From the NCBI GenBank assembly GCA_964519015.1, contig CAZFHZ010000006.1, positions 18 to 64,017 on the forward strand: a stretch of 64,000 nt of DNA, read 5' to 3'. The notes beneath the pieces were generated by a model. It saw nothing but the letters and a program-made list of their open reading frames with translations. It did not search any database and was not told the DNA's origin. A program made the position numbers and the translations under genes. Shown piece by piece: positions 1 to 64,000 of this stretch (positions within the stretch are counted from its first letter, which is position 1; each line of letters opens with the position of its first letter). The stretch comes from an uncultured Gemmatimonadota bacterium (GTDB lineage Bacteria; Blakebacterota; Blakebacteria; Blakebacterales; CAYUVJ01).

Positions 1-913
1 TGTAGGCCCGTCCCACCCCGCTCTCCAGCATGCCGCCGCACCAGACCGGGATAGAGCGGCCGCGGCAGAAGTCGTGGATGGCGATCGAGGGACCGAATCC
101 CCCGACCCGCCCCGGTTTGATGTTGATGATCCGGCCGCTCCCCAGGGTTACCATGTCTCGGGCCCGGTCGAGACCGGTGATCGATTCGTCCAGACAGATC
201 GGGGTGCGCAGCCGGCGCTGCAGTTCGGCGTGCTGGACCAGGTCGTCCCAGGCCAAAGGCTGTTCGATCATCAGCAGCCCCAGTCCGTCGAAGGCCTCGA
301 GGGTGGGGATGTCCTCCAGGGTGTAGGCGTTGTTGGCATCCACCATGAGCGGGGCCTCGGGACCGAGCGCGGCGCGCACCCCCCGCACCCACTCCAGGTC
401 GGCCCCCGGTTTCACCTTGAGTTTGATCTTCCGGTACCCCTCGGCCAGCCGGGCGGCAGCCTTGGCCGCCAGGGTCTCGGGATCGGGCTGAATGCCGATC
501 GAGACCCCCACCTCGATACGCTCCCGCTCCCCCCCGATCAGGTGGGCCAGGGGGACCCCGGTGCGTACCGCCTCCAGGGCCCACAGACCCATCTCCACCG
601 CGGCCTTGGCCATCAGATGACCGCGGAAATCGCGCCCCAGCCGGTGGGCGGTATCCAACGGGTCGGCGATCTCGGTGTCCAGCACGCGGGGGGCCACATA
701 CTCCCGGAGCACCACCCAGGCGACATCGATCGTCTCCGGCGCATAGTTGGGGCGCTCCCCCGCCACGCACTCCGACCAGACGGAGTACCCCTCCCGGTCG
801 GTCAGTTCGAGCAGCAGGATGCGACGATGGGTGGTCGTCCCCGAGGAGATCTGGAAAGGTTCGCGCAGCGGCAGGGTGATCTCCCGCAACTCGATCGATC
901 GGAGCATGGTCAT
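1..913 (-). CDS. Enolase-superfamily enzyme, o-succinylbenzoate synthase / N-succinylamino-acid racemase-like; 3' part runs off the window start
   Basis: Manual reverse-strand translation from ATG at 913 (MTMLRSIELREITLPL...); motifs KIKLKVKPG, ICLDES, GRIINIKPGRVGG typical of MR/MLE enolase-superfamily members (MenC/NSAR). Not in the ORF track because no stop lies inside the window. Confidence 0.7.
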   Translation of the reverse strand, partial: MTMLRSIELREITLPLREPFQISSGTTTHRRILLLELTDREGYSVWSECVAGERPNYAPETIDVAWVVLREYVAPRVLDTEIADPLDTAHRLGRDFRGHLMAKAAVEMGLWALEAVRTGVPLAHLIGGERERIEVGVSIGIQPDPETLAAKAAARLAEGYRKIKLKVKPGADLEWVRGVRAALGPEAPLMVDANNAYTLEDIPTLEAFDGLGLLMIEQPLAWDDLVQHAELQRRLRTPICLDESITGLDRARDMVTLGSGRIINIKPGRVGGFGPSIAIHDFCRGRSIPVWCGGMLESGVGRAY

Positions 914-1135
914 GGACCGGTTCCTCCCCCTCGCCGCACTTCCCGCACCGGGGCCCGGACTACTCCCTCCGGGTGGTCGGGTGCAACCCTCCGCACAGGA
1001 GCACGATTCTGCCTGGGTCATTCATAGGTCCACCGGGTACTCTCGATACTATTCCGGAGACGCGGGCGCAAGCCCGCCCCCAAACCGGGTCCCGGAAGCG
1101 GCCTCGCCGCCGGACGTCGAAACGACGGATCAGAC

Positions 1136-1759
1136 GTGGACAGGGAGGAGACCATGACCGACCGGCCCGACATCCCCGGGAGCGTGCATGCGCTCATCCG
1201 GGAGCGCTGGAGTCCGAAGGTGTTCGATCCGGCTCCGCTGCCCGATCCGCTCCTGCGCGACATCTTCGAAGCGGCCCGCTGGGCCCCTTCCTCGATGAAC
1301 GAGCAGCCGTGGCGGTTCCTGCTGGGACGCCGGGACCGGGGTGAGACCTACGACCGGCTCCTGGCCACCCTCAGCGAGGGGAACGCGGTCTGGGCCCGCC
1401 AGGCTCCGGTGCTGGTACTGGCGGTGGCCTGCACCACCTACACCCGCCACGGGCGTGAGAACCGGCATGCCTGGCACGACACCGGGTTGGCCCTCGCCCA
1501 GCTCATCCTCCAGGCGACGGCGGGCGGTCTGGCGGTCCATCCGATGGGAGGGTTCGACGCGGCCGCCGCGCGGACGGCCGGTCGGATTCCCGAGGGGTTC
1601 GATCCGGTGGTGATGCTGGCGATCGGCCGGCGCGGAGACCCGTTGCGGGCCCCGCACGGGGTGGAGGAACGGGACCCGGCCGCCCGCTCCCGGCGGGGGC
1701 TCGAGGCGACCGTCTTCGAGGACTCGTGGGAGGAAGCGGCGCGTTTCGACGGAGCGTGA
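1136..1759 (+). CDS. Nitroreductase-family protein
   Basis: 207-aa ORF; SPKVFDP...EQPWRFLL...HDTGLALAQLILQATAGGLAVHPMGGFD nitroreductase-fold signature; GTG start at 1136, alternative ATG at 1154. Confidence 0.75.
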   Translation: MDREETMTDRPDIPGSVHALIRERWSPKVFDPAPLPDPLLRDIFEAARWAPSSMNEQPWRFLLGRRDRGETYDRLLATLSEGNAVWARQAPVLVLAVACTTYTRHGRENRHAWHDTGLALAQLILQATAGGLAVHPMGGFDAAAARTAGRIPEGFDPVVMLAIGRRGDPLRAPHGVEERDPAARSRRGLEATVFEDSWEEAARFDGA

Positions 1760-1769
1760 GGACGCCGAC

Positions 1770-2987
1770 TCAGCGCAGCCGTATCACCCGGAAGCGGTCG
1801 AGCCCCCCCTCCCCGGCCTCGCGCAGCAGGACATCCCCCCGGTCGGTGAAGGCCACCGGCGTGCCGGGATCGTCGACCGAACCCAGATAGCCTCCCTGCA
1901 GGGTGAAGAGGTCGAGCCGGGTGCAGCCCGGTTCGGGGAGCTGCGCCCGGATCCAGACCCGTCCTTGGGCGTCCAGACCGATGGCGGTGATGGCCGGCAG
2001 CCGCTGGGCGAAGGGGATACGCTCCCGGGTAGCGGCGGTGGGGGTGAAGTCCTCCCGGGCACCGATATCCTCCCGGAGACGGTGCTCGAAGTACCACTCC
2101 CGGTGGGCCGCGGTGACGGTCAGATCGGGCGTCGGGGCGACCACCTCGGTCTCCACCCCGCCGGTTCCGTCCCGCACTTCGAAGCGGTAGCCCCGACCGG
2201 TCACCGTCACGATCCGATCTCCTCGAGCGTCCCAGAGCAGTTCCCCGTCGAAGACCGGGGCACCCCACCAGCCGCGCTGCTCCCCCTCCTCCGATTCCAC
2301 CGTCAGGGCATGGAAGCCGGAGACACTCATGACGGCGAGCGTGTCCACCAGTCCGTGCCCCGGACGCGCGCCCGTGGATACCTCCAGGCCGTGGACCAGC
2401 AGGTACCAGCGCGAGGGCTCCAGGGCCGCTTCGGCCACGGTCAGCGGCCACTGGGCGGCCTGGAGGATGCGCCCGTCCGGCCGGACCCGGAAGGCGCTGA
2501 CCAGGCGCGCCGCCCCCGGCCAGCGGCGTTCCTCCACCAGGGTCCCGTCACTCGCATAGAGTTCGAACCGCCGGTTGCCCACGTCGCTGACCCAGAGCCG
2601 CGCCTGCTGCCAGGCGAGTTCCAGGGGATACCGCAGTTCCCCCGGCCCCGCTCCCTCCCGGCCCCAGGAGCGGACCAGTCCCCCCTCCGGGTCGAGTTCG
2701 ACCACTTTCCGGATCACTCCGTCAAGCAGGTAGAAGGTCCCCTCTCCCCCGGCGACGGAGGTGACTTCGCCGAAGAGCCAGGGAGCCCCTTCCGCCCACA
2801 CCCGCCACTCGGCCACCGGCTCCAGGACGAGCTGCCTCTCCCCGACCGAAGCGTGGACCACCCGCACGCCCCCCCCGGACCGTGGTTCGGTGACCGGACC
2901 CGCCGGCCGGCGCTCCCGGCCGCAACTTGTGAGCACCGTCAGGAGTATCAATGCAGCCAGCGGACGGAGGCGATAGATTGCAGGCAC
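1770..2987 (-). CDS. Lipoprotein, NHL-like 6-bladed beta-propeller (paralog 1 of 3)
   Basis: Signal peptide plus lipobox (LTVLTSCG); repeated blade motifs incl. GREGAGPGELRYP; paralogous to 49381..50547 and 56413..57588. Confidence 0.7.
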   Translation of the reverse strand: MPAIYRLRPLAALILLTVLTSCGRERRPAGPVTEPRSGGGVRVVHASVGERQLVLEPVAEWRVWAEGAPWLFGEVTSVAGGEGTFYLLDGVIRKVVELDPEGGLVRSWGREGAGPGELRYPLELAWQQARLWVSDVGNRRFELYASDGTLVEERRWPGAARLVSAFRVRPDGRILQAAQWPLTVAEAALEPSRWYLLVHGLEVSTGARPGHGLVDTLAVMSVSGFHALTVESEEGEQRGWWGAPVFDGELLWDARGDRIVTVTGRGYRFEVRDGTGGVETEVVAPTPDLTVTAAHREWYFEHRLREDIGAREDFTPTAATRERIPFAQRLPAITAIGLDAQGRVWIRAQLPEPGCTRLDLFTLQGGYLGSVDDPGTPVAFTDRGDVLLREAGEGGLDRFRVIRLR

Positions 2988-3030
2988 GGTTCCAACCCTT
3001 TCACCCTGGCCGGCATCCTAAGGTAGGTTC

Positions 3031-3600
3031 ATGCAGCGAGAACCAGGCGCCCGTCCGGAGGGTTCGCCTCCGGAACCCGGGTCGGACGAAGAGGAGCTCG
3101 TCACCCGGGCCAGGCAGGGAGACCTCCGGGCCTTTGAAACATTGTACCGGATCAGCGTGGGGCGCGTTTATGCGCTCTGCCTGCGCCTGACCGGGGACAC
3201 TGAGCTCGCGCAGCGGCTCACCCAGGACGCTTTCGTGCTGGCCTGGGAGAAGCTGCCGGGTTTCCGGGGCGAGGCGGCCTTCACCTCCTGGCTGCACCGC
3301 CTGACCGTCAACGTCGTCCTGCAGGACCGGCGCAGCGACCGGAGAAGAATCGCCCGGCAGGCCGAAGCGGTGGCGGAGCGTTCCTCCTCGCCGGCTTCGG
3401 ACCCGGGTCCGGAGATGCGTATCGACCTGGAGCGGGCCATCGCCCGGCTCCCGGCCCGAGCGCGCACCGTCTTTCTGCTGCATGACGTGGAGGGATACCG
3501 GCACGAGGAGATCGCGGAGCTGACCGGGACGGCGGTGGGCACATCCAAAGCCCAACTCCACCGAGCCCGACGGCTGCTGCGGGAGATGATGCGGAGATGA
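3031..3600 (+). CDS. ECF (sigma-24 / RpoE-like) RNA polymerase sigma factor
   Basis: Sigma-70 region 2 (LVTRARQGDLRAFETLYRISVGRVYALCLRLTGD, FTSWLHRLTVN) and region 4 (TVFLLHDVEGYRHEEIAELTGTAVGTSKAQLHRAR). Confidence 0.9.
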   Translation: MQREPGARPEGSPPEPGSDEEELVTRARQGDLRAFETLYRISVGRVYALCLRLTGDTELAQRLTQDAFVLAWEKLPGFRGEAAFTSWLHRLTVNVVLQDRRSDRRRIARQAEAVAERSSSPASDPGPEMRIDLERAIARLPARARTVFLLHDVEGYRHEEIAELTGTAVGTSKAQLHRARRLLREMMRR

Positions 3601-4247
3601 ACTGCCATCAGGTCGACGAGATCGCCGGGGACTTCCTGGCCGGCCGGCTGCCGCCGGAGCAGGCCGGGGAGGTCGCCACCCACCTGGCCGGGTGCCCCCG
3701 GTGCCGGCTCGAAGTGGACCAGCTGCGCGACCTGCTCGAGGCCGCCCGGGAACTCCCCCGCTGGGTGGAGCCCCCCCGCGACTTCTGGTCGGGCGTGCGC
3801 AACCGGATCGAGGGGACGCCCGGCCGGCGTTCCCGGGTGGTGGCGGCCCCGCGACTCTGGAATCACCTGGCCCCGCTGTTGGCCACGGCGGCCACGGTCG
3901 CGTTGCTGCTGCTCTTCGGACCCGGTTTGGTCGAACGCATCCGACCCGTCTCCTTCACCTACTCCGATCTCGATCCGGTGGAGGTCGTCGACCTCGAGTT
4001 CAACCGTCTGCTGGCGTGCCTCCAGGCGGATGTCGAGGAGACGGTGACGCTTCCCTCCTCGGCCGCCCGGTCCGTCCAGGAAGGGCTACACATCATCGAC
4101 CAGGCCATCGCCGAGACGAAGGCCGCGGCCGAGCACTACCCCGGTGACCCGGACCTCCAGCGCCGGCTGGCCGGGTCGTACCAGGCCAAACTGGAACTGC
4201 TCCGCCGGACCACCAGTTACTCCGGCCGGAATGAAGTCCTCTACTGA
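3597..4247 (+). CDS. Anti-sigma factor (zinc-finger type)
   Basis: ATGA overlap with the sigma gene stop; MNCHQVDE...HLAGCPRCRLE (HxxxCxxC) N-terminus, central hydrophobic TM segment. Confidence 0.7.
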   Translation: MNCHQVDEIAGDFLAGRLPPEQAGEVATHLAGCPRCRLEVDQLRDLLEAARELPRWVEPPRDFWSGVRNRIEGTPGRRSRVVAAPRLWNHLAPLLATAATVALLLLFGPGLVERIRPVSFTYSDLDPVEVVDLEFNRLLACLQADVEETVTLPSSAARSVQEGLHIIDQAIAETKAAAEHYPGDPDLQRRLAGSYQAKLELLRRTTSYSGRNEVLY

Positions 4248-4263
4248 GTGAGGGGGGGATGCC

Positions 4264-5175
4264 ATGAATCGGAAGATCGTCAGCCTCGGCGTCGCGACGG
4301 TCATGCTGCTGGCGTGTACCGCGACATCGACCGGCGCGCAGGAGAAGGTGGACCGGAGATTGCCGGCGACCGCCACCGGCACGGTCCAGATCCGCAACCT
4401 GGCCGGTTCGGTCCGCGTGGTGGGCTGGGACCGTAACGAGGTCCAGGTCCAGGGGACCCTGGGACAGGGGACCGAACGGCTCGACTTCGAGAACCGTTCG
4501 GGGGTGATCGTGGTCGAGGTGATCCTGCCGGAACGGCGGGGGAACCAGCGGGAGAACCGGATCGGGGGCTCCGAGCTGGAGATCCGTGTCCCGGCCGGAG
4601 CGGTGATGGACGTGCGCACCGTCAGCGCCGGGATCCGTGTGGAGGGGGTGCGGGGGGCGCTCGATCTGGAGACGGTGAGTGGTGAGATCCAGACCATCGG
4701 GGAACCCGAGGAGGTGCGTGCCCGCACCATCAGCGGGGACATCGACATCGCCTCGAGCCGCGGATCGGTGAACGCCAACACCGTCAGCGGCGAGGTGACC
4801 ATCGGCCAGGCGGTCGGGGAGTTCAAGGTCACCACCATCTCGGGGAACGCCACGGTACGGGCGCGCGCCCTCACCGACGGCGCGTTCGACTCGATCGCCG
4901 GCAACCTCCGGTTCGACGGGGAGCTGGCCGCCCGGGCCCGGCTCGAGCTGGAGTCGCACTCCGGCACGATCGAGCTGACCGTCCCGGCGAACGTCTCAGC
5001 CCGTTTCGAGGTCGACACCTTCTCCGGCTCGATCCTCAACGCCTTCGGCCAGGAGCCGGTCCGGACGAGCCAATACGTGCCGGGCAAGGAACTCAACTTC
5101 ACCCAGGGCAGCGGGGACGCCCGGATCCGCATCCACGTCTTCAGTGGACGGGTGGAGATCCGCAAGCGCGGGTAG
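4264..5175 (+). CDS. DUF4097-family exported protein (putative adhesin-like beta structure)
   Basis: Signal peptide; repeated SG(D/E)I(x)V / GSVxV beta-strand repeats typical of DUF4097; commonly third gene of ECF/anti-sigma operons. Confidence 0.65.
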   Translation: MNRKIVSLGVATVMLLACTATSTGAQEKVDRRLPATATGTVQIRNLAGSVRVVGWDRNEVQVQGTLGQGTERLDFENRSGVIVVEVILPERRGNQRENRIGGSELEIRVPAGAVMDVRTVSAGIRVEGVRGALDLETVSGEIQTIGEPEEVRARTISGDIDIASSRGSVNANTVSGEVTIGQAVGEFKVTTISGNATVRARALTDGAFDSIAGNLRFDGELAARARLELESHSGTIELTVPANVSARFEVDTFSGSILNAFGQEPVRTSQYVPGKELNFTQGSGDARIRIHVFSGRVEIRKRG

Positions 5176-5210
5176 GGACACCCCTCTCACTCAGTGGTCG
5201 GGAAGGAGAA

Positions 5211-5240
5211 GGCCCCGCTCCGGCGGGGCCTTCCTTTTCC
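5211..5240 (+). terminator. Rho-independent terminator after the ECF operon
   Basis: GGCCCCGC-tccg-GCGGGGCC stem-loop followed by TTCCTTTTCC, 36 nt after the DUF4097 stop. Confidence 0.7.
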
Positions 5241-5444
5241 GAATGCGGGCGGGCTGGTGGGAACAAGGGTTCAGGGGAGTCCCACCGGCAGGAGCAGGCT
5301 GGCCAGGGTCAGGAGCAGCCCCCAGCCGAGGGAGCGGGCGAAGAGTGAACGCGCCTGCCGCAACAGGCGGGTGAAGAGGGCCAGGTCCTCGATCGGGCGG
5401 GGTCCATCATCCAGGTCGCACTGACCGCGCGTGGCCAGGAACAC

Positions 5445-5690
5445 TCAGGTCCCCTCCTGTGCCTGCAGCAGTCCCAGCATGCCCGGGGCGAAGAGCCCGA
5501 ACAGGGTGAGCCGGAGCAGACGGGGCTCGCCGGCGGCCGCCAGCAGGAGGGCGAGTACACCACCCGTGGCCAGGAAGAAGATCCCGAACGCCCGGCGGAT
5601 CCGGCGCTGCCGCGGTCCGATGTTGACGGCTCCCGGTGGTCCCTTCACGGCCTCCTCCTTCCCCGGCCGGCCGGCGGCGGCTCTCCCCAC
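5445..5690 (-). CDS. Small hypothetical membrane protein (81 aa)
   Basis: ORF track; one hydrophobic helix FGIFFLATGGVLALLLAAAG; followed in the same frame, directly after its TGA, by a second 58-aa hydrophobic ORF (5276..5452). Confidence 0.3.
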   Translation of the reverse strand: MGRAAAGRPGKEEAVKGPPGAVNIGPRQRRIRRAFGIFFLATGGVLALLLAAAGEPRLLRLTLFGLFAPGMLGLLQAQEGT

Positions 5691-6166
5691 AACCCCCGGC
5701 CCGCCTCACGCGCCTGCCGCTGCAACCGGACGAAGAGCTCCACGAAGCGGATGTTCGGCGGCACCGTCATCAGCTGGGCGTAACCCCGCCGGAGCAGTTC
5801 CGCGTTCACGAACAGCTCCCCGACACAGACATAGGCGAGCAGCCGGCCGTAGCGGTCGCGGCGCTCGACGTCGAAGTAGAGCCGCACCACCTTCCCCTCG
5901 ACCAGCATCCGGTTGGCCTCGGAGGCTTCTTGGCCGTACGGCTCCACCCCCCGGGTCGGGTGCACGGTCTCGGGGGTATCCATCCCGATGTAGCGCACGA
6001 CCTCGACTCCGTCCCCGAGTCGCACCCGGATGGTATCGCCGTCCACCACCCGCTCCACCGGGGCGAACTGGCCGAGACCGGCCAGGAGCACACTCACCAG
6101 TAATCGGATCGGCAGGGCGGGTCCTCCTTCCCCCCGGTTGGCAACCGTTCTAGACTCCCCGACCAT
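5645..6166 (-). CDS. Thermonuclease (SNase / micrococcal-nuclease-like), exported
   Basis: C-terminal VVDGDTIRVRLGDGVEVVRYIGMDTPET...GRLLAYV...AELLRRGYA SNase motifs; start placed at Met-148 of the 320-aa ORF because the upstream part overlaps the ALDH gene and looks non-coding; N-terminal hydrophobic anchor. Confidence 0.75.
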   Translation of the reverse strand: MVGESRTVANRGEGGPALPIRLLVSVLLAGLGQFAPVERVVDGDTIRVRLGDGVEVVRYIGMDTPETVHPTRGVEPYGQEASEANRMLVEGKVVRLYFDVERRDRYGRLLAYVCVGELFVNAELLRRGYAQLMTVPPNIRFVELFVRLQRQAREAGRGLWGEPPPAGRGRRRP

Positions 6167-6199
6167 CACGCCTGGGACCCCAGACCGGACGGTTGCCTC

Positions 6200-7639
6200 A
6201 TGAGCGTATCCCCTTCCCCGACTTCCCACCAGAGGTTCGAGGAACGCCTCGATGCCGTGCTGGCGCGCCAGCGGGCCTGCGCCCCCCGCCTGGCCCGCTC
6301 CGGTCACCGGGAGCGCTCGGAGCGTCTGCGGCGGATCGAGGCGTGGATCATGGCCCATCGGGGACAGATCGCCGAAGCCCTGGCGGCGGACTTCCGCAAG
6401 CCGGTCCCCGAGACCGACCTGACCGAGGTCCTGGTCCCGGTCAGCGAGTGCCGCTACACCCGGCGCCACCTCCGGAGCTGGATGCGCCCCCGGCGGACCC
6501 GACCCTCCCTGACCCTGCTGGGCTCGACCTCCCACGTCCGCTTCGAACCGCGGGGAACCGTGCTGGTACTGGCCCCCTTCAACTACCCTTTCCTGCTCTG
6601 TGTGCATCCCCTGATCTCCGCCCTAGCCGCGGGGAACACCGTGGTCCTCAAACCTTCCGAGATGAGCCCCCGGACCGCCCGGCTGATCGAGGAGATGGTC
6701 GCCGAACTCTTCCCCGAGGAGGAGGTCGCGGTCTTCACCGGGGGGGTCGAGGCGGCCACCGAACTGCTGCGGCGTCCCTTCGACCACATCTTCTTCACCG
6801 GGAGCCCGCGCGTGGGGAGCGTGGTCATGCGGGCCGCCGCCGAGCATCACGCCACTATCACCCTGGAACTGGGAGGGAAGTCCCCGGCGGTGGTGGATGC
6901 CTCCGCCGACCTGCGGAGAGCGGCCGAGAAGATCGTCTGGGGACGGTTCCAGAACGCGGGGCAGACCTGCATCGCTCCCGACTACGTGCTGGTGGAGCGA
7001 CGGGTCGAGGCGCCCTTCCTCGACCAGTGCCGACTCGCCCTGCAGCGACTCTACGGTCCGGAGCCGGACCGCCGCCGCAATCCCGACCTCGCCCGGGTGA
7101 TCGACGCGCGGCATCTGGAGCGCCTGCGGGGGCTGCTCGAACAGGCCGTGGCGGCGGGCGCCCGCATCGTCTGCGGCGGGGAGCACGACCGTTCGGAGCT
7201 CTGGTTCGCCCCCACCCTCCTGGCCGGGGTGGACCCGGCCATGGACATCATGCAGGAGGAGATCTTCGGACCCCTCCTGCCGGTCATCGCCTGGGAGGAG
7301 CCGGCCGAGGCGGCGGCGGTGATCCACGCGCTCCCCCGCCCGCTCGCCCTCTATCTGTTCAGCCACGACCGGGAGCGGATCCGGTGGTTCACCGATGAGA
7401 ACGCCTCCGGCGCCGTATGCGTCAACGACGCCTTGGTCCACTTCCTCCATCCCGGTCTCCCCTTCGGCGGGGTGAACACGAGCGGACAGGGCAGCTATCA
7501 CGGCTACTTCGGCTTCCGGGAACTCTCCATGGAACGGGCGGTGCTGGTACGCGGCCCCCTCGACCCGCTCCGGTTCTTCCTCCCCCCATACGGGGCGAGG
7601 GTCCGGCGCCTGATCGAACTGGCCGTGAGGTACCTGTGA
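6200..7639 (+). CDS. Aldehyde dehydrogenase, class-3-like (fatty/aromatic aldehyde DH family)
   Basis: ALDH motifs ELGGKSPAVVD, FQNAGQTCIAPDYVLV (catalytic Cys), typical ALDH3 length of 479 aa. Confidence 0.9.
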   Translation: MSVSPSPTSHQRFEERLDAVLARQRACAPRLARSGHRERSERLRRIEAWIMAHRGQIAEALAADFRKPVPETDLTEVLVPVSECRYTRRHLRSWMRPRRTRPSLTLLGSTSHVRFEPRGTVLVLAPFNYPFLLCVHPLISALAAGNTVVLKPSEMSPRTARLIEEMVAELFPEEEVAVFTGGVEAATELLRRPFDHIFFTGSPRVGSVVMRAAAEHHATITLELGGKSPAVVDASADLRRAAEKIVWGRFQNAGQTCIAPDYVLVERRVEAPFLDQCRLALQRLYGPEPDRRRNPDLARVIDARHLERLRGLLEQAVAAGARIVCGGEHDRSELWFAPTLLAGVDPAMDIMQEEIFGPLLPVIAWEEPAEAAAVIHALPRPLALYLFSHDRERIRWFTDENASGAVCVNDALVHFLHPGLPFGGVNTSGQGSYHGYFGFRELSMERAVLVRGPLDPLRFFLPPYGARVRRLIELAVRYL

Positions 7640-9228
7640 GCGCGCCGGCTCTCTTCGATCGCGACTGGGTCGTGGTCGGATCCGGTTTCGGGGGCTCGGT
7701 CTCCGCCCTGCGGCTGGCCGAGAAGGGCTACCGCGTCACGGTCCTGGAACAGGGGAGGCATCTGGAAGCCGCCGACTTCCCCCGCACCAACTGGGACCTG
7801 CGCCGCTGGCTCTGGATCCCGGCCCTGCGCTGCTTCGGGCTCTTCCGCATCACCTTCTTCCGCCATCTGACCGCTCTCACCGGGGTGGGGGTCGGAGGGG
7901 GTTCGCTCATGTACGCGAACACCCTGCCGGTCCCCAAGGCCGAGTTCTTCCGCGCCCCCGGCTGGGGAGAACTGGCCGACTGGGAGAAGGAACTCGCCCC
8001 GCACTACCAGACGGCCCGCCGGATGCTCGGCACGGCGGTCAACCCGCAACTGGAGACCGGTGACCTGGCGCTGGCCCGGATCGCCGCCGACCTGGGAATC
8101 GCCGAGCAGTTCGAGCCCACCACGGTGGCGGTCTTCTTCGGCGAGCCCGACGTGGAGGTCCCCGATCCTTACTTCGGAGGGGAGGGCCCTTCACGGACCG
8201 GTTGCAACTTCTGCGGCGGCTGCATGATCGGCTGCCGCTACGGGGCAAAGAACACCCTCGACCGCAACTACCTCTGGCTGGCCGAGCGGCGGGGGGCCGA
8301 GGTGAGGGCCTCCACCCGGGTGGTGGACATCACCCCGCTGGACGGCCCCACCGGCGACGGTTCGGCCGGTTATCGGGTGCACTGGCGGTCGACCGGTTCC
8401 TGGTGGCCCCACCGGGGTGAGCTGACCTGCCGGGGAGTGGTCCTGGCGGGGGGAGTGCTGGGAACCGTCCCCCTCCTGCTGCGGCTCCGGCGGCGCTCCC
8501 TCCCCCGCCTCTCGGAGCGGGTGGGACACCGGGTGCGGACCAATTCGGAGAGTCTGCTCGGGGTCACCGCGATGCGCCCCGATACGGTTTTCTCCGACGG
8601 GATCGCCATCGGCTCGATCCTGCACACCGACCCCCACAGCCACCTGGAACCGGTCCGCTACCCCGCCGGCTCCGGCTTCTGGCGCATCCTGGCCTCCCCG
8701 CTGACCCACGGCGGCAACGCCGTCACGCGTCTGGTTCGCGCCCTGGCCGAACTGCTCCGGCATCCCCGGCGCAACCTCAAGGCGCTCCTGGTCCGTGATT
8801 GGGCGAAACACACCCAGGTCCTGCTCTTCATGCGCACCATCGAGAGCACCCTGCGGCTCCGTCCGGGACCCTTCGGAGTGCGGACCGGCGTGGAGGAGGG
8901 AGAGCGTCCCACCGCCCTGATCCCCGAGGCGCGGGAGTTGGCCGGGCGGTTCGCCCGGATCGTGGATGGTCAGCCGATGGCCCTGATCACCGAGACCCTG
9001 CTGGGGATACCGACCACCGCCCATCTCCTGGGGGGGTGCGTGATGGGGCGCGATCCGGATGAAGGGGTGATCGATTCCGACCACCGGGTGTTCGGCTACC
9101 GCGACCTGCTCGTCTGCGACGGTTCGACCATCTCGGCCAATCCCGGGGTGAACCCCTCGCTCACCATCACCGCCCTGGCGGAGCGGGCGATGGCCCGGAT
9201 TCCACCGGCGCCCCCGGACTGGAGTTGA
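7636..9228 (+). CDS. GMC-family FAD-dependent oxidoreductase (cholesterol/long-chain-alcohol oxidase-like)
   Basis: GTG start overlapping the ALDH stop (GTGA); N-terminal dinucleotide fold VVVGSGFGGSVSALRLAEKGYRVTVLEQG; GMC C-terminal region DGSTISANPGVNPSLTITALAERA. Confidence 0.8.
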   Translation: MSAPALFDRDWVVVGSGFGGSVSALRLAEKGYRVTVLEQGRHLEAADFPRTNWDLRRWLWIPALRCFGLFRITFFRHLTALTGVGVGGGSLMYANTLPVPKAEFFRAPGWGELADWEKELAPHYQTARRMLGTAVNPQLETGDLALARIAADLGIAEQFEPTTVAVFFGEPDVEVPDPYFGGEGPSRTGCNFCGGCMIGCRYGAKNTLDRNYLWLAERRGAEVRASTRVVDITPLDGPTGDGSAGYRVHWRSTGSWWPHRGELTCRGVVLAGGVLGTVPLLLRLRRRSLPRLSERVGHRVRTNSESLLGVTAMRPDTVFSDGIAIGSILHTDPHSHLEPVRYPAGSGFWRILASPLTHGGNAVTRLVRALAELLRHPRRNLKALLVRDWAKHTQVLLFMRTIESTLRLRPGPFGVRTGVEEGERPTALIPEARELAGRFARIVDGQPMALITETLLGIPTTAHLLGGCVMGRDPDEGVIDSDHRVFGYRDLLVCDGSTISANPGVNPSLTITALAERAMARIPPAPPDWS

Positions 9229-10513
9229 GCAGCACGACCGTACGGTCGTCCTGGTAGGCCGCACTCCCGGCGCTCCACCGCTCCACCTCCTGGAGGAGTC
9301 GCTGCACCTGCTCGGCCGGGCTCTTATCCCCCAGGGTGTGCATCAGGCCGAGGAGGCGTTGTTCGCCGAAGAGCTCTTCAGCGGGATCCGCCGCCTCGAC
9401 CACCCCGTCGCTGAAGATCAGGATGCGGTCCCCCGGCTGCAGGGTCTCCTCGCCGGCCTCGAAGACGGCTTCGGTCAGGAACCCGAGCGGGATCCCGGTG
9501 GCGGGCAGTTCCCGGACCGACCCGTCCCGGCCCAGGATATAAGGAGGGTTGTGGCCGGCGTTGACGTACCGGAAGCGGCAGCCGGCCTCCTCCAGGATTC
9601 CCAGGAAGAGGGTGGCGAAGTGCTCCGGTCCGGTGGCGGCGCATAGGTGTTCGTTGACCAGCGCGATGGCCGGGACCGGCTCGGTATGCACCCGCAGGCT
9701 CATACGGAGCAGGGCCTGGAGGTTGCTCATCAGCAGCGCGGCCGGCATGCCCGATCCGGACACATCGCCCAGGGCGACGATGGTGCGTCCGTCGGGCAGC
9801 GGCAGGACATCGTAGTAATCCCCCCCAATCTGCCGGGCGGGGTTGCAGGCGGCCGCCAGGGCGAAGCCGGGGATCTCCGGCAGCCGGGCGGGTAGGAAGC
9901 GCCGCCAGACCGATTCGGCCAGCTCCCGCTCCCGGTCGAGGGCCCGGTGCTGCAGGGCATCCTCCAGCAGCCGGGCGTTCTCCAGGAGCGAACCCGCCTC
10001 CGCCGCCAGCAGCTGGGCGAGGTCGAGATGGTACTTCAGGAAGACCCCCCCCTCCCGTCGGTCGACCAGGGTGAGAACCCCGGCCAGCTCCCCCTGGTGG
10101 AGGATGGGGACGGCCAGCAGGCAGCGGGCCGCCTCCTCGGCTTTCTTGGGGAGCGGGAAGCGGGAGTCGGAGCCCAGTTCATCCACCACCAGCGGCTCCC
10201 GGGAACCGGAGACGAGCAGGAAGGCGGTGTTCTCGATCACCCGGGGGACGGTGCCCGCATGCAGTCCCGGGGTCCGGATCATGGTCCGGGCCACATCTTC
10301 TCCCCCCAGACCGCGCAGCTTGATCGTCCCCCAGCGGGCGCCGACGGCGTCCACGATCTCCCGCACCAGCAGTTCGAGCAGCTGAGGGACTTCGTAGGGA
10401 CCGCGGGTGGCCTGGAGCACCCGGTTGAGGATCCGCAGGTGGTCGGCCGAGATCATGACGGTGTCCGAGAGCGAGGGTACAGGGCGGGGGCGCTCCCGGC
10501 GGAAGAGCGGCAT
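9167..10513 (-). CDS. GAF-domain / PP2C-type (SpoIIE/RsbU-family) serine phosphatase
   Basis: N-terminal GAF-like region; PP2C motifs GGDYYDV, GDVSGSGMPAALLMS, LIFSDGVVEA; 3' end overlaps the convergent GMC gene by ~60 nt. Confidence 0.85.
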   Translation of the reverse strand: MPLFRRERPRPVPSLSDTVMISADHLRILNRVLQATRGPYEVPQLLELLVREIVDAVGARWGTIKLRGLGGEDVARTMIRTPGLHAGTVPRVIENTAFLLVSGSREPLVVDELGSDSRFPLPKKAEEAARCLLAVPILHQGELAGVLTLVDRREGGVFLKYHLDLAQLLAAEAGSLLENARLLEDALQHRALDRERELAESVWRRFLPARLPEIPGFALAAACNPARQIGGDYYDVLPLPDGRTIVALGDVSGSGMPAALLMSNLQALLRMSLRVHTEPVPAIALVNEHLCAATGPEHFATLFLGILEEAGCRFRYVNAGHNPPYILGRDGSVRELPATGIPLGFLTEAVFEAGEETLQPGDRILIFSDGVVEAADPAEELFGEQRLLGLMHTLGDKSPAEQVQRLLQEVERWSAGSAAYQDDRTVVLLNSSPGAPVESGPSPAPPGR

Positions 10514-10754
10514 GCGGTCCCTCCTGGCTAAGGCTGCCCGGCTTGACCCAGCGGGAGTCGAGACCTACGATGCGGAGTGGTCCCCGGGGCGTCCCGATTC
10601 TGGAGCCGGAAGCCACCCGGTGCAACCTCGCCTTTCCTTGTGCCCTCACCGCGCGGTGACCGGTCCGGACCCTCGCCCCCGCTCGAGATGAACCCGCAGG
10701 GTACGTCCGGCCGCGCCCCGTTCGAACGGTCGCGACCGTTGTGGAGAAGCTGCC

Positions 10755-11120
10755 ATGCGCATGAGCGAAAGAATCGTCGACGGGATCGCTGTCCTGGCGG
10801 TCTCGGGGAAGATGATGGGCGGCCCCGACCAGCAGAAGTGTCACGCCCAAGTCCACGGCCTGGTGGAGGAAGGGGTGCCCTGGATCGTGATGGACCTGGG
10901 GCAGTTGGTCTGGATCAACTCCTCGGGGATCGGACTGCTGGTGGGGAGCCTGACCTCCTGCCGCAATGCGGGGGGGAACCTGGTGGTGGCCCGCGCCCAG
11001 AAGAAGGTGCGCTCTCTCTTCATGATGACCCAGATCATCAAGATCTTCGACGTCTTCAACACCGTGAAGGAGGGGGTCGCCTTCCTGGCCAAGCAGCGGG
11101 AGGAGGCGAAGCGCGGCTGA
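10755..11120 (+). CDS. STAS-domain anti-sigma-factor antagonist (SpoIIAA-like)
   Basis: 121 aa; VLAVSGKMMGGPD...MDLGQLVWINSSGIGLLV with the conserved phosphorylatable Ser in NSSGIG; divergent from the PP2C phosphatase. Confidence 0.8.
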   Translation: MRMSERIVDGIAVLAVSGKMMGGPDQQKCHAQVHGLVEEGVPWIVMDLGQLVWINSSGIGLLVGSLTSCRNAGGNLVVARAQKKVRSLFMMTQIIKIFDVFNTVKEGVAFLAKQREEAKRG

Positions 11121-11183
11121 TCCGACGCCGGCCTGCCCGGCCCGGTGATTGCCCGGCCGGGGCGGACGGGCTAGAGTGGGGCC

Positions 11184-12023
11184 GTGCGAACGCTCGCCGG
11201 CATCCTCCTGGCATCCTCCCTGGCTGCACCGGTCGCCGGCCGTCAGGTTCCCGTGCCCGTCGATGGGCCGCCCGTACGCACCTACGACTGCCAGCGAACC
11301 CTCCTGCCGGTGACCATCGACGGCCGGCTGGACGAGCCAGCCTGGCTCACCGCTCCCTGGTCGGAGGACTTCATCGACATCCTCGGGACCGCCGGGCCGG
11401 CACCCGCCCTGCGCACCCGCTTCAAGCTGCTCTGGGATGAGACCTGCCTCTACGTGGGGGCCGAGCTGGAGGAGCCCCACCTCTGGGCCACCCTGACCGA
11501 GCGGGACGCCGTCATCTACCACGAGGACGATTTCGAGCTCTTCCTCGACCCGGACGGGGACGGCCGGCTCTACGCCGAACTGGAGATCAACGCCCTCGGG
11601 ACGGTCTGGGACCTGCTGCTCGTGCGCCCCTACCGGGAGGGGGGACCCCCCATCTCCGGCTGGGACATCCACGGCCTGCGCTCGGCGGTGCACCGGGAGG
11701 GGACTCTGAACGACCCGGGGGACCGCGACCGGGGCTGGTCGGTCGAGCTCGCTCTCCCCTGGGCCGCCTTGGCCGAACTCGCCCCCGGGCGCCGTCCCCC
11801 CCGGGCCGGCGAGGTCTGGCGGATGAACTTCTCCCGGGTCGAGTGGCCGCTCAAGGTGCGTGACGGGGGCTACATCAAACAGTCCGATCCGGCGACCGGC
11901 CGGCCGCGGCGGGAGTCGAACTGGGTCTGGTCGCCCCAGCGGAAGGTGGATATGCACGAACCGGAGTACTGGGGGCGGGTGACCTTCCGAGAACCCCCCG
12001 ATGGACCGGCCGGGAGACCGTGA
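11184..12023 (+). CDS. Exported CBM9-like / DOMON-like carbohydrate-binding domain protein
   Basis: Signal peptide; motifs DDFELFLDP, GWSVELALPW, EVWRMNFSRVEW typical of CBM9-like family proteins. Confidence 0.6.
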   Translation: MRTLAGILLASSLAAPVAGRQVPVPVDGPPVRTYDCQRTLLPVTIDGRLDEPAWLTAPWSEDFIDILGTAGPAPALRTRFKLLWDETCLYVGAELEEPHLWATLTERDAVIYHEDDFELFLDPDGDGRLYAELEINALGTVWDLLLVRPYREGGPPISGWDIHGLRSAVHREGTLNDPGDRDRGWSVELALPWAALAELAPGRRPPRAGEVWRMNFSRVEWPLKVRDGGYIKQSDPATGRPRRESNWVWSPQRKVDMHEPEYWGRVTFREPPDGPAGRP

Positions 12024-12024
12024 T

Positions 12025-13128
12025 ATGACCCCTCCGCATGGCGGCACCCTCGACCGTCGCTCCTTCCTCGCCCGCTCGGGCGCGGCTGCGGCCGGCGCCC
12101 TGACCACACCTCTCTTCATGACACTCCCCGGCGGGGCCGACGAACTGCCCCGCCACTGGGCCTGGGTCCACGGCGGGCGGCGGCGGAGCGGGGAAGAGTG
12201 GCGGGAGCGGTTCGCCCTGGCCCGTCGCTCCGGCCTCGGCGGGGTGCTCGTATCGGGAGGGGAGACCTCCCTGCTGTCCGGAGCCGCCCGGGCCGAGGGG
12301 CTGGCCTTCCACCGCTGGCTCTGGACGTTGAACCGGAGCAGGGACGCCGAGGTGAAGGAGCGCCATCCGGAGTGGTTCAGCGTCAGCCGGCTGGGCGAGT
12401 CGTGCCTGGAGCAGCCCCCCTACGTCGGCTACTACCAGTGGCTCTGCCCGAGCCGGCCCGAGGTGCGGGCCTACCTGGCCGATTGGGCCGCCGGGATCGC
12501 CGCCGATCCCGAGGTCGAGGGGATCCACCTCGACTACATCCGGCACCCCGACGTCATCCTCCCGGTCGGGCTCTGGTCGAAGTACGAGCTGGTCCAGGAC
12601 CGGGAACTCCCCGAGTACGACTTCTGCTACTGCGAGGTCTGCCGAGCGCTTTTCCGCGCCCGCACCGGGACCGATCCGCTCGAGCTGCCCGACCCGACCG
12701 CCGACGAGCGCTGGCGGCGCTTCCGCTGGGAGGGAGTGACCGGGGTGGTCGAGGCGATCGCGGGTGCGGTCCGCCCGACCGGCAAGCCCCTCAGCGCGGC
12801 GGTCTTCCCCACCCCCACCATCGCCCGGCGCCTGGTCCGTCAGGCCTGGGAGAGTTGGCCCCTCCAGGCCGTCTTCCCCATGCTCTACCACCGCTTCTAC
12901 GAGGAGGAGCTGCCCTGGATCGGGGATGGGGTGCGGGAGGGGGTAGCCGCCCTGGCCGGGCGGTTCCCTCTCCAGGCCGGGCTCTACGTCCCCGACCTCA
13001 CACCCGATGAGTTGGCCCGGGCCGTCACCATAGCCCTGGAGGCGGGGGCCCGGGGCATCGCCCTCTTCGAGCTGGATGCCCTGCAGCCGGCCCACTGGGA
13101 GCGGCTGGCCCCCCTGCTGAAGACCTGA
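12025..13128 (+). CDS. TAT-exported glycosyl-hydrolase-like family 10 (GHL10/DUF187-type TIM barrel) protein
   Basis: Twin-arginine signal RRSFLARSGAAAAGA; motifs PEVRAYLADWAAGIAADPEVEGIHLDYIRHP, YCYCEVCR; start taken at internal ATG just after the previous stop. Confidence 0.55.
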   Translation: MTPPHGGTLDRRSFLARSGAAAAGALTTPLFMTLPGGADELPRHWAWVHGGRRRSGEEWRERFALARRSGLGGVLVSGGETSLLSGAARAEGLAFHRWLWTLNRSRDAEVKERHPEWFSVSRLGESCLEQPPYVGYYQWLCPSRPEVRAYLADWAAGIAADPEVEGIHLDYIRHPDVILPVGLWSKYELVQDRELPEYDFCYCEVCRALFRARTGTDPLELPDPTADERWRRFRWEGVTGVVEAIAGAVRPTGKPLSAAVFPTPTIARRLVRQAWESWPLQAVFPMLYHRFYEEELPWIGDGVREGVAALAGRFPLQAGLYVPDLTPDELARAVTIALEAGARGIALFELDALQPAHWERLAPLLKT

Positions 13129-13135
13129 TTCCCAG

Positions 13136-14284
13136 TCAGAAGATCGCGCGGTTGGGCTGGAGCTCCTTGAGGAAGGCCTCCACCGGCAGGCAGGTCACCT
13201 CCCCGATCTTGAGCCGCTCCTGCCCACGGTAGAGGAGCAGGGGGCTGCATTCCGGGTACTCCGCATGGAAGGAGCGGAGTTCGCGCAGGTCCTCCGGCCG
13301 TACCCGACGCGTATTCTTCACCTCGATGGCCCAGAACCCTCTCGGTCCGTAGACGACGAAGTCCACTTCCGACCCGGCCCGCGTCCTCGAGAAGAACAGT
13401 TCGAAGGGCTCGCTGGAATAGGCGATCCAGGCCCTGAGGTGCTGGGCCACGAGACCTTCCAGCGCGCCTCCTTCCGCCTCCTCCGGCCGGTCCAGAGGCC
13501 CCTTCGGTCTCAACGAACGGAATACGCCGGCATCGAAGAGGTAGAACTTCGGATGGGACGTCGTGGCCCGTTCGGCACGGCGGGAGAAGACCGGCAGCCG
13601 GAATCCGAGCAGGAGATCCTCCAGCACCTCCAGGAACCCAACCACGGTCTTTCGCCTGACCTGGCACTCGCGGGCCACGTTGCTGACGTTGAGAATGCCG
13701 GCCTGCGAGAAGCTCACCGCCTCGAGGAACCGGGCGAAGTTCCCGACGTTGCGGACCCACCCCTCGACCCGGACTTCTTCTTCCAGGTAGAGGCTCGCAT
13801 AGGCCCGGAGCGTGTCGGCTGGGTCGGGAGAGGCCACCACGAGGGGTACCATCCCCCGCTCCAGAGCCGCGCTCAGAACGAAGTCCGGCACCTCGGCGGC
13901 CATGAAGGGGTGGCAGGTCCGGACCACGGCTCGACCGGCCAGCAGATCCACCCCACCCCGGCGCAGCTTGCGAGCGCTGGACCCGGTCAGGATGAACCTT
14001 CTGGTGGGCGAACGCTCAAGCAGGTCGTGCACGACATTCAGCAGCTCGGGCGCCCGCTGGACTTCGTCCAGAACGACGGGGGCTTCCAGCGGGGCGCCGC
14101 TCAGGAGTTCCACAAGCCGCTCCGGACGGGCGCTCAGTTCCCGGAACGTGTCCGGTTTGAGAAGATCCACGAACAGCGCCCCGGGGAACTGTTGCCTCAG
14201 CCAGGTCGTCTTGCCCGTTCCTCGGGGACCGAAGAGGAAGAAGCTGGACGTGGGTACCGGGATGAATCGAGGTAGTTTTTCCAT
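13136..14284 (-). CDS. AAA+ ATPase with DUF4143 C-terminal domain
   Basis: Walker A FLFGPRGTGKTT, Walker B VVLDEVQ; DUF4143-type C-terminus; start set to MEKLPRF (ATG at 14284), the upstream part of the ORF looks non-coding. Confidence 0.75.
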   Translation of the reverse strand: MEKLPRFIPVPTSSFFLFGPRGTGKTTWLRQQFPGALFVDLLKPDTFRELSARPERLVELLSGAPLEAPVVLDEVQRAPELLNVVHDLLERSPTRRFILTGSSARKLRRGGVDLLAGRAVVRTCHPFMAAEVPDFVLSAALERGMVPLVVASPDPADTLRAYASLYLEEEVRVEGWVRNVGNFARFLEAVSFSQAGILNVSNVARECQVRRKTVVGFLEVLEDLLLGFRLPVFSRRAERATTSHPKFYLFDAGVFRSLRPKGPLDRPEEAEGGALEGLVAQHLRAWIAYSSEPFELFFSRTRAGSEVDFVVYGPRGFWAIEVKNTRRVRPEDLRELRSFHAEYPECSPLLLYRGQERLKIGEVTCLPVEAFLKELQPNRAIF

Positions 14285-14293
14285 AATGAGACT

Positions 14294-14320
14294 CAATATG
14301 GCCCCGCCAAGTCCATATTG
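14294..14320. promoter_or_regulatory. Inverted repeat CAATATGG-N11-CCATATTG in an AT-rich leader 10-36 nt upstream of the AAA+ ATPase start
   Basis: Perfect 8-bp inverted repeat read directly; the surrounding 50 nt are markedly AT-rich for this genome. Confidence 0.4.
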
Positions 14321-14393
14321 CAAGTAATACCCCGGCTTTGGGAGCAGGACGTCAGGTTCGCCCGCCGGCTCCAGGAAGTCGGCCCGAGTCCGG

Positions 14394-15290
14394 TCAGGTC
14401 CGGGCTGTCTCGGTCGAGGGCCCCGACTCCGCGGCGGCCGCCAGCACGTCACCGTGGGTGACCACTTTCCCCCGTCCCCGTCCTTTCCCGTACTCGAGCG
14501 CCCCCACGGCTCGTTCGATCAGATCGACGGGACGGGCCAGGTCGGGAGCGATCTCGGCGATCCCGATGGTGGCGGTCAGTTCGATCCCGTCCCGGATCTG
14601 GTCGGGGCGCTCGTCACGGACCAGCCGGCCCTGCTCATCTTTCAGGAAGCGCACGGCGTGGAGGCAGGAACCGAGCCGGGCCCCGGAGATGCGCCCCCCC
14701 TCCTCGGCCGTGCCCGGGAGCACGCAGAGGAACCGCTCGTCGTCGTAGCGGCCCACCAGGTCGATCTGCCGCAGGCCTTCCCGCAACACCCCGCCCGTCT
14801 CCCGCAGGAGCAGGTCGATCGGCTCAGGCCCTTCCGTACCGGCGATCTCCGCCAGACCGTCCACTTCGAGCAGGGCCACGCTGAGCGGGAAGTTGAACTG
14901 CTGCGCCTTGCGGAACTCCTGATCGAGCAGATAGAGGATGGCCCGCCGGTTGAAGGTGCCGGTCAGCTCGTCGGTGTTGACCAGCTGCTCGAACTCGTCC
15001 AGCCGCATGATGTCCCGGATGGTGCCGTAACCGGAGCGCACGACCAGGTACATCAGCAAGGCCGACAGCAGCAGGACCTCGGCCAGGATGAGGTTCCGGT
15101 CGAAGGGCATCTCCAGGAAGAGGAAGGCGATGATGAGCAGGTAGACGATCGAGAAGAAGCCCATCAGGTTGCGCACGCTCGCCCACGGCCGACGCTCGCC
15201 CAACAGGGCGACCAGCCGGTTGGTGCGATGGGTGGTGGCCAGCAGGATGGCCACCCCGATCGCCACGAGCAGGGCGGGGATTAAGGTCAT
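14394..15290 (-). CDS. Membrane-anchored GGDEF-domain protein with degenerate active site (GRYDDERF) and intact I-site (RQID)
   Basis: 3 N-terminal TM helices; GGDEF-domain motifs LTGTFNRRA, RxxD I-site; GG(D/E)EF replaced by DDERF. Confidence 0.75.
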   Translation of the reverse strand: MTLIPALLVAIGVAILLATTHRTNRLVALLGERRPWASVRNLMGFFSIVYLLIIAFLFLEMPFDRNLILAEVLLLSALLMYLVVRSGYGTIRDIMRLDEFEQLVNTDELTGTFNRRAILYLLDQEFRKAQQFNFPLSVALLEVDGLAEIAGTEGPEPIDLLLRETGGVLREGLRQIDLVGRYDDERFLCVLPGTAEEGGRISGARLGSCLHAVRFLKDEQGRLVRDERPDQIRDGIELTATIGIAEIAPDLARPVDLIERAVGALEYGKGRGRGKVVTHGDVLAAAAESGPSTETART

Positions 15291-15365
15291 CGGTCGCCCC
15301 CTGGATCGCTACGGGTTCATACTCTTCCTGAGAGTACGCCCGGGAACCGACCGGACGCCACCCCT

Positions 15366-16793
15366 TCATCGCCGCCGCTGGAGAGGCATGAGCAGGCAGT
15401 GAGGACCGCCGTTGCGCATCGAGAGGGCCTGACCAGGGAAGGTCAGTACCTCGATCCCGGCCGCCCGCAGCGCCCGGTTGGTGTGCCCGTTCTGCTCCAG
15501 GGCGATCACCCGTCCGGGGGCCAGCTGGACCACGTTCGCCCCCTGCCAGCGCAGTTCGTACATGGCCCGCTCGAGGGCATATTCTTCGAGCGGCAGCTCG
15601 CCGCGCTCCCCGCCCACGAAGACGATCCGGTAGCCGCGCTCGCGGAGAAGATCGACCAGCTTGAGCCCGAGCGGCTCCGCCTCGCCGCTCCCGGACCGGT
15701 AGCGGGTCACCCAGCCCACTTCGGGCATGACCGCAATGGTGCGCCGCAGGCTCTCGGGATCCCCCGCCCGCAGCTCGCCGTCGAGGGTCAGCAGCCGCTC
15801 CATCTGGCGGGCGAGACCGGCCAGCAGCGGGCCCATCGGATTGCACTCCGACCACTCCCGCTCCAGGAAGAAGGGGACGGCCAGGGCGGTGGATGTATCG
15901 AGCAGGTTACAGATGGAGTCCAGGTGCAGGAGCTGCCGGCCCAGCCCGTTGGGCCGGTCGGCCGGGGGCATGGCCACCCCGTAGACATCCATGCCCAGCC
16001 GGCGGGCCAGGAGCGAGGCGGCCTCGACGCTGGTGCGGTTGCCCGTGCCCAGCAACAGCTCCTGGGGCCCCAGCACGATCACGTCCCCGCCGTCGAGCGA
16101 GAGGTCCTCGCGCCCGGCGTCGAAGAGGACCGGGATCTCCCGCAATCCATCGGCGTGCTCGAACATCAGACGGGTGTAGTGCTTCTCCAGGACCCGGTTG
16201 CCGTTGCGGGAGTCGCCGATGATGACTCCCTTCGGGGTCATGGCCGCGAAGTCGCGTGACCAGTAGATCGAGGACATCCCCGGGAAGAGCGGGTCGAACA
16301 CCGAATCGGGACCAGCGTGGTAGAAACTCCCGTCGCTCAGGCCGAGCAGGTCCTCCCCGGTCAATTCGTCCAGCCGGGGGAGGATCGCCTCGGCGGTGGC
16401 CGGGAAGACGGTCCGGATCCAGTCGGCCAGCACCCCCTGCCGTCGGGCGTGCTCCAGCGCGCTCGTCATCAGCTCGGTGACGGTGAGGGTCCGTACCCCC
16501 GCACGCCGGAGCAGCCGCATCAGGGCGGCGTGCTCGGCCACCGTCCCGGGGGGCAGGCCGGTGCTGAAGACCGGGTGGCCGCTCCCCATCTCGGAGGACT
16601 TGAAGATCCACTCCCCCACCGGCATGACGATGGCCGCCTCGAGCCGGTCGGTGTCCCCCTGCACGTACGGGGCCACCGGGAGGAAGGGACCACTCCCGCC
16701 GGGCCCGCCACTCCCACCGCAGGCGGCGGCGCCCAGCAGCAGACCGATCACCACGGCCTGGACCGATATCACTCTGCGAGAAGATCCGACCAT
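15366..16793 (-). CDS. Exported lipoprotein of the guanidino-group-modifying enzyme superfamily (arginine deiminase/amidinotransferase-like)
   Basis: Signal peptide plus lipobox (LLLGAAACGG); C-terminal nucleophile motif NGGPHCLLMPL resembling ADI/DDAH/agmatine-deiminase Cys motifs; 475 aa. Confidence 0.6.
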   Translation of the reverse strand: MVGSSRRVISVQAVVIGLLLGAAACGGSGGPGGSGPFLPVAPYVQGDTDRLEAAIVMPVGEWIFKSSEMGSGHPVFSTGLPPGTVAEHAALMRLLRRAGVRTLTVTELMTSALEHARRQGVLADWIRTVFPATAEAILPRLDELTGEDLLGLSDGSFYHAGPDSVFDPLFPGMSSIYWSRDFAAMTPKGVIIGDSRNGNRVLEKHYTRLMFEHADGLREIPVLFDAGREDLSLDGGDVIVLGPQELLLGTGNRTSVEAASLLARRLGMDVYGVAMPPADRPNGLGRQLLHLDSICNLLDTSTALAVPFFLEREWSECNPMGPLLAGLARQMERLLTLDGELRAGDPESLRRTIAVMPEVGWVTRYRSGSGEAEPLGLKLVDLLRERGYRIVFVGGERGELPLEEYALERAMYELRWQGANVVQLAPGRVIALEQNGHTNRALRAAGIEVLTFPGQALSMRNGGPHCLLMPLQRRR

Positions 16794-16949
16794 GGCGGTG
16801 TCCCCCCTTCCCCGTTCAGCGCAGGTACGCGTCGATGAGCGAGCGCCAGAGGCGGTAACTTCGCCCGGGCAGGACGATCAGGACCGCCGCGCCGAGCGCG
16901 AGAACCGGTCTGGGGATCCGTGACATCGCGACCTCCCGCAGGTGATGGA

Positions 16950-18557
16950 TCAGTCGAGCAGGACGATCTGTTCCCGCTCCGGTCGGCCGGGATCGACCCG
17001 CTCGAGCAGACGGTCGAGCAGGGAGTCGAGTCCGTACCGCAGGGCGAAGGGGAGCATTCCGAGGACGCGCTCCTGCGGATGCCCCTGGGGGAAGAGCCAG
17101 ACGGCGGCCTTGGCGATCTGGGCCCGCACGGTCTCCTGTTGCCGTCCCAGGTTGGCGACCGCTTTCCCCCGCAGCCGGTCGAGCTCACCGCTCAGGCGTC
17201 CGGCGGCGGTCTCAAAGGGAGCCGCCAGGGTTGGATCGAAGGCCGCGACCTGCCCTTTCAGGGTCTCCAGCGAAGCCAGCAGGTCCTCGCGTGTGCCTTC
17301 GAAGGCCCGCTCCAGGTCGTCGGGGAAGAGACTCCGGGCGATCCGTCCGACGACCGCGTTCACTCCGTCGGCCAGCTCCAGCGGGTCCAGACCGTACTTT
17401 TCCACGACCCGGGCGGCCACCCTCGGCAGCAGCAGCACGCGGGGCCGGGGAACGATCACGGGGGGGGCGACCTGCAAGCGGGCGTAGAGCGGTCCGATCT
17501 GCGCCCAGTAGGCGATCTCCGAGGGACCCCCCACGAAGGCCATGGTGGGAAGGAGATGATCCTGGAGGAGGGGACGCAGCGCCGCTCCCGCGTCGAGCCG
17601 CCACGGGCCCCCGGGGTCGAGCAGTTCTTCCCCCCTGACCACTCCCTCCCCTTCCACTTCGAAGAGATCGGATCCGGGACCGACCCGGAGGGGACGGCGC
17701 CCTCCCCCGCTCCCGGTGACGAAGAGAGGGAGCCGCCCGCTCGGCAGACCGAGCTGGCGATGGTAGCCGGCCCGTCGCAGCGGTGGATCGGTCTCCGCCA
17801 GGACCTCCCCCGCGCCGAGCGGATCGGCCAGCACCCGTTCAAAGAGCGTGGTGGAGGAACCCTCCAGCTCCGGCCAGAGGGGATCGAGCAGGACCAGACC
17901 GCGCGGTCCGAGCCAGCCGCCCAGCAACCGCTCGAAAGCCCCGGCCACCGTCTCCTCCGGGCTGTAGGCGGCGGCCACATCGGCCAGCAGGTCGGCCCGG
18001 AACTCGGTCTCGTGGAGTACTTCCTCCAGCCATCCGTTCAGGGCGGTGGCGGCCTCCCCCAGCGGGATGCGCCCAACCGACCGGCCCTCCAGCGGGAGGA
18101 TCGCCGGATGGGCGTGGAGAGAGAACGTGCGCAGGGTATTCGCCCGGTCGACCACGGTCGCACTTCCCGCCTCGACCAGGTCGCTGTCGTTGGAAGCCAC
18201 CCAGAAGAGGGGGAGTACGGGCACTTCGAGCTGCGACTCGGCCCAGTCGGCCAGCCGGAGGAGGGCCAGCGCCTTGTGCAGGGTGTAGAGCGGCCCCCCC
18301 AGCACGCCCGCCTGCTGGCCGGCCACCACCGCTACCCCCTGGCCGGCGGCGACCGCCTCGAGACGCCGCCGGCCCGGTTCGGTCAGCCACCGGGCGTTGC
18401 GCTCCGCCAGCACCCGCGCGACCTCGGCGCGGGGACCGCCTTGGGCCCGGGTGCGGCGGGCGGCCTCCTTCCAGGCGGCGGGGTCGCCCCAGTCACCGGG
18501 GAAGAAGTCGAGCGCGGCCGGACGGCGGGCCAGGAAATCGTGGAAGAGCCGGGTCAT
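16950..18557 (-). CDS. bshC: Bacillithiol biosynthesis cysteine-adding enzyme BshC
   Basis: Start set at MTRLFHDFLARRPAALDFFPGD (ATG 18557); BshC-like features VVAGQQAG, YHRQLGLPSG, ~535 aa; the upstream 175 codons of the 710-aa ORF overlap the methyltransferase and are rejected. Confidence 0.7.
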   Translation of the reverse strand: MTRLFHDFLARRPAALDFFPGDWGDPAAWKEAARRTRAQGGPRAEVARVLAERNARWLTEPGRRRLEAVAAGQGVAVVAGQQAGVLGGPLYTLHKALALLRLADWAESQLEVPVLPLFWVASNDSDLVEAGSATVVDRANTLRTFSLHAHPAILPLEGRSVGRIPLGEAATALNGWLEEVLHETEFRADLLADVAAAYSPEETVAGAFERLLGGWLGPRGLVLLDPLWPELEGSSTTLFERVLADPLGAGEVLAETDPPLRRAGYHRQLGLPSGRLPLFVTGSGGGRRPLRVGPGSDLFEVEGEGVVRGEELLDPGGPWRLDAGAALRPLLQDHLLPTMAFVGGPSEIAYWAQIGPLYARLQVAPPVIVPRPRVLLLPRVAARVVEKYGLDPLELADGVNAVVGRIARSLFPDDLERAFEGTREDLLASLETLKGQVAAFDPTLAAPFETAAGRLSGELDRLRGKAVANLGRQQETVRAQIAKAAVWLFPQGHPQERVLGMLPFALRYGLDSLLDRLLERVDPGRPEREQIVLLD

Positions 18558-19297
18558 GTCGGCCGGGAGGCGAGGGCGATGCAGCGGGGGCTCTCCGGCC
18601 GCAGCGGCGCCCCGGTGTAATCCCCCCACCGCTCGATCCGCGACAGCCCGGCCTCCCGGAGCAGACGGAACAGCTCCTCGGGGGCATAGAGCCGGACCGA
18701 CTCCTGGAAGGTGGAGCGGTGCCCGTCCGCATGGTGGAGGGTGATCCGCTTCTCGATCCGGCGCTTCCGGTCGGTCAGCCGGCGCTCCTGGAGGATGGCC
18801 AGCCCGTCCCGCTGCTGCTCGTCGTGTTCCACCAGGGACGCGAGTACCCGGGAGCGGTTGAGGAAATCGAGGACGAGGACGCCCTCCGGCCGGAGTGCGG
18901 TGGCCATACCCGCCAGGGTCATGGCATCCTCCCGCTCGGTGGGGAAGTAGCCGAAGGAAGTGAAGAGGTTGAGCGCCAGGTCGGCCCAGCCCCGCGGCAA
19001 CACCGGCAGGCGGCGCATGTCCCCCCGCACGAAGAGGGTCCGGCCTCCGGAATCGACGGCCGCCGCCCGCTCGAGGAGACATCGGGAGAGATCGATACCC
19101 ACGACCTGGAAACCGCGCCCGGCCAGGGCGTGAGCATGGCGGCCGGCGCCGCAGGCCACGTCCAGCACCCGGCCGCCGGCCGGCAGCTCGAGTCGGTCGA
19201 GGAGGGTGGTCACGAACACCTCCGCCTCCTGGGGATCGCGATAGTCATAGAGGTCGAGGTAGTGCTCCTCGAACCACTCCCGGTACCACTCCTCCAC
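18554..19297 (-). CDS. Class I SAM-dependent methyltransferase
   Basis: Motif I VLDVACGAGRH, 247 aa; 4-bp overlap with bshC start. Confidence 0.8.
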   Translation of the reverse strand: MEEWYREWFEEHYLDLYDYRDPQEAEVFVTTLLDRLELPAGGRVLDVACGAGRHAHALAGRGFQVVGIDLSRCLLERAAAVDSGGRTLFVRGDMRRLPVLPRGWADLALNLFTSFGYFPTEREDAMTLAGMATALRPEGVLVLDFLNRSRVLASLVEHDEQQRDGLAILQERRLTDRKRRIEKRITLHHADGHRSTFQESVRLYAPEELFRLLREAGLSRIERWGDYTGAPLRPESPRCIALASRPT

Positions 19298-19303
19298 CGG
19301 GAG

Positions 19304-20362
19304 TCAGCCTCTCGCCCAGGCGGTCGCCATCACATCGGCCGCCGCCCCGGCCACCCGGGTCGGGGTCAGGTCGAGCATACAGCGGAAGTGTCCCTCCGGG
19401 CAGCGCCGGCCGCCGTGCAGGCGGCAGGGCCGGCAGGCCAGGGCCAGACCGATCGAACGGCTGCCGTGGCCGAGCGGGGCGAACCCGAAACCGGGCAGGG
19501 TGGGACCGAAGAGGGCCAGCGTAGGACAGCCGACGGCGGCCGCGAGGTGGACCGGGGCCGAGTCGTTGGCCACCAGCAGATGGGCCTGGTTGAGCAGGGC
19601 CGCCGTACCCGGCCAGCCGAGCGCGCCGGCCGCCGTCATCGAGCCGGGTACGGCCTCGGCCAGGGCCCGGCAGAGGGGAGCGTCCTCCTCCCCTCCGATC
19701 CAGACCACCCGCAGGTCCCGCCGGCTCAGTTCCAGCGCCAGCACCGCCCAATATCCGACCGGCCAGCGTTTGGTCGGCCAGACCGAGCCCGGAGCCAGGA
19801 CCACAAAAGGGGGGGGATCCTCGGGGTCACCCCATTCGATCAGGACCGCTTCGGCCTCCCGCTGCCCGGCGCGGCCGGGCACCAGCAGCGGCGGTTGCCG
19901 CGGTGGTACCCCCCTCCCCCACCACTGGGCCAGCGCGATCAGCAGGTCGTGGTTGCGTTCCAGTTCGTGCACCCCCCGCCGGTAGGGTACCCGTCGGGTG
20001 AGGAGACTGGCCCCGGCGCCCAGATCGAACCCGATGGCGGGTCGCAGGCGGGTGCGGCGGACCAGCCAGGCCGAACGGAGGGAACGGTGCGGCACCAGGG
20101 CGGCCGACCAGGGACCTGCCCGCAGCCGGGCGGCCAGGGCCTCCAGGCCGGCCGTGCCCCGGCCCCTCGACCGCTTGTCGTAGACGATCACCTCAAGGGT
20201 TGGATCCATCATCCGGGCGATCGGTTCGGTGTCGGGACGCACGAGGATCCCCACCGGGAGGTCCGGCCACGCTTCCCGGAGGGTCCGCACCAGTCCGGCG
20301 GCCAGGATGGTGTCCCCCGGGAAGGCGGTCTGGACGACCAGCACACCTCCGATCGGACTCAT
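19304..20362 (-). CDS. Glycosyltransferase family 9 (ADP-heptose:LPS heptosyltransferase-like)
   Basis: GT9 architecture; motifs FVVLAPGSVWPTKRWP, NDSAPVHLAAAVGCPTLALFGPT. Confidence 0.8.
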   Translation of the reverse strand: MSPIGGVLVVQTAFPGDTILAAGLVRTLREAWPDLPVGILVRPDTEPIARMMDPTLEVIVYDKRSRGRGTAGLEALAARLRAGPWSAALVPHRSLRSAWLVRRTRLRPAIGFDLGAGASLLTRRVPYRRGVHELERNHDLLIALAQWWGRGVPPRQPPLLVPGRAGQREAEAVLIEWGDPEDPPPFVVLAPGSVWPTKRWPVGYWAVLALELSRRDLRVVWIGGEEDAPLCRALAEAVPGSMTAAGALGWPGTAALLNQAHLLVANDSAPVHLAAAVGCPTLALFGPTLPGFGFAPLGHGSRSIGLALACRPCRLHGGRRCPEGHFRCMLDLTPTRVAGAAADVMATAWARG

Positions 20363-21291
20363 ACGGCTTCTCCGGGGGGGCGGCTCTTCCAGCGGCGATG
20401 GAGCCAGAGGTATTGTCCCGGATCGGTCCGGATCATCCGTTCGAGCCAGGCCACGTAGGCGGCGGTGAGCCGGGCCACCCTCCTCCCCTCGTCCGCCTCC
20501 GGATCCAGCCCGGCCAAGGCGTCTTCATCGAGCCGCCGGTAGGAGGCGCGGTAACGGTCCCCCTCGCGGTGGATCCAGCCCCCGACCAGCGGGGCGCCGG
20601 TACGCACCGAGAGCAGAGCGGGACCCTGGTAGGTGGCGGCCGGCCGGCCGAAGAAGGGGATGAAGAGGGGGTCGTGCAAACCGGCGTCCTGGTCGGCCAG
20701 GATCATGGCCGCTCCCCCCTGGTGCAGGATGCGCAGCATGCTCCGCAGGGCGCCCTCCCGCTCGACCGCGTTGAAGCCCAACCGGTGCCGCACCCGTTCG
20801 AGCGCCGCGTTGAAGAGCGGGTTGCGCTGCTGTTGCACGATGACGGCACTGGGATAGCCGAAGGCCGCCGTACGGGCGGCGATCAGCTCCCAGTTCCCGT
20901 AATGCCCGCTCACGAAGACGACCCCTTGCCCGGCCGCCATCAGGTCGCGGTAAAGCTGCTCGCTCCCGGCGTCCAGATCGACCCGCTCGATGAGCCGGTC
21001 GGGCTCGAGGCGGAGGGCCCGCAACGACTCCATCCCCACCAAGGCCAGGTTGCGGTAGGCGGCCCGACCCACCCGCCGTCGCTGCCGCTCCGACCACTCG
21101 GGAAAGGCATGGCGCAGGTTGTCGAGGGTGACCCGGCGGCGGATGCGCAACCCGTCGAAGGCGAGCGCGGCCAGCAGGCCGGCCAGGATGCCGGCCAGTG
21201 GGCGGGGGAGCCGGCCGACCACGGCTCCGACCGCGCGCAGCAGAAGGTATTCGATCCGGTGCTGGAGACTCGGGCGCGGCCGTGGTTCCAT
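20359..21291 (-). CDS. Lipid A biosynthesis (Kdo2-lipid IVA) acyltransferase, LpxL/HtrB family
   Basis: PF03279-type; catalytic HX4(D/E) motif in VSGHYGNWE; 310 aa; 4-bp overlap with the GT9 gene. Confidence 0.8.
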   Translation of the reverse strand: MEPRPRPSLQHRIEYLLLRAVGAVVGRLPRPLAGILAGLLAALAFDGLRIRRRVTLDNLRHAFPEWSERQRRRVGRAAYRNLALVGMESLRALRLEPDRLIERVDLDAGSEQLYRDLMAAGQGVVFVSGHYGNWELIAARTAAFGYPSAVIVQQQRNPLFNAALERVRHRLGFNAVEREGALRSMLRILHQGGAAMILADQDAGLHDPLFIPFFGRPAATYQGPALLSVRTGAPLVGGWIHREGDRYRASYRRLDEDALAGLDPEADEGRRVARLTAAYVAWLERMIRTDPGQYLWLHRRWKSRPPGEAV

Positions 21292-21317
21292 AAGGGCGAG
21301 CCTACAGGTTGGGGCGT

Positions 21318-22472
21318 TCAGCCCGCAATGATCCCGCCGCCCAGGATGAGTTCCCCCTGGTAGACGACGGCCGACTGGCCGGGGGTGACAGCCCGTTGCG
21401 GCCGGTCGAAGTGGACGCTGAAGGTGTCGCGGCCGGTCGGCTGGACCGTGGCGGGACAGGCGGGACCGGAGTAGCGGATACGGACCTCGGCCTCGAACGC
21501 TTCGACGGGCACTTCGATCGAGACCCAGTTGGCCTGCCCGGCGGTCAGGGTGTGGGTGAGCAGGCCTTTACCCTCCCCGACCCGGACGATCCCCTCCTCC
21601 GGATCGAGTCCCTCCACGAATAGGGGGATCCCGGCCGCCACTCCCAGGCCGCGCCGCTGGCCGATCGTGTAGCGGGCGGTCCCGGCGTGACGGCCCAGTA
21701 CCCGTCCCGAGCCGTCCACGATCGCCCCGGGCCGGAGCGAGCGGGCCAGTTCGGGGACCGCTCCCTCCCGGGCCGCGCGCCGGGCCAGGAAGTCGCGGTA
21801 GTCGCCGGGCACGAAGCAGATCTCCTGTGAATCGGGGACGGCGGCGGCGGCCAGGCCCCGGGCGGCGGCCTGCTCACGGACCCCTCGCTTGGTCCATTCC
21901 CCGATCGGGAGCAGGGTGTGGGCCAGGGCCGGGCGCGGCACCCCCCAGAGGGCGTAGGCCTGGTCCTGGTCGGGATCACGCGCCCGCAACAGCAGCGGAG
22001 TACCCTGCTCGTCCCGTCCGATGCGGGCGTAGTGACCGGTGGCGAAGAAGTCGGCCCCCAGCCGGCGGGCGTGGTCGTAGAGCAGGCCCCACTTCAGGAA
22101 GGTGTTGCAGCGCACGCACGGGTTGGGGGTGCGGCCGCGGGCGTATTCCCGCTCGAAGTCGGCGATGACGGAGGCGGCGAAGGCCGCCCGGGCGTCCACC
22201 ACCTGGTGCTCTCCCCCCGCCCGCAACACCGCCTGGCGGGCCCGCTCGACCCCTTCCAGATGGCAGCAGCGCCGGTCGCGCCCCCGCGCGGCGTTCACCC
22301 CGTCCCCCTTGTCGTGCAACCGGAGGGTGAACCCGATCACCCGGTAGCCCTGTTCGGCTAATAGGAGCGCGGTCAGGCTGGAGTCCACCCCCCCGCTCAT
22401 GGCCACCGCGACGGTGCCCCGGACCTGATGCGATGCGCTCGGAGTCGGCATGACGGAAGGGAAGATACTCAC
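21318..22472 (-). CDS. mnmA: tRNA 2-thiouridine(34) synthase MnmA
   Basis: PP-loop VAMSGGVDSS, conserved Cys residues, typical length of 384 aa. Confidence 0.9.
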   Translation of the reverse strand: MSIFPSVMPTPSASHQVRGTVAVAMSGGVDSSLTALLLAEQGYRVIGFTLRLHDKGDGVNAARGRDRRCCHLEGVERARQAVLRAGGEHQVVDARAAFAASVIADFEREYARGRTPNPCVRCNTFLKWGLLYDHARRLGADFFATGHYARIGRDEQGTPLLLRARDPDQDQAYALWGVPRPALAHTLLPIGEWTKRGVREQAAARGLAAAAVPDSQEICFVPGDYRDFLARRAAREGAVPELARSLRPGAIVDGSGRVLGRHAGTARYTIGQRRGLGVAAGIPLFVEGLDPEEGIVRVGEGKGLLTHTLTAGQANWVSIEVPVEAFEAEVRIRYSGPACPATVQPTGRDTFSVHFDRPQRAVTPGQSAVVYQGELILGGGIIAG

Positions 22473-24289
22473 TCGGACCCGGGGGCGCCTCCCAGCAGGC
22501 TCCGGGCGATGATGCGCCAGCCCGCATCGAAGGCACGTAGGAGGCAGTCGAGCCGCTGCGGCCGCCCCCGCACCCGGATCCGGACGGTCAGTTCCACATC
22601 CCCCGGCTCGGCCCGGGGGAGGATGCCCTTCTCATTCCAGGCGGACACCTCATCCGGACTGAAGCGCAGGCTGCGCTCGATCGCCACCTCCTCCAGGGGG
22701 AAGGGGAGGGGGAGCCCCGGATCCTCGCCGGCCGGCCAGAGGCAGGCGGCCGCCCCCTTGCCGTCCCCCGCCTTGAGCCGCTCGAGCCAGGTCGTGACCG
22801 TCCGCTCGGGGGAGGAGAAGAGCGTGTCGGCAGGATCGGTATGCCCGCCGGCCAGGGGACTGGCCAGAGGGGTGCCGAAACGGGTGGTGATCCAGTCGCG
22901 GATCGTCTCCAGCACGACCGGTGCCAGGGTGGTCTCGATCGAACCGTACTCGGCGGGCAGACCGGTGCGGGCGGGCTGGAAAAGGTGGTTGAGACCGGGG
23001 AAACGCCGGACCGTCACATCACGGTCCCCCCCTTCCCGGAGCGTCCGTTCGATCTCCTCCAGATTCCGGTCGGGGGGTACCTGCAGGTCGAGTTCACCGT
23101 TCAGCACCAGAACCGGTACCCGCACCCGGCTCAGGGCGATGCGCGGGTCGTACTCCAGGAAATAGCGCATCCAGCGGGTCTGCAGCTGGGCCAGACCGGT
23201 GGCGACCGCCTGGCCGACCGCCGTTTCCTTATCGGGACTCTCCGGCATGGCGGCGAGCTGAACGAGCACCAGGGCGCGGAGCAGTTCCCGCTGCCGGGCC
23301 GCCGGCCGGCCGGCCACCACGGCTTCGAGCAACCGGCGCTGCGCCTGCGTTTGACGCGCGATGAACAGGGAATCGCCGCCGGCCGCCCGGGTGAGCGCCT
23401 CGGTCTGGGCCACCAGGATCTCGGCCCCCGGCACCCCCGGCCCGGCCATCAATACCAGGAAGGCCACCCGGTCGGACTGCAGGGCGGCGATCGGGCCCAC
23501 CATGCCCCCCTCGCTGTGACCGATCAGCCCGATCGCGGTCGAATCGATCTCCGGGCGACCCGCCAGCAGGCGCACCCAGGCCAGGGCATCCTCGGCCAGG
23601 TCGGCACTGGTCACCTCGGCCAGCCGGCCTCCCGAGCCGCCCACTCCCCGGTCGTCCCAGCGCAGCACCGCGATCCGGGCCCGGGTCAGATAGTCGGCCA
23701 GCAGCAGGAAGGGCTTGTGCCCGAAGATGGTCTCGTCCCGGTCCTGGGCCCCGCTGCCGCTGATGAGCACAGCGGCCGGGAAGGGCCCGGATCCCTCGGG
23801 CAGGGTGAGGCTGCCGGCCAGGGTGATCCCGGCCCGCTCGAGGGTCACTTCCTCGACCCGGTAGGGAAAGGGGGGCCGGGGCTCCTGGGGCCGGGGGAGA
23901 GGGGCCGCGGTCTCCCGTCCCAGGTGGAAGGGGAACTCCTGCCCCGACTGGCGGAAGAGCCCCGAGATACGCCCCTGCCGGAGCGCCCCCTCGAAGGTCG
24001 GGTTGCCCGGCACCCCGGCGATGCGGAAGCTCACCGCGACGCCGTCCACCCGCACCTCCGCCAGGGGCAATCCCTTCGCATCCTGCATGGGGATATCGAT
24101 CGTGCCGTGCCAGCCCTCCTCGCCCATCGCCAGGTCGACCATGATGCCGAGCGGCTCGCCCGGCAGTTCGATCGCCCCTTCCCAGTGGCCGGCGAAGTCG
24201 GCCGGCTGCTGGGCCGGTGCCTCCAGCGGGATCAACAGCATCAGCAGCATCAGCAGCAGGGTCGTCCCGCAACGCACGCCCCGGTCCAT
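22469..24289 (-). CDS. Exported alpha/beta-hydrolase with C-terminal extra domain
   Basis: Signal peptide MDRGVRCGTTLLLMLLMLLIPLEAPAQQ (start set at this Met); nucleophile elbow GHSEGG; 4-bp overlap with mnmA. Confidence 0.7.
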   Translation of the reverse strand: MDRGVRCGTTLLLMLLMLLIPLEAPAQQPADFAGHWEGAIELPGEPLGIMVDLAMGEEGWHGTIDIPMQDAKGLPLAEVRVDGVAVSFRIAGVPGNPTFEGALRQGRISGLFRQSGQEFPFHLGRETAAPLPRPQEPRPPFPYRVEEVTLERAGITLAGSLTLPEGSGPFPAAVLISGSGAQDRDETIFGHKPFLLLADYLTRARIAVLRWDDRGVGGSGGRLAEVTSADLAEDALAWVRLLAGRPEIDSTAIGLIGHSEGGMVGPIAALQSDRVAFLVLMAGPGVPGAEILVAQTEALTRAAGGDSLFIARQTQAQRRLLEAVVAGRPAARQRELLRALVLVQLAAMPESPDKETAVGQAVATGLAQLQTRWMRYFLEYDPRIALSRVRVPVLVLNGELDLQVPPDRNLEEIERTLREGGDRDVTVRRFPGLNHLFQPARTGLPAEYGSIETTLAPVVLETIRDWITTRFGTPLASPLAGGHTDPADTLFSSPERTVTTWLERLKAGDGKGAAACLWPAGEDPGLPLPFPLEEVAIERSLRFSPDEVSAWNEKGILPRAEPGDVELTVRIRVRGRPQRLDCLLRAFDAGWRIIARSLLGGAPGSE

Positions 24290-24353
24290 CACGCCTCCTC
24301 GATTCGTTTCCCCGTTCAACTCCCCCTCCCGGGATAGTAGGCTATCGTCCGTC

Positions 24354-25034
24354 GTGCGCACAGGCGAACCCGCACCCTCGACCGGCGGCCTCCGGCTGCC
24401 GGCCACCGATCTCGCGCTCTTCGCCGCCACCCTGCTGCTGGCGGCGCTCCAGCGCTGGTCGGTCACCGACCTGGTCTGGGGTCTCTGGGTCTCCAGCCTG
24501 CTGGTCGGCTACACCCTGATCGTCACCTACGCCCTGGCGCTCCCCTTCCAGGTCGAAGGGGACCACCGGCTCCCCCGCGCCCTGCTGGCGATCTTCAACT
24601 CCCTCTTCCTGCTCGCCTTCTTCACCCTCCACTTCGGCGGGTTCCATTTCGTCCACAGCATCTTCCTGAACGCCTTCTTCCCCCTGACCGGGGCGGACGT
24701 ATTCGGGACCAGCCCTCCGGAGACCGCCGGCTGGTGGCTCTCATTGATCGGAGAGGCTCTGCGGCGTTACTGGCCCTTCGTGCTCTTCAGCGCCCTCTCG
24801 GCCCGCGAGGCCTTCCGGCGGGCGGGGAGTGGTTCGGACGACACCCCCTTGATGGCTCCGTACAAGAACGTGGTCCGGATGCATCTGATGATCTTCGTCT
24901 TCGCCTTCCTCTCGATCACCGGGTTGGAGGGCTGGGGACTCTGGATCCTGCTCTGCTTCTACTTCTTCCCCCTCGGAGCGCTGCTGCGCACCCTGCGCGG
25001 CCGCCCGGGGAGAACGACCGAGGTGCCCTCATGA
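24354..25034 (+). CDS. Hypothetical polytopic membrane protein
   Basis: Five or more hydrophobic helices (LALFAATLLLAAL, WVSSLLVGYTLIVTYALALPF, FNSLFLLAFFTLHFGGFHFV ...); GTG start chosen downstream of the divergent hydrolase start; start uncertain. Confidence 0.45.
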   Translation: MRTGEPAPSTGGLRLPATDLALFAATLLLAALQRWSVTDLVWGLWVSSLLVGYTLIVTYALALPFQVEGDHRLPRALLAIFNSLFLLAFFTLHFGGFHFVHSIFLNAFFPLTGADVFGTSPPETAGWWLSLIGEALRRYWPFVLFSALSAREAFRRAGSGSDDTPLMAPYKNVVRMHLMIFVFAFLSITGLEGWGLWILLCFYFFPLGALLRTLRGRPGRTTEVPS

Positions 25035-26182
25035 CGCTCTCTCTTTCCTTTCGTCGTCGGTCGGCCGTGCGGCTGGCGGCCGCTCTGCTCACCCTGGCCC
25101 CGGCGATCCTTACCCCCGTCCACGCCCAGACCGGGGCCGTGCTCGACTCGGTACGCGCCTTCGTCCAGGCCGAGGTGGCCCGTCAGGGCCTGCCCGGGCT
25201 CTCCATCGCCGTGGTCGTGGACGACCAGCTGGTCTGGTCGCAGGGGTTCGGTTTCGCCGATCTGGAGTCGGGGGACCGGGCCACCGGTTCGACCTTCTAC
25301 CGCATCGGCAGCGTCTCCAAGCCGGTGGTGGGGACCGCCCTGATGCAGCTGGTGGAACAGGGACGGGTCGACCTGGATGCGGACATCCGGACCTACATCC
25401 CGCAGTGGCCGGCCAAGCCGTGGCCGATCACCGTGCGCCACCTGGTCACCCACACCTCGGGCATCCGGCACTACCGGGGGGATGAGTTCAACAGCATGGT
25501 CCGTTACGACGACCTGGTCGCCCCGCTCGACATCTTCAAGGACGACCCGCTCCTCTTCGAGCCCGGCACCCGCTTCTCCTACAGCACCTACGGCTTCAAC
25601 CTGGTAGCCAACATCGTCGAGAACGTCAGCGGACTGCCGATCGAGGTCTACATGCACCGGTACGTGTTCGAGCCGGCCTGGATGAACGACACCGGTATGG
25701 AGGACAAGGTGGAGATCCAGGCCGGGCGGGCGGCCTACTACGACCGGGACCGGGAGGGCCGGCTGGTCAACTCCCCCTATGCCGACCTGTCCAACAAGTA
25801 CGCGGGCGGGGGGATCACCTCGACCGTGGAGGACCTCTGCCGCCTCCATATCGCCTATGCCCGCGGCCGGATGATGAAGCCGGAGACCGAGGCGCTGATG
25901 TACACCAACCAGCTGCTCAAGGACGGGAGCCTGGGTGGTTACGGTCTGTGCTGGCGGGTTGAGCAGGCCCGGTTCCCCGACGGCGGGAGTGCCCGGCTGG
26001 TCAGCCACTCCGGGGGGAGCATGGGGCATACCACCCTCTTCCACCGCTTCCCCGACCAGGGTTTCGCGGTGGCCATCATCTCCAACGTGCAGGGGGGGGT
26101 CAACCTGGGCCGCATCATGACCGGGGTGACCGCTCTCTTCCGGCAGGCCGGCGCTTTCGAGCACGCCCGGAGGCGGCCGTGA
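25031..26182 (+). CDS. Serine hydrolase, beta-lactamase / class-C-PBP family, exported
   Basis: ATGA overlap with upstream gene; signal peptide; SxxK active site in GSVSKPVVG; YxN-like and HTSG motifs. Confidence 0.8.
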   Translation: MTLSLSFRRRSAVRLAAALLTLAPAILTPVHAQTGAVLDSVRAFVQAEVARQGLPGLSIAVVVDDQLVWSQGFGFADLESGDRATGSTFYRIGSVSKPVVGTALMQLVEQGRVDLDADIRTYIPQWPAKPWPITVRHLVTHTSGIRHYRGDEFNSMVRYDDLVAPLDIFKDDPLLFEPGTRFSYSTYGFNLVANIVENVSGLPIEVYMHRYVFEPAWMNDTGMEDKVEIQAGRAAYYDRDREGRLVNSPYADLSNKYAGGGITSTVEDLCRLHIAYARGRMMKPETEALMYTNQLLKDGSLGGYGLCWRVEQARFPDGGSARLVSHSGGSMGHTTLFHRFPDQGFAVAIISNVQGGVNLGRIMTGVTALFRQAGAFEHARRRP

Positions 26183-26673
26183 GGGCCGCCCTGCGGCTGG
26201 CGCTCTTGGGGGTAGTGGCGACCGCCGGCTGTGGGCGCGCCCCGGCGGTGGACACCACGGCCGCCGAGGAAACGGTCGTGACCGAGGTGTCCGGGTTGAT
26301 CGAGGCCCAGGTGGCCGCCTGGAACCAGGGGGACCTGGAGGGGTTCACCTCCCTCTACGACGAGGCCTGCACCTTCCTGGCCCCGACCGGCCTGACCCGC
26401 GGCCGGACGGGCGTGCTCGAGCGCTACCGGACGCGTTATCCCGATCGGGCCGCGATGGGAGAGCTGGCCATCGAGCTGGTCGAGCTGCGTCCGGCGACTT
26501 TGACCGTGGAATGCCTGCTGGGAGTGGTCCGAGCCGAGCATATCGCCGGAGTGACGGTGGCCGGCCGCTGGAGCCTGACCTGGCCCGACCGGCCGGCCGC
26601 CTCCGGACTCACCCTGATCGTCTTCCGGCGCACCCCCCAGGGGTGGCGGATCGTCCAGGATGCCTCGATGTGA
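26179..26673 (+). CDS. Lipoprotein with SnoaL-like / DUF4440 (NTF2-fold) domain
   Basis: Lipobox VATAGCG; AQVAAWNQGDLEGFTSLYDE pattern typical of DUF4440/SnoaL-like proteins; GTGA overlap with upstream gene. Confidence 0.6.
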   Translation: MRAALRLALLGVVATAGCGRAPAVDTTAAEETVVTEVSGLIEAQVAAWNQGDLEGFTSLYDEACTFLAPTGLTRGRTGVLERYRTRYPDRAAMGELAIELVELRPATLTVECLLGVVRAEHIAGVTVAGRWSLTWPDRPAASGLTLIVFRRTPQGWRIVQDASM

Positions 26674-26702
26674 GCTCTCCTTCTCAGAAAGAGAAGCTCA
26701 CC
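26668..26702. terminator. Candidate bidirectional hairpin between convergent genes
   Basis: TGAGCTCTCCTTCTC-agaaa-GAGAAGCTCA imperfect stem-loop spanning both stop codons; no clear U-tract. Confidence 0.3.
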
Positions 26703-27445
26703 CCCAGGAAGAAGTTGAGGAAGTCGGTGTGGGAGCGGTCGATGTCGAAGACGACCGTGCCGTTCTCCAGCCGGTCGATCGAGCCCTTCTTCAGGTAGTC
26801 GGCCTCCGAGCCGAGCAGGTAGCCCAGCCGCAGGTCGAGCATGACCTTACCGACCCCCTGGCCGTTCTGCCGGCGCCGTTCGGTGCCGTCCCAGAGCAGG
26901 ATGGCCACGCCCATCCGGCCGCCGTAGCTCAAAGCGAAATCGTCCAGGTTGGTCGAACTGGCGAGCGGTTCCTGGTCGTCGCTCCAGTTCAGGCTCCGGA
27001 TGCTCGTCTCGGTCCAGAAGTACTTGAAACCGAACAACCCGTCCAGGTAGGGGCGGACGTCTCCCTCCGGAGGTTGCAGGCGCATCATCAGGTGGCCGAG
27101 GAAGATGTTGTTGCTGGTGGTCACCCGCACGGTCACATCGGGAATGGTCAGGCTGAAGGGTTCGGTCCGGGCCTCGTGGCCGTAGATCATGAAACCCAGG
27201 TCGAGTCCCAGCACCAGGGGGGAGCCGGCCACCCGGACACCGACGTTCCCACTCAGCCCGAGGCCGAGGTTGGGGACGTGGTCCCGGAACTCTCCCTGCG
27301 GGAAACCGAGAATCAGTCCGGCCCCGCCGGTAAAGGAGGAGGGCGGCTGGGCGGCGGCGGGCCGGGCCGGAAGGGTCCCGAGGATCGACAGCAGGAGGGC
27401 CAGCGGGAGGATCGCGGTCCGGGATCGACAGGATGAGGCGGTCAT
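26684..27445 (-). CDS. Outer-membrane beta-barrel protein
   Basis: Signal peptide; alternating amphipathic strands; C-terminal ...GVSFSF ending in Phe (OMP signature). Confidence 0.65.
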   Translation of the reverse strand: MTASSCRSRTAILPLALLLSILGTLPARPAAAQPPSSFTGGAGLILGFPQGEFRDHVPNLGLGLSGNVGVRVAGSPLVLGLDLGFMIYGHEARTEPFSLTIPDVTVRVTTSNNIFLGHLMMRLQPPEGDVRPYLDGLFGFKYFWTETSIRSLNWSDDQEPLASSTNLDDFALSYGGRMGVAILLWDGTERRRQNGQGVGKVMLDLRLGYLLGSEADYLKKGSIDRLENGTVVFDIDRSHTDFLNFFLGVSFSF

Positions 27446-27551
27446 GGTCTCCACTCCCTCGCAGTCGGAGCGGCCGCACGCCCCCTCTCCGGCGATCGGC
27501 TGCGTGATTCTACTCTTAACATACGCAGGAAAGGGCGGTTTTGTCGCACGT

Positions 27552-28628
27552 TCAGTGCCGGACCGCGGCCAGCAGGAGCCGCCCGATCTCTTCGTTGGTG
27601 TGGATCCCGGCGAAGCGTTCCGACCCCGGGCCGATCGCGAAGAGGGGTACCAGGGCGGCGGTGTGACCGCCGGTCACATACCCCGCCACCGGGCGTCCAC
27701 CACGGCCCGCCACCACGGCCAGGCCGCCGGTTTCATGGTCGGCCGTGACCACCACCAGCAGGTCGGGGCGGCCTTGGCGGAAGGCCAGGGCCCGGGCCAC
27801 CGCCCGGTCGAAGTCGACCACCTCGGCGGCGACCGCTTCGAGCGGCTCGTGATCGTGGGCCCGCCAGTCGGGCTGGGAGCCTTCCACCATCAGGAAGAAA
27901 CCATCCGGGTCGTGATCGAGCACCGCCAGGGCGGCGGCGGTCATCTCCGGGAGGGTCGGCTCCCGGGTCGGAGCGGATTCCGGATGTTCGACCGCGAAGA
28001 GCCCGAGCAGCCGGTCGGTCCCGGCCAGGTCGAGCCCCCGCAGACCCGGGGCATCCGAGACGAAGCGGTGGGTCCGGCGCAGGGGGGCGAGCAGGTCGCG
28101 GCCGTCCCGGCGCCGGCTGCCCTCGAACCAGCGCAGCCCACCCCCGAGCAGCACCTCGATGCCCGCCCCGGCCATCTGGACGGCGATCTCGGCCTCCTCG
28201 TTCCGGTCGGTCACATGGGCGGCGAAGGCGGCCGGGGTGGCGTGGGTCAGGCTGCAGGTGACGACCAGGCCGGTGGCCAGGCCGCGCCTCTCGGCCACCT
28301 CCAGCACCGTCTCCAGCGACCGGCCCTGGTTGTCGATGGAGATCCGGCCGTTGCGGGTGCGATGCCCGGTGGCCAGGGCGCTCGCCGCGGCGGCCGAGTC
28401 GGTCACCAGGTCGGGGTCGGCGCGGGTGTCGACCAGTCCGACCACCGGCAGGCGCCCGACCGCCAGCGAATCGGCGACCAGGAGGGCGGCGGTCCAGTGG
28501 GCCGTGCCCACCCCATCGCCGATGAAGAAGACCACCCGGACGGGAGCGGGAGCGGCGGCTGCGCCGCAGCCGGTCAGCCCGAGCAGGATGAGGCCGGCCG
28601 GCAGGAGACGGGCTCGGAGGAATCTCAT
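27552..28628 (-). CDS. Alkaline phosphatase (PhoA family), lipoprotein/exported
   Basis: Start set at MRFLRARLL...LTGCG; alkaline phosphatase motifs DSAAAASALATGHRTRNG, TCSLTHATPAAF, metal-site His/Asp pattern. Confidence 0.85.
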   Translation of the reverse strand: MRFLRARLLPAGLILLGLTGCGAAAAPAPVRVVFFIGDGVGTAHWTAALLVADSLAVGRLPVVGLVDTRADPDLVTDSAAAASALATGHRTRNGRISIDNQGRSLETVLEVAERRGLATGLVVTCSLTHATPAAFAAHVTDRNEEAEIAVQMAGAGIEVLLGGGLRWFEGSRRRDGRDLLAPLRRTHRFVSDAPGLRGLDLAGTDRLLGLFAVEHPESAPTREPTLPEMTAAALAVLDHDPDGFFLMVEGSQPDWRAHDHEPLEAVAAEVVDFDRAVARALAFRQGRPDLLVVVTADHETGGLAVVAGRGGRPVAGYVTGGHTAALVPLFAIGPGSERFAGIHTNEEIGRLLLAAVRH

Positions 28629-28675
28629 GGCGGAGGCAGGATAATCCGCCGGGCGGGCGGAGGGAACGCCGTTGT

Positions 28676-29614
28676 TCAGCCGATCGGACCGAGGTTCCAG
28701 CCGAGGGCCAGCAGGTGACCGTCGCCGAGCAGTCCCCCCGGGCGCCAGACGTAACTGAGCCGCCACGGCCGGGTCTGCCAGGCCATCCCCACCGTCAGGT
28801 CGAAGGCGCCGGGACCGCCGGCCAGAGAGGCGTCCACTCCCCCCGTGTGGATCAGGCCCACGCGCAGGGCGGCCTGCGGATGGGGGCGCCATTCCCCCCC
28901 ACTCCCCCAGACCACGACCCGGTCTCCGGCCCGGTAGAGCAATTCGGAGGAAACTTCCCACCGTCCGGAGGCGGGTGACCAGGCGCCCCCCGCCCGCAGC
29001 CGGACCGGCAGGTGCGTCCCTTCCCCGGAGGCGAAGGGGGAGAGCACCACTCCGGCGTTGGAGAGCCCGCCGCGCAGTTCGAGACCGCCCAGCCGGTGCT
29101 TGACGGCCACCGCGCCGGTGAGGGCGAAGGCGCTGGCCTGGTCGATCCGGGAGACGGTCACGGTCGCCCCGGCGCCGATCCGGGTGCTCCCCTCCTCCAG
29201 CAGCGGGAGGGCCACCGAGAGGGCGGCATCACCCGGGGTGAAGCTGCCGCCGAATACCCCCAGCCGGTCGTCCAGGGCGGTTCGGCGCTGCTCCCCGTAG
29301 GTGAGGGTGCTGAGCAGCAGGGCCACCGGCCGGCTGCCCAGACGGAGACGGGCGGCCACCGCCGCCCACTCCAGTCCGAGGGCGTGGGTGCCGCCGGCCA
29401 TCTCCACCGCCGGACCGGGACCGGAAACCACGGAAGGGTCGACGGCCAGTCCCAGCAGGTCACCCGCCAGGGCCTGCCCCCCCAGGGCGCTCCCCCGGGC
29501 CAGCAGCATCAGGTCGTGGAGGGGGATCGAGTTCTGGGCTCCGACCGGGGTGACCACCAGGGTGGCCGCCAGCAGCCCGAGGAGCGCGAGCCGATGCCGG
29601 CCGCCGCGGCTCAC
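28676..29614 (-). CDS. Exported hypothetical protein, beta-strand-rich (possible outer-membrane barrel)
   Basis: GTG start overlapping the response-regulator stop; signal peptide RLALLGLLAATLVVTPVGAQ; Gly/Ala/Leu-rich alternating pattern; no recognised family. Confidence 0.5.
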   Translation of the reverse strand: MSRGGRHRLALLGLLAATLVVTPVGAQNSIPLHDLMLLARGSALGGQALAGDLLGLAVDPSVVSGPGPAVEMAGGTHALGLEWAAVAARLRLGSRPVALLLSTLTYGEQRRTALDDRLGVFGGSFTPGDAALSVALPLLEEGSTRIGAGATVTVSRIDQASAFALTGAVAVKHRLGGLELRGGLSNAGVVLSPFASGEGTHLPVRLRAGGAWSPASGRWEVSSELLYRAGDRVVVWGSGGEWRPHPQAALRVGLIHTGGVDASLAGGPGAFDLTVGMAWQTRPWRLSYVWRPGGLLGDGHLLALGWNLGPIG

Positions 29615-30972
29615 AACCCGTACTGCCGGATCTTGTAGCGTAGTGCCCGGGTGGAGAGACCGAGCAGCTCGGCGGCCCGGGTCCGGTTGCCGCCGACGTT
29701 TTCCAGCACGCGCTCGAGGATTCTCCGTTCGGTCCGCTCGATCTGTTCCTTCAGGGTCATCCGTTCGACTTCGCTCTCCCCACTCCCATCCTCCTCCCAG
29801 CCGCTCCGGCCCAGGATGTTCAGGTGTTCCTCCCCCAGCACATCCCCTTCGGCCAGCACCACCGCGTTCTCGATACAGTTCTCCAGTTCCCGTACGTTGC
29901 CCGGCCAGTCGTACTCCATCATGGCGTCGAGCGCACCCTGGGTGATCCGCTTCGGAGTCGCCGGGTTGCGTTCCGCCAGCCGGCGGATGAAGTGATCGAT
30001 CAGGGCGGGGATGTCCTGTTTGCGCATACGCAGGGGGGGGATGTGGACCGGCACCACGTTGAGCCGGTAGTAGAGGTCTTCGCGGAAGAGGCCGTTGTCC
30101 ACCATCTCCTTCAGATCCTGGTTGGTGGCCGCCACGATCCGCACATCCACCTCGATCCGGCGGTTGCTGCCGATCCGCTGGAAGGCATGCTCCTGCAGCA
30201 CCCGCAGCAGCTTCCCCTGGAGGTCGGGCCCGAGCAGGCTGATCTCGTCCAGGAAGATGGTGCCGCCGTCGGCCGCCTCGAACTTCCCCTTCTGCATCCG
30301 GTAGGCACCGGTGAAGGCCCCCTTCTCGTGTCCGAAGAGTTCCGACTCGATCAGGGTAGGGGGGATCGAGGCGCAGTTCACTTCGACCATCGGACTGCGG
30401 GAGCGGGGGCTGTTGTAATGGATGGCACGCGCGATCAGTTCCTTGCCGGTCCCCGATTCCCCCTGGATGATCACCGTGGCGTTGGTGGGGGCCACCTTCC
30501 TCACCTTGCGGAAGATGTCCTTCATCACCCCCGAGGCGCCGATGATGTTCTCGAAGGAGAAGCGCTCGGTGACGATGCCGCGCAGTTCCAGGTTCTCCAG
30601 GCGCAGGGCCCGCTGCTTGAGCGCCTTGTCGAGCACGACCAGCAGTTCTTCGATGTCGACCGGTTTGGTCAGGTAGTCGAAAACCCCGTCCTTCATCGCC
30701 TGGACGGCCGTCTCCACCGTTCCGAAAGCGGTCATGACGATGACCTGCGTCTCGGGCCACGATTCCCGAACCCGCCGGGAGAGTTCAAGCCCCGAGAGAC
30801 CGGGCATCTTGAGGTCGGTCAGCAGCACCTCCACATCACCGTGGTCGCCCATCAGGGCGAACGCCTCCTGCCCATCGGGCGCCGTCAGGACCGTATGCCC
30901 CTGCCGGGAGACGATGGTGTTCAGCCCCTGCAGCGTGTTGATGTCGTCTTCCGCGATCAGGATCTTGGCCAT
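29611..30972 (-). CDS. Sigma-54-dependent response regulator (NtrC family)
   Basis: Receiver domain (LLTDLKMPG), AAA+ sigma-54 domain with GESGTGKE and GAFTGA (EKGAFTGA), C-terminal Fis-type HTH. Confidence 0.9.
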   Translation of the reverse strand: MAKILIAEDDINTLQGLNTIVSRQGHTVLTAPDGQEAFALMGDHGDVEVLLTDLKMPGLSGLELSRRVRESWPETQVIVMTAFGTVETAVQAMKDGVFDYLTKPVDIEELLVVLDKALKQRALRLENLELRGIVTERFSFENIIGASGVMKDIFRKVRKVAPTNATVIIQGESGTGKELIARAIHYNSPRSRSPMVEVNCASIPPTLIESELFGHEKGAFTGAYRMQKGKFEAADGGTIFLDEISLLGPDLQGKLLRVLQEHAFQRIGSNRRIEVDVRIVAATNQDLKEMVDNGLFREDLYYRLNVVPVHIPPLRMRKQDIPALIDHFIRRLAERNPATPKRITQGALDAMMEYDWPGNVRELENCIENAVVLAEGDVLGEEHLNILGRSGWEEDGSGESEVERMTLKEQIERTERRILERVLENVGGNRTRAAELLGLSTRALRYKIRQYGL

Positions 30973-30984
30973 GACGCTCCCAGC

Positions 30985-32832
30985 TCACTCGGTAAGGTTG
31001 CCGCCCACCCCCGCGGGGATCGGCGGTTCCTTGGGCAGGGCCACGGTGACCGTGGTCCCCCGCCCCTTCTCACTGTCGATCGAGATCCTGCCCCCATGCT
31101 CCTCCACGATCCGCTGGGCGACGGAGAGACCGAGGCCCGAACCGGCGTCCCGGGTCGTGAAGTAGTAATCGAAAATCCGCGACAGGGTCTCCCGGTCGAT
31201 CCCCTCCCCCGTGTCGCTGACCTGCACGACCACCCCCCCGCCCCGTTCCTCCCAGCGTCCGGTATGGAGGGTGAGTTCCCCCCCCTGCGGCATTGCCTGG
31301 AGGGCGTTGAGGATCAGGTTGAGGAAGACCTGGGTGACCCGGTTCCGGTCGACCGCCACCGGAGCCAGTTCCGGGGCGAGGCGCAGGTGGACCCGCACCC
31401 CCTGCCGTTCCGCGGTTTCCCTCTGCAGATGGACGATGTCGCTCACCAGGGCGTTCACGTCGGTGGGCTCGGGGGAGAGCACGGGGGGACGGGAGATGGT
31501 CTGGAACTCCCGGACCAGGTTCTCGAGACGGCGGATCTCCCCCGAGATCACGTTCAGGTAGGCCTGCTCCTCCTCCCCGACCCGCTCCCTCAACAGATGC
31601 AGGTTGATCTGCATGGCGTTCAGCGGATTGCGGATCTCGTGGGCCACGACCGAGGAGAACTTGGCCAGGGTGTCGAGGTGTTCCACCCGGCGGAGCCGCT
31701 CCTGGATCCGGCTGAGCTGTTCGACCATCAGGTTGAACTCGGTCGCCAGGGTGCCCATCTCGTCCCGGCCCACCACCGGGATCTTCTGGGCCAGGTCGCC
31801 GCGGCTCAACCGGTTCGCCCCCTCCACCAGGGCCCCCATCGGGCGGATAAGCCGGCGGGTGTAGATGAGGGTGGAGATGAGGGCCAGGGCCATGCCGGCG
31901 CCCACCACCGCCAGGATCTGCCATCGCATGGTGTTGACCGTGGCCTCCAGCTCCGCGACCGGCCGGTGGATTACCAGCGCCCAGGGACTCTGCCCGGTCA
32001 GCTGGTTCTGGAGGGTCAGGGAGACGGCGCTCATCGGCTCCCCCCCGGGGGAGGCGACCTCCGAGCGTACCTGCCCCGGCCGATTGAGCAGTGCCTGGCG
32101 GACCGACTCCAGGCGGGACCAGTTCGTCCCGGCGTAGACGATCGACCGGTCAGGATGGGCGACCACCAGGCCCTGCTCGTTGGTCAGGAAGGCGCTGCCG
32201 CGCTCCCCCACCCGGATGTCGTCGATCACATCCCAGATCGCCTTGACGTCCACCTCCGCGATGAGCACCCCGATCAGGTCCCCCAGCGGGGTCCGGAGCG
32301 GAGCGGCGGTCAGCACGGTGGGGGGTTCGTCCTGCCGGGGAAGCCGGGGGAGGGAGACGGTCTTCTCGTCCGCCATCACCATCCCCCAGATCTCGACGCC
32401 GTCGGGGGGAAGGCTGTTCGGTCGGGTGAAATCAGTGGTGGCCACCAGCGCGGCGGTGGTGTCCGCCGCGTAGAGGTGACGGAAGGGGGTGGTCCCCTCA
32501 CTGCTCTTAGTCTGGTTGAGGAAGCGGTCGGAGAGGGTGGGATCGAGATAGAGCTGTTCAAGGGCGAGGGCGATGATCCGGAGCTGCTCCTCGATCCCGG
32601 CGGCGAACTCGTTGATCTGTCCCTTCGCCTGGTTGGCCAGCTCGGCGTTGTCCTTGTACTGGGTGTCGAGGATGGTCCGCCGCGCGATACTCACCAGCAG
32701 CAGTCCGAGGACGGCGATCGGCACCGTCACCAGCACCATGTGGTGGAGGAAGAGCCGGCGGAAGAGCCCCCCGACCAGGGGGAGGCGCTGCCCGAAGGGG
32801 TCGGCCCGGCGGCTCTTCATTTGCGCCGCCAT
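30985..32832 (-). CDS. Sensor histidine kinase with large periplasmic domain and HAMP
   Basis: Two TM segments flanking a ~280-aa periplasmic region; HisKA (SVVAHEIRNPLNAM) and HATPase_c (N, G1 DTGEGI, G2 GSGLGL) boxes. Confidence 0.85.
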   Translation of the reverse strand: MAAQMKSRRADPFGQRLPLVGGLFRRLFLHHMVLVTVPIAVLGLLLVSIARRTILDTQYKDNAELANQAKGQINEFAAGIEEQLRIIALALEQLYLDPTLSDRFLNQTKSSEGTTPFRHLYAADTTAALVATTDFTRPNSLPPDGVEIWGMVMADEKTVSLPRLPRQDEPPTVLTAAPLRTPLGDLIGVLIAEVDVKAIWDVIDDIRVGERGSAFLTNEQGLVVAHPDRSIVYAGTNWSRLESVRQALLNRPGQVRSEVASPGGEPMSAVSLTLQNQLTGQSPWALVIHRPVAELEATVNTMRWQILAVVGAGMALALISTLIYTRRLIRPMGALVEGANRLSRGDLAQKIPVVGRDEMGTLATEFNLMVEQLSRIQERLRRVEHLDTLAKFSSVVAHEIRNPLNAMQINLHLLRERVGEEEQAYLNVISGEIRRLENLVREFQTISRPPVLSPEPTDVNALVSDIVHLQRETAERQGVRVHLRLAPELAPVAVDRNRVTQVFLNLILNALQAMPQGGELTLHTGRWEERGGGVVVQVSDTGEGIDRETLSRIFDYYFTTRDAGSGLGLSVAQRIVEEHGGRISIDSEKGRGTTVTVALPKEPPIPAGVGGNLTE

Positions 32833-34496
32833 CGGGCCAGGGGTTCCAGGCGCAGCCTCATCTGCCCCACGCTCCGCAGTTCCACGACATCCCCATCCAC
32901 GACCCAGTACTGCTGCGTGGAGAAGTAGAGGGGTATCAGGGGAGCGTCTTCTTCGAACCGGTTGAGAGCTCCCTGCCAGTACAATTCGGGATTACTCCCC
33001 GCCCCCTGCATCACCGCGACCAGGTTCGAGTTGAAGTTGGGGCTGCGATAGCGCACGAAGTTGGTCCCCTCCGCGATCGCCGCCGCTCCGAACCAGTGCC
33101 GGAAGGCCTCCGGCGTGGGGGGCATCGTCATTTCATAGATGGCCAGGTCGTACTCCCCCGAACGCAGGCGACCCCGGAGCTCATCCGGGCTGACCGGGAT
33201 CGCCTCGATCAGGAAACCGAGCCGCTGCAGGTCGTTCTTGATGTTCCGGGCCATCTCCTCGTACATGGCGACGTGATCGGGGTAGTGGAGCCGGAGTTGG
33301 ACAGACCGGCCTGACGGATCGGTCAGTACGTCACCCGAGTGGCTGAATCGGAGCTGGGTCAGCAGGTTCATCGCCGGCCGGCGGCGCGGACGCCCCGACA
33401 CCCCTTCATCGGGGGGACGCGGCTGGATCGGCAGGTTGGCGATGGGGGAGAGTTCGCGAGGGACTCCCAGCCGGAGTCCTTCCCGGTCGATGGCCAGACG
33501 GATCGCGTAACGTACCTCGCTCTGGACCAGCAGCGGGGACTCGTTGTTGAAAGCCAGGTAGTAGAAGTGATCGGGCCTCGGGAAGTACCGGAAGTGCAGG
33601 TTGCGGCGGCTGGTCGACTGCGCCTGCAGCTCGGCGCTGGCCTGCCAGGTCAGCAGGCCGGCCACGTCCACCTCACCGGTGACCACGCCCTGGATGAGCT
33701 GCCGCTCGGTGGCATAGAAGTGGATGGTCACTTCCCGGATGGCGGGGCGTCCCTGGAAGTAGCGGTCGAAGGAACGGAGCGTGATGACCCGGTACCGACC
33801 TTCCGGACCGGGCTGAGGCTGCCCGATCTCGAAGGTGTAACCACCCAGACCGACCGGCTGCAGGAACGCCCGGGAGAGGGCCTCGCGCATCGTGGCGAGG
33901 TCCCCCCGGATGCTTCTGGCGGTCTCGGCGGGCAACGGCACCACCCGGGCCACCCGGTAGGGCTGCTCCCGCCGGCGCCGGGAATCCATGGTGAAGGTGA
34001 TCGAACCGTCCTGGTTGACCACCACCGTGCTGACCAGGCCGAAGGCGGGATCCACGTCGGGATCGCCCGCCAGGGCGAGCCGCCGGTAGAGATCGATCGT
34101 CTCCCGCACGTCCTGCGGATCGAGTTCGCTCTCGTTCTGGAAACGCACCCCCTCCCGGAGCTTGAGCGTCCAGCTCCCCCGGACCGTCTCCTCGGCGAAT
34201 GAGGTGACCAACTGCAGCACCGGTTCCTCCCCGGGAGTCGTGTTGTGGCCAATCAGGCCCGGTCCATAGACCTGGCGCATGATCCAGGCGTAGGCCCCGT
34301 CGGTCTGCAGGTCGGGGGGGAGGGGAAGAAAGTTGCCGGCAGCGACGAACCCGATGCGCAGCTCGCGCTGCTGGGGGGGGAGGGGGCGGGGAGCGGGGTA
34401 CACCTCGCCGCCGGGTGCGTCCGGTCGGGACCCACCCAGGACGACCAGGGCCGCCAGGGAGAACACGGCCCCGCACTTTCGACCGCTGGTCCTCAT
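32817..34496 (-). CDS. Periplasmic solute-binding protein, family 5 (peptide/nickel/opine type), orphan (no permease/ATPase adjacent)
   Basis: SBP_bac_5 length and architecture; signal peptide from MRTSGRKCGAVFSLAALVVLGGS; overlaps the histidine-kinase start by 16 nt. Confidence 0.65.
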   Translation of the reverse strand: MRTSGRKCGAVFSLAALVVLGGSRPDAPGGEVYPAPRPLPPQQRELRIGFVAAGNFLPLPPDLQTDGAYAWIMRQVYGPGLIGHNTTPGEEPVLQLVTSFAEETVRGSWTLKLREGVRFQNESELDPQDVRETIDLYRRLALAGDPDVDPAFGLVSTVVVNQDGSITFTMDSRRRREQPYRVARVVPLPAETARSIRGDLATMREALSRAFLQPVGLGGYTFEIGQPQPGPEGRYRVITLRSFDRYFQGRPAIREVTIHFYATERQLIQGVVTGEVDVAGLLTWQASAELQAQSTSRRNLHFRYFPRPDHFYYLAFNNESPLLVQSEVRYAIRLAIDREGLRLGVPRELSPIANLPIQPRPPDEGVSGRPRRRPAMNLLTQLRFSHSGDVLTDPSGRSVQLRLHYPDHVAMYEEMARNIKNDLQRLGFLIEAIPVSPDELRGRLRSGEYDLAIYEMTMPPTPEAFRHWFGAAAIAEGTNFVRYRSPNFNSNLVAVMQGAGSNPELYWQGALNRFEEDAPLIPLYFSTQQYWVVDGDVVELRSVGQMRLRLEPLARWRRK

Positions 34497-35341
34497 GGGT
34501 CGAGGGTGTCCTCCTGCCCCGGGACGTCCTCGCTCCGCCGCCGCCCGTGGGAGATCCACTCGGGGTCGGCGAACCGCTCCCGGAGTCCGCGGGCCCGCCG
34601 CTCCTCGGCGGGCTGCAGTCCCCCGGGCTCCAGCACCACGTCGAGCGAGCGGGCGAATCCCTCCGCGAACGGCGGGGCCAGCTCGGCGGCATCGATCGTG
34701 CGGCCCAGGAGCGCGGAGCAGTCTACCGTCGCCTGGCGCAGCGCCGCTTCTTCGGCCCGGGGATCGGGGCTCTCCAGGTACCAGGGGAGCCGCAGGTGCT
34801 CTCCTCCCAGCAGGATGGAACCGTGCTGCATCAACCAGCCTCCCCGCCGCCGCTGTGCGGAGCCTACCACTTTGCGGCCGCCGGCGACCAGTTCATACCG
34901 GCCGGCGGCGGTGAAACAGGGATTGCGGGTCTCCAGCCCGGCGGCCCTCGTCCGGCGCGTCTTCTCCAGTCCCACCTCGATCCCGACGGAGGCCAGACCG
35001 GCCTTCAGCCCCCCGGCCAGCCAGCGGTAGGCGGCCAGGGTACCCCCCGGAGGGGCCGGTGCGGTGACGCTGTAGGTGAGTTCTTCGGCGTGCAGGATGG
35101 CCCGGCCGCCGGTCGGTCGCCGGACGACCCCGTAACCGTCCCGCTCCAGCCGGGTCCAGTCCACCTTCGGCCCGCCGCGCTGGTTGGCGCCCAGCGAGAG
35201 GGTGTGGGGCCGCCAGGTATAGAGCCGAAGCGTCGGTCCGCCCCCCCTTTCGGCCTCGAGCAGGAGGGCTTCGTCCACCGCCATGTTCCAGGCCCCGTCG
35301 GCCGCTGGATCGAGCATCAGCCGCCAGAGAGGCCGGTTCAT
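34493..35341 (-). CDS. Lipoate-protein ligase family protein (BPL/LPL catalytic domain)
   Basis: BPL_LplA_LipB fold motifs (RRPTGGRAILH, GRKVVGSAQRR); 4-bp overlaps on both sides. Confidence 0.7.
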   Translation of the reverse strand: MNRPLWRLMLDPAADGAWNMAVDEALLLEAERGGGPTLRLYTWRPHTLSLGANQRGGPKVDWTRLERDGYGVVRRPTGGRAILHAEELTYSVTAPAPPGGTLAAYRWLAGGLKAGLASVGIEVGLEKTRRTRAAGLETRNPCFTAAGRYELVAGGRKVVGSAQRRRGGWLMQHGSILLGGEHLRLPWYLESPDPRAEEAALRQATVDCSALLGRTIDAAELAPPFAEGFARSLDVVLEPGGLQPAEERRARGLRERFADPEWISHGRRRSEDVPGQEDTLDP

Positions 35342-35997
35342 CCCCCTCCCTTCGATCCGCGTCCCGGCCGGTTCAGCCCGAGCCGGGCGAGGGCGGAGCG
35401 GGCAGCCTCCTGCTGTGCCTGTTTCTTGGAAACCCCGCTACCCGATCCCAGCACTTCGCGGTTGAGCATCACCTCCACGGTGAACCGCTTCCGGTGGTCG
35501 GGACCTTCCTCGCGGGCCGTCCGGTAGGAGAGGTGACCGATCTTGCGCCGCTGTACGTGTTCCAGGAGCAGACTCTTGTAGTTGCCCAGGTCGGGCAGCT
35601 CGGTCACTTCCGGCAGCCGGTTGACCACCCGGGCCAGGACGAGCCGGCGGGCGGGCTCCAGCCCACCGTCCAGGAAGACCGCTCCGATGAGCGCTTCCAG
35701 AGCATCGGCCAGGATGCTCGGACGGTCCCGGCCCCCGGTCTCCGCCTCGTTGACCGAGAGTCGCAGTCCCTCCCCGATCCCGAGGTCCCGGGCGCTCTTC
35801 TCCAGGCCCTGCCGGGAGACGAGCAGCGACTTGAGCTGGGTGAGGTCCCCTTCCTGCTTGGAGGGGAAACGATGGAAGAGTTCGAGGGCGACGATGAGGT
35901 CGAGGACGGTGTCCCCGAGGAACTCGAGACGTTCGTTGGAGACCCGATCCTCCCCTCCCCGGCTGCCGATGATGGACCGGTGGGAGAGAGCCTCCAC
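35338..35997 (-). CDS. rnc: Ribonuclease III
   Basis: NERLEFLGDTVLDLIVALELFHRFP signature, dsRBD at the C-terminus. The ORF-track start is a GTG; conserved N-terminal residues (LERRLGYRFRDPRLLVEAL) continue upstream without ATG/GTG/TTG, so the true start may be non-canonical (CTG/ATA) near 36070. Confidence 0.85.
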   Translation of the reverse strand: MEALSHRSIIGSRGGEDRVSNERLEFLGDTVLDLIVALELFHRFPSKQEGDLTQLKSLLVSRQGLEKSARDLGIGEGLRLSVNEAETGGRDRPSILADALEALIGAVFLDGGLEPARRLVLARVVNRLPEVTELPDLGNYKSLLLEHVQRRKIGHLSYRTAREEGPDHRKRFTVEVMLNREVLGSGSGVSKKQAQQEAARSALARLGLNRPGRGSKGGG

Positions 35998-36103
35998 GAG
36001 CAGGCGCGGGTCTCGAAAGCGGTAGCCCAGTCTGCGCTCGAGCGCCGCTATGGGCGGCGGAAGCCGGACCGGTCGGGTGAGCAGCCGCCGCAGGCGGCGG
36101 GGG

Positions 36104-37354
36104 TCAAACCGTTTCGTCGAATCGCCTCACTGCGAGGGTCACGTTATGGCCCCCGAAACCGAAACTGTTGCTCAACCCCACCTCGAAAGCCCGCTCCACG
36201 GGGGCGTTCGGGGTGTAGTTCAGCGTGCATTCGGGGTCCGGGATCTCATAATTGATCGTGGGCGGGATCCGCCCTTCGCGTACCGCCAGGGTCAGGAAGA
36301 TGAACTCCACCGCGCCGCTGGCGCCGAGCAGATGGCCCGTCATCGATTTGGTGCTGCTGATGTTCAACTCACCGGCTCCGGGCCCGAAGACCTCGCCGAT
36401 GGCCAGACTCTCGACCGCGTCGTTGTACCGGGTGCTTGTTCCGTGGGCGTTGATGTAGCCGACCTCTTCGGGGGCGGCCCCGGACATCCGCAGCGCCATC
36501 CGCATGCTATCCGCCATCCCCTCCCCCTTCGGGTCGGGAGTGGTCATGTGATAGGCGTCGGCCGTCTGCCCGCCGCCGATGAACTCGGCGTAGATGCGTG
36601 CCCCGCGGGCCCGGGCGTGCTCCAGGGTCTCCAGCACCACCAGGCCGGCCCCTTCGGCCATGATGAAGCCGTCGCGCCCGGCGTCGAAGGGACGGCTGGC
36701 GCGCTGCGGTTCGTCGTTACGCGTGCTGAGTGCCTTCATGGCGCAGAAACCGCCCACGGCCAGCGGGGTGATCGGAGCCTCGGTCCCCCCGGCCAGCATG
36801 ATGTCGGCGTACCCGAGCTGCAGCAGGTTCCAGGCGTCGAGCAGGGCGTGAGCAGCGGAGGCGCAGGCGGAGACGGTGGAGTAGTTGGGTCCCCGCAGCC
36901 CGTAGCGGATGCTGATGTCGCCGGCCGCCATGTCACCGATCATCATCGGGACGAAGAAGGGACTGATACGGTCGGGCCCCTTCGCGGCGAGGACGTTGGC
37001 CTGGTCCTCCAGGGTCTTGATGCCGCCGATACCAGAGGCGATGATGACGCCGAAACCGCGGCGGTCGATCCGCTCCAGGTCGATCCCGCTGTCCTGGAGC
37101 GCCTCCGCGGCCGCGATGTTGGCATAGACCAGGAAGGGGTCGGCGCGACGGGCCTCCTTCCGCTCCATCCGGCTGCGCTCGAGGTCGAAGGGGAGCACCT
37201 CGGCGGCGATACGCGTGGTATAGGCGGAGGCGTCGAACCGGGTGATCGGTCCGACCCCGGAACGCCCTGCCAACACGCTCTCCCACGACTGCCGGGTGTC
37301 GACACCCACGGGGGACAGTGTACCCAGACCCGTCACGACGATACGTCGTCGCAC
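36104..37354 (-). CDS. fabF: 3-oxoacyl-ACP synthase II
   Basis: Full-length KAS II; active-site Cys region, ...NSFGFGGHNVTLAV C-terminus. Confidence 0.95.
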   Translation of the reverse strand: MRRRIVVTGLGTLSPVGVDTRQSWESVLAGRSGVGPITRFDASAYTTRIAAEVLPFDLERSRMERKEARRADPFLVYANIAAAEALQDSGIDLERIDRRGFGVIIASGIGGIKTLEDQANVLAAKGPDRISPFFVPMMIGDMAAGDISIRYGLRGPNYSTVSACASAAHALLDAWNLLQLGYADIMLAGGTEAPITPLAVGGFCAMKALSTRNDEPQRASRPFDAGRDGFIMAEGAGLVVLETLEHARARGARIYAEFIGGGQTADAYHMTTPDPKGEGMADSMRMALRMSGAAPEEVGYINAHGTSTRYNDAVESLAIGEVFGPGAGELNISSTKSMTGHLLGASGAVEFIFLTLAVREGRIPPTINYEIPDPECTLNYTPNAPVERAFEVGLSNSFGFGGHNVTLAVRRFDETV

Positions 37355-37403
37355 GTTCGACCTGCTTTCGAGGCAGTGGACCGGTGGTGGCCGGTCGCGA
37401 CGG

Positions 37404-37643
37404 TTACTGATTCAGGTGCTGGTCCAGGTAGGCGACCGCTTCGCCGACGGTGCGCATCTTCTCCGCGTCCTCGTCGGGGATCTCGAGGTCGAACTCCTCC
37501 TCGAAAGCCATGACCAGCTCGACGGTGTCCAGGGAGTCGGCGCCCAGGTCGTCGACGAACGAGGCTGCGGCGGTCACCTGTTCGGCATCCACGCCGAGCT
37601 GCTCGACGATGATGTTCTTGACGCGTTCCTCGATGCTTGCCAT
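37404..37643 (-). CDS. acpP: Acyl carrier protein
   Basis: [18 protein letters not shown]...[19 protein letters not shown] with the phosphopantetheine Ser in DSLD. Confidence 0.95.
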
Positions 37644-37738
37644 ACGGGACTCCTTGTGCCTGTCACGGGGTTGGGGTGGTTCTTCCCCCGGAGCCGGCGG
37701 CTCCGACCCCCGCAGTTTATGCAATCCGGGCCTCTTGT

Positions 37739-37774
37739 CTAGTGTCCTGAGTCAGAATTTCGCATCATTTCGTT
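37739..37774 (-). promoter_or_regulatory. Conserved AT-rich ~36-nt intergenic element, copy 1 (between fabG and acpP)
   Basis: CTAGTGTCCTGAGTCAGAATTTCGCATCATTTCGTT on + strand; 33/36 identical to the copy at 42806..42841; lies in the sense orientation of acpP, ~95 nt upstream of its ATG. Confidence 0.5.
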
Positions 37775-37790
37775 GTGCCGACGTCCTTTA

Positions 37791-38537
37791 TCACATGTAC
37801 AGTCCACCATCCACCTGGATGGTCTGACCGGTCAGGTAGCCTGCCCGGGGAGAGACCAGGAAGGCGATCACCTCCGCCACATCCTGCGGGGTCCCGGCCC
37901 GTCCGAGAGCGACCTGCCGCAGGTAGGCCGCCTTGACCTCCTCGGGGAGCTGTTCGGTCATCTCGGTCTGGATATAGCCGGGAGCCACGGCCATCACCCG
38001 AACGCCGCGGGAACCGAGTTCCCGCGCGGCGGTCTTGGTCAATCCGACCACCCCGGCCTTGCTGGCTACGTAGTTGGCCTGGCCGGCGTTTCCCATCAGG
38101 CCCACCACCGAGGCCACGTTCACGATCACACCCGATCGCTGCTTCATCATCGGGCGCGAGACCGCTTTGATCCCCAGGAAGGTCCCGGTCAGGTTGACCT
38201 TGAGCACCAGGTCCCAGTCCGTCTGTTTCATGCGCATGATCAGGCCGTCCCGGGTGATGCCGGCATTGTTGACCAGGATGTCGAGCGAGGCGTATTCCTC
38301 CAGCGTGCGCGCCACCGCCTGCTCCCAGGAGGCCTCTTCGGTGACATCGAGGCGGAGGAAGAGCGCGTTGGCCCCTTCCACCCGTAGGTCGGCCGCGGTG
38401 GCCTCCCCCTGCTCCTCGATGACGTCGGCCACCACGACCGTGGCACCGTCGGATGCCAGCCGCCGGGCCGTCAGCGCTCCGATCCCCCGGGCTCCCCCGG
38501 TCACCAGCGCCGTCTTCCCCTCCAGTATGCCGGCCAT
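37791..38537 (-). CDS. fabG: 3-oxoacyl-ACP reductase
   Basis: SDR: TGGARGIGA NAD(P)-binding motif, YxxxK catalytic pair; start at MAGILEGKTALVTG. Confidence 0.9.
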   Translation of the reverse strand: MAGILEGKTALVTGGARGIGALTARRLASDGATVVVADVIEEQGEATAADLRVEGANALFLRLDVTEEASWEQAVARTLEEYASLDILVNNAGITRDGLIMRMKQTDWDLVLKVNLTGTFLGIKAVSRPMMKQRSGVIVNVASVVGLMGNAGQANYVASKAGVVGLTKTAARELGSRGVRVMAVAPGYIQTEMTEQLPEEVKAAYLRQVALGRAGTPQDVAEVIAFLVSPRAGYLTGQTIQVDGGLYM

Positions 38538-38550
38538 CCCGCCTCCTCCT

Positions 38551-39492
38551 TCAGTTTGAGACCGCTTCGACCACGGCTGCGATCTCCTCCGGCTCCCCCG
38601 CGCCCGATGCGACCGCACCGGGCACGCTCCGCTTGAGCAGACCCCGGAGCACACTGCCGGGACCGCTCTCCACCCATCGGGTGGTCCCCATCCGGTCCAG
38701 CTCCTGCATCGATTCCGCCCAGCGGACCGGGTAGACGATTTGCAGACCGAGCAGTTCGCGGATCTCCTCGGGTCGCACGGCCGGTCGCGCCGTCACGTTG
38801 CTCACCACCGGGATGGACGAGGAGCCGACCTCCACCTGGCGGAGCGCCTGGCGTACCGGTTCCACCGCGCTTTCCATGAGCGGGGAGTGGAAGGCGCCGT
38901 GCACCTTGAGGGGGATGACCCGCTTGGCGCCCGCTTCCCGGCAGGCCGCTCCGGCCACCTCCACGGCGGCGCGCTGCCCGCTGATGACGGTCTGGTCGGG
39001 GGCGTTGTAGTTGGCCGGCTGGACGATCCCCGCCTTCCCCGCCCGCCGGCAGGCCGCCCGGACCTCCTCGGAGCCCAGACCCATGACCGCGGACATGGCC
39101 CCCGGGTGGGTCTCGCCGGCCGCCTGCATCGACTCGGCCCGGACCTGCACGACCTTGAGCGCGTCGGTCAGGCTGAGGGCTCCGCCCACCACCAGGGCGG
39201 AGTACTCCCCGAGGCTGTGACCGGCGGCGAAGTCGGGACGCACCCCGGCCGCACCCAGTGCGACGGCCATGGCCACCGAGTGGACCAGGATGGCCGGCTG
39301 GGTGTGGACGGTCTGCAGCAGGATATCCTCGGGACCTTCGAACATGATCCGGCGGAGGTCGTAGCCGAGGGCCTCGCAGGCCTGGTCGAAGACGGCCCGC
39401 ACCTCTCCACTCCCCTCCTCATAGAGGAGATGGCCCATGCCCACCGTCTGGGCACCCTGGCCCGGGAAGAGGAAGGTGATCCTTCGGCTCAT
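38551..39492 (-). CDS. fabD: Malonyl-CoA:ACP transacylase
   Basis: FLFPGQGAQ, GHSLGEYSAL active-site Ser. Confidence 0.95.
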   Translation of the reverse strand: MSRRITFLFPGQGAQTVGMGHLLYEEGSGEVRAVFDQACEALGYDLRRIMFEGPEDILLQTVHTQPAILVHSVAMAVALGAAGVRPDFAAGHSLGEYSALVVGGALSLTDALKVVQVRAESMQAAGETHPGAMSAVMGLGSEEVRAACRRAGKAGIVQPANYNAPDQTVISGQRAAVEVAGAACREAGAKRVIPLKVHGAFHSPLMESAVEPVRQALRQVEVGSSSIPVVSNVTARPAVRPEEIRELLGLQIVYPVRWAESMQELDRMGTTRWVESGPGSVLRGLLKRSVPGAVASGAGEPEEIAAVVEAVSN

Positions 39493-39536
39493 CGTTCGAC
39501 CACCGGTTGAGGGTCGTGGTTACGGCATCCGCCTTT

Positions 39537-40544
39537 TCAGAGGCGGACGATCAGGGAACCCCAGGTGAAGCCGGCCCCGAAGGCGACCAGCAGGACGGTG
39601 CTTCCCTCCGGGGCGCGCCCCAGCTTTCGGGCCTCGTCGAGGGCGATCGGGATGGAGGCCGCCGAGGTGTTCCCATATTCCTGGACGTTGATGTACACCC
39701 GCTCGGGAGGGAGGGCCAGACGCTGGGCGGTCGCATCGATGATGCGGATGTTGGCCTGGTGGGGGATCAACAGGTCGATCCGGTCCGCTCCCAGCCCGGC
39801 CAGTTCCAGTGCCTTCTCGGCCGAGAAGGTCATGGCCCGGACCGCCGATTTGAAGACCTCGGAGCCTTCCATATAGAGGTAATGCTGACGGTTCTCCACC
39901 GTCTGGTGCGAGGCGGGCAGCCGCGAGCCGCCGGCCGGCAGTTTGAGCAGGCGTCCCAGGCTCCCGTCGGCCCCGACGTAGGCGGCCAGCACGCCGCGCT
40001 CCCCGTCTCCCGGTCCGTAGATGGCCGCCCCCGCCCCATCCCCGAAGAGCACACAGGTGCTCCGGTCCTGCCAGTCGGCAAACCGGGTCAGCGTCTCGGC
40101 GCCGATCACTCCCACGATCCGGAACTGCCCGGCGGCGATCAGGCTGTTGGCCAGCATGGAAGCGTAGATGAACCCCGCACAGGCCGCCGAGACGTCGAAG
40201 ACGGGGATCTTGGGCAGTCCCAGCCGGTCTTGCATCACGCAGGCGGTGCTGGGGAAGAGCATGTCGGGCGTGGCGGTGGCCACGATGACGGCGTCCAGGT
40301 CCGCCTGCCCCAGTCCGGCGTCGGCCAGGGCAGCCTTGAGGGCGGCGGCGGCCAGGTCGCTGGTCGCCTGGTCGTCGGCGATGATGTGGCGCCGCTTGAT
40401 ACCGGTGCGGGTGGTGATCCACTCGTCCGAGGTCTCCACCATGCGTTCCAGATCCTGGTTGGTGAGGATCTGCTCGGGCGCGTAGTGCCCCGTCCCCAGG
40501 ATCCGGCTGGCTCCCCGGGTCCGGTCAGTGAAGGTGGGCGGCAT
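39537..40544 (-). CDS. fabH: 3-oxoacyl-ACP synthase III
   Basis: KAS III: active-site Cys in AACAGFIYA; typical length of 335 aa. Confidence 0.95.
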   Translation of the reverse strand: MPPTFTDRTRGASRILGTGHYAPEQILTNQDLERMVETSDEWITTRTGIKRRHIIADDQATSDLAAAALKAALADAGLGQADLDAVIVATATPDMLFPSTACVMQDRLGLPKIPVFDVSAACAGFIYASMLANSLIAAGQFRIVGVIGAETLTRFADWQDRSTCVLFGDGAGAAIYGPGDGERGVLAAYVGADGSLGRLLKLPAGGSRLPASHQTVENRQHYLYMEGSEVFKSAVRAMTFSAEKALELAGLGADRIDLLIPHQANIRIIDATAQRLALPPERVYINVQEYGNTSAASIPIALDEARKLGRAPEGSTVLLVAFGAGFTWGSLIVRL

Positions 40545-41550
40545 GGATCGCTTCCAATCGGGCTTTGATGTGTCCGTTCAGGCCCTCCCGGACCATGCGC
40601 ACGGCGACCTGGATGGCATTGCGGATCGCCTTGGCAGAGGAGCCTCCGTGGCAGATGATGACGACCCCGTCGATCCCCAGCAGCGGGGCGCCGCCGAACT
40701 CCTCGTAGTCCAGGTCCTTCTTGAGTCGCTGGAAGACCGGTGCCATGAGGAGGGCGCCCACCCAAGCCAGGGGGCTGCGGGCCAGTCCCCGTTTGATCCC
40801 GGCGGTCATGAAGCTGACGACTCCCTCGGCGAACTTCAGCAGGATGTTGCCGGTGAAACCGTCGCAGACGGCGACGTTGACATCCCCTCTCAGGATATCG
40901 CGTCCCTGGATGTTGCCGACGAATTCGAGTCCCGACTCCATCAGGAGACGGTGCCCCTCCACGACGGTGTCGGTCCCTTTCCCGCTCTCCTCGCCGATGG
41001 AGACCAGTCCCACCCGGGGCCGCTCGATCCCGAAGACATACTCGGCATAGAGACTGCCCATGATACCGAACTCCACCAGGTTGCCGGGCCGGCAGTCGGG
41101 ATTCGCCCCCACATCCAGGAGCAGGGTCGTACCCGCTTCCGAGGGGAAGACGGTGGCGATGGCGGGACGGGACACACCGGCGAGCCGGCCGAGGGTGAAG
41201 AGGGCCGAACCCATCACCGCACCCGTATTGCCGGCCGAGACCACGGCCTGCACCTCGCCGGCCCGATGCCGGCGCATGGCGACCGCGATGGAGGAGTCCT
41301 TCTTGCGCCGCACGGCTGCGGCCGGTGCCTCATCCATGGCGATGGTCTCGGAGGCGTGCACGATCGAGATGGGGAGGCCGTGGATCATCCGATCGAAGTG
41401 CTCCCGCAGGAGCGGCTCATCGCCGACCAGCACGATCTCGTAGCGGCCCGCACCCGCCGCCGCGGCCTCCACGGCGCCGGCCACGATTCGCTCAGGGGCA
41501 TGGTCCCCCCCCATCGCATCGACCGCTATTCGGATCTTGCCGTCGGACAC
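40525..41550 (-). CDS. plsX: Phosphate acyltransferase PlsX
   Basis: IAVDAMGGDHAPE N-terminus typical of PlsX; 341 aa. Confidence 0.9.
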   Translation of the reverse strand: MSDGKIRIAVDAMGGDHAPERIVAGAVEAAAAGAGRYEIVLVGDEPLLREHFDRMIHGLPISIVHASETIAMDEAPAAAVRRKKDSSIAVAMRRHRAGEVQAVVSAGNTGAVMGSALFTLGRLAGVSRPAIATVFPSEAGTTLLLDVGANPDCRPGNLVEFGIMGSLYAEYVFGIERPRVGLVSIGEESGKGTDTVVEGHRLLMESGLEFVGNIQGRDILRGDVNVAVCDGFTGNILLKFAEGVVSFMTAGIKRGLARSPLAWVGALLMAPVFQRLKKDLDYEEFGGAPLLGIDGVVIICHGGSSAKAIRNAIQVAVRMVREGLNGHIKARLEAIHAAHLH

Positions 41551-41562
41551 GGGTCTTGAGGA

Positions 41563-41745
41563 TCAGACCTCGCGGGGGAAGATCACCTGCCGGCCGCGGT
41601 AGTACCCGCAGTTGGGGCAGGCGCGATGGGCCAGCTTGGGCTGGCCGCAGTGATCGCAGGTGGCCAGGGACGGCGCTGCGAGAGCGTGGTGACTGCGCCG
41701 CTTCTTCTTGCGCGTCAGCGACGTCTTCCTCTTGGGGACGGCCAT
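41563..41745 (-). CDS. rpmF: 50S ribosomal protein L32
   Basis: MAVPKRKTSLTRKKKRRSH...CxxCG...CxxCG; 60 aa from the internal Met. Confidence 0.9.
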   Translation of the reverse strand: MAVPKRKTSLTRKKKRRSHHALAAPSLATCDHCGQPKLAHRACPNCGYYRGRQVIFPREV

Positions 41746-41750
41746 GGGTC

Positions 41751-42287
41751 CTACTCCTTCGGGCTGTCGTCGAGCAGGGGACGCAGCACGGCCCAGCGGG
41801 GATCGTCCGCCCGGTGGCTGCATGAACAGCTCGACACGTTCAAGTTCTCGCCGCAGGTCGGACAGAGACCCCGGCAGTCCGGGCGGCAGAGCGGTTTGAT
41901 CGGCACGCTCAGGATCAGGGCTTCACGCACCGGAGCGTCGAAGGCGATCCAGTCCTCCCCGACAAAGGGAGCCGTCTCGTCTTCGTCTTCCATTCGGAGA
42001 CCGCCTGGTCCCGACCTCAGGACCAGGTCGAGTTCCGTCTCGATCCCGCTCTCAAAGGGCTCCAGGCAACGCCCGCATTCCTGCTGTGAAGTGGCCCGGA
42101 CCACCCCCTGCGCCCGGATCAGGGTCCCGGTGATGGTGAGGGCCAGTTCGAGTCCGACCTCCCCGTCGACCCGCAACAGATCCTCGGGCAGCTCCAGGGA
42201 GGCTCCGGTGGCGGTCAGGGTTCGTTCGTGACGGCCCTCCCCCAGGCCCCGCAGGTCGATCGAGAAAGGCCGGTCCAGCGCCGCCAT
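41751..42287 (-). CDS. yceD: YceD/DUF177-family protein (large-subunit rRNA accumulation protein)
   Basis: Conserved position upstream of rpmF-plsX; C-terminal CxxC...CxxC cluster (CRPDCRGLCPTCG). Confidence 0.8.
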   Translation of the reverse strand: MAALDRPFSIDLRGLGEGRHERTLTATGASLELPEDLLRVDGEVGLELALTITGTLIRAQGVVRATSQQECGRCLEPFESGIETELDLVLRSGPGGLRMEDEDETAPFVGEDWIAFDAPVREALILSVPIKPLCRPDCRGLCPTCGENLNVSSCSCSHRADDPRWAVLRPLLDDSPKE

Positions 42288-42359
42288 GGCTCCCCTCCGG
42301 ACGACAGAACCTCTCAATATAGGTGACCACCCGGCCCCGTCAACCGCACCATCCCGACG

Positions 42360-42791
42360 TCAGAGTCCCGCTCCCAACCCGGCCAGCTCCCGCTCGGTAA
42401 AGAAGAAGAGCACTTCCCGCTTCCCGTTCTCGACCGAATCGGACCCGTGGACCGTGTTCACCCCCACGTCCTGCCCGTAGAGGGCCCGGATGGTGCCTGC
42501 TTCCGCCTTGGTCGGGTCGGTGGCCCCGATCACCCGCCGCAGGTGGGCCACCGCGTCTTCGCGCTCCAGCGCGGTCGCCAGGATCGGTCCCCCGGTCATG
42601 TAGATGACCAGTTCCTCGAAGAAGGAACGGCCGGCGTGGACCGCGTAGAAGGCCTCGGCCTCAGTCCGGGTCAGCCGGAGCAGGCGCAGACCGCGGACCT
42701 TGAAACCTTCCTGTTCGATCCGGGTCAGGATGTCGCCGACGTGCCCGTTCGCCACCCCGTCGGGCTTGATGAGCATGCAGGTGAGTTCCAT
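42360..42791 (-). CDS. ndk: Nucleoside diphosphate kinase
   Basis: MELTCMLIKPDGV...NTVHGSDS active-site His; 143 aa. Confidence 0.95.
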   Translation of the reverse strand: MELTCMLIKPDGVANGHVGDILTRIEQEGFKVRGLRLLRLTRTEAEAFYAVHAGRSFFEELVIYMTGGPILATALEREDAVAHLRRVIGATDPTKAEAGTIRALYGQDVGVNTVHGSDSVENGKREVLFFFTERELAGLGAGL

Positions 42792-42805
42792 TCCCCTCCC
42801 CGATC

Positions 42806-42841
42806 CTAGTGTCCCGAGTCAGAATTTCGCATCAATTCGTT
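42806..42841 (-). promoter_or_regulatory. Conserved AT-rich ~36-nt intergenic element, copy 2 (between sucD and ndk)
   Basis: CTAGTGTCCCGAGTCAGAATTTCGCATCAATTCGTT on + strand; abuts the sucD stop and ends 14 nt upstream of the ndk ATG; contains GAATT-N7-AATTC inverted repeat. Confidence 0.5.
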
Positions 42842-43710
42842 TATGCCAGAGCCTGGGCGACGGTGCGTCCGATCTCGGCCGGGCTGATGCAGACATGCAC
42901 CCCGGCCTCCTTCAGGGCGGTCATCTTCTCGGCCGCGGTCCCGCCGCCGCCGCTGATGATGGCACCGGCATGCCCCATACGGCGTCCCGGCGGCGCGGTC
43001 TGCCCGGCGATAAAGGAGACGACCGGCTTGTCGAGATGCTCCGCGATCCAGGCGGCCGCCTCCTGCTCGGCGTTGCCGCCGATCTCGCCGATGAGGACCA
43101 CGGCGTCGGTCCCCCCATCCTCAGCGAAGAGCTCGAGCAGGTCGGTGAAGGTGGAACCGATGACCGGGTCCCCGCCGATTCCCACTGCGGTGGATTGCCC
43201 CAGTCCGACCGCTCCGAGCTGTCCGACCGCTTCGTAGGTGAGGGTCCCGCTGCGGCTCAGGATCCCCACCCGGCCGGGCCGGTGGATGAAGCCGGGCATG
43301 ATGCCGACCTTGGCCTCCCCCGGTGTGATCACACCGGGACAGTTGGGGCCAACCAGCCGCGCCCCCTTCTCCTGCACCACCTTCTTGGCCCGGGCCATGT
43401 CGAGGGCCGGGATCCCTTCGGTGATGCAGACGATGAGCGACAGGCCGGCCTCGGCCGCCTCCATGATGCCGTCGGCGGCGAAGGCCGGAGGTACGAAGAT
43501 CACGCTCGCATCGGCCCCGGTCTGCGCGACGGCCTCGCGGACGGTGTCGAAGACCGGCACGCCGAGGTGTTCCATCCCTCCCTTGCCGGGCGTGACCCCC
43601 CCTACGACCTTCGTGCCGTAGGCGATCATCTGCTCGGTGTGGAAGGTCCCCTCCCCCACCGTGATGCCCTGAACGAGGAGCCGGGTGTCCTTGTTGACCA
43701 GGAAGCTCAT
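42841..43710 (-). CDS. sucD: Succinyl-CoA synthetase alpha subunit
   Basis: CoA-binding and catalytic His region; [18 protein letters not shown]-type N-terminus. Confidence 0.95.
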
Positions 43711-43720
43711 GGCTGGGCTC

Positions 43721-44884
<1,164 letters not shown>

Positions 44885-44912
44885 GGCTGCGTCCCTTTCC
44901 GGGTTGTATGGG

Positions 44913-45479
44913 TCAGCGTCGGAAGAACCGCGGGCGTTCCTCTCCCCGTACGGGCTTCTCGAGGGCCGGTGTCTGGTTGGAGAGGGGCTGCGGCGGATCG
45001 GGTTCCGACATGAAGATCTCGTCCAGCGATTCAAGCGCGTTGAAGGAGTCCGCCTCCTTGATCAGGTCGAAACCGATCCGGTCCTGGAAGGCGATGACCT
45101 CCACCCGCTTCCCCAGGTTCTGGACCGCCCGGACCAGCCGGACGAAGTCGGAGTCCCCGGAGGCGAGCACGATGACGTCCAGGTTCTCCGCCTGGGTTAA
45201 CATGTCCACGGCCAGCTCCATGTCCATGTTGGCCTTCACCCGCCCGTCGGAGGAGCGGGTCCATTCCTTCTCGATCACCTTGAATCCGATGTCGCGCAGG
45301 GCGCTGATGAAGCCCTTCACCGGCTTCGGGTTGTCGGGGTCCACGGTGACGTAGGCGTTGCTGCGCAGCAGCTCGCGCCCCCCGGAGACGTACTCCTTCA
45401 GGACCCGGTAATTGATCGACGGGCCATCCTTGCGATAGAGATTGGCCGCGTCCACATAGAGCCCGGCTTTCAGTGGCAT
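44913..45479 (-). CDS. NYN-domain (LabA/DUF88-like) protein
   Basis: MPLKAGLYVDAANLY...VIVLASGDSDF NYN/LabA motifs; 3' end overlaps sucC start by ~30 nt. Confidence 0.7.
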   Translation of the reverse strand: MPLKAGLYVDAANLYRKDGPSINYRVLKEYVSGGRELLRSNAYVTVDPDNPKPVKGFISALRDIGFKVIEKEWTRSSDGRVKANMDMELAVDMLTQAENLDVIVLASGDSDFVRLVRAVQNLGKRVEVIAFQDRIGFDLIKEADSFNALESLDEIFMSEPDPPQPLSNQTPALEKPVRGEERPRFFRR

Positions 45480-45576
45480 TGTCTGGATCCTCCCGTCGGC
45501 CCCCTGATCGTGATAGCGAGGGCCCATACGGCCCGTCTCAACCGGCGGCCTGGGAGCCACCTCCTGGTCGACGGAC

Positions 45577-46527
45577 CTAGCCTTCGATAAGGGTGCCGCT
45601 GCGGCGGGCCAGGATCTCCGCCGCCTGGTCGAGCAGGCCAATGTAGACCCGTTCCCCGCCGTGTTCCAGGAAACGGATGGCCGCCTCGATCTTGGGCCCC
45701 ATGCTGCCGGCGGGGAAGTGCCCCTCCGACAGGTACCGGCGCGCCTCTTCCAGGGTCATCCGGGAGAGATCGCGCTGCTGCGGCGTGTCGTAGTACAGCG
45801 AGACGTGCGGCACGCTGGTCAGGATCAGGAACTCGCTCGCGCCGATACCGTTGGCCAGCACGGCCGAAGCGCGGTCTTTGTCGATCACCCCGTCCACCCC
45901 GGTGAGGTGACCCCGCTCGTCGCGCAGGACCGGCACCCCGCCGCCGCCGGCGGCGATCACCACCATCCCGGCTTCGAGCAGGCGGCGCACCACGTCCGCC
46001 TCCACCAGTTCGGTCACCCGGGGGGAGGCGACCACCCGACGCCACCCCCGGTTGCTGTCCTTCTTGACCGTCCAGCCGCGTTCCCCGGCCAGGGTGTGCG
46101 CTTCCTCCGCGGTGTAGAAGGGACCGACGAACTTGGTCGGGTCGTTGAGCGAGGGGTCGCCGGGGTCCACCACCATCTGGCTCAGGACCGTGGTGACGGT
46201 CCGGGCCGCCCCGCGGTCGATCAGCAGGCCGCGCAGGACCTGTTGGATCATGTAGCCCATTCCCCCCTGCAGATCGGCCACGATGATCGGCAAGGGGAGG
46301 AAGGGGACCTCGTGGCTGGTGTGCTCGACCCGGATCAGGTAGTTCCCGACCTGGGGACCGTTCCCGTGGGTGAGCACGACCCGGCGCCCGGCCGCGATCA
46401 GGTCGGCGATGGGCGCCAGGCTGGCCAGCGTGTTCTCGAACTGCTCGGGGATCGTCCCGGTGTCCTGCTCCCGGGTGATGGCGTTCCCCCCCAGGGCGAC
46501 CACCAGGATGCCGTCGCGGTCTCCCAT
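45577..46527 (-). CDS. arcC: Carbamate kinase (amino-acid-kinase family)
   Basis: VVALGGNA, VVLTHGNGPQVG, full-length 316 aa matching carbamate kinase; no arcA/arcB/arcD nearby. Confidence 0.8.
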   Translation of the reverse strand: MGDRDGILVVALGGNAITREQDTGTIPEQFENTLASLAPIADLIAAGRRVVLTHGNGPQVGNYLIRVEHTSHEVPFLPLPIIVADLQGGMGYMIQQVLRGLLIDRGAARTVTTVLSQMVVDPGDPSLNDPTKFVGPFYTAEEAHTLAGERGWTVKKDSNRGWRRVVASPRVTELVEADVVRRLLEAGMVVIAAGGGGVPVLRDERGHLTGVDGVIDKDRASAVLANGIGASEFLILTSVPHVSLYYDTPQQRDLSRMTLEEARRYLSEGHFPAGSMGPKIEAAIRFLEHGGERVYIGLLDQAAEILARRSGTLIEG

Positions 46528-46528
46528 C

Positions 46529-47899
46529 TCAGAGCCCCGGTACCCGCTTGAGGACCTCGGGCAGGTCGGGGGTGCCGACCTCCTGCAATTCGTAGGTCAC
46601 CCGAACGCTCGGCTGACCGATCTTGATCACCCGGCGCAGGTCGATCGGGGTACCGATGATGACCGCCTCGGCGTCGGAGGCGGCGATGGTCGCCTCCAGA
46701 TCCTTCATCTGCTCGTGACCGTAGCCCATGGCGGGCAGCAGGATGCCGATCTCCGGGTACTTCTCGAACGTCTCGGCGATGCTCCCCTGGGCGAAGGGGC
46801 GCGGGTCGACCAATTCGGAGGCGCCGTAGCGGTCGGCCGCCACCACCCCGGCGCCGTACTTCATGCCGCCGTGGGTGAGGGTCGGGCCGTCCTCGATCAC
46901 CAGCACCCGGCGGCCCTCGATCACCGCCGGGTCCTCCACATAGATCGGGGAGGCGGCGTCGATGATGACCGCCCGCGGATTGACCCTCTTGATGTTATTC
47001 CTCACCTTCTCGGTGTCGGCGTAGTCGGCCGTGGTCTCCTTGTTGATGATGACCACGTCGGCCATCTTCAGATTCGTCTCCCCCGGGTAGTAGGTCAGCT
47101 CGTGGCCGGGCCGGTGGGGATCGGCCACCACGATGTGCAGGTCGGGCTTGTAGAAGGGCGTGTCGTTGTTGCCGCCGTCCCAGAGGATGACGTCGGCCTC
47201 GCGCTGCGCCTCCTCCAGGATCCGGTGGTAGTCCACACCGGCGTAGACCACGATGCCGTTCACGATGTGGGGCTCGTACTCCTCCATCTCCTCGATCGTG
47301 CAGTCGTGGCGGGTGAGGTCTTCCAGCGACTCGAAACGCTGGACCGCCTGTTTGACCAGGTCGCCGTAGGGCATGGGGTGGCGGATCGCCACCACCTTCT
47401 TGCCGGCAGCCTGGAGCAGCTTGGCCACCCGGCGGGTGGTCTGGCTCTTGCCGCAACCGGTCCGGACCGCGCAGACGGCCACCACCGGGACCTTGGCCGG
47501 GAGCATCGTGCCGGCGGTGCCGAGCAGGACGAAGTCGGCCCCGGCGGCGTTGACGGTCGCAGCCAGGTGCCCGACGTATTCGTGGGAGATGTCGCTGTAG
47601 GAGAGGATGACCTGGTCGATCCGCTCCCGGGTGATGATCGCGGTGAGTTCCTCCTCGGGGAGGATGGGGATGCCCTCGGGGTAAAGGGGTCCGGCCAGCT
47701 GGGGCGGGTAGCGCCGCCCTTCAATGTCGGGGATCTGGGTGGCGGTGAAGGCCACTACTTCAGAGTCCTTATCGTCGCGGTAGACACAGTTGAAGTTGTG
47801 GAAATCCCGGCCGGCGGCTCCCAGGATGACCACACGCTTGCGCGCTGCCACGGGGATACCCTCCTGACGCTTCGCCTGGTTTCGGATGGGCGATGGCAC
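46529..47899 (-). CDS. P-loop protein of the cyclic 2,3-diphosphoglycerate synthetase (cDPGS) family
   Basis: 456 aa; P-loop VCAVRTGCGKSQTT; overall length and architecture recalled as cDPGS-like (from memory, not searched); stop adjoins the carbamate kinase start. Confidence 0.5.
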   Translation of the reverse strand: MPSPIRNQAKRQEGIPVAARKRVVILGAAGRDFHNFNCVYRDDKDSEVVAFTATQIPDIEGRRYPPQLAGPLYPEGIPILPEEELTAIITRERIDQVILSYSDISHEYVGHLAATVNAAGADFVLLGTAGTMLPAKVPVVAVCAVRTGCGKSQTTRRVAKLLQAAGKKVVAIRHPMPYGDLVKQAVQRFESLEDLTRHDCTIEEMEEYEPHIVNGIVVYAGVDYHRILEEAQREADVILWDGGNNDTPFYKPDLHIVVADPHRPGHELTYYPGETNLKMADVVIINKETTADYADTEKVRNNIKRVNPRAVIIDAASPIYVEDPAVIEGRRVLVIEDGPTLTHGGMKYGAGVVAADRYGASELVDPRPFAQGSIAETFEKYPEIGILLPAMGYGHEQMKDLEATIAASDAEAVIIGTPIDLRRVIKIGQPSVRVTYELQEVGTPDLPEVLKRVPGL

Positions 47900-48108
47900 A
47901 GTGGTGTTGCCCAGGGCGCTGATGCCGAAGGCGGGTTCCGATAGGGCAGGAAGTCGTCGCTTCCGCCCGCCGGTCTCACGAACCGGCGATGCTCCCTCTC
48001 CAGGTACCAGGGGGAGCTATAGATATCCCTAAACTAGGCTCCCGGGGGCGGCCGGTCAACCCCCCGGTCGGAATACCTAACTCGTTGCGTGATGACGGGA
48101 TGGCCCGC

Positions 48109-48582
48109 TCAGCGGGTCACCTTGAGGATGCGGTAACGGACCGCGCCGGCGGGGATGTTGATGGCGACCTCCTCCCCCGGCTTGCGGCCGAGCAGCCCGC
48201 TGCCGATCGGGCTCTCCACACTCAGCTTGCCGCGACGGGGGTCGGCCTCCGGCGGGGCCACCAGCAGGTAGACCTCCTCGGAGCCGTCCTCCAGGTCCTG
48301 GAGCGTGACGGTGGCGCCCAGGTAGCAAGCGCCCTCCGGGATGTCGGCGTCCTCGAGGGGGCGGGCGGTGGCCAGGGTCTGCTCGAGCTTGATGATGCGG
48401 CGCTCCAGGTGCTGCTGTTCCTCCTTGGCCACGTCGTACTCGGCGTTCTCGGCCAGGTCGCCGTGCCCGCGGGCGGTCTGGATCGCCTGGCTGGCCTCCG
48501 GCCGGCGCACGAACTTAAGGTGATGGAGCTCCTGCTGCAGCGCCTCGATGGCTTCCTTGCTCAGGTAGTGCGTTTTCGTCAT
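48109..48582 (-). CDS. greA: Transcription elongation factor GreA
   Basis: MTKTHYLSKEAIEALQQELHHLK...GDLAENAEYD (acidic finger) and C-terminal FKBP-like domain; start at internal Met. Confidence 0.9.
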   Translation of the reverse strand: MTKTHYLSKEAIEALQQELHHLKFVRRPEASQAIQTARGHGDLAENAEYDVAKEEQQHLERRIIKLEQTLATARPLEDADIPEGACYLGATVTLQDLEDGSEEVYLLVAPPEADPRRGKLSVESPIGSGLLGRKPGEEVAINIPAGAVRYRILKVTR

Positions 48583-48761
48583 GAGCGATACCCGGCTTGA
48601 CGTTAGCCGCGGACCACCCGGGGCGTGTCCGCGCCGATGCAAAACGGCTCCCCGCACCACGGGAAGCCGCACGCTCCGGCGGCCGCAGCCTCCGGCCGCA
48701 CTGCGGGCTATATTAACCGAAGCGGCACGATCCGACGAGCACTTTTTCCGGCGGAGGGACG

Positions 48762-49352
48762 ATGCTTTCACTGACCTGGTGGATCGGACGACCCTGGCGT
48801 TTCATCTGGGGCCCGATGGAGCTCTCCGCCATCGTCGCGGCGACCCTGCTGCTGGGAGGAGGCATCGCGCTCGGCATGCTGCTGGAACGGCGGGACGTGC
48901 GCTGGGCGGTCGCCTGGGCTCGCTGGTTCGTGGCCTGGGTCATCGACTGGGTCGAGCGCAACCCCCGGGCGATCGTCCGGACCGCCCTTCTGATCTGGTC
49001 GGTCAACAGCCTGACCGTGGGGCTGGTCGTGCTGGCCAGCTGGGCCCCCCCGCTGAGCGCGCTGCTGCTGGTGGTTGCCGGGCTCAACACCGGGGTGGGT
49101 CTGCAGCGCCTGGGCGGGACCCGGGCCCTGCTGGTGCTGCTGATGCCGCACGCCTGGATCGAGCTTCCGGCCACCTTGACCGCAGGCGCCGCCGCCCTGG
49201 AGGCGAGCGTCTACACCCTCGGCCTGAACGGATTCGATCCGGTGGCCGACCCGGTCTGGGCGCTCGCCTTCTTCCTCCGCTCCAGTCTGGCGCTGCTGCT
49301 CGGGGCGGCCGTGCTGGAAGCGGCCCTGCTCAGCGTGCGGGCCCAGGAGTAG
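48762..49352 (+). CDS. SpoIIM / DUF95-family integral membrane protein
   Basis: Multiple TM helices; LLMPHAWIELPATL resembles the PHGxxExPA motif of stage II sporulation protein M-family proteins. Confidence 0.55.
   Translation: MLSLTWWIGRPWRFIWGPMELSAIVAATLLLGGGIALGMLLERRDVRWAVAWARWFVAWVIDWVERNPRAIVRTALLIWSVNSLTVGLVVLASWAPPLSALLLVVAGLNTGVGLQRLGGTRALLVLLMPHAWIELPATLTAGAAALEASVYTLGLNGFDPVADPVWALAFFLRSSLALLLGAAVLEAALLSVRAQE
49304..49351 (+). repeat. Direct repeat copy A (3' end of SpoIIM-like gene), partner of 52921..53005
   Basis: GCGGCCGTGCTGGAAGCGGCCCTGCTCAGCGTGCGGGCCCAGGAGTAG; the last 27 nt match 52979..53005 with 2 mismatches. Confidence 0.7.
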
Positions 49353-49380
49353 GCGGTGGGTCACTGCCCGCGGCTTCCGG

Positions 49381-50547
49381 CTACTGTCCCCCCTCTCTGG
49401 GCTCCAAGGCCACGATCACACCGTTCGCGTAGTCGTAGGTGTAAAAGGTGGGCGCTGATGGGTTGTCGTCTACCACGAAGCGATGGGGCGCGAACTCCTC
49501 GGACGAGAACTCCTTCAGGTGGAACCACTTCACCGGTTTCATCGTGCGCGGATCGAACGCGTAAATGCCGAGCGTCCCGTACGGCTCCATCGGGGTGAGC
49601 CCCTTCCGGGCGACCCCGCTCACCATCACGTAGAGGAAGCCGGAGGAGGGCTGCCGGGCTACTCCGCTGAAACAGACCGCTTCGACTGGGCCGACCATCG
49701 GGCCCTGCGGACCATTCCCGCTTCGGTTGAGCCAATCCACATACTCGATGTTGGATACCACCTCGGGCAAATCCACCGGCTTCTCGAGCAGGAGCTCGCC
49801 CTGTGTGGACCAGACCTCCAGGAGCGGTCGGGACTCCCAGAGGAAGACCAGCGAGTCCCTTCCCGCGATCTCCAACAGGCCTTCGTTGGACCTTCCGACG
49901 CTCCCATCCCCCATCCCTTCGGGTCGGTAGATCTCTCCAAAATGGGCGATCAGTGTCCCGTCAATCCTGACGTGATGGATGCGTTTGAGGTCGGTCCTCC
50001 ACTGGAAGGGGTCGACAATCCAAAATGCATCCGATTCGGTTAGCGTAAGGGTGGCGTTGCTCTGGATACGGAACTGCCGTGCCGAGATCCGATCGATGAA
50101 CTCGGACGAGGTCGCGGAGAGGTGGAAATACGAGAGGGACATGCGCCATGTTCCCCTGTCCCCGACCCACAGGGTGGAAGTGGCCTCGTCATAAGCCAGA
50201 TCCCACGGTTCGCCGAACTCGCCGGGTCCCTCTCCGGAACGCCCTATGATCTCGATCAGCTCACCGGAAGTGTCGAACCTGATCACACGTGACCGCTCAC
50301 TGTCAGAAACCACCAGTTGTCCGGGGGGGATCCAGAGGATGTCTCGAGACCCCCCGATGACCTGCCAATCCTCCAAATTCGGAGAGAGCGGATCCCAGAG
50401 CGGTCTCAAGGTTAACTCGATCGACTCGATCCCCCGAATCGGCCTCGGTGCATGGACTCGGAAGAGCACGAACCAGGCGGCCACTCCGATGAGCGCGATC
50501 ACCACCAGGTCGATCAGGATCCTGCGTATCCCGCCACTGATCTTCAT
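49381..50547 (-). CDS. Membrane-anchored NHL-like 6-bladed beta-propeller protein (paralog 2 of 3)
   Basis: N-terminal TM anchor (ILIDLVVIALIGVAAWFVLF); blade motif GRSGEGPGEFGEPWDL shared with paralogs; sampled windows show lower GC (~55-58%) than flanking genes. Confidence 0.7.
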   Translation of the reverse strand: MKISGGIRRILIDLVVIALIGVAAWFVLFRVHAPRPIRGIESIELTLRPLWDPLSPNLEDWQVIGGSRDILWIPPGQLVVSDSERSRVIRFDTSGELIEIIGRSGEGPGEFGEPWDLAYDEATSTLWVGDRGTWRMSLSYFHLSATSSEFIDRISARQFRIQSNATLTLTESDAFWIVDPFQWRTDLKRIHHVRIDGTLIAHFGEIYRPEGMGDGSVGRSNEGLLEIAGRDSLVFLWESRPLLEVWSTQGELLLEKPVDLPEVVSNIEYVDWLNRSGNGPQGPMVGPVEAVCFSGVARQPSSGFLYVMVSGVARKGLTPMEPYGTLGIYAFDPRTMKPVKWFHLKEFSSEEFAPHRFVVDDNPSAPTFYTYDYANGVIVALEPREGGQ

Positions 50548-50710
50548 ATGGCCCCCCTCCCCGGGATGGAATCCATCCGCCCGGCTATGGAACGAGACGA
50601 TTGCCGCAACTGCTCTGGCAGAGGCAGACGGCGGCCACTACCAGGTGGAGGACGCCACGGAGTCGGTGCCGCGACCGGGCGGCGGAAACCGGCATGGTTC
50701 TCATCGCGTT

Positions 50711-51501
50711 CTATTCCCGATAGGTGTCCCGGCTTCGGACCCGGTAGAAGTACTCGTAGCCGAGCAGAACCGCGACCAGCAGAGTCACGGGCAGGAATGG
50801 GATGAGTTCCTGCCCCCATATGTCCGGCCTGAGTGCTCCGGGCCATCTGGTTCCCAGCGCCAGCCCGACCAGCCTGCGATCCAGGGAGGACAGGTTCAAT
50901 CCACCGAAAACCGGCACCAGCGCCACCACCAAGAGAACCAGCCACTGCCAGGATTTCAGGAGCGGACGGTTCCGGCGGCTCTCAAGGAGCAGAATGAAAA
51001 AAGAAAAGACGAGGCTCAGCACGAGCACGCCGGCGATGATCCAGAAGATGACTCCCTTGACGGCGACGACATCCCAGAACCCGAGCTCCTCCGGACCGGA
51101 CAGGTTGCGGCCCAGGCGGAACTGAGTCACGTCCACGAAGAAGAGCAGCCAGAATCCCAGCAGGACCAGGGTGACGCCGTGCAGGCTCACGGTCCGCCCC
51201 ACTCGGGCGAGGGCGATCTCCGTACGCGTGACCGGCAGGGGTAGGAGGAACCGCAGCCTCCGTTCCGCCTTGTCCACCGAGATGGTCTTGAAGGTCCAGT
51301 AGACATGCCCGGCCAGAACGAGCCACATCAGCAGACCGAACTCATCACCCAGCGAGGGACCAACAATGAAACCGGCCCCTGAGTGGTGCTCGTGGAGGGT
51401 TAAGAAGAGGGCCAGCGCCAATAAGCAGCCGTATCCGACCAGGATCGTCCGCCTGGAATACCGCAGGTCCGCCAGCAGCAGTTGCCCGGCCCGTCTAAGC
51501 A
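50711..51501 (-). CDS. ABC-2-type transporter permease
   Basis: Six hydrophobic helices; GTG start placed where the frame emerges from the ATPase stop; the upstream 140 codons of the ORF overlap the ATPase gene and are rejected. Confidence 0.65.
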
Positions 51502-52385
51502 CGATCCGTCCCTCCCTCCCGGTCCTTGAGGATTGCGACCGCAATCTCGTCGATGCCCAGGTGAGACACGTGAAGATCCCGGGCACCAATCGAATCCAGC
51601 TGGTGGAGTACGGCCTGGTAATCACCGGTCGTAATCCTGTGCTCGGATCCCCGGGAGCGGTGCTCGTGGATCCCGGCCATGAGCGGCAGGTCGCCGTCGA
51701 AGGTGAAGAGGATCTGCCGCCACCGGTCCACCAGGAGGTCGGTACGCTCTCGGCGGAAGATCTTGCCATCCCGGATGAAAGCCAGCTCGTCGGCCAGCCG
51801 CGAAATGTCTCCCAGCACGTGGGTGGCATAGAGGATCGAATGTTCCTCCTCCTCGGCCATGAACGCCCGCATGAGGTCCAGGGCGGTGGACCGCACGACC
51901 GGATCCAGGCCATCCGTGGGTTCATCGAAGAGGAGGAGGTGGGGCCGGTGAGCGAGGGCGGCCACCAGCCCCAATTTCACTCGGCTGCCCCGGGAGAGAA
52001 CCTGCACCGGCTTTTCCAGATCCAGGTCGAGCTGCTTGGCCAGGGCGGCCGCCAGCCGCCGATCCCAGTCCGGGTAGAAGCCGGCCAGGAATCCCAGATT
52101 CTCCCGGCCGGTCCACGACTCGTAGAACGGCCGTTCCTCTCCCAGGAACCCGATCGGCAGCTTCCACTCTGTCTTCCGGGCCTGCTGAGGCAGACCCGCG
52201 ACCTCCACCGTCCCCCGCTCGGGGAGAAGCAGACCGGCAATCAGGTGGAGCGTTGTGCTCTTACCCGCGCCGTTGGGACCCAGCAATCCCAGGACGGTGC
52301 CCGGCTCAAGTTCCAGATCGAGGGGCCCCAAAGTGAATCCGGGGAAGGACTTCATCAGGGTTGAAACCTTCAAGACGGCCGTCAT
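51495..52385 (-). CDS. ABC transporter ATP-binding protein
   Basis: Walker A GPNGAGKST, signature LSRGSRVKL, Walker B LLLFDEP, H-loop. Confidence 0.9.
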   Translation of the reverse strand: MTAVLKVSTLMKSFPGFTLGPLDLELEPGTVLGLLGPNGAGKSTTLHLIAGLLLPERGTVEVAGLPQQARKTEWKLPIGFLGEERPFYESWTGRENLGFLAGFYPDWDRRLAAALAKQLDLDLEKPVQVLSRGSRVKLGLVAALAHRPHLLLFDEPTDGLDPVVRSTALDLMRAFMAEEEEHSILYATHVLGDISRLADELAFIRDGKIFRRERTDLLVDRWRQILFTFDGDLPLMAGIHEHRSRGSEHRITTGDYQAVLHQLDSIGARDLHVSHLGIDEIAVAILKDREGGTDRA

Positions 52386-52789
52386 ACCGGTGCTCCTGTT
52401 GTTTTCAGGCTGTCCTCGATAATCCCGCGCACCTGGTCGGCATCCAGCCCCTGCGCCAGCGCGTCTCGTACCACCGGGGTGAGGGCCTCGCGGAGCCGTT
52501 CGAGGGCCAGCCCCTCCTTCTCGGGTCCCGACAGGGGGGAGACGAAGAACCCTTTGCCCGGCCGGGCATGGACAAGGCCCTCGCCTTCGAGGTCGGAGTA
52601 GGCGCGCTTGACTGTGATGACACTGACCCGCTGGTCCCGGGCCAACTCGCGGATGGAGGGAAGTCCATCCCCCGGCGCCAGGCGGCCGGACAGGATACGC
52701 GCCCGGATCTGCCGGGAGATCTGACCGTGGAGGGGTTCCGCAGATTGTTCGCTGAGATTCAGCAGCATGTCCCGGCTGTCCGTCCGCAA
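52382..52789 (-). CDS. GntR-family transcriptional regulator, short YtrA-like subfamily
   Basis: 135 aa; wHTH LPSIRELARDQRVSVITVKRAYSDLEGEGLV; short C-terminal extension typical of YtrA subfamily; TTG start at 52789 or ATG at 52768. Confidence 0.8.
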   Translation of the reverse strand: MRTDSRDMLLNLSEQSAEPLHGQISRQIRARILSGRLAPGDGLPSIRELARDQRVSVITVKRAYSDLEGEGLVHARPGKGFFVSPLSGPEKEGLALERLREALTPVVRDALAQGLDADQVRGIIEDSLKTTGAPV

Positions 52790-52801
52790 TGGATATCCAT
52801 G
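52790..52801. promoter_or_regulatory. Perfect palindrome ATGGATATCCAT abutting the GntR start, within an AT-rich promoter (52790..52870)
   Basis: Read directly; followed by TTTATACTATATATATACGGTAGATACAAG, the most AT-rich 40 nt of the window; candidate YtrA-type operator/promoter. Confidence 0.5.
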
Positions 52802-52920
52802 GCGAGTACTGGCCTGACCCGCTAGCTGTTTATACTATATATATACGGTAGATACAAGTCAAGCATGGAGAATCAATAGGCGGTCTTCCCCGGAATAGGG
52901 ACCTCCGTTCGTCCGCTGTT

Positions 52921-52995
52921 GCTCAGGGCGGCCGTGCTCTGAGCGGCCGTGCTCTGAGCGGCTGTGCTCGGAGCGGCCAGGCTCAGCGTGCGGGT
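52921..52995. repeat. 15-bp tandem repeat x5 (consensus GCTCWGAGCGGCCGT); expanded copy B of the SpoIIM-gene 3' end
   Basis: Units gctcagggcggccgt / gctctgagcggccgt / gctctgagcggctgt / gctcggagcggccag / gctcagcgtgcgggt; continues into ..ccgggagtag (to 53005), mirroring 49304..49351. Confidence 0.75.
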
Positions 52996-54584
52996 CCGGG
53001 AGTAGGCACTCCGGCGGGCGCCGTGGCCGACCCGGGCGGGACCGGCCCGGCCGGGTCCGGAGCGGGTGCTGGTGCACCCGGCCGGACATGGCTGGTATCG
53101 GGAGCCAGCAGCAGGCTCAGGGAGCACCCCCCGACCAGCAGCAGGATCCCGGTGAAGACGAAGCCGTTCTGGAAGGCCAGCACCTGCGCCCGGTGGGAGA
53201 TCTGGCCGGCAGCCAGCGCGGTGGCCCCGGCCGTCCCGCCGCTCAGAGAGGCCAACCGGGAGAAGGGAATAGAGGCGGCCGGCAGCAGTTCCCCCATGCG
53301 GACCGCGTGCTGGTGGGCGGCGCCGGTAACGTAGGTGTTGAGCAGGGCGATCCCGAAGGCCCCCCCCACCCGCTGCATGATGTTGAGGAAGCTGGCGGCC
53401 GTGGGCACCGACCGGCGCGGCACCGCGTTGATGGCGGCGGTCATGAGCGGGGCCATCATGAGGGCCAGGCCGATCCCCCTCAGGATCTGCGGTCCGATGA
53501 TGCCGGCCGCCCCGGTGAGCGGGTCGAGCCGGCCGTAGAGCAGCATCGAGACGGCCGCCGTGGCCGTCCCGATGAACACCAGCGGACGCGGGTTGAAGCG
53601 GTCGGAGAGCCGGCCCGCCACCGGCATGAAGGCCCCCACCGCGAGCGCTCCCGGCATCATCCAAAGGCCGGTCTGCAGGGTCGTGTAGCCGACCAGGTTC
53701 TCCAGGAAGATGGGCAGCAGGAAGACCCCGCCGAACAGGCCGATCGCTCGGAAGACGGCCAGCGCCATGCTCATGGTGTAGTTGCGGTAGCGGAAGAGGT
53801 TGAGGTCGAGCAGGGGCCTGGCCGCCGAGAACTCCACCCCCAGGAAGAGCACCAGCCCGATCACCGCCAGGGCCGAGGCGGTCAGCACATAGGTCGAGTC
53901 CCACCCCTTCTGCTGCCCGTTGGAGAGGGCCAGCAGTCCGGCGATCAGGAAGAGGGAGAGGAAGGCGTAGCCCAGGACGTCGAGCCGGGAGGGCTGCTCA
54001 CTCCGTTCATCATGCCGTTTCATCACGATCAGCCCGGTGGCCAGCAGGAGCACCCCGATCGGCAGGTTGACCGAGAAGATGCTCCGCCAGCCGAGCCAGT
54101 CGGTCAGGTAGCCCCCCAGGGTGGGTCCCACCGCCGGTCCCACCATGATCCCCATCGACCAGATCCCCAGCGCCCGGCCCCGCTCGTGCGGCTCGAAGAG
54201 GCTGGCCACCAGCGCCATCCCGATCGGCTGGATGGCCCCTCCGCCGACCGCCTGCACGACGCGGGCGAGGATGAGCGACTCCATACTCCAGGCCAGCGCA
54301 CAGAAGGCGGAACCGAGCGTGAAGAGGAAGAGACTGCCCAGGTAGAGGGTCTTGTAGGTCACCCGGTCGGTCAGCCAGCCGATCAGCGGCATGGCGACCG
54401 CGCTGGCCAGCATGAAGGCGGTGGCCACCCATTCGATGGCCTCCCGGTCCACCCCGAAGGCGCTCATCATGTGCGGCAGGGCGACGTTGACGATGCTCGA
54501 GTCGAGGATCGCCATCAGGGTCCCGGTCATCACGATGCCCAGGACCAGCCAGCGGTAGTAGCGACCCGGGGAGGGATCGCTCAT
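52983..54584 (-). CDS. emrB: MFS transporter, DHA2 (EmrB/QacA, 14-TMS) drug-efflux family
   Basis: MFS motif GWLTDRVTYKTLYL / LARVVQAVGGGA; 14 predicted TMs; 4-bp overlap with emrA stop; Pro/Ala-rich C-terminal tail overlaps the tandem-repeat region. Confidence 0.85.
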   Translation of the reverse strand: MSDPSPGRYYRWLVLGIVMTGTLMAILDSSIVNVALPHMMSAFGVDREAIEWVATAFMLASAVAMPLIGWLTDRVTYKTLYLGSLFLFTLGSAFCALAWSMESLILARVVQAVGGGAIQPIGMALVASLFEPHERGRALGIWSMGIMVGPAVGPTLGGYLTDWLGWRSIFSVNLPIGVLLLATGLIVMKRHDERSEQPSRLDVLGYAFLSLFLIAGLLALSNGQQKGWDSTYVLTASALAVIGLVLFLGVEFSAARPLLDLNLFRYRNYTMSMALAVFRAIGLFGGVFLLPIFLENLVGYTTLQTGLWMMPGALAVGAFMPVAGRLSDRFNPRPLVFIGTATAAVSMLLYGRLDPLTGAAGIIGPQILRGIGLALMMAPLMTAAINAVPRRSVPTAASFLNIMQRVGGAFGIALLNTYVTGAAHQHAVRMGELLPAASIPFSRLASLSGGTAGATALAAGQISHRAQVLAFQNGFVFTGILLLVGGCSLSLLLAPDTSHVRPGAPAPAPDPAGPVPPGSATAPAGVPTPGPAR

Positions 54585-55705
54585 CGAGAGGGACCACCCG
54601 GTCCGCTGCGGCCAGCCCCCTGCCCCCCGACATGGATGCGGACGTGGGCGGAGAGTCCGGGGAGCAGGAGTGGTTCGGTCCCCTTCCCCTCCCCATCGGA
54701 GAGGGGCAGCAGCCGGATGCGCACCGGCACGCGCTGGGAGACTTTGATGAAGGTGCCCGCGACCCCCTCGGAGGGGATCAGGCTGAAGGAGGACTGGGTC
54801 GCCTGCACGATCGAGACGACCTCACCGGGCAGCACCCGGTCGGGGTAAGCGTCGAGGCGGATGTCCACCCGCTGGCCGGGGGCGACCAGGGCCAGGTGCT
54901 TCTCCTCTATATTGGCCTCCAGCCGCAGGGTAGTGGGATCGTAGAGGGTGACCACCGGGAGGGATGAGGAGGTGTTGCTCCCCGGCTCCCGCCAGCGGCG
55001 CACGATGAGACCGGCCACCGGCGCGACGACTGCGGTCTCCGAGGCCGCGATCCGCGCCTGCTCGATCGCGCTCCGGGCCAGATCGGCGCGGGCCCGGGCG
55101 GAGGCCAGGGCGGCCTCGGCCGCCGCCAGGTCCTCCGGGCGGGTGCCCTGCCGCAGCAGGGACAGGCGCGCCTGCGCCTCGGCCAGCGACTGCCGGTCCA
55201 GTTCCAGGCCGGTCAGCAGGCGGTCGAGCTGCTGGCCGGCCACCGAGCCGGTCTGGGCCAGCCGCTGCTGCCGCTCGAGTTCCTGCTCGGCCAGCCGGAT
55301 CTGGGCCTGGAGCTTCTCCACCTCGGCGGCGGCGACCGCGATCTCCTCGGGCAGCGGACCGTTCCGGGCCCGGCGCAGGCGGGCCTCAGCGCTGGAGGCC
55401 TCGGCCAGGGTGACGCGCAGCCCCTCCTCGGCCTGCCGGACACGCAGGCGGGCGTCCCGCTCGTCGAGCCGGAAAAGGGTGTCCCCGGCCGCCACCCGCT
55501 CCCCTTCGTGCACGCGGACCTCGGCCAGGCGTCCAGCGATCACCGGAGCGAGGTCGATCAGTTCCCCGGCCAGCCGGGCATCATCAGTGGCCAGCACTCC
55601 GACCAGGACGAGCCGCCAGTAGAGGGTCAGGCACAGGGCAGCCAGCAGCAGCGCGCCGAACGCGATCAGGAAGGGCCGGGGGAGACGGGGGAGGGGGAGC
55701 TTCAC
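54581..55705 (-). CDS. emrA: HlyD-family membrane fusion protein (EmrA-like)
   Basis: N-terminal TM anchor, long coiled-coil (AEARLRRA...LAEAQARL), C-terminal beta-domain. Confidence 0.85.
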   Translation of the reverse strand: MKLPLPRLPRPFLIAFGALLLAALCLTLYWRLVLVGVLATDDARLAGELIDLAPVIAGRLAEVRVHEGERVAAGDTLFRLDERDARLRVRQAEEGLRVTLAEASSAEARLRRARNGPLPEEIAVAAAEVEKLQAQIRLAEQELERQQRLAQTGSVAGQQLDRLLTGLELDRQSLAEAQARLSLLRQGTRPEDLAAAEAALASARARADLARSAIEQARIAASETAVVAPVAGLIVRRWREPGSNTSSSLPVVTLYDPTTLRLEANIEEKHLALVAPGQRVDIRLDAYPDRVLPGEVVSIVQATQSSFSLIPSEGVAGTFIKVSQRVPVRIRLLPLSDGEGKGTEPLLLPGLSAHVRIHVGGQGAGRSGPGGPSR

Positions 55706-55728
55706 GGGATATCCTTCGGTTGGGTGGG

Positions 55729-56193
55729 TCAGAGCCGTTCGATGCTCTCATTGAGACGTTCCAGCAGTTCGCTCAGTCGGTCGATATCGCGGGCCGGCCA
55801 CTCCCGGAGGATCTGCCTGTAGGTGGCCATGCGGGCCGCCCGGGCCCGGGTCAGGAAATCCGCTCCCTCGCCGGTCAATTTCAGGCGCACCCGCCGCCGG
55901 TCCGTCTCGCAGGGGGTGCGCGCTACCAGGCCCCCTTCGACCAGCCGGTCGACCAGCCGGCTGGCCGTCGAGGGCTCGACATCAAGGGCAGTGGCCACCT
56001 CACCCAGCCCCTGGTCGGGCCGGGCGAGCCCCTCGATGGCGCGCAGGATCCGGATCGTGCCCGGTTCGACCGCCTGGCCGAAATGGGCGGTGAAGACCTG
56101 ACGCAGGTGGGGCCGGCCCCAGATCCGGCGCAGCCGTGAAAGGGCCACGTCGAGCAGCTCGAGCCGGCGGCGATTGCTTCCGGAAGAGGTCAT
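55729..56193 (-). CDS. MarR-family transcriptional regulator
   Basis: wHTH region (LTRARAARMATYRQILREWPARDIDRLSELLERL); start set at MTSSGSN; precedes emrA-emrB as in emrRAB loci. Confidence 0.8.
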   Translation of the reverse strand: MTSSGSNRRRLELLDVALSRLRRIWGRPHLRQVFTAHFGQAVEPGTIRILRAIEGLARPDQGLGEVATALDVEPSTASRLVDRLVEGGLVARTPCETDRRRVRLKLTGEGADFLTRARAARMATYRQILREWPARDIDRLSELLERLNESIERL

Positions 56194-56211
56194 GCATGTA
56201 CGATGCATCAA

Positions 56212-56228
56212 TTGCATAATACATGCAA
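56212..56228. promoter_or_regulatory. Palindrome TTGCATAATACATGCAA in an AT-rich leader upstream of the MarR gene (candidate MarR operator)
   Basis: Perfect 6-5-6 inverted repeat; two further ATGCAT hexamers within 30 nt upstream. Confidence 0.45.
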
Positions 56229-56412
56229 TAACACATCGTCCTGCCCATCTGCCTCCCTCCCGGCGTCCGGTTGTTCCTCACCGGCCGGCCCGGGTGACAT
56301 CGACAGATGATCCGCGCGGTTTGACCCGGTAGGCATCGTCCATCCGCCTCCCGGCTCGTTGAACGGGGACGGATACCTGCGCGACGGCTGACCCAGGCCG
56401 GGAGGTTTCTCC

Positions 56413-57588
56413 ATGAGGATTCGTGATGCTCCCTGTCCGATCCCCATTCTGACCGTGCTGCTGGTCGCCGGTTGCGGCGGGCAGAGGGGCTCCGACCCGG
56501 TGGTCACTCGCCTCCCCTCCGGGGAGGTCGTGACCACCTACCGCAGCCTGCCGATCCACCCCCTGGTCCTGGACACCCTGGCCGTCTGGGACCTCTGGAG
56601 CGGGGAGAGCGGCTACCTCTTCAGCCGGCTGGCGGGAGCCGCCGGGGACGCCGGCGGCTTCTACCTGCTCGACTCGGGCAACCGGCAGGTGGTCGCGACC
56701 GACCCCCGCGGGCGGGTCCGGACCGTGTTCGGGCGACGGGGGGAAGGGCCGGGTGAGTTCGGTTTCCCCCGTTTCCTGAACGTGGTGGGCGCTCAGGTAT
56801 GGGTCGGGGATATCATGCCGGTGCGTTTCTCCCTCTTCGATCCCGACGGCACCTTCCGCCGGACCATCCCCAGCCTGCGTCCGCTCGTGCCCGGACCCGA
56901 CGGCTGCGCCATTCTCCCCGACGGCCGCGTGCTCAACGCGATGGACGAGGTGGACGGCCGGCTCGCCCTGCTCCGCTTCGATCCGGCCACCGGCACCGGC
57001 GACACCCTGGCGGTCATGGAGAGTCTGGCCGCCGTGGTGATCGAGCTGACCCGCAGCGACGGGAGCGTGGTCCCCTTCGATACCCGGCCCCAGTTCGCCC
57101 CCGAACTCCACTGGGCGTGGTCGGAGACGGGGCGCCTGGTGACCGTCACGGGAGTGGACTACACCTTCGAGGAGCGGGACTCGGGCGGGCGCATCCGGCG
57201 GCGGCTGACCGCCTCCACCCCGGCCCTGGAAGTGACCGCGGCCGACCGGGAGACCTTCTTCCGCGACACCCGCTTCGGCTTCGGTGACGGGGCCGGCGTC
57301 TCCTCGGAGGAGATCCGCCGGCGGTGGGTCTTCGCCGAGCGGCGCCCGGCCATCACCGGGATCCGGATTGATCCGCTCGGGCGGATCTGGGTACTGGCCG
57401 CCACCCCGGACGTGCACGCATCGCGTACCGACCTCTTCGACGCCGACCACCACTACCTGGGGAGCCTGGAACTGCCGGCACTCCCGCTGGCCTTCACCCC
57501 GGACGGCACCGCCCTGCTGCGCATCGTCCGGGAGGAGGGACGGGAGGTTTGTTTCACCGCCCGAATACGATTCCGGAACGAAGATTGA
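56413..57588 (+). CDS. Lipoprotein, NHL-like 6-bladed beta-propeller (paralog 3 of 3)
   Basis: Lipobox LLVAGCGG; blade motif GRRGEGPGEFGFPRF; alignable along its length with 1770..2987. Confidence 0.7.
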   Translation: MRIRDAPCPIPILTVLLVAGCGGQRGSDPVVTRLPSGEVVTTYRSLPIHPLVLDTLAVWDLWSGESGYLFSRLAGAAGDAGGFYLLDSGNRQVVATDPRGRVRTVFGRRGEGPGEFGFPRFLNVVGAQVWVGDIMPVRFSLFDPDGTFRRTIPSLRPLVPGPDGCAILPDGRVLNAMDEVDGRLALLRFDPATGTGDTLAVMESLAAVVIELTRSDGSVVPFDTRPQFAPELHWAWSETGRLVTVTGVDYTFEERDSGGRIRRRLTASTPALEVTAADRETFFRDTRFGFGDGAGVSSEEIRRRWVFAERRPAITGIRIDPLGRIWVLAATPDVHASRTDLFDADHHYLGSLELPALPLAFTPDGTALLRIVREEGREVCFTARIRFRNED

Positions 57589-57619
57589 CCCTCTTGTAAC
57601 GATTTCGTACACTACCGGC

Positions 57620-59068
57620 ATGAACCTGTCGAGCCCGACCCTGCTCTTCTGCGCCCGCGAAGAGCTGGAGACCCAGTTGCGCGGACAGATCCAGGAGGGC
57701 GCCACCTACCTGGTGCGGGCCCCCCACTGGGAGGCCTTCTCGCGCCTGGTGGCCCAGCTCGTGTTCGGGGTCGTGGTGGTCGACTTCCGCCTCCTGGTGG
57801 ACCGGGAGAGTGCGCTCGATCCCGCCGCCCTCGAGCGACTGGTCGAAGAGGCGGCCGAGTCGAACGCCCAGGTGCGCCTGCTGGTCTTCGATGTGCCCGG
57901 CGAGGGACTCTTCGAGACCCTGCTCACCGCCGGAGTGCACGACGTGCTGCTGGAACCGGTGGCCCTGCGGGAACTGGTCCTGCGCCTGGAGCGCGCCCTG
58001 GACGCCTACGCCTGGCTCGCCCAGCGTAACTACTACGTCGGCAAGAGCGGTCACATCTTCCGGGTGGAGGACATTGTCGGGGACAGTCCCGGCATGCTCC
58101 AGATCTTCGATCAGGTGCGCCGGCTGGCCCCCAGCCGCACCCCCGTGCTCATCACCGGCGAGACCGGTTCGGGCAAGGAACTCATCGCCGCCGCCATCCA
58201 CTACAACAGCCCGCGCCGGGAAGGGCCCTTCATCAAGGTCAACTGCGCCGCCCTGCAGGACACCCTGCTCGAGTCCGACCTGTTCGGGCACGAGAAGGGT
58301 TCCTTCACCGGCGCGGCCCGTCAGCGGATCGGCCGCTTCGAGCAGGCCCACGGCGGCACCCTCTTCCTGGACGAGGTGGGGGAGATGAGCCCGGCCGTGC
58401 AGGCCAAAGTGCTGCGGGTACTCCAGACCCAGGAGTTCGAACGGGTCGGCGGCACCCGGCTCATCCGGGTCGACGTGCGTCTGATCGCGGCCACCAACCG
58501 CGTGCTTGAGGAAGCCATCGCCGCCGGGACCTTCCGGGAGGACCTCTACTACCGGCTCAACGTGGTGACCATCCACATGCCGCCGTTGCGGGAGCGGCAG
58601 TCCGACATCCCCCAGCTGGCCCGCTTCTTCCTCAAGAAGGCACGGTACGAGGAACGCAGCCGGGTCGAGGACTTCGACCCCGAGACGCTCGCCTTCCTAA
58701 CAGAGTACCCCTGGCCGGGGAACGTGCGGGAACTGGAGAACACGGTCTATCAGGCGGTCCTGCTGGCCTCCGACCGTCTCATCCATGTCGAGGACCTGGC
58801 CGTCTACCACCGCCCGCGCCATCCGGCCGGAGCCGGCGTGCCGACGGCGGGGAGCACGGCCGGGCCGGCTCCCTCACCGCCGGCGCCGGAGGGCCTCGAC
58901 CTGGAGGAACTGGAGCGGCAGACCATCCTGCGGGCCCTGGACCAGAACGGCTGGGTGCAGAGCCGGGCGGCCGCCCGGCTCGGGGTGAGCCGGCGCGCCC
59001 TCAACTACAAGATCGCCAAGTTCGGATTCACCCACCCGAGCTGGCGGGTCCACCGCGGTCCGGCCTGA
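57620..59068 (+). CDS. Sigma-54-dependent transcriptional regulator (Fis-family enhancer-binding protein) with atypical N-terminal domain
   Basis: Start at MNLSSPTLL (ATG 57620); AAA+ sigma-54 interaction domain GETGSGKE, GSFTGA; C-terminal HTH (QSRAAARLGVSRRALNYKI). Confidence 0.85.
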   Translation: MNLSSPTLLFCAREELETQLRGQIQEGATYLVRAPHWEAFSRLVAQLVFGVVVVDFRLLVDRESALDPAALERLVEEAAESNAQVRLLVFDVPGEGLFETLLTAGVHDVLLEPVALRELVLRLERALDAYAWLAQRNYYVGKSGHIFRVEDIVGDSPGMLQIFDQVRRLAPSRTPVLITGETGSGKELIAAAIHYNSPRREGPFIKVNCAALQDTLLESDLFGHEKGSFTGAARQRIGRFEQAHGGTLFLDEVGEMSPAVQAKVLRVLQTQEFERVGGTRLIRVDVRLIAATNRVLEEAIAAGTFREDLYYRLNVVTIHMPPLRERQSDIPQLARFFLKKARYEERSRVEDFDPETLAFLTEYPWPGNVRELENTVYQAVLLASDRLIHVEDLAVYHRPRHPAGAGVPTAGSTAGPAPSPPAPEGLDLEELERQTILRALDQNGWVQSRAAARLGVSRRALNYKIAKFGFTHPSWRVHRGPA

Positions 59069-59217
59069 GTCTTCCGATCGTTCCAACGGAACCGCCCCGG
59101 CCGGGGAGGGGGTGCATTCCTCCCTGAACCGGGGCGTCCCTTTCCGGGAGCGTCGGCCGTGCGTCCAGGGGCGGTCGCCGGCCGGCAGCCCTCCCGGTTT
59201 TCAAGATGATCGGGGCC

Positions 59218-59784
59218 TCACACCACCGAACGGATCTTCGCCAGCCGCTCTTCTAATTTTTCGAGCCGCTCGGCGACGCTGTTGGCCCCGATGAGTCCAA
59301 CCTGACTCTTGGTCAGATACCGGTAATAGTTGTTCAGCTCCCCGCGCATCTCGTCGAGCGCCGCGCGTACGACCCGCTGACGCCGGGCCAGGAACTGGAA
59401 GGCTTCGTTCGCCTGCTCGATCGTGAAACGCTCCCGCTCGCTCGCCTCGGGAGGGGTATCCACGACCGGGTAGCGGCCGCTCCGGACGGCCTGGAAGGCG
59501 ACATCGAGTCGCAGCCAGACATCATCCGCTTTGATCGCCCGACGCTCGGCCGCCAGCCGCCGGGCCCGCAGCGCGAGCAGCCGGGTTCCGGCCAGGGCGG
59601 CCAGCAGCAGCCCGCCCAGGGCGGCTGCGGCCAGACTCCAGATCGGCAGTGGCAGACGGGCGGCGAATCCGGAGGCTCCGATCAGGATGCCGATCATGGC
59701 CACCCCCAGGCCCAGGAGGGCCGCCGTCTGCCAGCGGCCTCGCCTTACGGCGTTCGTGCGTTCCATGGCGATTGAAGCATTCAT
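59218..59784 (-). CDS. Hypothetical membrane protein (2 TM) with C-terminal coiled-coil
   Basis: Start set at MNASIAMERT; TM helices ALLGLGVAMIGILIGA and LPIWSLAAAALGGLLLAALAG; upstream 106 codons look non-coding. Confidence 0.4.
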   Translation of the reverse strand: MNASIAMERTNAVRRGRWQTAALLGLGVAMIGILIGASGFAARLPLPIWSLAAAALGGLLLAALAGTRLLALRARRLAAERRAIKADDVWLRLDVAFQAVRSGRYPVVDTPPEASERERFTIEQANEAFQFLARRQRVVRAALDEMRGELNNYYRYLTKSQVGLIGANSVAERLEKLEERLAKIRSVV

Positions 59785-60052
59785 GGTATCGTCTCCCGCT
59801 GCGTAAACAACGCAAGCCGCATGCCAACCCGGGCCGGCGGACCGGTCCGTTCCGCCTCGATGGTCGTAACGCATTGTCCTGCATGGTAATACAGGATCAG
59901 AACGCGATCTTGGGGGGTCTTCCGACCGGCCTGGCGACCGAGGGATCCAGGGTACTAGGTCACCATATTGTAACAGTGATACGTTAACCGACCTGACTGG
60001 TACGTATTCGTAACAGGTGTTCGCTCCGCTGCCCGCGACGGCCGTAGTAGCC

Positions 60053-63000
60053 ATGAGAGACCGGGAACCGGCGCCCGCACGCCCCGCAATCCCGGTAGTC
60101 ACGTGTCTGGAGCCCGATTATCTTGACCGCATGGCCGAGCTCCCCCTGCCCCCCCAGCCTCCTCCCGGCCCTCCTTTCCGGATCGAACTGGTCTTCCGGC
60201 CCGAAGCCCGCGATGCACGGGGGGAGCGCGTGGTGACCAAGGCCGGCCGCGACCTGGGGATCCAGCTGCAGGGGGTCGAGACCCGCGACGTCTACCTGCT
60301 CGATGGCGCCTTCACCGGGCTGGAAGTAGAGCAGATCGCCCGCGCCTTCGAGGACCCGGTTGTGCAACAGGCCTGGGTGGGTGCCGCCCCGGCCGGGGTG
60401 TTCGACTGGGCCCTCCAGGTGGGCTTCAAACCGGGGGTGACCGACAACGTCGGCCGCACCGCCAAGGTGGCCGTCGCCGACCTGCTCGGCCGGCCGCTGG
60501 AAGAGGACGCGGCGGTCTACACGGCCACCTGCTACCTATTGCGCGGCCCGCGCGAGCGTGCGCAGGTGGAGCGGCTGGCCGCCGACCTGCTGGCCAACCC
60601 CCTCATCCACCGTATCGGGATCCGCTCCTTCGGGGAGTGGTCCACCCGGCCCCCCTCCGTGGAAGTCCCCCGCGCCCAGGGGAGCGGCGAGGTGGTGGTC
60701 CACCGCTTCGACCTCGAGGCCGGAGAGGAGCAGCTCCTCGAGTTGAGCCGCCGGAGCCTCTGGGCCCTCAACCGGGAGGAGCTGCGAGCCATCCGCGACC
60801 ACTTCCGGGAGCGGGGAGAGGACCCGGTCCGCCGGGCCGCCGGGCTGGGCGCCCAGCCCACCGACGTGGAGATGGAGACGCTCGCCCAGACCTGGTCGGA
60901 GCACTGCAAACACAAGATCTTCCACAGCCGCATCACCTACGAAGAAGCCTCGGGCGGGGGACGCCGGGAGATCGATTCCCTCTTCAAGACCTATATCAAG
61001 GGCGCCACCGCCACGGTCGCCGCCCAGGTGGACTGGCTCCTCTCGGTCTTCAAGGACAACGCCGGGGTGGTGCGCTTCACCGAGTCGACCGACCTGGTCT
61101 ACAAGGTGGAGACCCATAACAGCCCGAGCGCTCTCGACCCCTACGGCGGGGCGATCACCGGGATCGTGGGGGTCAATCGCGACCCCTTCGGCACCGGCCG
61201 GGGGGCCGAACTGATGGTCAACGTCTGGGGGTACTGCTTCGCCTCCCCCTTCTTCGACAGGGAGGTGCCCGAGGGGCTGATGCACCCGCGGCGCATCCGG
61301 GACGGGGTCCACCAGGGGGTCATCGACGGCGGCAACCAGTCGGGCATCCCCTACGGCCGCGGCTGGGAACTCTTCGACGAGCGCTACCTGGGCAAGCCGC
61401 TGGTCTACTGCGGCACGGTCGGCCTGATGCCGGCGGCGTTGACCGGCGGGGAGCCCGCCCACATCAAGGTGGTCGCTCCCGGCCATATCATCGTGATGGT
61501 CGGCGGCCGGATCGGCGCCGACGGCATCCACGGCGCCACCTTCTCCAGTCAGGAGCTGACCGCCGAGTCCCCCAGCCAGGCGGTCCAGATCGGCGATCCG
61601 ATCACCCAGAAGAAGATGACCGACTTCCTGCTCGAGGCGCGCGACCTCGGACTCTATACCAGCATCACCGACAACGGCGCCGGCGGACTCTCCTCGAGCG
61701 TGGGGGAGATGGCCACCTCGACCGGCGGGGCCGAACTAGACCTGGCCCTGGCCCCCCTCAAGTACCCCGGCCTGCAACCGTGGGAGATCCTGCTCAGCGA
61801 GGCCCAGGAGCGGATGACCGTGGCGGTGCCCCCCGACCGGCTCCAGGCCTTCCTCGACCTGGCCGGCCACCGCGAGGTGGAGGCGACCCCGCTGGGTCAT
61901 TTCACCGACTCCGGCTGGTTCCACGTCCGCTATGGGGAGCAGACTGTGGCCCTGCTCGACCTGGAGTTCCTGCACGAGGGGTGGCCCCGCTACCAACTTC
62001 CCGCCCGCTGGGACCCTCCCCCGGTCCGACAATTGGCGGGCACTTCGGCCTCCCCCGCCGAGGCCCTGCGGGGATTGCTGGCCTCCGACAACCTGTGCAG
62101 CAAGGAGTCGAAGGCGCGCCAGTACGACCATGAGGTGCAGGCCCGCACGGTGATCAAGCCCTTCACCGGGATTTCCTCCGACGTGCCGGCCGACGCCACC
62201 GTCTTCCTGGTCGACTACGACCGCCCGGAAGGGGTCGTGCTGGCCGAGGGGGTCAATCCCTGGTACAGCGACATCGACACCAGGGCCATGGCCCTGGCGG
62301 TCACCGACGAGGCGGTCCGCCGCCTGGTCGCGGCCGGGGCGCGCCCCGGCACGATCGCCGCCCTCGACAACTTCTGCTGGCCCGACCCGGTGCTCAGCCC
62401 GGCCACCCCCGATGGCCCCTACAAGCTGGCTCAGCTCGTGCGCGCCTGCGAGGGACTCTACGAGGCCTGCGTGGCCTACGGGGTACCGCTCATCAGCGGC
62501 AAGGACTCGATGAAGAACGACTCCACCCGGGGGGGAGTGAAGATCTCGATCCCCCCCACCCTGCTGGTGAGCGCCCTGGGGCGGATCGACGATGTGAGCA
62601 CCGCCCGCACCCCGGAACCGAAGGCGGCCGGGGACGAGGTCTGGCTGCTGGGCGAAACCCGGCCCGAGCTGGGCGCCTCGGAGTTCGCCCGCTGGATCCA
62701 GCGGGGGGCGCCGGGTCCGCAGGACGGCGCCGTCGGCGGCCGGCTCCCGGCCGTCGACCCGACCGGACTGGCCCGGCGCTACGAGCGCCTGCACGGCGCG
62801 ATCGCCGCCGGCCGGGTGGAGAGCGTCAAGACCCCGACCCTGGGCGGATTGGGCGTGGCCCTGGCCTGGATGGCCTTCGGCGCCGGACTCGGCCTCTCGA
62901 TCAACCTCGACCAGGTGCCGGTGGATGAACCGTGCGACCTCTGGGAACTCCTCTTCGCCGAGAGCGCCGGCCGCTTCCTGGTGACCGTGCGTCCCGGCGG

Positions 63001-63163
63001 AGGGCCGGCCCTGGAAGAAGCCCTGGCCGGAGAACCGCTGGCCCGGATCGGCACGGTGACCGCCGAGCCCCGCCTGCGCCTGGACGGGGAGGGGCGGACC
63101 GTGCTCGATGAGGACCTCCACGACTTGAAGGCGGCCTGGCAGGCGCCCATGGCGGGTCTGTGA
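60053..63163 (+). CDS. purL: Phosphoribosylformylglycinamidine synthase, large PurL with N-terminal PurS-like domain
   Basis: PurS-like N-terminus (FRIELVFRPEARDARGERVVTKAGRDLGI), AIR-synthase-related PurL core (HCKHKIFHS, HNSPSALDPYGGA, DNGAGGLSSSVGEM); start ambiguous (GTG 60017, ATG 60053 or ATG 60131). Confidence 0.85.
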   Translation: MRDREPAPARPAIPVVTCLEPDYLDRMAELPLPPQPPPGPPFRIELVFRPEARDARGERVVTKAGRDLGIQLQGVETRDVYLLDGAFTGLEVEQIARAFEDPVVQQAWVGAAPAGVFDWALQVGFKPGVTDNVGRTAKVAVADLLGRPLEEDAAVYTATCYLLRGPRERAQVERLAADLLANPLIHRIGIRSFGEWSTRPPSVEVPRAQGSGEVVVHRFDLEAGEEQLLELSRRSLWALNREELRAIRDHFRERGEDPVRRAAGLGAQPTDVEMETLAQTWSEHCKHKIFHSRITYEEASGGGRREIDSLFKTYIKGATATVAAQVDWLLSVFKDNAGVVRFTESTDLVYKVETHNSPSALDPYGGAITGIVGVNRDPFGTGRGAELMVNVWGYCFASPFFDREVPEGLMHPRRIRDGVHQGVIDGGNQSGIPYGRGWELFDERYLGKPLVYCGTVGLMPAALTGGEPAHIKVVAPGHIIVMVGGRIGADGIHGATFSSQELTAESPSQAVQIGDPITQKKMTDFLLEARDLGLYTSITDNGAGGLSSSVGEMATSTGGAELDLALAPLKYPGLQPWEILLSEAQERMTVAVPPDRLQAFLDLAGHREVEATPLGHFTDSGWFHVRYGEQTVALLDLEFLHEGWPRYQLPARWDPPPVRQLAGTSASPAEALRGLLASDNLCSKESKARQYDHEVQARTVIKPFTGISSDVPADATVFLVDYDRPEGVVLAEGVNPWYSDIDTRAMALAVTDEAVRRLVAAGARPGTIAALDNFCWPDPVLSPATPDGPYKLAQLVRACEGLYEACVAYGVPLISGKDSMKNDSTRGGVKISIPPTLLVSALGRIDDVSTARTPEPKAAGDEVWLLGETRPELGASEFARWIQRGAPGPQDGAVGGRLPAVDPTGLARRYERLHGAIAAGRVESVKTPTLGGLGVALAWMAFGAGLGLSINLDQVPVDEPCDLWELLFAESAGRFLVTVRPGGGPALEEALAGEPLARIGTVTAEPRLRLDGEGRTVLDEDLHDLKAAWQAPMAGL

Positions 63164-63165
63164 CC

Positions 63166-64000
63166 ATGCCGGCCCGGCAGATGCAGAGCCTCCGGCCGCG
63201 CACCGCCACCCCCCCCCGGGTGCTCATCCCCACCGGCTTCGGCCTGAACTGCGAACGGGAGACCGCCCTGGCCTGCCGGCTGGCCGGGCTGGATCCCCAT
63301 CAGGTCCATCTCAACGACCTGCTGGCCGGCCAGGTCCACCCGGCCGATTACGGCCTGGTGGTCATCATCGGGGGCTTCGCCTTCGGCGACCACCTGGGCG
63401 CGGGCAAGGTGCTGGCCTCCCGCCTGACCCACCGGCTCCCCGAGTCGCTGGCCGCTTTTGTGGACCGCGGCGGGCTGCTGCTGGGCATCTGCAACGGTTT
63501 CCAGACCCTGACCAAGATGGGCCTGCTCCCCCGCCTCGACGGGGAGGTCGTCCAGACCGTGACGGTCACCACCAACGCCCGCGGCCGCTTCCACGACGGG
63601 TGGGTCCGGCTGGCCGGGGATCCCGCTTCCCCCTGCGTCTTCACCCGGGGGCTCGACCGGCTGGAGGCGCCGGTCCGACACGGCGAGGGGATGGTGGTGG
63701 CCCGTGACCGGGGTCTGCTCGAACGCCTGGAGGCCGAACACCTGGTGCCCGTCCGCTACGTCGATGACCAGGGGCATCCCACCGAGGTCTTCCCCTGGAA
63801 CCCGAACGGTTCCCCCGGCGGCATCGCCGGCCTGTGCGATGAGACCGGCCGTATCTTCGGACTGATGCCCCACCCGGAGGCCCACCACTCCCCCTTCCTC
63901 CACCCGCAGTGGCCGCGGATGCAGCGGGAGGGGACCCTGCCGGCCTCCGGACCCGGGCTGCTCGTCTTCCGCAACGCCCGGGACTGGCTGCTGGAGCGGG
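63166..64000 (+). CDS. purQ: Phosphoribosylformylglycinamidine synthase glutaminase subunit PurQ (5' part, runs off window end)
   Basis: MPARQ...RVLIPTGFGLNCERETA...GGFAFGDHLG...LLGICNGFQ class-I glutamine amidotransferase (Cys in GICNGFQ). Confidence 0.85.
   Translation, partial: MPARQMQSLRPRTATPPRVLIPTGFGLNCERETALACRLAGLDPHQVHLNDLLAGQVHPADYGLVVIIGGFAFGDHLGAGKVLASRLTHRLPESLAAFVDRGGLLLGICNGFQTLTKMGLLPRLDGEVVQTVTVTTNARGRFHDGWVRLAGDPASPCVFTRGLDRLEAPVRHGEGMVVARDRGLLERLEAEHLVPVRYVDDQGHPTEVFPWNPNGSPGGIAGLCDETGRIFGLMPHPEAHHSPFLHPQWPRMQREGTLPASGPGLLVFRNARDWLLER

Follow-up and report, generated by a model that had tools for sequence, protein, structure and literature searches.

We consider it fairly probable that the two near-identical AT-rich sequences upstream of acpP and ndk in the window (the whole 64-kb stretch of DNA analyzed here) are copies of a small non-coding mobile repeat family that stems from a CTAG-targeting DDE-type MITE, rather than a regulator of acpP or ndk. 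Both copies in the window are of a short form with a single end, and the family spans this uncultivated high-GC lineage and some other high-GC bacteria. Judged from the sequence, the element does not appear to be a dedicated regulator of either gene, and any putative effect on expression would be incidental. An earlier note on this DNA had offered four candidate roles, and the evidence favors the fourth of them, a small dispersed repeat.

Two copies of the repeat in the window

The copies lie at 37739-37774 (acpP side) and 42806-42841 (ndk side), exactly where they had first been reported. No further copy is found in the window when up to three mismatches are allowed, and a scan with a 25-nt terminal unit at up to eight mismatches returns the same two copies and no third. 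As 100 dinucleotide-preserving shuffles of the window also gave 0 matches, the repeat is real and not a product of chance. It constitutes family D18, the only family of high-identity AT-rich repeats in the window. The two copies agree at 34 of 36 positions by our recount, rather than the 33 of 36 claimed earlier, and their GC contents of 41.7% and 44.4% depart from the figure of about 45% given for the element, with the window at 69.3%.

The fabG, acpP, sucD and ndk genes are all on the minus strand. Both gene pairs are thus co-directional, as had been described, and the repeat as printed is antisense to the genes; its sense reading is AACGAAWTGATGCGAAATTCTGACTCRGGACACTAG. The sense orientation proposed for the element accordingly stands only in that both copies have the same orientation relative to the downstream gene, and not for the printed strand. 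The distance from copy to ATG is 95 nt at acpP versus 14 nt at ndk. The ndk copy overlaps the sucD stop codon, which lies at 42841-42843. The gene identities are backed by Pfam on syntenic genes, and the features of the two loci are as follows.

37404..37643, minus strand: acpP (79 aa, PP-binding), downstream of the first copy
37714..37741, minus strand: sigma-70-like site TAGACA-16 nt-TAAACT, directly downstream of the acpP copy and starting in the TAG of CTAG
37739..37742, no strand: CTAG at the outer (fixed) end of the acpP copy, retained in the L017 empty site
37739..37768, minus strand: mini-ORF in the acpP copy, ATG ATG CGA AAT TCT GAC TCA GGA CAC TAG, giving MMRNSDSGH and a stop codon that is the TAG of CTAG
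37743..37779, minus strand: short-form acpP copy, 37 nt, sense GGCACAACGAAATGATGCGAAATTCTGACTCAGGACA, the exact gap relative to L017
37791..38537, minus strand: fabG (short-chain dehydrogenase), upstream of the first copy, with its start inferred from 248-aa orthologs
42360..42791, minus strand: ndk (143 aa), downstream of the second copy
42806..42809, no strand: CTAG at the outer (fixed) terminus of the second copy; next come the Shine-Dalgarno region of ndk, GATCGGGGAGGGGA, and its ATG (42791)
42806..42832, minus strand: mini-ORF in the ndk copy, MRNSDSGH and a stop
42810..42844, minus strand: short-form ndk copy, whose inner (5') end merges into the last codon and TAA of sucD
42841..43710, minus strand: sucD (289 aa), upstream of the second copy

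Presence and absence among relatives

At the fabG-acpP junction, alignments, including a 17-kb pairwise one, show the copy in the window and in its twin contig L001 and its absence from the syntenic L017 (Ndk 91%). The window and L017 share 91.7% nucleotide identity over the 17-kb syntenic block, and the rest of the acpP leader is kept in L017, where the site is cleanly empty: the difference is a precise 37-nt indel abutting a pre-existing CTAG. Element-related changes account for four of the five indels of at least 6 nt in these 17 kb. Because the empty site still has both the CTAG and the ACAAGA flank downstream of it, the CTAG at 37739..37742 is probably the insertion target and not a part of the insert. 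A second such case is found upstream of an Xaa-Pro peptidase gene, with the site filled in L006 and empty in its relatives L034 and L035, which read CTAGATTG and keep the CTAG; L006 has another upstream neighbor at this gene than these two relatives.

The sucD-ndk junction is occupied by one canonical copy in the window, one decayed copy in L017, two copies in tandem in L028-30 and an inverted 14-nt fragment in L033, and is empty in L036, L031 and L024; in the outgroups sucD and ndk are 2-13 nt apart. The closest relative at this site, L036, reads ctggccTGA followed directly by GATCGGGG, while the window reads ctggcaTAA, the element, CTAG and then GATCGGGG. Since L036 is without the CTAG, a pre-existing CTAG holds at two of the three testable sites. 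Together, the indel at acpP and the variable junction at ndk among close relatives indicate that the likeness of the two copies is due to recent mobility, and this displaces the earlier argument that such conservation implies function.

The same evidence bears on another proposal, that acpP, ndk and other promoters share a site bound by a nucleoid protein or a global DNA-binding regulator; we regard this as highly improbable. Such a site would fit a sequence common to unrelated intergenic regions, and the element has short direct repeats that can be read from its sequence (CGAAAT twice, 11 nt apart; GACTC/GACAC, 7 nt apart). However, operators are not 95-100% conserved over 36-44 nt across unrelated genes, do not arise as precise indels between relatives at 92% identity and do not show a fixed end with variable truncation. 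The copies precede unrelated genes without a common pathway or face gene 3' ends, they come and go among relatives, and their distance to the start codon is not conserved. Nor are the reported dyads kept in both copies: TGAGTCA is intact in the acpP copy only (CGAGTCA at ndk) and GAATT-N7-AATTC in the ndk copy only (ATTTC at acpP).

The family beyond the window

Scans recovered full copies at about seven unrelated loci from metagenomes or MAGs. With 18-mers, full-length copies were found in L004, L006, L010, L011 and L015 and partial ones in L012 and L007, and a profile search revealed a second, inverted copy in L006. The genes downstream code for an Xaa-Pro peptidase, CarA, ThiS/MoaD, an enoyl-CoA hydratase and SPOR proteins (neighbors confirmed by Pfam); other copies are in antisense orientation at the 3' ends of genes, and one is placed between a convergent pair. 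The fixed end points toward a downstream start in about 10 cases, toward a gene 3' end in 3 and into a convergent arrangement in 1, and tandem copies and one inverted pair are seen besides single copies in both orientations. The earlier note had held that hundreds of copies at random positions and orientations would mark a generic dispersed repeat; the kind is as envisaged, dispersed and in both orientations, but the number, about 13 independent copies rather than hundreds, comes from scans of fragmentary contigs and may therefore be too low.

The 3' boundary of the family is sharp at CACTAG, while its 5' extent is variable. The fixed outer end reads ...TCTGACTCRGGACA and abuts CTAG in 8 copies or CTAA in 3. 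The inner end extends over 14 to 95 nt, in classes of 14, ~24-28, ~37-44 and ~90 nt, and joins the flank through microhomology that can be read directly from the sequence. At unrelated loci (acpP and L010) the short form shares the inner boundary GTCGGCRC, a sequence pattern suggesting that it may be a discrete mobile unit and not a random remnant. The inverted pair in L006 is flanked by CTAG on both sides. In the window this tetranucleotide occurs 10 times against 181 expected (observed/expected 0.06), and 2 of the 10 occurrences abut the repeat.

Promoters, translation and RNA structure

An outward-reading promoter (for example, an extended -10 TGc-GAAATT with a start ~7 nt downstream) that serves acpP, ndk and other genes and spreads as a useful sequence is, in our view, unlikely. 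It would account for the fixed end facing a start codon in ~10 copies versus 3, and the sequence holds TGCGAAATT, with A at the key position -11 and T at -7. Moreover, AT-rich inserts in a 69% GC genome can serve as promoters, Correia and other miniature elements carry them (as cited in PMC3575422), and an internal promoter is conceivable at a site between operon genes. However, a consensus scan finds no sigma-70-like -35/-10 pair inside the element, where the best hexamer has a 3/6 match to TATAAT and is without a -35, whereas the real promoters of the lineage look canonical, as in the nearby TTGACG-16-TATATT conserved in six relatives. The strong promoter for highly expressed genes suggested earlier is thereby disfavored. 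The TAGACA-16 nt-TAAACT site is context, outside the repeat; it is intact in L017, which keeps the whole leader yet is without the element at acpP, and hence this candidate acpP promoter is independent of the repeat. Further, the copies in L004, L006_A and L012 are aimed at gene 3' ends or a convergent terminator, and across copies the spacing to the ATG varies between 3 and 95 nt. Selection for a function could explain the skewed orientation; the skew is not significant (p ~0.09, our own binomial estimate).

We rate as decidedly unlikely a portable translation-initiation or coupling cassette, in which stops in three frames end upstream translation, a mini-ORF of 8-9 codons carries ribosomes over and the RGGA core acts as the ribosome-binding site of the next gene. 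In L010 (carA) and L015 (thiS/moaD-like) the ATG comes 3 nt after CACTAR, so that the only possible Shine-Dalgarno sequence is the AGGA or GGGA of the element at 9-nt spacing; in L015 the preceding gene, of the ThiF family, has its stop 1 nt ahead of the mini-ORF ATG, and in L028 the element end fuses into UAAGGAGG. The mini-ORF, M(M)RNSDSGH and its stop, is intact in 8 canonical copies, with three variable positions that preserve it (TCA/TCG, TAG/TAA, ATG-ATG/ATG-GCG), and the outgroup sucD-ndk spacing implies translational coupling. Against this, the copies are near-identical, and the conservation of the ORF thus has almost no statistical weight; no Shine-Dalgarno sequence precedes it, and stops in three frames are expected in ~1/8 of random AT-rich 44-mers by our own estimate. 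The decayed ndk copies lost the ORF and still persist, downstream of the element acpP and ndk each possess a Shine-Dalgarno sequence of their own, and antisense copies cannot act in this manner. Such a cassette is compatible with a selfish element and does not replace the mobile-repeat explanation.

When the RNA was folded, as the earlier note had asked, the short form showed no structure above that of shuffles (z-scores 0.14 and +1.5), and Rfam has no match for the element. The long form (L006_B and L011) is a ~61-nt imperfect hairpin with its foot 18-19 nt from CTAG, and the short form starts at its apex. This geometry recalls the left end of IS608, with its 19-nt spacing from hairpin to target. 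There is a small chance that the repeat is a single-strand element of an HUH/Y1 transposase (of the IS200/IS605 or REP-RAYT kind), which would insert beside CTAG without duplication, rely on a subterminal hairpin for its recognition and take its orientation from the replication fork. The acpP copy is without a target duplication, CTAG is retained in empty sites, and the orientation bias could reflect lagging-strand targeting. Yet the short form is without a hairpin, that of the long form reaches significance in only one of its two copies (z -2.6 in L006_B, against -0.09 in L011), and the single paired position that differs between them breaks the pair with no compensation. Both a second end and a second hairpin are missing, genes for TnpA or RAYT were not encountered, and in REPs the conserved tetranucleotide is at the hairpin foot and not 19 nt off. 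Finally, each L028 tandem copy has its own CTAAG, and the ndk copy brought a CTAG missing in L036, which a duplicated target fits better.

A model for the origin of the copies

Under the mobile-repeat explanation that we prefer, the family would derive from a miniature non-autonomous cut-and-paste (DDE) transposon, with CTAG, or the TA within it, as the likely target, as in IS630 and some IS5-group elements. Most copies would be one-ended remnants, arising either through partial loss of an insertion or from an excision break that was restored only in part from a sister copy before a few bases of microhomology sealed it to the flank. With CTAG nearly absent from the genome and preserved chiefly at stop codons and in short gaps between genes, insertions may accumulate at a few hot spots such as the sucD-ndk junction. 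The element could be tolerated between operon genes because it is unstructured, has stops in all three sense frames and contains, 9 nt from its outer end, an RGGA core that resembles a Shine-Dalgarno sequence. As a counterpoint, the window copies have neither a second terminal repeat nor a target duplication at the inner end, and thus fail two defining MITE features, and no transposase or full-length parent element emerged from the loci covered.

Comparison with known systems

Like the repeat, IS200/IS605 elements and their miniature derivatives (PATEs) insert beside a specific tetranucleotide without duplication, and their orientation bias is strong. Their ends, however, each require a hairpin, which the short form lacks altogether and the long form has once, without covariation support. 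The RAYT-mobilized REP/REPIN sequences are likewise small extragenic repeats, often between co-directional genes, with inverted doublets able to form hairpins, and their singlets are regarded as decayed halves of such doublets (PMC8049555; Bertels and Rainey 2011, as given in a citing paper). REPs, however, are imperfect palindromes rich in GC, and the foot of their hairpin bears a conserved tetranucleotide, whereas the present unit is AT-rich and unstructured, and its CTAG is 18-19 nt from the only hairpin seen, that of the long form. Putative mobile promoters form a class of closely similar sequences that precede unrelated genes in one genome or in different genomes, and the class expressly takes in sequences that may not be promoters (Matus-Garcia, Nijveen and van Passel 2012; PMC3575422); operationally, they are defined by at least 80% identity over at least 50 nt between -150 and -50 (PMC3575422). 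In contrast, the window copies are shorter (36-44 nt), one of them lies at -14 to -50, and promoter activity here is putative only.

Other parallels are found among DDE-type miniature elements. MITEPsy1 of Pseudomonas syringae, an IS5-derived element of 100 nt, targets CTAG or YTAA, and these 4 nt become duplicated upon insertion (PMC3189936). The outer flank of the repeat, CTAG (8) or CTAA (3), similarly conforms to YTAR, and with CTAG taken as flank the element ends in ...ACA-3'. Unlike IS5-group MITEs, its solo copies have no inner-end duplication, and its terminal repeat of ~40 nt is much longer than, and dissimilar to, the IS5-type ends of 16-18 nt. In comparison with IS630-type MITEs, the copies here are for the most part 14-44-nt pieces with one end, lacking a second inverted repeat, an inner-junction duplication and a known parent insertion sequence, and the terminal sequence is not known as an IS630-family end. 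For IS630 itself, the preferred insertion point is the TA within 5'-CTAG-3' (Tenzen and Ohtsubo 1991, as cited in PMC2170065), and Correia elements are located in operon junctions and can alter expression (as cited in PMC3575422). The IS630/Tc1-mariner MITEs, such as RUP of Streptococcus pneumoniae and Correia/NEMIS of Neisseria, have in common with the repeat a short length, the lack of coding content, dispersal over mostly intergenic sites and polymorphism between strains, and the L006 inverted pair has the layout C-TA-[GTGTCC...GGACAC]-TA-G, which the IS630 model predicts.

Two near-identical copies in the window

The pattern CTAGTGTCCYGAGTCAGAATTTCGCATCAWTTCGTT matches the window at exactly two places:

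37739-37774, plus strand: copy between fabG and acpP, 95 nt from the acpP ATG
42806-42841, plus strand: copy between sucD and ndk, 14 nt from the ndk ATG

With up to three mismatches the window holds no further match, and 100 dinucleotide-preserving shuffles gave none. Some figures of an earlier note on this DNA need slight correction: the copies agree at 34 of 36 positions and not at 33, and they are AT-rich, as it said, with GC contents of 41.7% and 44.4% in place of the approximately 45% given there, in a window of 69.3% GC. A repeat finder returned the element as the sole high-identity AT-rich repeat in the 64 kb. A scan of the window for decayed 25-nt terminal units (up to eight mismatches) disclosed nothing beyond these two copies, and neither a profile search nor the repeat finder yielded an inverted partner for them; they stand singly, in direct orientation and 5 kb apart. 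Other repeats in the window are the following:

52920-53007: short tandem-like repeat of about 15 nt (TGCTCNGAGCGGCYG), with a related 58-nt copy 3.6 kb off at 49297-49354 (family D1)
29851-29933 and 58686-58768: longest inverted repeat in the window (I1); its arms, 83 nt each and separated by 28.7 kb, are 75% complementary and probably represent paralogous coding segments

All four genes flanking the element lie on the minus strand, their identities being confirmed by Pfam families in syntenic relatives (adh_short for fabG, PP-binding for acpP, CoA_binding/Ligase_CoA for sucD and NDK for ndk). It follows that the strand as printed is antisense, and in the sense of the genes the element reads AACGAAWTGATGCGAAATTCTGACTCRGGACACTAG; the identical orientation of both copies to the downstream gene had been rightly observed, and only the reading of the printed strand as sense has to be reversed. 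At ndk, the Shine-Dalgarno sequence of the gene sits between the copy and the ATG, and the opposite end of the copy enters the sucD stop codon. Neither of the dyads previously pointed out within the element is intact in both copies.

A dispersed family with one fixed and one variable end

An exact 18-mer common to both window copies was scanned against genome and metagenome collections. The genome collection, to which the window's own genome does not belong, gave four matches, a single one of which is a true copy (L004). Beyond chance matches, several loci align over the whole element length, and the genes at these loci outside the window were named. A profile made from these copies recovered a second, inverted copy in L006, directly after a thioredoxin gene. 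The family thus assembled comprises about 13 independent copies at unrelated loci. Its members lie in either orientation; some stand in tandem, and one inverted pair has CTAG on both sides.

Copies of the element at loci outside the window
Upstream of a gene: L006 (Xaa-Pro peptidase), L010 (carA), L011 (enoyl-CoA hydratase) and, as a partial copy, L007 (SPOR-domain protein)
Between two genes: L004, a MAG labelled Planctomycetota (TPMT and an FHA-GAF-sigma-54 activator), and L015 (ThiF family and ThiS/MoaD family)
Between convergent genes: L012 (partial copy, following a thioesterase gene)
L013/L001: twin of the window's acpP locus

The element is short, non-coding (its sole ORF has nine codons), multi-copy, dispersed and polymorphic between related genomes. 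Rfam gave no match to the whole window at gathering thresholds, and in permissive mode returned only snoRNA noise with E above 1 for the two element regions. The viral, plasmid and phage collections hold no match to the element, a literature search with its literal sequence found nothing, and a protein-database search with the single open antisense frame, SV[LP]SQNFASFR, for spurious ORF calls produced no candidates. No orthologue of the genes that bear the element elsewhere was found within the window.

Alignment of all copies with long flanks reveals a sharp outer boundary, where ...GGACA is followed by CTAG, and a variable inner one. The fixed end bordering the tetranucleotide can be written CTAG-TGTCCYGAGTCAGAATTTCGC; the tetranucleotide itself is CTAG in eight copies and CTAA in three. 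The copies differ greatly in how far they extend inward.

Length classes of the element (approximate)
14 nt: fragment in L033, inverted
24-26 nt: short copies in L017 and L028, decayed
28 nt: copy in L015, truncated
37-44 nt: the short form, in the window, L010 and L004
About 90 nt: the long form, in L006_B (one of the two L006 copies) and L011, with differing neighbouring genes

Folding of the sense RNA, suggested earlier as a check, shows the 44-nt unit of the short form to be unstructured (z 0.14 vs shuffles), and the antisense RNA gives z +1.49. In the long form, a partial inverted copy lies upstream and pairs with the element's inner half to form an imperfect hairpin of about 61 nt, the foot of which lies 18-19 nt from CTAG, and it is at the apex of this hairpin that the short form starts. 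The hairpin rises above background only in L006_B (z -2.64, vs -0.09 in L011), and the lone paired position that differs between the two breaks its pair without compensation. A head-to-head decayed copy after CTAG in L011 was considered and rejected at only 12/33 identity.

All three frames of the sense strand are closed. One frame holds a mini-ORF, M(M)RNSDSGH, which is stopped by the TAG of CTAG and is intact in eight canonical copies; no Shine-Dalgarno sequence precedes it. The inverted pair of L006 occupies positions 867-905 and 1100-1147, about 195 nt apart, and reads C-TA-[GTGTCC...GGACAC]-TA-G. Within its spacer, positions 1011-1023 are an exact 13-nt inverted match (GTTGCGCCGACAG vs CTGTCGGCGCAAC, the latter at 1100-1112) to the inner start of the short form, which suggests nested or repeated insertion and deletion events at that site.

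Presence and absence in relatives

Syntenic contigs of relatives were reached through homologues of Ndk. The closest named Ndk to that of the window, labelled 'MAG: bacterium', has 75% identity, and Gemmatimonadales proteins have about 64%. The window and the relative L017 are 91.7% identical over 17 kb with only five indels of at least 6 nt, four of which involve the element or an element-like end. At the fabG-acpP junction L017 has an empty site, AAAAGGATGAC-CTAG-ACAAGAAGCCCGG, and the window and L001 carry exactly 37 extra nucleotides (GGCACAACG...CAGGACA) directly against that CTAG, the remainder of the acpP leader being conserved between L017 and the window. A simple slippage deletion in L017 was rejected since its predicted product mismatches the actual allele; AGGAC was likewise rejected as a target duplication at acpP, since RGGAC belongs to every copy.

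The Xaa-Pro peptidase gene presents a similar case: relatives of the L006 gene in L034 (91% amino-acid identity) and L035 (84%) read ...CTAGATTG... without the element. The L006 pair may stem from one insertion or from two; the downstream gene has an empty CTAG site in the relatives, but the upstream neighbour differs, being thioredoxin in L006 and a divergent AMMECR1 gene in L034 and L035. The break in gene order falls exactly where the element has its fixed end, and the repeat may mark or mediate a rearrangement upstream of the peptidase gene.

The sucD-ndk junction is an insertion hot spot, and its states are as follows.

States of the sucD-ndk junction (Ndk identity to the window in brackets)
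Window: one canonical short form
L036 (92%, closest): ctggccTGA followed by the flank seen in the window, GATCGGGGAAGGAATG; element and CTAG both absent
L017 (91%): a single copy of 24 nt, decayed
L028-30 (90%): a tandem pair of short copies, of which the second is fused with the Shine-Dalgarno sequence (CUAAGGAGG)
L033 (85%): 14-nt fragment, inverted, directly after the sucD stop
L031 (83%): genes 2 nt apart, without element
L024 (73%): genes 13 nt apart, without element

At the neighbouring ndk-yceD junction, a decayed element-like end occurs as GACAGGGCACTAAG in L017 and TCTGACTCGGGACAC in L028, and is absent from the window and L036; these ends may represent a related or decayed subfamily. 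The L017 spacer here (7407-7485, vs about 42350-42367 in the window) has a lineage-specific insertion of about 64 nt, which starts at the CTAG of the ndk stop codon and finishes in GACAGGGCACTAAG.

Compared across these alignments, the variation has the pattern of recently active mobile DNA and not of an ancient conserved cis-element, and the element causes most of the indel variation at the sucD-ndk, ndk-yceD and fabG-acpP junctions of core metabolism. The argument that conservation between two unrelated intergenic regions implies function is thus unsupported, presence and absence varying between close relatives. The earlier note's fallback, a small dispersed repeat, proves to be right, given the copies at unrelated loci and their absence from some relatives. 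There is a caution here for genome scanning: near-perfect identity of two unrelated intergenic regions of a genome is more often a sign of recent mobility than of shared regulation, and a single syntenic relative can decide between the two.

CTAG as the candidate target

CTAG is extremely rare in the window, with ten occurrences against 181 expected from base composition (O/E 0.06). Two of the ten abut the element; the other eight carry nothing element-like. Also depleted window-wide are CTAA (O/E 0.11) and TTAG (0.04), and GATC and TCGA are about three-fold over-represented. Unusually AT-rich stretches, unrelated in sequence to the element, lie directly beside CTAG sites (e.g. CTAGctgtttatactatatatatacggtagatacaagtcaagc) at two places:

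52822-52900: AT-rich stretch close to 50-52 kb, where the GC content of the window is lowest (62.6%)
59955-60030: AT-rich stretch

At two of the three sites for which there is an empty allele, fabG-acpP and the Xaa-Pro peptidase gene, CTAG is already present in that allele, and this suggests CTAG as the insertion target. The third empty site, sucD-ndk in L036, is without CTAG. The ndk stop is TGA in the window (42360-42362) and TAG within gCTAGc in L036 (505-507), in lineages about 92% identical; the sucD stop is TAA in the window (42841-43) and TGA in all relatives, the change coinciding with the inner end of the element. Because stop codons switch between sister lineages in this manner, an ancestral gcC-TAG-G at the sucD stop is plausible. 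In L004 and in L006_A, the other L006 copy, CTAG is itself the stop codon of the upstream gene, which is consistent with a target that persists chiefly at stop codons and in short gaps. Among known elements, IS630 is cited in PMC2170065 as using the inner TA of 5'-CTAG-3' for insertion, and duplication of CTAG or YTAA is documented for an IS5-derived MITE (PMC3189936). The fixing of one end at an extremely rare tetranucleotide, along with the variable truncation of the other, concentrates insertions at a few operon junctions.

Effects on gene expression

A strong internal promoter had been put forward as one function of the element, and a consensus scan of 37300-43000 argues against it, in that neither copy contains a sigma-70 -35/-10 pair with 16-18 nt spacing. 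A site TAGACA-16-TAAACT at acpP begins in the TAG and extends into the flank; it is intact in the empty allele of L017, and this candidate acpP promoter is hence independent of the element, which at acpP merely occupies the place of an upstream AT-rich element. A weak extended -10 (TGc-GAAATT) may be present inside the element. Sigma-54, ECF and sigma-32 promoters were rejected, as were uptake sequences, Chi and dif sites, their consensus sequences being unlike the element. Two further features of these operons lie outside the copies:

42316-42343, minus strand: sigma-70-like TTGACG-16 nt-TATATT, upstream of the yceD-rpmF-plsX-fabH-fabD-fabG cluster
37690-37704, minus strand: acpP leader hairpin GGAGCC-GCC-GGCTCC

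The first is kept in the window, L017, L028, L031, L033 and L036, and as it is conserved almost base for base in these relatives, it is probably the real promoter of the yceD-rpmF-plsX-fabH-fabD-fabG operon; judged by such sites, the lineage appears to use canonical promoters. The second falls in the 95-nt 5' region of acpP, which is highly conserved between the window and L017, with or without the element, and may be a leader structure, a processing signal or an attenuation signal.

Translation offers another potential role. In L010 and L015 the ATG comes 3 nt after CACTAR, so that the AGGA/GGGA of the element, at 9-nt spacing, is the sole available Shine-Dalgarno-like sequence; by its position, it can supply a predicted ribosome-binding site at these loci. 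For acpP and ndk, each with its own, such a supply is unnecessary. The fixed end faces a downstream start in about ten copies and the 3' end of a gene in three, with one further copy between convergent genes, a skew that is suggestive and not significant (approximately p = 0.09 by our own estimate); selective tolerance of insertions can account for it too.

Origin of the element and relation to known systems

We regard the element, with somewhat better than even confidence, as a mobile selfish repeat and not a dedicated regulator; the specific mechanism, DDE-type transposition at CTAG, is proposed with less assurance. The family would be derived from a miniature cut-and-paste (DDE-type) element targeting CTAG or its inner TA, and the C-TA-[...]-TA-G layout of the L006 pair would be what an IS630 model predicts. 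Most copies, including both in the window, would then be one-ended remnants. Element and flank share microhomology, a few bases long, at the inner junctions: G(T/A)C at acpP, TGA at L015 and, at ndk, GGCA with the sucD end ctggcA. In eukaryotic cut-and-paste elements, abortive gap repair from the sister copy, or later deletion, leaves such junctions. Incomplete re-copying of the excised element or a later deletion could likewise account for them here, and the hairpin apex would then be a natural stalling point for such re-copying. The short form may itself be a mobile unit, because the same inner boundary recurs at unrelated loci.

An alternative, which we consider improbable, is a one-ended, target-primed mobile element carrying a translation-initiation cassette. 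Copying may in that case begin at the fixed outer end, where a nick or break lies beside CTAG, and proceed inward; it may be target-primed or synthesis-dependent with a possible RNA template, and often stop early, notably at the internal hairpin apex, before microhomology joining to the flank. Such a process would be a bacterial counterpart of 5'-truncating retroposition. The element may further have evolved a cassette made up of stops in all three frames, the mini-ORF with its terminal TAG and the RGGA core for ribosome binding, which may permit life in operon junctions and the takeover of translation initiation of the next gene.

Returning to the selfish repeat, we find it to be a miniature repeat, not described before, of an uncultivated high-GC lineage, and ordinary as far as present evidence goes. 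Should the one-ended copies turn out to be the mobile unit, or the element to supply downstream genes with ribosome-binding sites, the family would be a useful model for the persistence of selfish DNA in compact operons. REP/REPIN sequences resemble it in their doublets and decayed singlets but are imperfect palindromes with a stable hairpin, unlike the unstructured short form. The ends of IS200/IS605 elements use a target tetranucleotide without duplication, as is seen at acpP and the peptidase gene, where the empty sites keep CTAG; against this, L036 is without CTAG at sucD-ndk, and each tandem unit of L028 has its own CTAAG. Furthermore, IS200/IS605 and PATE elements have two subterminal hairpins, whereas the short form has none and the long form one. 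Putative mobile promoters, an operational class (PMC3575422), are among the closest known. As regards MITEs, terminal inverted repeats at both ends are seen only at L006, and in place of a target duplication the acpP copy has CTAG at its outer end only, its inner junction (GGACGTC followed by GGCAC) being without TA or CTAG; the searches yielded no transposase for the family either. Since defining features of each class are lacking, the element is not assignable to MITEs, REP/REPINs, IS200/IS605 or mobile promoters. It behaves like the remnant of a miniature non-autonomous transposon, and is like the IS630/Tc1-type and IS5-type MITEs in its common target and its miniature, polymorphic and intergenic character.

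Follow-up and report, generated by a model that had tools for sequence, protein, structure and literature searches.

Described systems

The closest described system is the arginine synthetase pathway of Thermococcus kodakarensis, a variant of the ADI pathway published in 2024, in which ArcE (TK2200) acts together with ArcB and ArcC (Michimori, Yokooji and Atomi, PNAS 2024, PMC11032458; Michimori et al. 2026, PMC13260591). ArcE works in both directions (K about 10 at 80 °C), and its authors report a complementary occurrence of ArcA and ArcE in genomes with ArcC (PMC11032458, PMC13260591). Homologues of ArcE are annotated as 'putative GTPase', have a low similarity to cDPG synthetase (cDPGS), are structurally similar to LpxK (4EHY) and, in some genomes, have arcB/arcC nearby; cDPGS was used by the same authors as the outgroup to root the ArcE tree (PMC11032458, PMC13260591).

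The canonical arcABC(D) ADI pathway has the same later chemistry, in which citrulline is phosphorolysed by OTCase and ATP is then formed by carbamate kinase. However, its first step is catalysed by the hydrolytic ArcA, while a P-loop enzyme would catalyse the first step here and retain the energy in the form of ATP.

The gene pair described here lies in a window (the whole 64-kb stretch of DNA that was analysed) from a bacterial, Gemmatimonadota-like host of about 69% GC that, unlike T. kodakarensis, is presumably mesophilic. The pair probably consists of arcE and arcC from the arginine synthetase pathway, arcB lying at another site of the genome, and would be a bacterial member of a pathway that is already known. 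In the first step ArcE, a P-loop enzyme remote from cDPGS and LpxK, would convert L-arginine, ADP and Pi to citrulline, NH3 and ATP in place of the hydrolytic ArcA. An OTCase (arcB/argF) encoded outside the window would then cleave citrulline by phosphorolysis to ornithine and carbamoyl phosphate, and ArcC would transfer the phosphate of carbamoyl phosphate to ADP. The net yield would be two ATP per arginine rather than one, with the pair presumably working in the catabolic direction. The preliminary description of the locus had suggested that the two proteins carry out consecutive steps of a new two-step phosphoryl-transfer pathway; in the published pathway ArcE catalyses step 1 and ArcC step 3, and ornithine carbamoyltransferase acts between the two.

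Organization of the locus

The features of the locus are collected in Table 1. As had been described, there are two tightly coupled ORFs on the minus strand; the junction of arcE and arcC reads ctcTGAgATGgga, and the spacing of the two genes is also 1 nt in the relative L083. The longest reading of arcE, 46529..47899 from the GTG at 47899, has 456 residues. The GTG at 47851 is the likelier start: AGGAGG (47865-47860) precedes it by 8 nt, and the resulting protein of 440 residues has the length of P0001, a public protein with 100% identity. Two antisense ORFs on the plus strand, 45661..46551 and 46370..47944, were rejected as high-GC artefacts, since a codon-position GC screen kept the minus-strand genes at the locus and neither of these two.

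Table 1. Positions of the features at the arcE-arcC locus, numbered along the window
Feature	Position	Strand	Basis
arcE, putative arginine synthetase (ATP-forming arginine deiminase) homologue, 440 aa	46529..47851	-	Homology to Thermococcales ArcE
arcC, predicted carbamate kinase, 316 aa	45577..46527	-	PF00696, NF009007, PDB 1E19
Shine-Dalgarno AGGAGG, 8 nt 5' of arcE GTG	47860..47865	-	Sequence reading; kept in L083 and L084
arcE stop/arcC start junction TGAgATG, 1-nt spacer	46525..46531	-	Sequence reading
NYN-domain gene, between arcC and sucC	44913..45479	-	PF01936, 102.7 bits; same place in L083 and L084
sucC	43721-44884	-	Pfam matches of homologous neighbours; order shared with L083 and L084
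sucD	42841-43710	-	Pfam matches of homologous neighbours; order shared with L083 and L084
ndk	42360-42791	-	Pfam matches of homologous neighbours; order shared with L083 and L084
Candidate sigma-70-like promoter TTGACC-N17-TAGTTT, greA-arcE spacer	48031..48059	-	Sequence reading, inferred only
Conserved 60-nt block, presumed arcE 5' leader	47914..47973	-	Comparison with L087, L109 and L083

The flanks were also described correctly, with greA upstream and NYN-sucCD-ndk downstream, in the order greA, pair, NYN, sucC, sucD, ndk. The three genes of T. kodakarensis are dispersed (TK2200, TK0871 and TK2158), whereas arcE and arcC of the window are translationally coupled inside a housekeeping cluster, greA ... 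sucCD-ndk-yceD-rpmF-plsX-fab, and not in any evident catabolic operon. The NYN gene is a lineage-specific insertion in this cluster. The pair may be co-transcribed with NYN-sucCD-ndk.

In front of arcE, L083 shares the -35 hexamer of the candidate promoter and departs from its -10 hexamer at one base (TAATTT); neither hexamer aligns in L084. A stricter consensus scan for promoters and terminators returned nothing between greA and arcE, the candidate promoter included. The presumed leader block is identical at 57 of 60 positions in L087 and at all 60 in L109, and is nearly identical in L083. Its folding energy is not unusual (z-score -1.66). No Rfam family was matched in the whole window, and the greA-arcE spacer had no credible match either. 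Of two metagenome scans for the leader motif, one had 0 matches and the next 43, of which only two are true relatives, the rest being by estimate at chance level.

The upstream P-loop protein

On the strength of its sequence, the upstream protein is assigned to the ArcE (arginine synthetase) family. It aligns without gaps over 432 of its 440 residues with Thermococcales ArcE homologues, at 65-66% identity. The references were P0356 (P. furiosus, PF0547; 65%), P0359 (T. chitonophagus) and P0525 (T. peptonophilus; 66%). Orthology to the characterised TK2200, over the full length, was established indirectly, through the primer-encoded termini (P0525) and the locus table of the authors (PF0547). 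The TK2200 primers encode MAEKKKKRVLI... and ...KNCEKLKK-stop, and P0525 has exactly these termini; it falls in a Thermococcus/Palaeococcus cluster of 201 members at 90% identity, with T. kodakarensis not among the members listed. P0356 is identified as PF0547 because its gene adjoins hypC/hypD, which matches Suppl. Table 1 of the later paper, where PF0547 is arcE, PF0548 hypC and PF0549 hypD (PMC13260591).

The protein has the same length as the Thermococcales orthologues and the same P-loop NTPase core. In the AF2 model (pLDDT 94), the Walker A motif VRTGCGKS (residues 129-136) lies between the strand 123-128 and the helix 135-148, and the conservation of its residues G132, G134 and K135 across 40 diverse homologues is 90% or higher. 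The remote relatives are also the same, since the window protein shows the published pattern of a low similarity to cDPGS and a fold like that of LpxK 4EHY. As published for ArcE homologues, the gene is associated in the genome with that of carbamate kinase and, in related loci, with that of OTCase.

The preliminary description placed this protein in the cDPG-synthetase family. The relationship is real but remote. In a single-sequence search (phmmer), cDPGS matches with an E of 4e-4 and only over residues 233-371 (about 140), while a profile of the P-loop family matches 9SXB (E 3e-19) and 8ORU (E 4e-14). In Foldseek, cDPGS comes first (8ORK, E 1e-16) and LpxK 4EHY next (E 6e-9). M. fervidus cDPGS (PDB 8ORK/8ORU) and 9SXB have a similar size of about 440-460 aa and a P-loop core, but the TM-score is only 0.43-0.45, and the structural-alignment identity to M. 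fervidus cDPGS of 14-15%, together with the partial phmmer match, falls short of family-level similarity. The earlier assignment holds to the extent that cDPGS is closest in fold among solved structures and closest in sequence among PDB families; the family itself is that of ArcE, at 65-66% against 14-15% identity. LpxK (tetraacyldisaccharide 4'-kinase), with 12-13% identity, is a membrane-associated lipid kinase of unrelated function.

The substrate of cDPGS is 2,3-bisphosphoglycerate and those of ArcE are arginine and citrulline, and the window protein is predicted not to act on phosphoglycerates. The small phospho-carboxylic substrates once proposed for the pair give way to L-arginine, the substrate of the ArcE family. 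A cDPGS would be expected in a cDPG-accumulating methanogen, with 2-phosphoglycerate kinase as its partner enzyme; the synteny counterpart of the window is a Gemmatimonadota MAG, not a methanogen.

None of the Pfam or NCBIfam family models passes its cutoff for this protein, and these scans thus gave it no family name; the ArcE family is without a model in the copies used. The identity of a G3E/SIMIBI GTPase (CobW/HypB/UreG) was rejected, the matches being all sub-threshold: PF02492 (CobW) gives 20.1 bits against a cutoff of 20.7, over residues 251-313 only, and TIGR00073 (hypB) 19.8 against 121.2. The names in public records here are 'GTPase' or 'cDPG synthase'. A literature search found nothing on COG2403, nor on cDPGS together with carbamate kinase, and for sll0572 only a proteomics mention as 'potential GTPase'. 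The literature searched contains no assay of any bacterial ArcE; arginine synthetase activity is predicted for the window protein from its 66% gapless identity to the characterised family, that is, by homology to one archaeal enzyme.

The carbamate kinase

By its sequence matches, the downstream protein is an ordinary carbamate kinase of the ArcC type and, as had been described, of full length. It scores 96.2 bits on PF00696 and 316.3 bits on the carbamate kinase model NF009007, above the cutoff of 266, while its 347.7 bits on TIGR00746 (arcC) are marginally below the cutoff of 358.25. Residues 8-313 align with residues 5-311 of the P. furiosus carbamate kinase structure 1E19, which is end to end (E 1.6e-88), and five more carbamate kinase structures align end to end or nearly so. 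The enzyme probably keeps its textbook function, contrary to what had been supposed, and would catalyse step 3 of the arginine synthetase pathway. It is an 'orphan' only since arcE replaces arcA and arcB lies outside the window.

Gene neighbourhoods

Gene neighbourhoods were counted in those related loci, 72 from about a dozen phyla, that had 1.1 kb or more of downstream DNA. In 25 of these the next gene downstream, on the same strand, encodes a carbamate kinase, as does arcC 1 nt downstream of arcE in the window, and in 35 a carbamate kinase gene occurs somewhere in the locus; an OTCase gene is present in 10. The pairing of arcE with arcC is far beyond chance, and the pair is conserved across genomes, as had been expected. 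In L017 and L024, the OTCase gene lies between arcE and arcC. The ArcE proteins of these arcE-arcB-arcC loci are 67% identical to the window ArcE, so that nothing points to a divergent subfamily.

The order greA-arcE-arcC-NYN-sucCD-ndk is identical in two close relatives, L083 and L084, one of them a Gemmatimonadota MAG. The synteny arcE-arcC-sucCD-ndk recurs in related phyla, and at least 17 of 80 loci have arcE, arcC and sucC in this order.

Other genes of the ADI pathway

The pair had been described as having no arcA, arcB or antiporter gene nearby, and this was borne out. There is no arcA, arcB or arcD at the locus, which sets it apart from canonical arcABC(D). No OTCase was found in the whole 64 kb (tblastn, best E 0.95), no canonical arcA in the 64-kb window and no amino-acid antiporter (arcD) among the ORFs scanned in the window. 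A canonical ADI operon was rejected, arcA and arcB adjacent to arcC not being seen in the window; arcB presumably lies elsewhere in the genome. The suspicion that a canonical ADI role is unlikely and that the route is not the textbook one was fair, with arcE probably replacing arcA.

A divergent ORF of the ADI superfamily is located at 15366..16793, 29 kb from the pair, beside GGDEF and AAA genes. It scores 117 bits on PF02274 and retains the HLD and C-terminal Cys motifs, and its 105.7 bits on TIGR01078 (arcA) compare with a cutoff of 489.1. This ORF clouds the complementarity of ArcA and ArcE mentioned above.

Alternative roles of the pair

The same enzymes could work in the anabolic direction, with carbamate kinase making carbamoyl phosphate from carbamate and ATP, OTCase making citrulline and ArcE adding free ammonia to give arginine, in a route that replaces or supplements CPS and argininosuccinate synthetase/lyase. 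The reversibility of ArcE in vitro, its support of growth on citrulline in vivo and the biosynthetic role that its authors suggest where argG/argH are missing (PMC11032458, PMC13260591) are in favour of such a route, as is the position of the window pair, which lies in a housekeeping cluster that has neither a transporter gene nor arcB. It is nevertheless unlikely. The carbamate kinase of T. kodakarensis was unable to provide carbamoyl phosphate in amounts sufficient for growth, and the occurrence of ArcE is, according to its authors, unrelated to that of argG/argH (PMC11032458, PMC13260591); the equilibrium favours deimination, and the window gives no sign of a genome that lacks argG/argH or carAB. 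A related and similarly improbable role is that, in Gemmatimonadota and other FCB-type phyla, arcE-arcC belongs to a housekeeping module arcE-arcC-sucCD-ndk without arcB, rather than to an inducible catabolic operon. Such a module might serve constitutive nucleotide or energy homeostasis or an anabolic function (one-step ammonia-dependent arginine synthesis with kinase-made carbamoyl phosphate), or ArcE might use a substrate other than free L-arginine, and the conserved 5' leader might control the module.

An ordinary ADI pathway, in which the distant ORF is ArcA and the P-loop protein a CobW/HypB/UreG-type GTPase or metallochaperone, as it is called in many records, is very unlikely. The PF02274 score and motifs of that ORF and the weak CobW/HypB matches of the P-loop protein speak for it; against it are the low arcA score of the ORF, its distance from the pair and its GGDEF and AAA neighbours, the sub-threshold CobW match over a short segment, and the conserved linkage, which is between carbamate kinase and the P-loop gene. 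Least credible of all is a novel two-step phosphoryl transfer on small phospho-carboxylic acids, with a cDPGS-like cyclisation or ligation coupled to a kinase, even though the genes are tightly coupled and cDPGS is the nearest relative of solved structure. The identity to cDPGS is far lower than that to the ArcE family, with its substrate L-arginine, and the kinase is a typical carbamate kinase; moreover, related loci have OTCase genes interspersed with the pair, and this ties the pair to citrulline and carbamoyl phosphate.

Implications

Recognition of arcE would account for a carbamate kinase without arcA. It also corrects the annotation of this protein and of hundreds of homologues labelled 'GTPase' or 'cyclic 2,3-diphosphoglycerate synthase', including those of Thermococcus, the genus in which ArcE was characterised. 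With its tight coupling, the arcE-arcC pair would be a reasonable choice for the first assay of a bacterial ArcE. The prediction is that the Gemmatimonadota-like host, and many bacteria of the FCB group, are able to obtain two ATP from each arginine through substrate-level phosphorylation.

The arcE-arcC gene pair

The two minus-strand ORFs of the preliminary description, a P-loop protein gene (arcE) and a carbamate kinase gene (arcC), are both present, and the tight spacing claimed for them (1-2 nt) is a single base, TGAgATG, with identical spacing in the relative L083. Codon-position GC (GC3 of 0.91 and 0.93) indicates that both are real genes. The flanking genes, greA on one side and the NYN gene, sucC, sucD and ndk on the other, are also as described. 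The 456-residue P-loop ORF exists, but its start is more likely the GTG at 47851, which gives 440 residues, because AGGAGG lies 8 nt upstream, the stretch is conserved in two relatives and a 100%-identical public protein has 440 residues. The NYN-domain gene, a predicted RNase inserted between arcC and sucC, is found at the identical place in L083 and L084, the two nearest relatives that share the synteny, and is absent there in more distant phyla.

Features of the window around arcE-arcC and elsewhere
Feature	Position	Strand	Remarks
ADI-superfamily ORF	15366..16793	-	475 aa; PF02274, 117 bits
Family-5 solute-binding protein, histidine kinase and response regulator row	29611-34559	-	
arcE-arcC-sucC-sucD-ndk(-yceD-rpmF-plsX)	40525-47851	-	
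NYN, sucC, sucD, ndk, yceD, rpmF, plsX, fab genes			downstream of arcC, in this order
NYN-domain gene	44913-45479	-	
arcC	45577..46527	-	316 aa
arcE (longest ORF)	46529..47899	-	456 aa from GTG
Conserved 60-nt leader block	47914-47973	-	CCGGCGGGCGGAAGCGACGACTTCCTGCC...; greA-arcE spacer
Candidate promoter	48031-48059	-	TTGACC-N17-TAGTTT; greA-arcE spacer
greA			upstream of arcE

Family assignment of the two proteins

On sequence comparison the arcC product is an ordinary full-length carbamate kinase, in agreement with the earlier call. It scores 96 bits with PF00696, 316.3 bits with NF009007 (cutoff 266) and 347.7 bits with TIGR00746 arcC (slightly below the 358.25 cutoff), and its alignments with the P. 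furiosus carbamate kinase 1E19 (E 1.6e-88) and with five more carbamate kinase structures run end to end.

The P-loop protein had been placed in the cyclic 2,3-diphosphoglycerate synthetase (cDPGS) family. Pfam and NCBIfam scans gave no model above threshold (CobW 20.1 against 20.7, hypB 19.8 against 121.2), and the copies used contain no ArcE family model. In a single-sequence PDB search, M. fervidus cDPG synthetase matched weakly (E 4e-4, residues 233-371), while a 40-sequence family profile matched cDPGS at E 3e-19 (9SXB) and 4e-14 (8ORU). The AlphaFold2 model (pLDDT 94.1, pTM 0.92) has a Walker A loop, VRTGCGKS, between strand and helix, of which G132, G134 and K135 are nearly invariant in 40 diverse members. 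Its best Foldseek match is cDPGS (E 1e-16), followed by LpxK 4EHY. Although cDPGS is thus the closest solved fold, identity is just 14-15% and TM about 0.44. The protein is therefore related to cDPGS at the superfamily level, but it is not a cDPGS.

The pattern of kinase and ornithine carbamoyltransferase (OTCase) genes around the P-loop gene is like that reported for the arginine synthetase ArcE (Michimori, Yokooji and Atomi, PNAS 2024, PMC11032458). The T. kodakarensis ArcE, TK2200, carries out the reaction L-arginine + ADP + Pi <-> L-citrulline + NH3 + ATP, and it was found because its homologues, annotated as 'putative GTPase', occupy the gap left by ArcA in ArcC-bearing genomes; ArcE resembles LpxK 4EHY in structure and has low similarity to cDPGS, which served as outgroup (PMC11032458). 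Two independent bridges tie the window protein to TK2200. P. furiosus P0356 is 65% identical to it over 432 residues without gaps, and its gene adjoins hypC and hypD, as does arcE, PF0547, beside PF0548 and PF0549 (Supplementary Table 1 of a 2026 follow-up, PMC13260591). From primers that anneal inside TK2200, the 5' end reads MAEKKKKRVLI and the 3' end KNCEKLKK-stop; T. peptonophilus P0525 has precisely these termini and is 66% identical to the window protein with no gaps. P0525 belongs to a Thermococcus/Palaeococcus cluster of 201 sequences at 90% identity.

Distribution and gene neighbourhoods

The ArcE family is both very large and highly conserved, with 3745 representatives at E <= 1e-3 in a 50%-identity library and homologues 63-70% identical to the window protein across many bacterial and archaeal phyla. 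Their public names are 'GTPase', 'predicted GTPase' and 'cyclic 2,3-diphosphoglycerate synthase'. RefSeq and UniRef apply the first or last of these to Thermococcus, Pyrococcus and Palaeococcus orthologues (P0356, P0359, P0366, P0397, P0409-P0416, P0521-P0534), which looks like systematic mis-annotation, given that the T. kodakarensis enzyme has been shown to be an arginine synthetase. A homologue from the eukaryote Creolimax fragrantissima (P0155, EukProt) is 48% identical to the window ArcE, in agreement with the published remark that arcE is present in a few eukaryotes (PMC11032458).

The pairing of the two genes is conserved. Among 80 genome loci surveyed, 72 have 1.1 kb or more of DNA downstream; carbamate kinase lies immediately downstream on the same strand in 25 of these and anywhere in the locus in 35. 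OTCase occurs in ten surveyed loci, and between arcE and arcC in L017 and L024. Because ArcE from arcE-arcB-arcC loci is 67% identical to the window protein, matching other contexts, nothing in the sequence suggests a divergent subfamily.

The order arcE, arcC, sucC is found in at least 17 of the 80 loci, and arcE-arcC-sucC-sucD-ndk(-yceD-rpmF-plsX) recurs in FCB-type phyla, in many loci whose record titles name Marinimicrobia, KSB1, Ignavibacteriota, Fidelibacterota, Zixibacteria and Gemmatimonadota (loci L004, L005, L011, L012, L020, L021, L030, L032, L033, L044, L047, L071, L083, L084 and others), with gene order identical to the window's in a Gemmatimonadota MAG. It may be an inherited order or a functional module; it sets side by side four phosphoryl-transfer enzymes that make or balance NTPs. 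Upstream, the 60-nt leader block agrees at 57-60 of 60 positions with metagenome contigs L087 and L109 and almost completely with L083, whereas the flanking spacer has diverged; L084, which is more distant, lacks the block. It has no Rfam match and an ordinary folding energy (z -1.66), and its variants are too few for a covariation test.

Pathway and its direction

Direct observation covers the assignment of both families, the tight coupling and the conservation of the linkage; the reading with the best support places the pair in the arginine synthetase pathway. The window's bacterial ArcE would deiminate arginine with ATP formation, an OTCase presumably encoded elsewhere in the genome would convert citrulline to ornithine and carbamoyl phosphate, and the kinase would use the carbamoyl phosphate to form another ATP. 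The new two-step phosphoryl-transfer pathway on phospho-carboxylic acids proposed earlier finds no support: the two enzymes belong to the first and third steps of an established route, and the kinase keeps its textbook role. The main rival has the same two enzymes running anabolically: the ArcE reaction is reversible and a biosynthetic role has been proposed in some organisms (PMC11032458), but the T. kodakarensis carbamate kinase is unable to supply carbamoyl phosphate. The arginine synthetase pathway is probably catabolic here, and arcE-arcC is presumably co-transcribed with the downstream genes.

The enzyme, the pathway, the clustering with arcB/arcC in some genomes and the wide bacterial distribution (Synechocystis, Caldithrix, Koribacter and others; PMC11032458) were already described in 2024; in the literature searched, ArcE is the subject of two papers only, both from the Atomi laboratory, and no assay of a bacterial ArcE is reported. 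The window locus is a still mis-annotated arcE-arcC. Its translational coupling, the recurrent synteny through plsX and the leader block may be new, in a modest way.

Elsewhere in the window is a row of genes for a family-5 solute-binding protein of the peptide/oligopeptide type, a dCache-HAMP histidine kinase and a sigma-54-dependent response regulator. The row may form a unit for peptide sensing or uptake; if so, it would fit an amino-acid-catabolising lifestyle. The earlier statement that neither ADI nor OTCase is nearby holds for OTCase throughout the 64 kb; an ADI-superfamily ORF lies 29 kb from the pair, with GGDEF and AAA_14/DUF4143 genes as its neighbours. Its product retains the HLD motif and, at the C-terminus, the catalytic-Cys motif GGPHC, with Asp in place of Glu in the EGGD of ADI. 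It is no canonical ArcA, the TIGR01078 arcA equivalog giving 105.7 bits where the cutoff is 489.1; it may be a divergent deiminase or some other guanidino-modifying enzyme. The ORF is of interest since ArcA and ArcE reportedly exclude each other in most genomes: should it encode a deiminase, this genome would be among the rare carriers of both types.

Follow-up and report, generated by a model that had tools for sequence, protein, structure and literature searches.

Within the 64-kb window, that is the whole stretch of 64,000 nucleotides analysed here, a 3.56-kb segment separates two convergent resident genes, one coding for a SpoIIM-like membrane protein and the other for the efflux permease EmrB. 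The segment is probably, with modest confidence, a horizontally acquired four-gene module with its own promoter that entered by homology-anchored import, displacing the 3' end of the resident gene, in a recombination hotspot and without an element-encoded integrase. Taken together, the data suggest that recombination with the DNA of a relative is to be favoured over a dedicated integrase, site-specific integration being less likely.

The inserted module and its resident neighbours

The target gene (48762..49352, plus strand) encodes a SpoIIM/DUF95-like membrane protein of 196 aa that matches Pfam SpoIIM with E=1.6e-5, just under the gathering score, and belongs with 12 homolog clusters in which the LMPHAWIE and ADPVWA motifs are conserved. 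Upstream of it, the synteny GreA-456aa-AA_kinase-NYN is kept in all relatives. The resident right-hand neighbour (52983..54584, minus strand) is an EmrB/DHA2 MFS efflux permease (TIGR00711, 6e-122; MFS_1, 1.5e-62) whose Pro-rich 3' tail is an antisense reading of the SpoIIM 3' end.

The four enclosed genes all lie on the minus strand. The first, NHL1 (49381..50547), codes for a 388-aa six-bladed beta-propeller of the NHL/DUF5128 type (Pfam DUF5128, 1.4e-5; NHL, 5e-4), anchored by an N-terminal TM segment that hydropathy predicts at residues 2-34. Its homologs, at 66-71% identity, occupy other genomic contexts, one of them adjoining a different GntR-ABC-ABC2 operon (contig L019), and the closest ones are found in host genomes of GC 0.51-0.65. 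It is followed by a putative permease of 263 aa (50711..51502) that has about six predicted hydrophobic segments and no match in Pfam or NCBIfam, and whose position and topology point to the ABC-2 type; its GTG start codon, preceded by the RBS-like motif GGGAGGGAGG, overlaps the stop of the ATPase gene by 8 nt. The best NCBIfam matches of the 296-aa ABC transporter ATPase (51495..52385; Pfam ABC_tran, 1.1e-23) are PmtA-like and DrrA-like, and that of the short GntR-family (YtrA-like) regulator (52382..52768; 128 aa from the ATG at 52768; Pfam GntR, 4.5e-19) is PmtR-like (1.2e-22), all of them under their cut-offs. A tRNA-Arg called by ARAGORN at 52036-52110 was rejected as a false positive, being located inside the coding region of the ABC_tran domain and having no Rfam match. 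The cargo promoter region (52789..52862, minus strand) contains a sigma-70-like TTGACT-17-TATAGT at 52862-52834, which agrees with the promoter consensus at 10 of 12 positions, and a perfect palindrome, ATGGATATCCAT, at 52789-52800, which is a candidate operator. In gene content (by Pfam, NCBIfam and topology) as well as in promoter and palindrome, the module is as the initial annotation had described it.

This organization resembles that of YtrA-subfamily GntR regulators with ABC exporters such as PmtR/PmtABCD, since a short GntR protein (winged helix-turn-helix) is encoded directly upstream of ATPase and permease, in an operon whose own promoter is followed by a palindrome. Unlike in the PmtR/PmtABCD type, all cargo NCBIfam scores stay far under the equivalog cut-offs, no model fits the permease and the operon ends in a TM-anchored NHL propeller. 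A role in envelope or antibiotic defence would be compatible with the family matches (PmtR/PmtA-like, DrrA-like).

In composition the cargo is foreign and deviates from the window, as had been expected of the enclosed genes. Its pooled GC is 0.630 vs 0.695 +/- 0.023 for the 47 other genes of the window, the four genes rank 1, 1, 2 and 5 from the bottom of 48, and GC3 is 0.78-0.81 in the cargo vs 0.87-0.94 in the immediate flanks. NHL1, with the lowest GC of the window (0.608), is indeed poorer in GC (0.61) than its two paralogs NHL2 (0.71) and NHL3 (0.72).

The repeat, the empty site and the alternative cargo

The segment is bounded by a direct repeat. A repeat search of the window matched 58 nt at 49297-49354 to 52950-53007 (84%, ungapped), and identity is 56/64 between 49291-49354 and 52914-52934 plus 52965-53007 once a 30-nt tandem expansion is allowed for. 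The left copy (49291..49354, plus strand) consists of the last 62 nt of SpoIIM, stop codon included, and 2 further nt. The right copy (52914..53007, plus strand) is a displaced, non-coding SpoIIM 3' end whose tandem units, as read from the sequence, contain in-frame TGA codons; it supplies the emrB stop codon, which falls within it (52983-52985). The expansion (2 x 15 nt) was put at 52935-52964, a placement that is arbitrary as to which two 15-nt units are the extra ones. The recurrence of the SpoIIM 3' end downstream, reported earlier with five 15-bp tandem units, was recovered, and the units were revised to four clear ones and a degenerate one, TRF giving TGCTCTGAGCGGCCG x3.9 at 52920-52978. 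A weaker 15-nt periodicity is found in the SpoIIM-like gene itself (49296-49331).

The repeat is genuine and specific to the SpoIIM/EmrB locus. In such GC-rich sequence, with its dozens of weak 20-30-nt pairs at 70-80% identity, one might suspect that the copies match by chance or belong to a dispersed REP-like element, and that the segment between them is ordinary resident DNA. That explanation is refuted, its probability being negligible: the 25-nt core GCTCAGCGTGCGGGYCCRGGAGTAG is present in exactly two copies in the window vs none expected from 100 shuffles, the copies match each other at E=1e-6 (blastn-short), and the right one is orthologous to a single-copy sequence of contig L023. A 22-mer core gave three unrelated chance matches in metagenome contigs and none in viral contigs, in line with the expectation that the flanking repeat would be specific to the locus.

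The comparison loci are all short metagenome contigs. Among them, L023 has the gene order GreA / SpoIIM >< EmrB / HlyD / MarR, in which SpoIIM and EmrB are convergent with overlapping 3' ends, and it encodes no cargo protein. Window positions 47828-49349 align to L023rc 1-1523 (90.4%) and 52950-56228 to L023rc 1471-4754 (90.0%); because these alignments overlap on L023rc, a single 53-nt stretch of L023 aligns to both repeats of the window. The two EmrB proteins are 93% identical. The proposed relative with an empty site, where SpoIIM is directly followed by emrB, does exist in L023, and together with the repeat it confirms that the segment was inserted in the 3' end of the SpoIIM-like gene, whose duplicated end bounds it. 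In the uninterrupted arrangement the 3' ends of SpoIIM and emrB overlap by 23-26 nt. An insertion between the two that spares both genes must therefore duplicate the overlap, and the duplicated overlap is the repeat.

An unrelated kinase-WD40 gene occupies the same site in five contigs (L001, L002, L024-26). On one side this gene has a full SpoIIM with about 40 nt more, and on the other a SpoIIM fragment that begins at gene nt 262, reaches the stop and lacks 270 nt internally. The duplication measures 64 nt in the window; at the kinase-WD40 gene it reaches about 370 nt or more and runs into the emrB tail, and its boundaries differ. No sequence is common to the two cargos. The repeat copies of the kinase-WD40 genomes represent two alleles, GGAATAGCCCCGC and GTAGGCGCTCCG, which differ in a GAA codon and in the post-stop sequence. 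The kinase-WD40 cargos of L002 and L024 are 96-97% identical and EmrB of L002 is 97-100% L023-like and only 92% L024-like; because the cargos are alike and the EmrB affinities differ, this cargo shifts between backgrounds by flanking homology.

In relatives at 45-55% SpoIIM identity, a sigma-54 activator, which starts at 57620 in the window, lies about 100-300 nt after SpoIIM, and in a group at 71% SpoIIM identity other genes are found between SpoIIM and the activator position. A location of the SpoIIM 3' region within a lineage-specific recombination hotspot is favoured. As in chromosomal hotspots of horizontal gene transfer that lie between core genes (Oliveira, Touchon & Rocha 2017, PMC5635113), the SpoIIM-to-sigma-54-activator interval holds different gene sets across related genomes with rapid turnover, many fillings have no mobility genes and the flanks bear signs of homologous recombination. 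Unlike those hotspots, which predict no direct repeat of the flanking gene end, the locus has a repeat as a local result of the convergent-gene overlap.

Ancestry of the SpoIIM gene and probable displacement of its end

The ancestry of SpoIIM changes from about 48910 to the stop codon, straight into the cassette. Compared with the L001=L023 consensus, the window differs at 22 of 1060 sites (2.1%) upstream of ~48910 and at 52 of 444 (11.7%) downstream (Fisher 1.2e-13), and 30 of these 52 downstream differences (58%) are common to the window and L007. At ~48910 the site patterns flip from ((win,L023),(L001,L007)) to ((win,L007),(L001,L023)), win being the window. The resulting tract of discordant ancestry (48911..49380, plus strand), presumably donor-derived, comprises the SpoIIM 3' ~440 nt and a 28-nt spacer and is contiguous with the cargo. 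It is patchy, being clearly L007-like only in 48901-49080 and merely divergent 3' of there. The spacer, located after the SpoIIM stop, matches L007 at 24 of 28 positions, a score equalled by 0 of 2000 shuffles. In L007, as in the window, SpoIIM is followed by a propeller gene; the propeller of L007, a contig of just 1.9 kb, is a different one from NHL1.

These features can be accommodated by 3' end displacement through homology-facilitated illegitimate recombination (HFIR), which was proposed for the T6SS effector-immunity arrays of Vibrio cholerae and for rhs loci (PMC5361080); the precedents cited there include Jackson et al. 2009 (PMC2935791), de Vries & Wackernagel 2002 (PMC122324) and Prudhomme et al. 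2002 (PMC122325). The donor would have been a related lineage that already possessed propeller-type cargo behind its SpoIIM. Through one crossover inside SpoIIM near 48910, the donor SpoIIM 3' end, the 28-nt spacer and the cargo would have entered together, and the far end of the fragment would have joined the resident SpoIIM illegitimately, some 60 nt ahead of its stop codon. This would have pushed the resident SpoIIM 3' end rightward, to serve now only as the end of emrB, and the displaced end would since have drifted, with 12% divergence, in-frame stops and the 30-nt expansion by slippage. The ancestry change and the cargo probably arrived in this single event, and the right junction appears to be illegitimate; microhomology there is short (CGCTG), and the informative sites inside the 64-nt repeat are too few to assign the resident copy. 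The corresponding donor arrangement (SpoIIM, spacer, NHL1 ... GntR, then neither repeat nor emrB) was not found among the comparison contigs. Alternatively, in a population with much recombination the ancestry tract could adjoin the cargo by coincidence, or ordinary double crossover could have brought in the whole structure already complete with the right repeat, in which case the repeat would predate the transfer and have an earlier origin in another lineage.

The likeness to the T6SS and rhs loci is one of sequence patterns alone: the homology anchor lies in a conserved gene, a new gene end and downstream cargo would be brought in, the old 3' end would be pushed downstream as an orphan, there is no element-encoded recombinase and related strains hold different cargos. 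Unlike there, the anchor is a housekeeping-type membrane protein and not a polymorphic toxin, its gene end is not functionally variable, a single end is displaced rather than an array, and this end is kept through the overlapping emrB stop codon and not through an immunity gene.

Site-specific integration and older duplication as alternatives

The initial annotation had seen in the locus the footprint of integrase-type site-specific integration. The SpoIIM 3' end would then be attB, a decayed or non-autonomous (CIME-like) element would have carried in a further copy of the gene end, and a tyrosine or serine recombinase would have been lost or be encoded elsewhere. This origin is unlikely, although the duplication of a gene 3' end around foreign DNA, the intact gene, the displaced copy as a pseudogene fragment and the empty site in relatives recall prophage e14 in icd with its icdC pseudogene, where an integrase inserts in the gene 3' end with a restoring copy (PMC13626634, in which Hill et al. 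1989 is cited), and the CIMEs, elements that have att flanks but no recombination genes (ICEberg 2.0, PMC6323972; PMC5704250). Moreover, one gene end was used by two unrelated cargos with the core within both duplications, the repeat copies are different alleles as if one had arrived with the element, the 28-nt sequence beside the left repeat, common to L007, could be an element arm, and in contig L020 an NHL1 homolog lies between an integrase (tyrosine recombinase) and a DDE transposase. What argues against it is that neither cargo has a recombinase, a remnant of one or room for one, and that recombinase or transposase domains are absent from the ~57 ORFs of the window and from the kinase-WD40 cargo. 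The earlier remark that integrase, transposase and tRNA are missing holds for the cassette and for the 64-kb window, neither of which contains a genuine tRNA (ARAGORN, Rfam). The cargo ends have neither inverted repeats nor motifs in common, the cassette was not found in plasmid or phage collections, and no attP-like copy of the core nor any cognate element using the SpoIIM-end site was found in the viral, metagenome, plasmid and phage collections searched. Unlike with e14, integrase and excisionase are lacking, the duplication boundaries of the two events differ on both sides (64 nt vs ~370 nt or more, into the emrB tail) and the exchanged tract far exceeds the repeat. Since the ancestry change begins ~380 nt upstream of the repeat, it is not the product of an att crossover; a homologous crossover would give it. 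The integrase-type footprint was accordingly not upheld.

A still more doubtful scenario is an older local duplication, in which a single ancestral event of slippage or unequal crossing-over, in a repeat-rich stretch, copied the SpoIIM 3' part and the overlap in tandem. It would have left a neutral spacer between two intact gene ends, where unrelated DNA was later gained or lost independently in different lineages, and the repeat would then not be a trace of the insertion of the cargo. The region changes easily through its repeats, as attested by a SpoIIM internal repeat of 19-26 nt along with the 15-nt periodicity, by the 270-nt deletion between SpoIIM internal repeats in the kinase-WD40 remnant and by the 30-nt expansion in that of the window; the 64 nt of the window are also nested in the longer kinase-WD40 duplication, as if both had been trimmed from one ancestor. 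Nevertheless, the L002 remnant resembles the SpoIIM of L002 (108/115) more closely than that of the window (106/118) or of L007 (105/117), which is unexpected for an ancient neutral copy. Tandem duplication does not create the allele-type markers (GAA codon, post-stop sequence), leaves the ancestry switch in the SpoIIM of the window unexplained and requires the empty site to be a secondary loss. With homology-anchored import and displacement of the resident 3' end as the preferred reading, the locus is an ordinary, though well documented, instance of genome plasticity.

A duplicated gene end around a four-gene cargo

The SpoIIM/DUF95-like gene (48762-49352, forward strand) has a 3' end that recurs 3.6 kb downstream. 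A repeat search of the window matched 49297-49354 to 52950-53007 (58 nt, 84% ungapped identity), and the complete repeat pairs 49291-49354 with 52914-52934 plus 52965-53007, 56 of 64 positions being identical when a 30-nt expansion of two units is left out. Exactly two occurrences of the 25-nt core GCTCAGCGTGCGGGYCCRGGAGTAG exist in 64 kb and none in 100 shuffles, which bears out the recurrence of the gene end at the right side of the cassette reported in the initial annotation. No third copy of the repeat was detected in the window by blastn-short, including at the far end of an 8.2-kb lineage-specific block, where it would have suggested serial integration. A 15-nt unit repeated 3.9 times was delimited by TRF at 52920-52978, and two of these units in the right copy were treated as a slippage expansion. 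The tandem array was also considered as an emrB terminator, which is unsupported (fold z=-2.2, no U-tract).

The right copy is non-coding on the forward strand because of in-frame TGA codons, and read on the reverse strand it encodes the final codons of emrB and its stop (52983-52985). It adjoins resident-type emrB without a break and is the ortholog of the single copy of L023, a metagenome contig with an empty site. It probably represents the displaced resident 3' end, retained downstream; informative sites within the repeat alone are too few to assign residency. EmrB ends in a Pro/Ala-rich tail of about 32 residues (52983-53102), not conserved among other EmrB homologs, which originates from read-through over a spacer rich in GC into the SpoIIM 3' end in antisense. 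The same antisense-encoded ...PTPGPAR* closes the propeller ORF of L007, a 1.9-kb contig.

Between the repeats lie four genes, all on the reverse strand: a TM-anchored NHL/DUF5128 propeller, hereafter NHL1 (49381-50547), a 263-aa putative permease with about six TM segments and without family match (50711-51502), an ABC ATPase (51495-52385; ABC_tran, 1.1e-23) and a GntR regulator of 128 aa (52382-52768; Pfam 4.5e-19, PmtR-like 1.2e-22). They are preceded by a sigma-70-like promoter rated good (TTGACT-17-TATAGT, 52862-52834, reverse strand). A perfect 12-nt palindrome, ATGGATATCCAT (52789-52800), is located after the -10 box and before the start codon of GntR and is a candidate operator for autoregulation. 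In agreement with the foreign origin that had been proposed, the four genes rank lowest or nearly so in GC among 48 window genes (pooled GC 0.630 versus 0.695 +/- 0.023), and their GC3 is 0.78-0.81 versus 0.87-0.94 in the immediate neighbours.

Three states of one locus in close relatives

SpoIIM homologs are rare, forming only 12 clusters; their sources are uncultured MAGs that bear the label Gemmatimonadota or Zixiibacteriota. All SpoIIM relatives keep the left flank (NYN, AA_kinase, a 456-aa protein, GreA and SpoIIM). In those with 45-55% SpoIIM identity, the sigma-54 activator whose start is at 57620 in the window follows SpoIIM within about 100-300 nt, so that the whole of 49353-57595 is lineage-specific filling. 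In a group with 71% identity, the gap holds other genes and the repeat was looked for and found absent; these varied fillings indicate that the interval between SpoIIM and the sigma-54 activator is a hotspot across the wider lineage. A DUF3147-like gene is present in this gap in L003 (10530-11932) and L004 (1771-2601), two contigs of which only L003 has a Lumazine_bd_2 gene.

Relatives with about 90% DNA identity occur in three states, namely empty, with the cargo of the window, or with a different cargo. The empty state is that of L023, in which the order is GreA, SpoIIM, EmrB, HlyD and MarR, with SpoIIM and emrB converging, their ends overlapping by 26 nt, and no cargo protein encoded. As the initial annotation had anticipated for an empty site, SpoIIM is thus directly followed by EmrB. 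Window 47828-49349 aligns with 1-1523 of the L023 reverse complement and window 52950-56228 with 1471-4754, which makes a single 53-nt stretch of L023 the counterpart of both window repeats.

The different cargo, present in five metagenomes (L001, L002, L024-26), consists of a Ser/Thr kinase-WD40 gene whose AT-rich promoter is its own. The SpoIIM copy on its left comprises the whole gene and about 40 nt of the emrB tail; the copy on its right begins at gene nt 262, reaches the stop and has lost 270 nt between two internal repeats. The number of WD40 units of about 126 nt varies in the kinase-WD40 gene, which encodes 674 aa in L002 (911-2935) and at least 1059 aa in L024 (11923-15099), the contigs breaking within the WD40 repeats.

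In L007 (84% identical), SpoIIM is followed by the 28-nt spacer of the window, beyond which another propeller gene lies. This contig was considered as an empty site and rejected: a 23-nt overlap with a minus-strand ORF fits, but the ORF is a propeller and not emrB.

What varies in this neighbourhood is repeatedly a propeller gene. Window 56229-57431, containing most of the paralog NHL2 (56413-57588, forward strand), is missing in L023 and L024-26 with only the last ~157 nt of NHL2 remaining, and this loss beside the sigma-54 activator is a deletion polymorphism. Right after the same activator, L024 (4792-6694), L025 and L026 carry an extra 1.9 kb with a 413-aa DUF5128/NHL propeller and a 159-aa ORF, at a point where the window is contiguous (59076/59085).

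Ancestry of the SpoIIM gene and route of cargo entry

Compared with the consensus on which L001 and L023 agree, the window differs at 22 of 1060 sites upstream of position ~48910 and at 52 of 444 downstream (Fisher p=1.2e-13). The discordant tract starts within SpoIIM about 380 nt upstream of the repeat, and divergence between L001 and L023 does not rise in this region. L007 shares 30 of the 52 downstream differences with the window, and the shared-site pattern switches from ((window, L023), (L001, L007)) to ((window, L007), (L001, L023)). The tract extends past the stop codon and across the L007-like spacer directly into the cargo, that is, an exchange tract in the anchor gene is contiguous with foreign DNA. 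Such a course is explained by a homologous crossover and not by a crossover at an att site. At the far junction, the 5-nt CGCTG at 52914 is a possible microhomology.

The best-supported mechanism is therefore the import of DNA anchored by homology, in which the resident 3' end is displaced. Within SpoIIM, a homologous crossover would bring a donor gene end together with the cargo, and the displacement would proceed by homology-facilitated illegitimate recombination in a recombination hotspot. We infer that a single event delivered both tract and cargo and that the junction on the right is illegitimate; the repeat-cargo structure may also have entered, already complete, from another lineage. 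The gene end is always part of the repeat because SpoIIM and emrB overlap when the site is empty, and only products that duplicate the overlap spare both genes. This route matches the 3' end displacement model that has been put forward for rhs loci and arrays of T6SS effectors (PMC5361080), and it matches the general picture of chromosomal hotspots (PMC5635113).

The initial annotation had read the duplicated gene end as the footprint of site-specific integration with the integrase absent. This reading, in which a recombinase acts in trans or has since been lost, is unlikely. It retains the classical e14 pattern known from icd/icdC (PMC13626634), inasmuch as repeats from the 3' end of the target gene flank the insert and a relative (L023) has an empty site with a single copy, and both duplications include the 22-nt core GCTCAGCGTGCGGGYCCRGGAG. 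The e14/icd-type element also has a tyrosine or serine recombinase gene beside its att site, and foreign sequence in the restored gene is limited to the att repeat; here no such gene is found inside the element and the discordant tract begins at ~48910, far upstream of the repeat. As the initial annotation had stated, integrase, transposase and tRNA are absent: no recombinase or transposase Pfam domain was detected in the four cargo genes, in about 57 window ORFs or in the kinase-WD40 cargo, and the sole ARAGORN call, a tRNA-Arg(tct) at 52036-52110 (reverse strand) considered as a target, is a false positive lying in the region coding for the ABC_tran domain of the ATPase, without Rfam match. 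Neither cargo has room for a recombinase; all four genes of the window cargo carry other assignments, and intergenic gaps within it do not exceed 163 nt, the space at the right end being about 145 nt. Moreover, the limits of the duplication differ on both sides between the two cargos (stop-62 to stop+2 in the window, gene nt 262 to stop+~40 in the other, which makes ~370 nt or more). The two cargos share neither ends nor motifs nor any common sequence at all. Among the sequences searched, the core is confined to the locus, with no match in viral contigs and three in metagenome contigs that are attributed to chance because they have no other similarity to the window. The cassette had no match in phages and, in plasmids, only one of 71 nt at 80% identity. 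If a site-specific excision took place, the circular junction would read ...GGAATAGGGACCTCCGTTCGTC, repeat, GGTGGGTCACTGCCCGCGG.... A chance repeat or a REP element is excluded by the two-copy core, by blastn-short and by the orthology with the single copy of L023.

The cassette resembles in form the att-flanked CIMEs that lack recombination and transfer genes; the cognate autonomous element that a CIME requires, using the SpoIIM-end site, was not found in the viral, metagenome, plasmid and phage collections searched. Integron cassettes need adjacent intI and attI, end in attC imperfect inverted repeats and are mostly promoterless, whereas the neighbours here are GreA, SpoIIM and EmrB, the cargo ends without inverted repeat and the cassette has its own promoter. 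Insertion sequences and transposons differ by their transposase, their terminal inverted repeats, both absent here, and their short target-site duplications, compared with 64 to ~370 nt or more at this locus. It is very improbable that the stretch where the 3' end of SpoIIM overlaps emrB serves as a dedicated attachment site for a family of recombinase-less cassettes, comprising the propeller/ABC module, the kinase-WD40 gene and the L007 propeller, which a chromosomal recombinase would exchange in trans. If true, this would be an integron-like cassette system with a gene end as its target, within an uncultured lineage related to Gemmatimonadota. An ancient tandem duplication later filled with unrelated DNA would suit the slippage-prone sequence and the nested boundaries of the two duplications. 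It is nonetheless distinctly unlikely, since the two copies differ by allele and the remnant in L002 is nearest to the SpoIIM of L002 itself.

The kinase-WD40 cargo lends further support to homology-anchored import. The two SpoIIM copies around it are of different allele types, GGAATAGCCCCGC and GTAGGCGCTCCG. The cargo is 96-97% identical between L002 and L024, and the emrB of L002 is 97-100% L023-like but only 92% L024-like. Exactly at the junction of remnant and emrB, L002 (3281-3284) has an in-frame deletion of ~100 nt at an AGCC microhomology, with loss of the Pro/Ala-rich tail. Local alignment of its post-stop sequence with the window right flank was not significant, and an anchored comparison with L024 allowing a GAA codon indel gave 28 of 39 identities, which represents real homology.

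Function of the module and meaning of the locus

The GntR regulator is short (wHTH plus a small C-terminal domain) and its gene is directly upstream of the ATPase and putative permease genes, as in YtrA-type operons. Together with the ATPase, it best matches PmtR/PmtA- and DrrA-type exporter systems, far below family cut-offs. On sequence grounds, the module is consistent with an autoregulated exporter of the YtrA type, and no more specific assignment is justified. The closest homologs of NHL1 are 66-71% identical and occur in three other contexts. One (67%) forms a divergent pair with another GntR-ABC-ABC2 operon (L019, 2-4253; same MAG as L012), others form tandem paralogs (L022), and a further one (66%) lies between a tyrosine recombinase gene with a Phage_integrase domain and a DDE transposase (L020, 2959-7115; genome GC 0.52). 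These contexts indicate that the propeller family belongs to a mobile gene pool, and the propeller may work together with YtrA-type exporters. A third propeller paralog of the window (1773-2963, reverse strand), 35% identical to NHL2, adjoins an ECF sigma factor and zf-HC2 anti-sigma pair (3022-4247; whole region 1773-4247).

Insertion into the end of the SpoIIM gene is supported by the empty site of L023, the locus-specific repeat and the deviant composition of the cargo. The integrase footprint is not favoured, given the lack of a recombinase, the variable duplication limits and the ancestry switch upstream of the repeat. The case adds, from an uncultured lineage, a new and well-resolved example of processes already known, namely turnover in hotspots and displacement of 3' ends, and one metagenome series records three states of the locus (empty, cargo A, cargo B) in closely related bacteria. 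An integrase need not be assumed when foreign DNA is flanked by a duplicated gene end, and where convergent genes overlap, homology-anchored recombination can yield exactly the pattern of a duplicated overlap. The main value lies in a caution for island-finding tools that take gene-end repeats as att sites. Beyond that, the locus reflects ordinary accessory-gene acquisition, and the recurring association of NHL1-type membrane-anchored propellers with YtrA-type ABC exporter operons could guide functional work.
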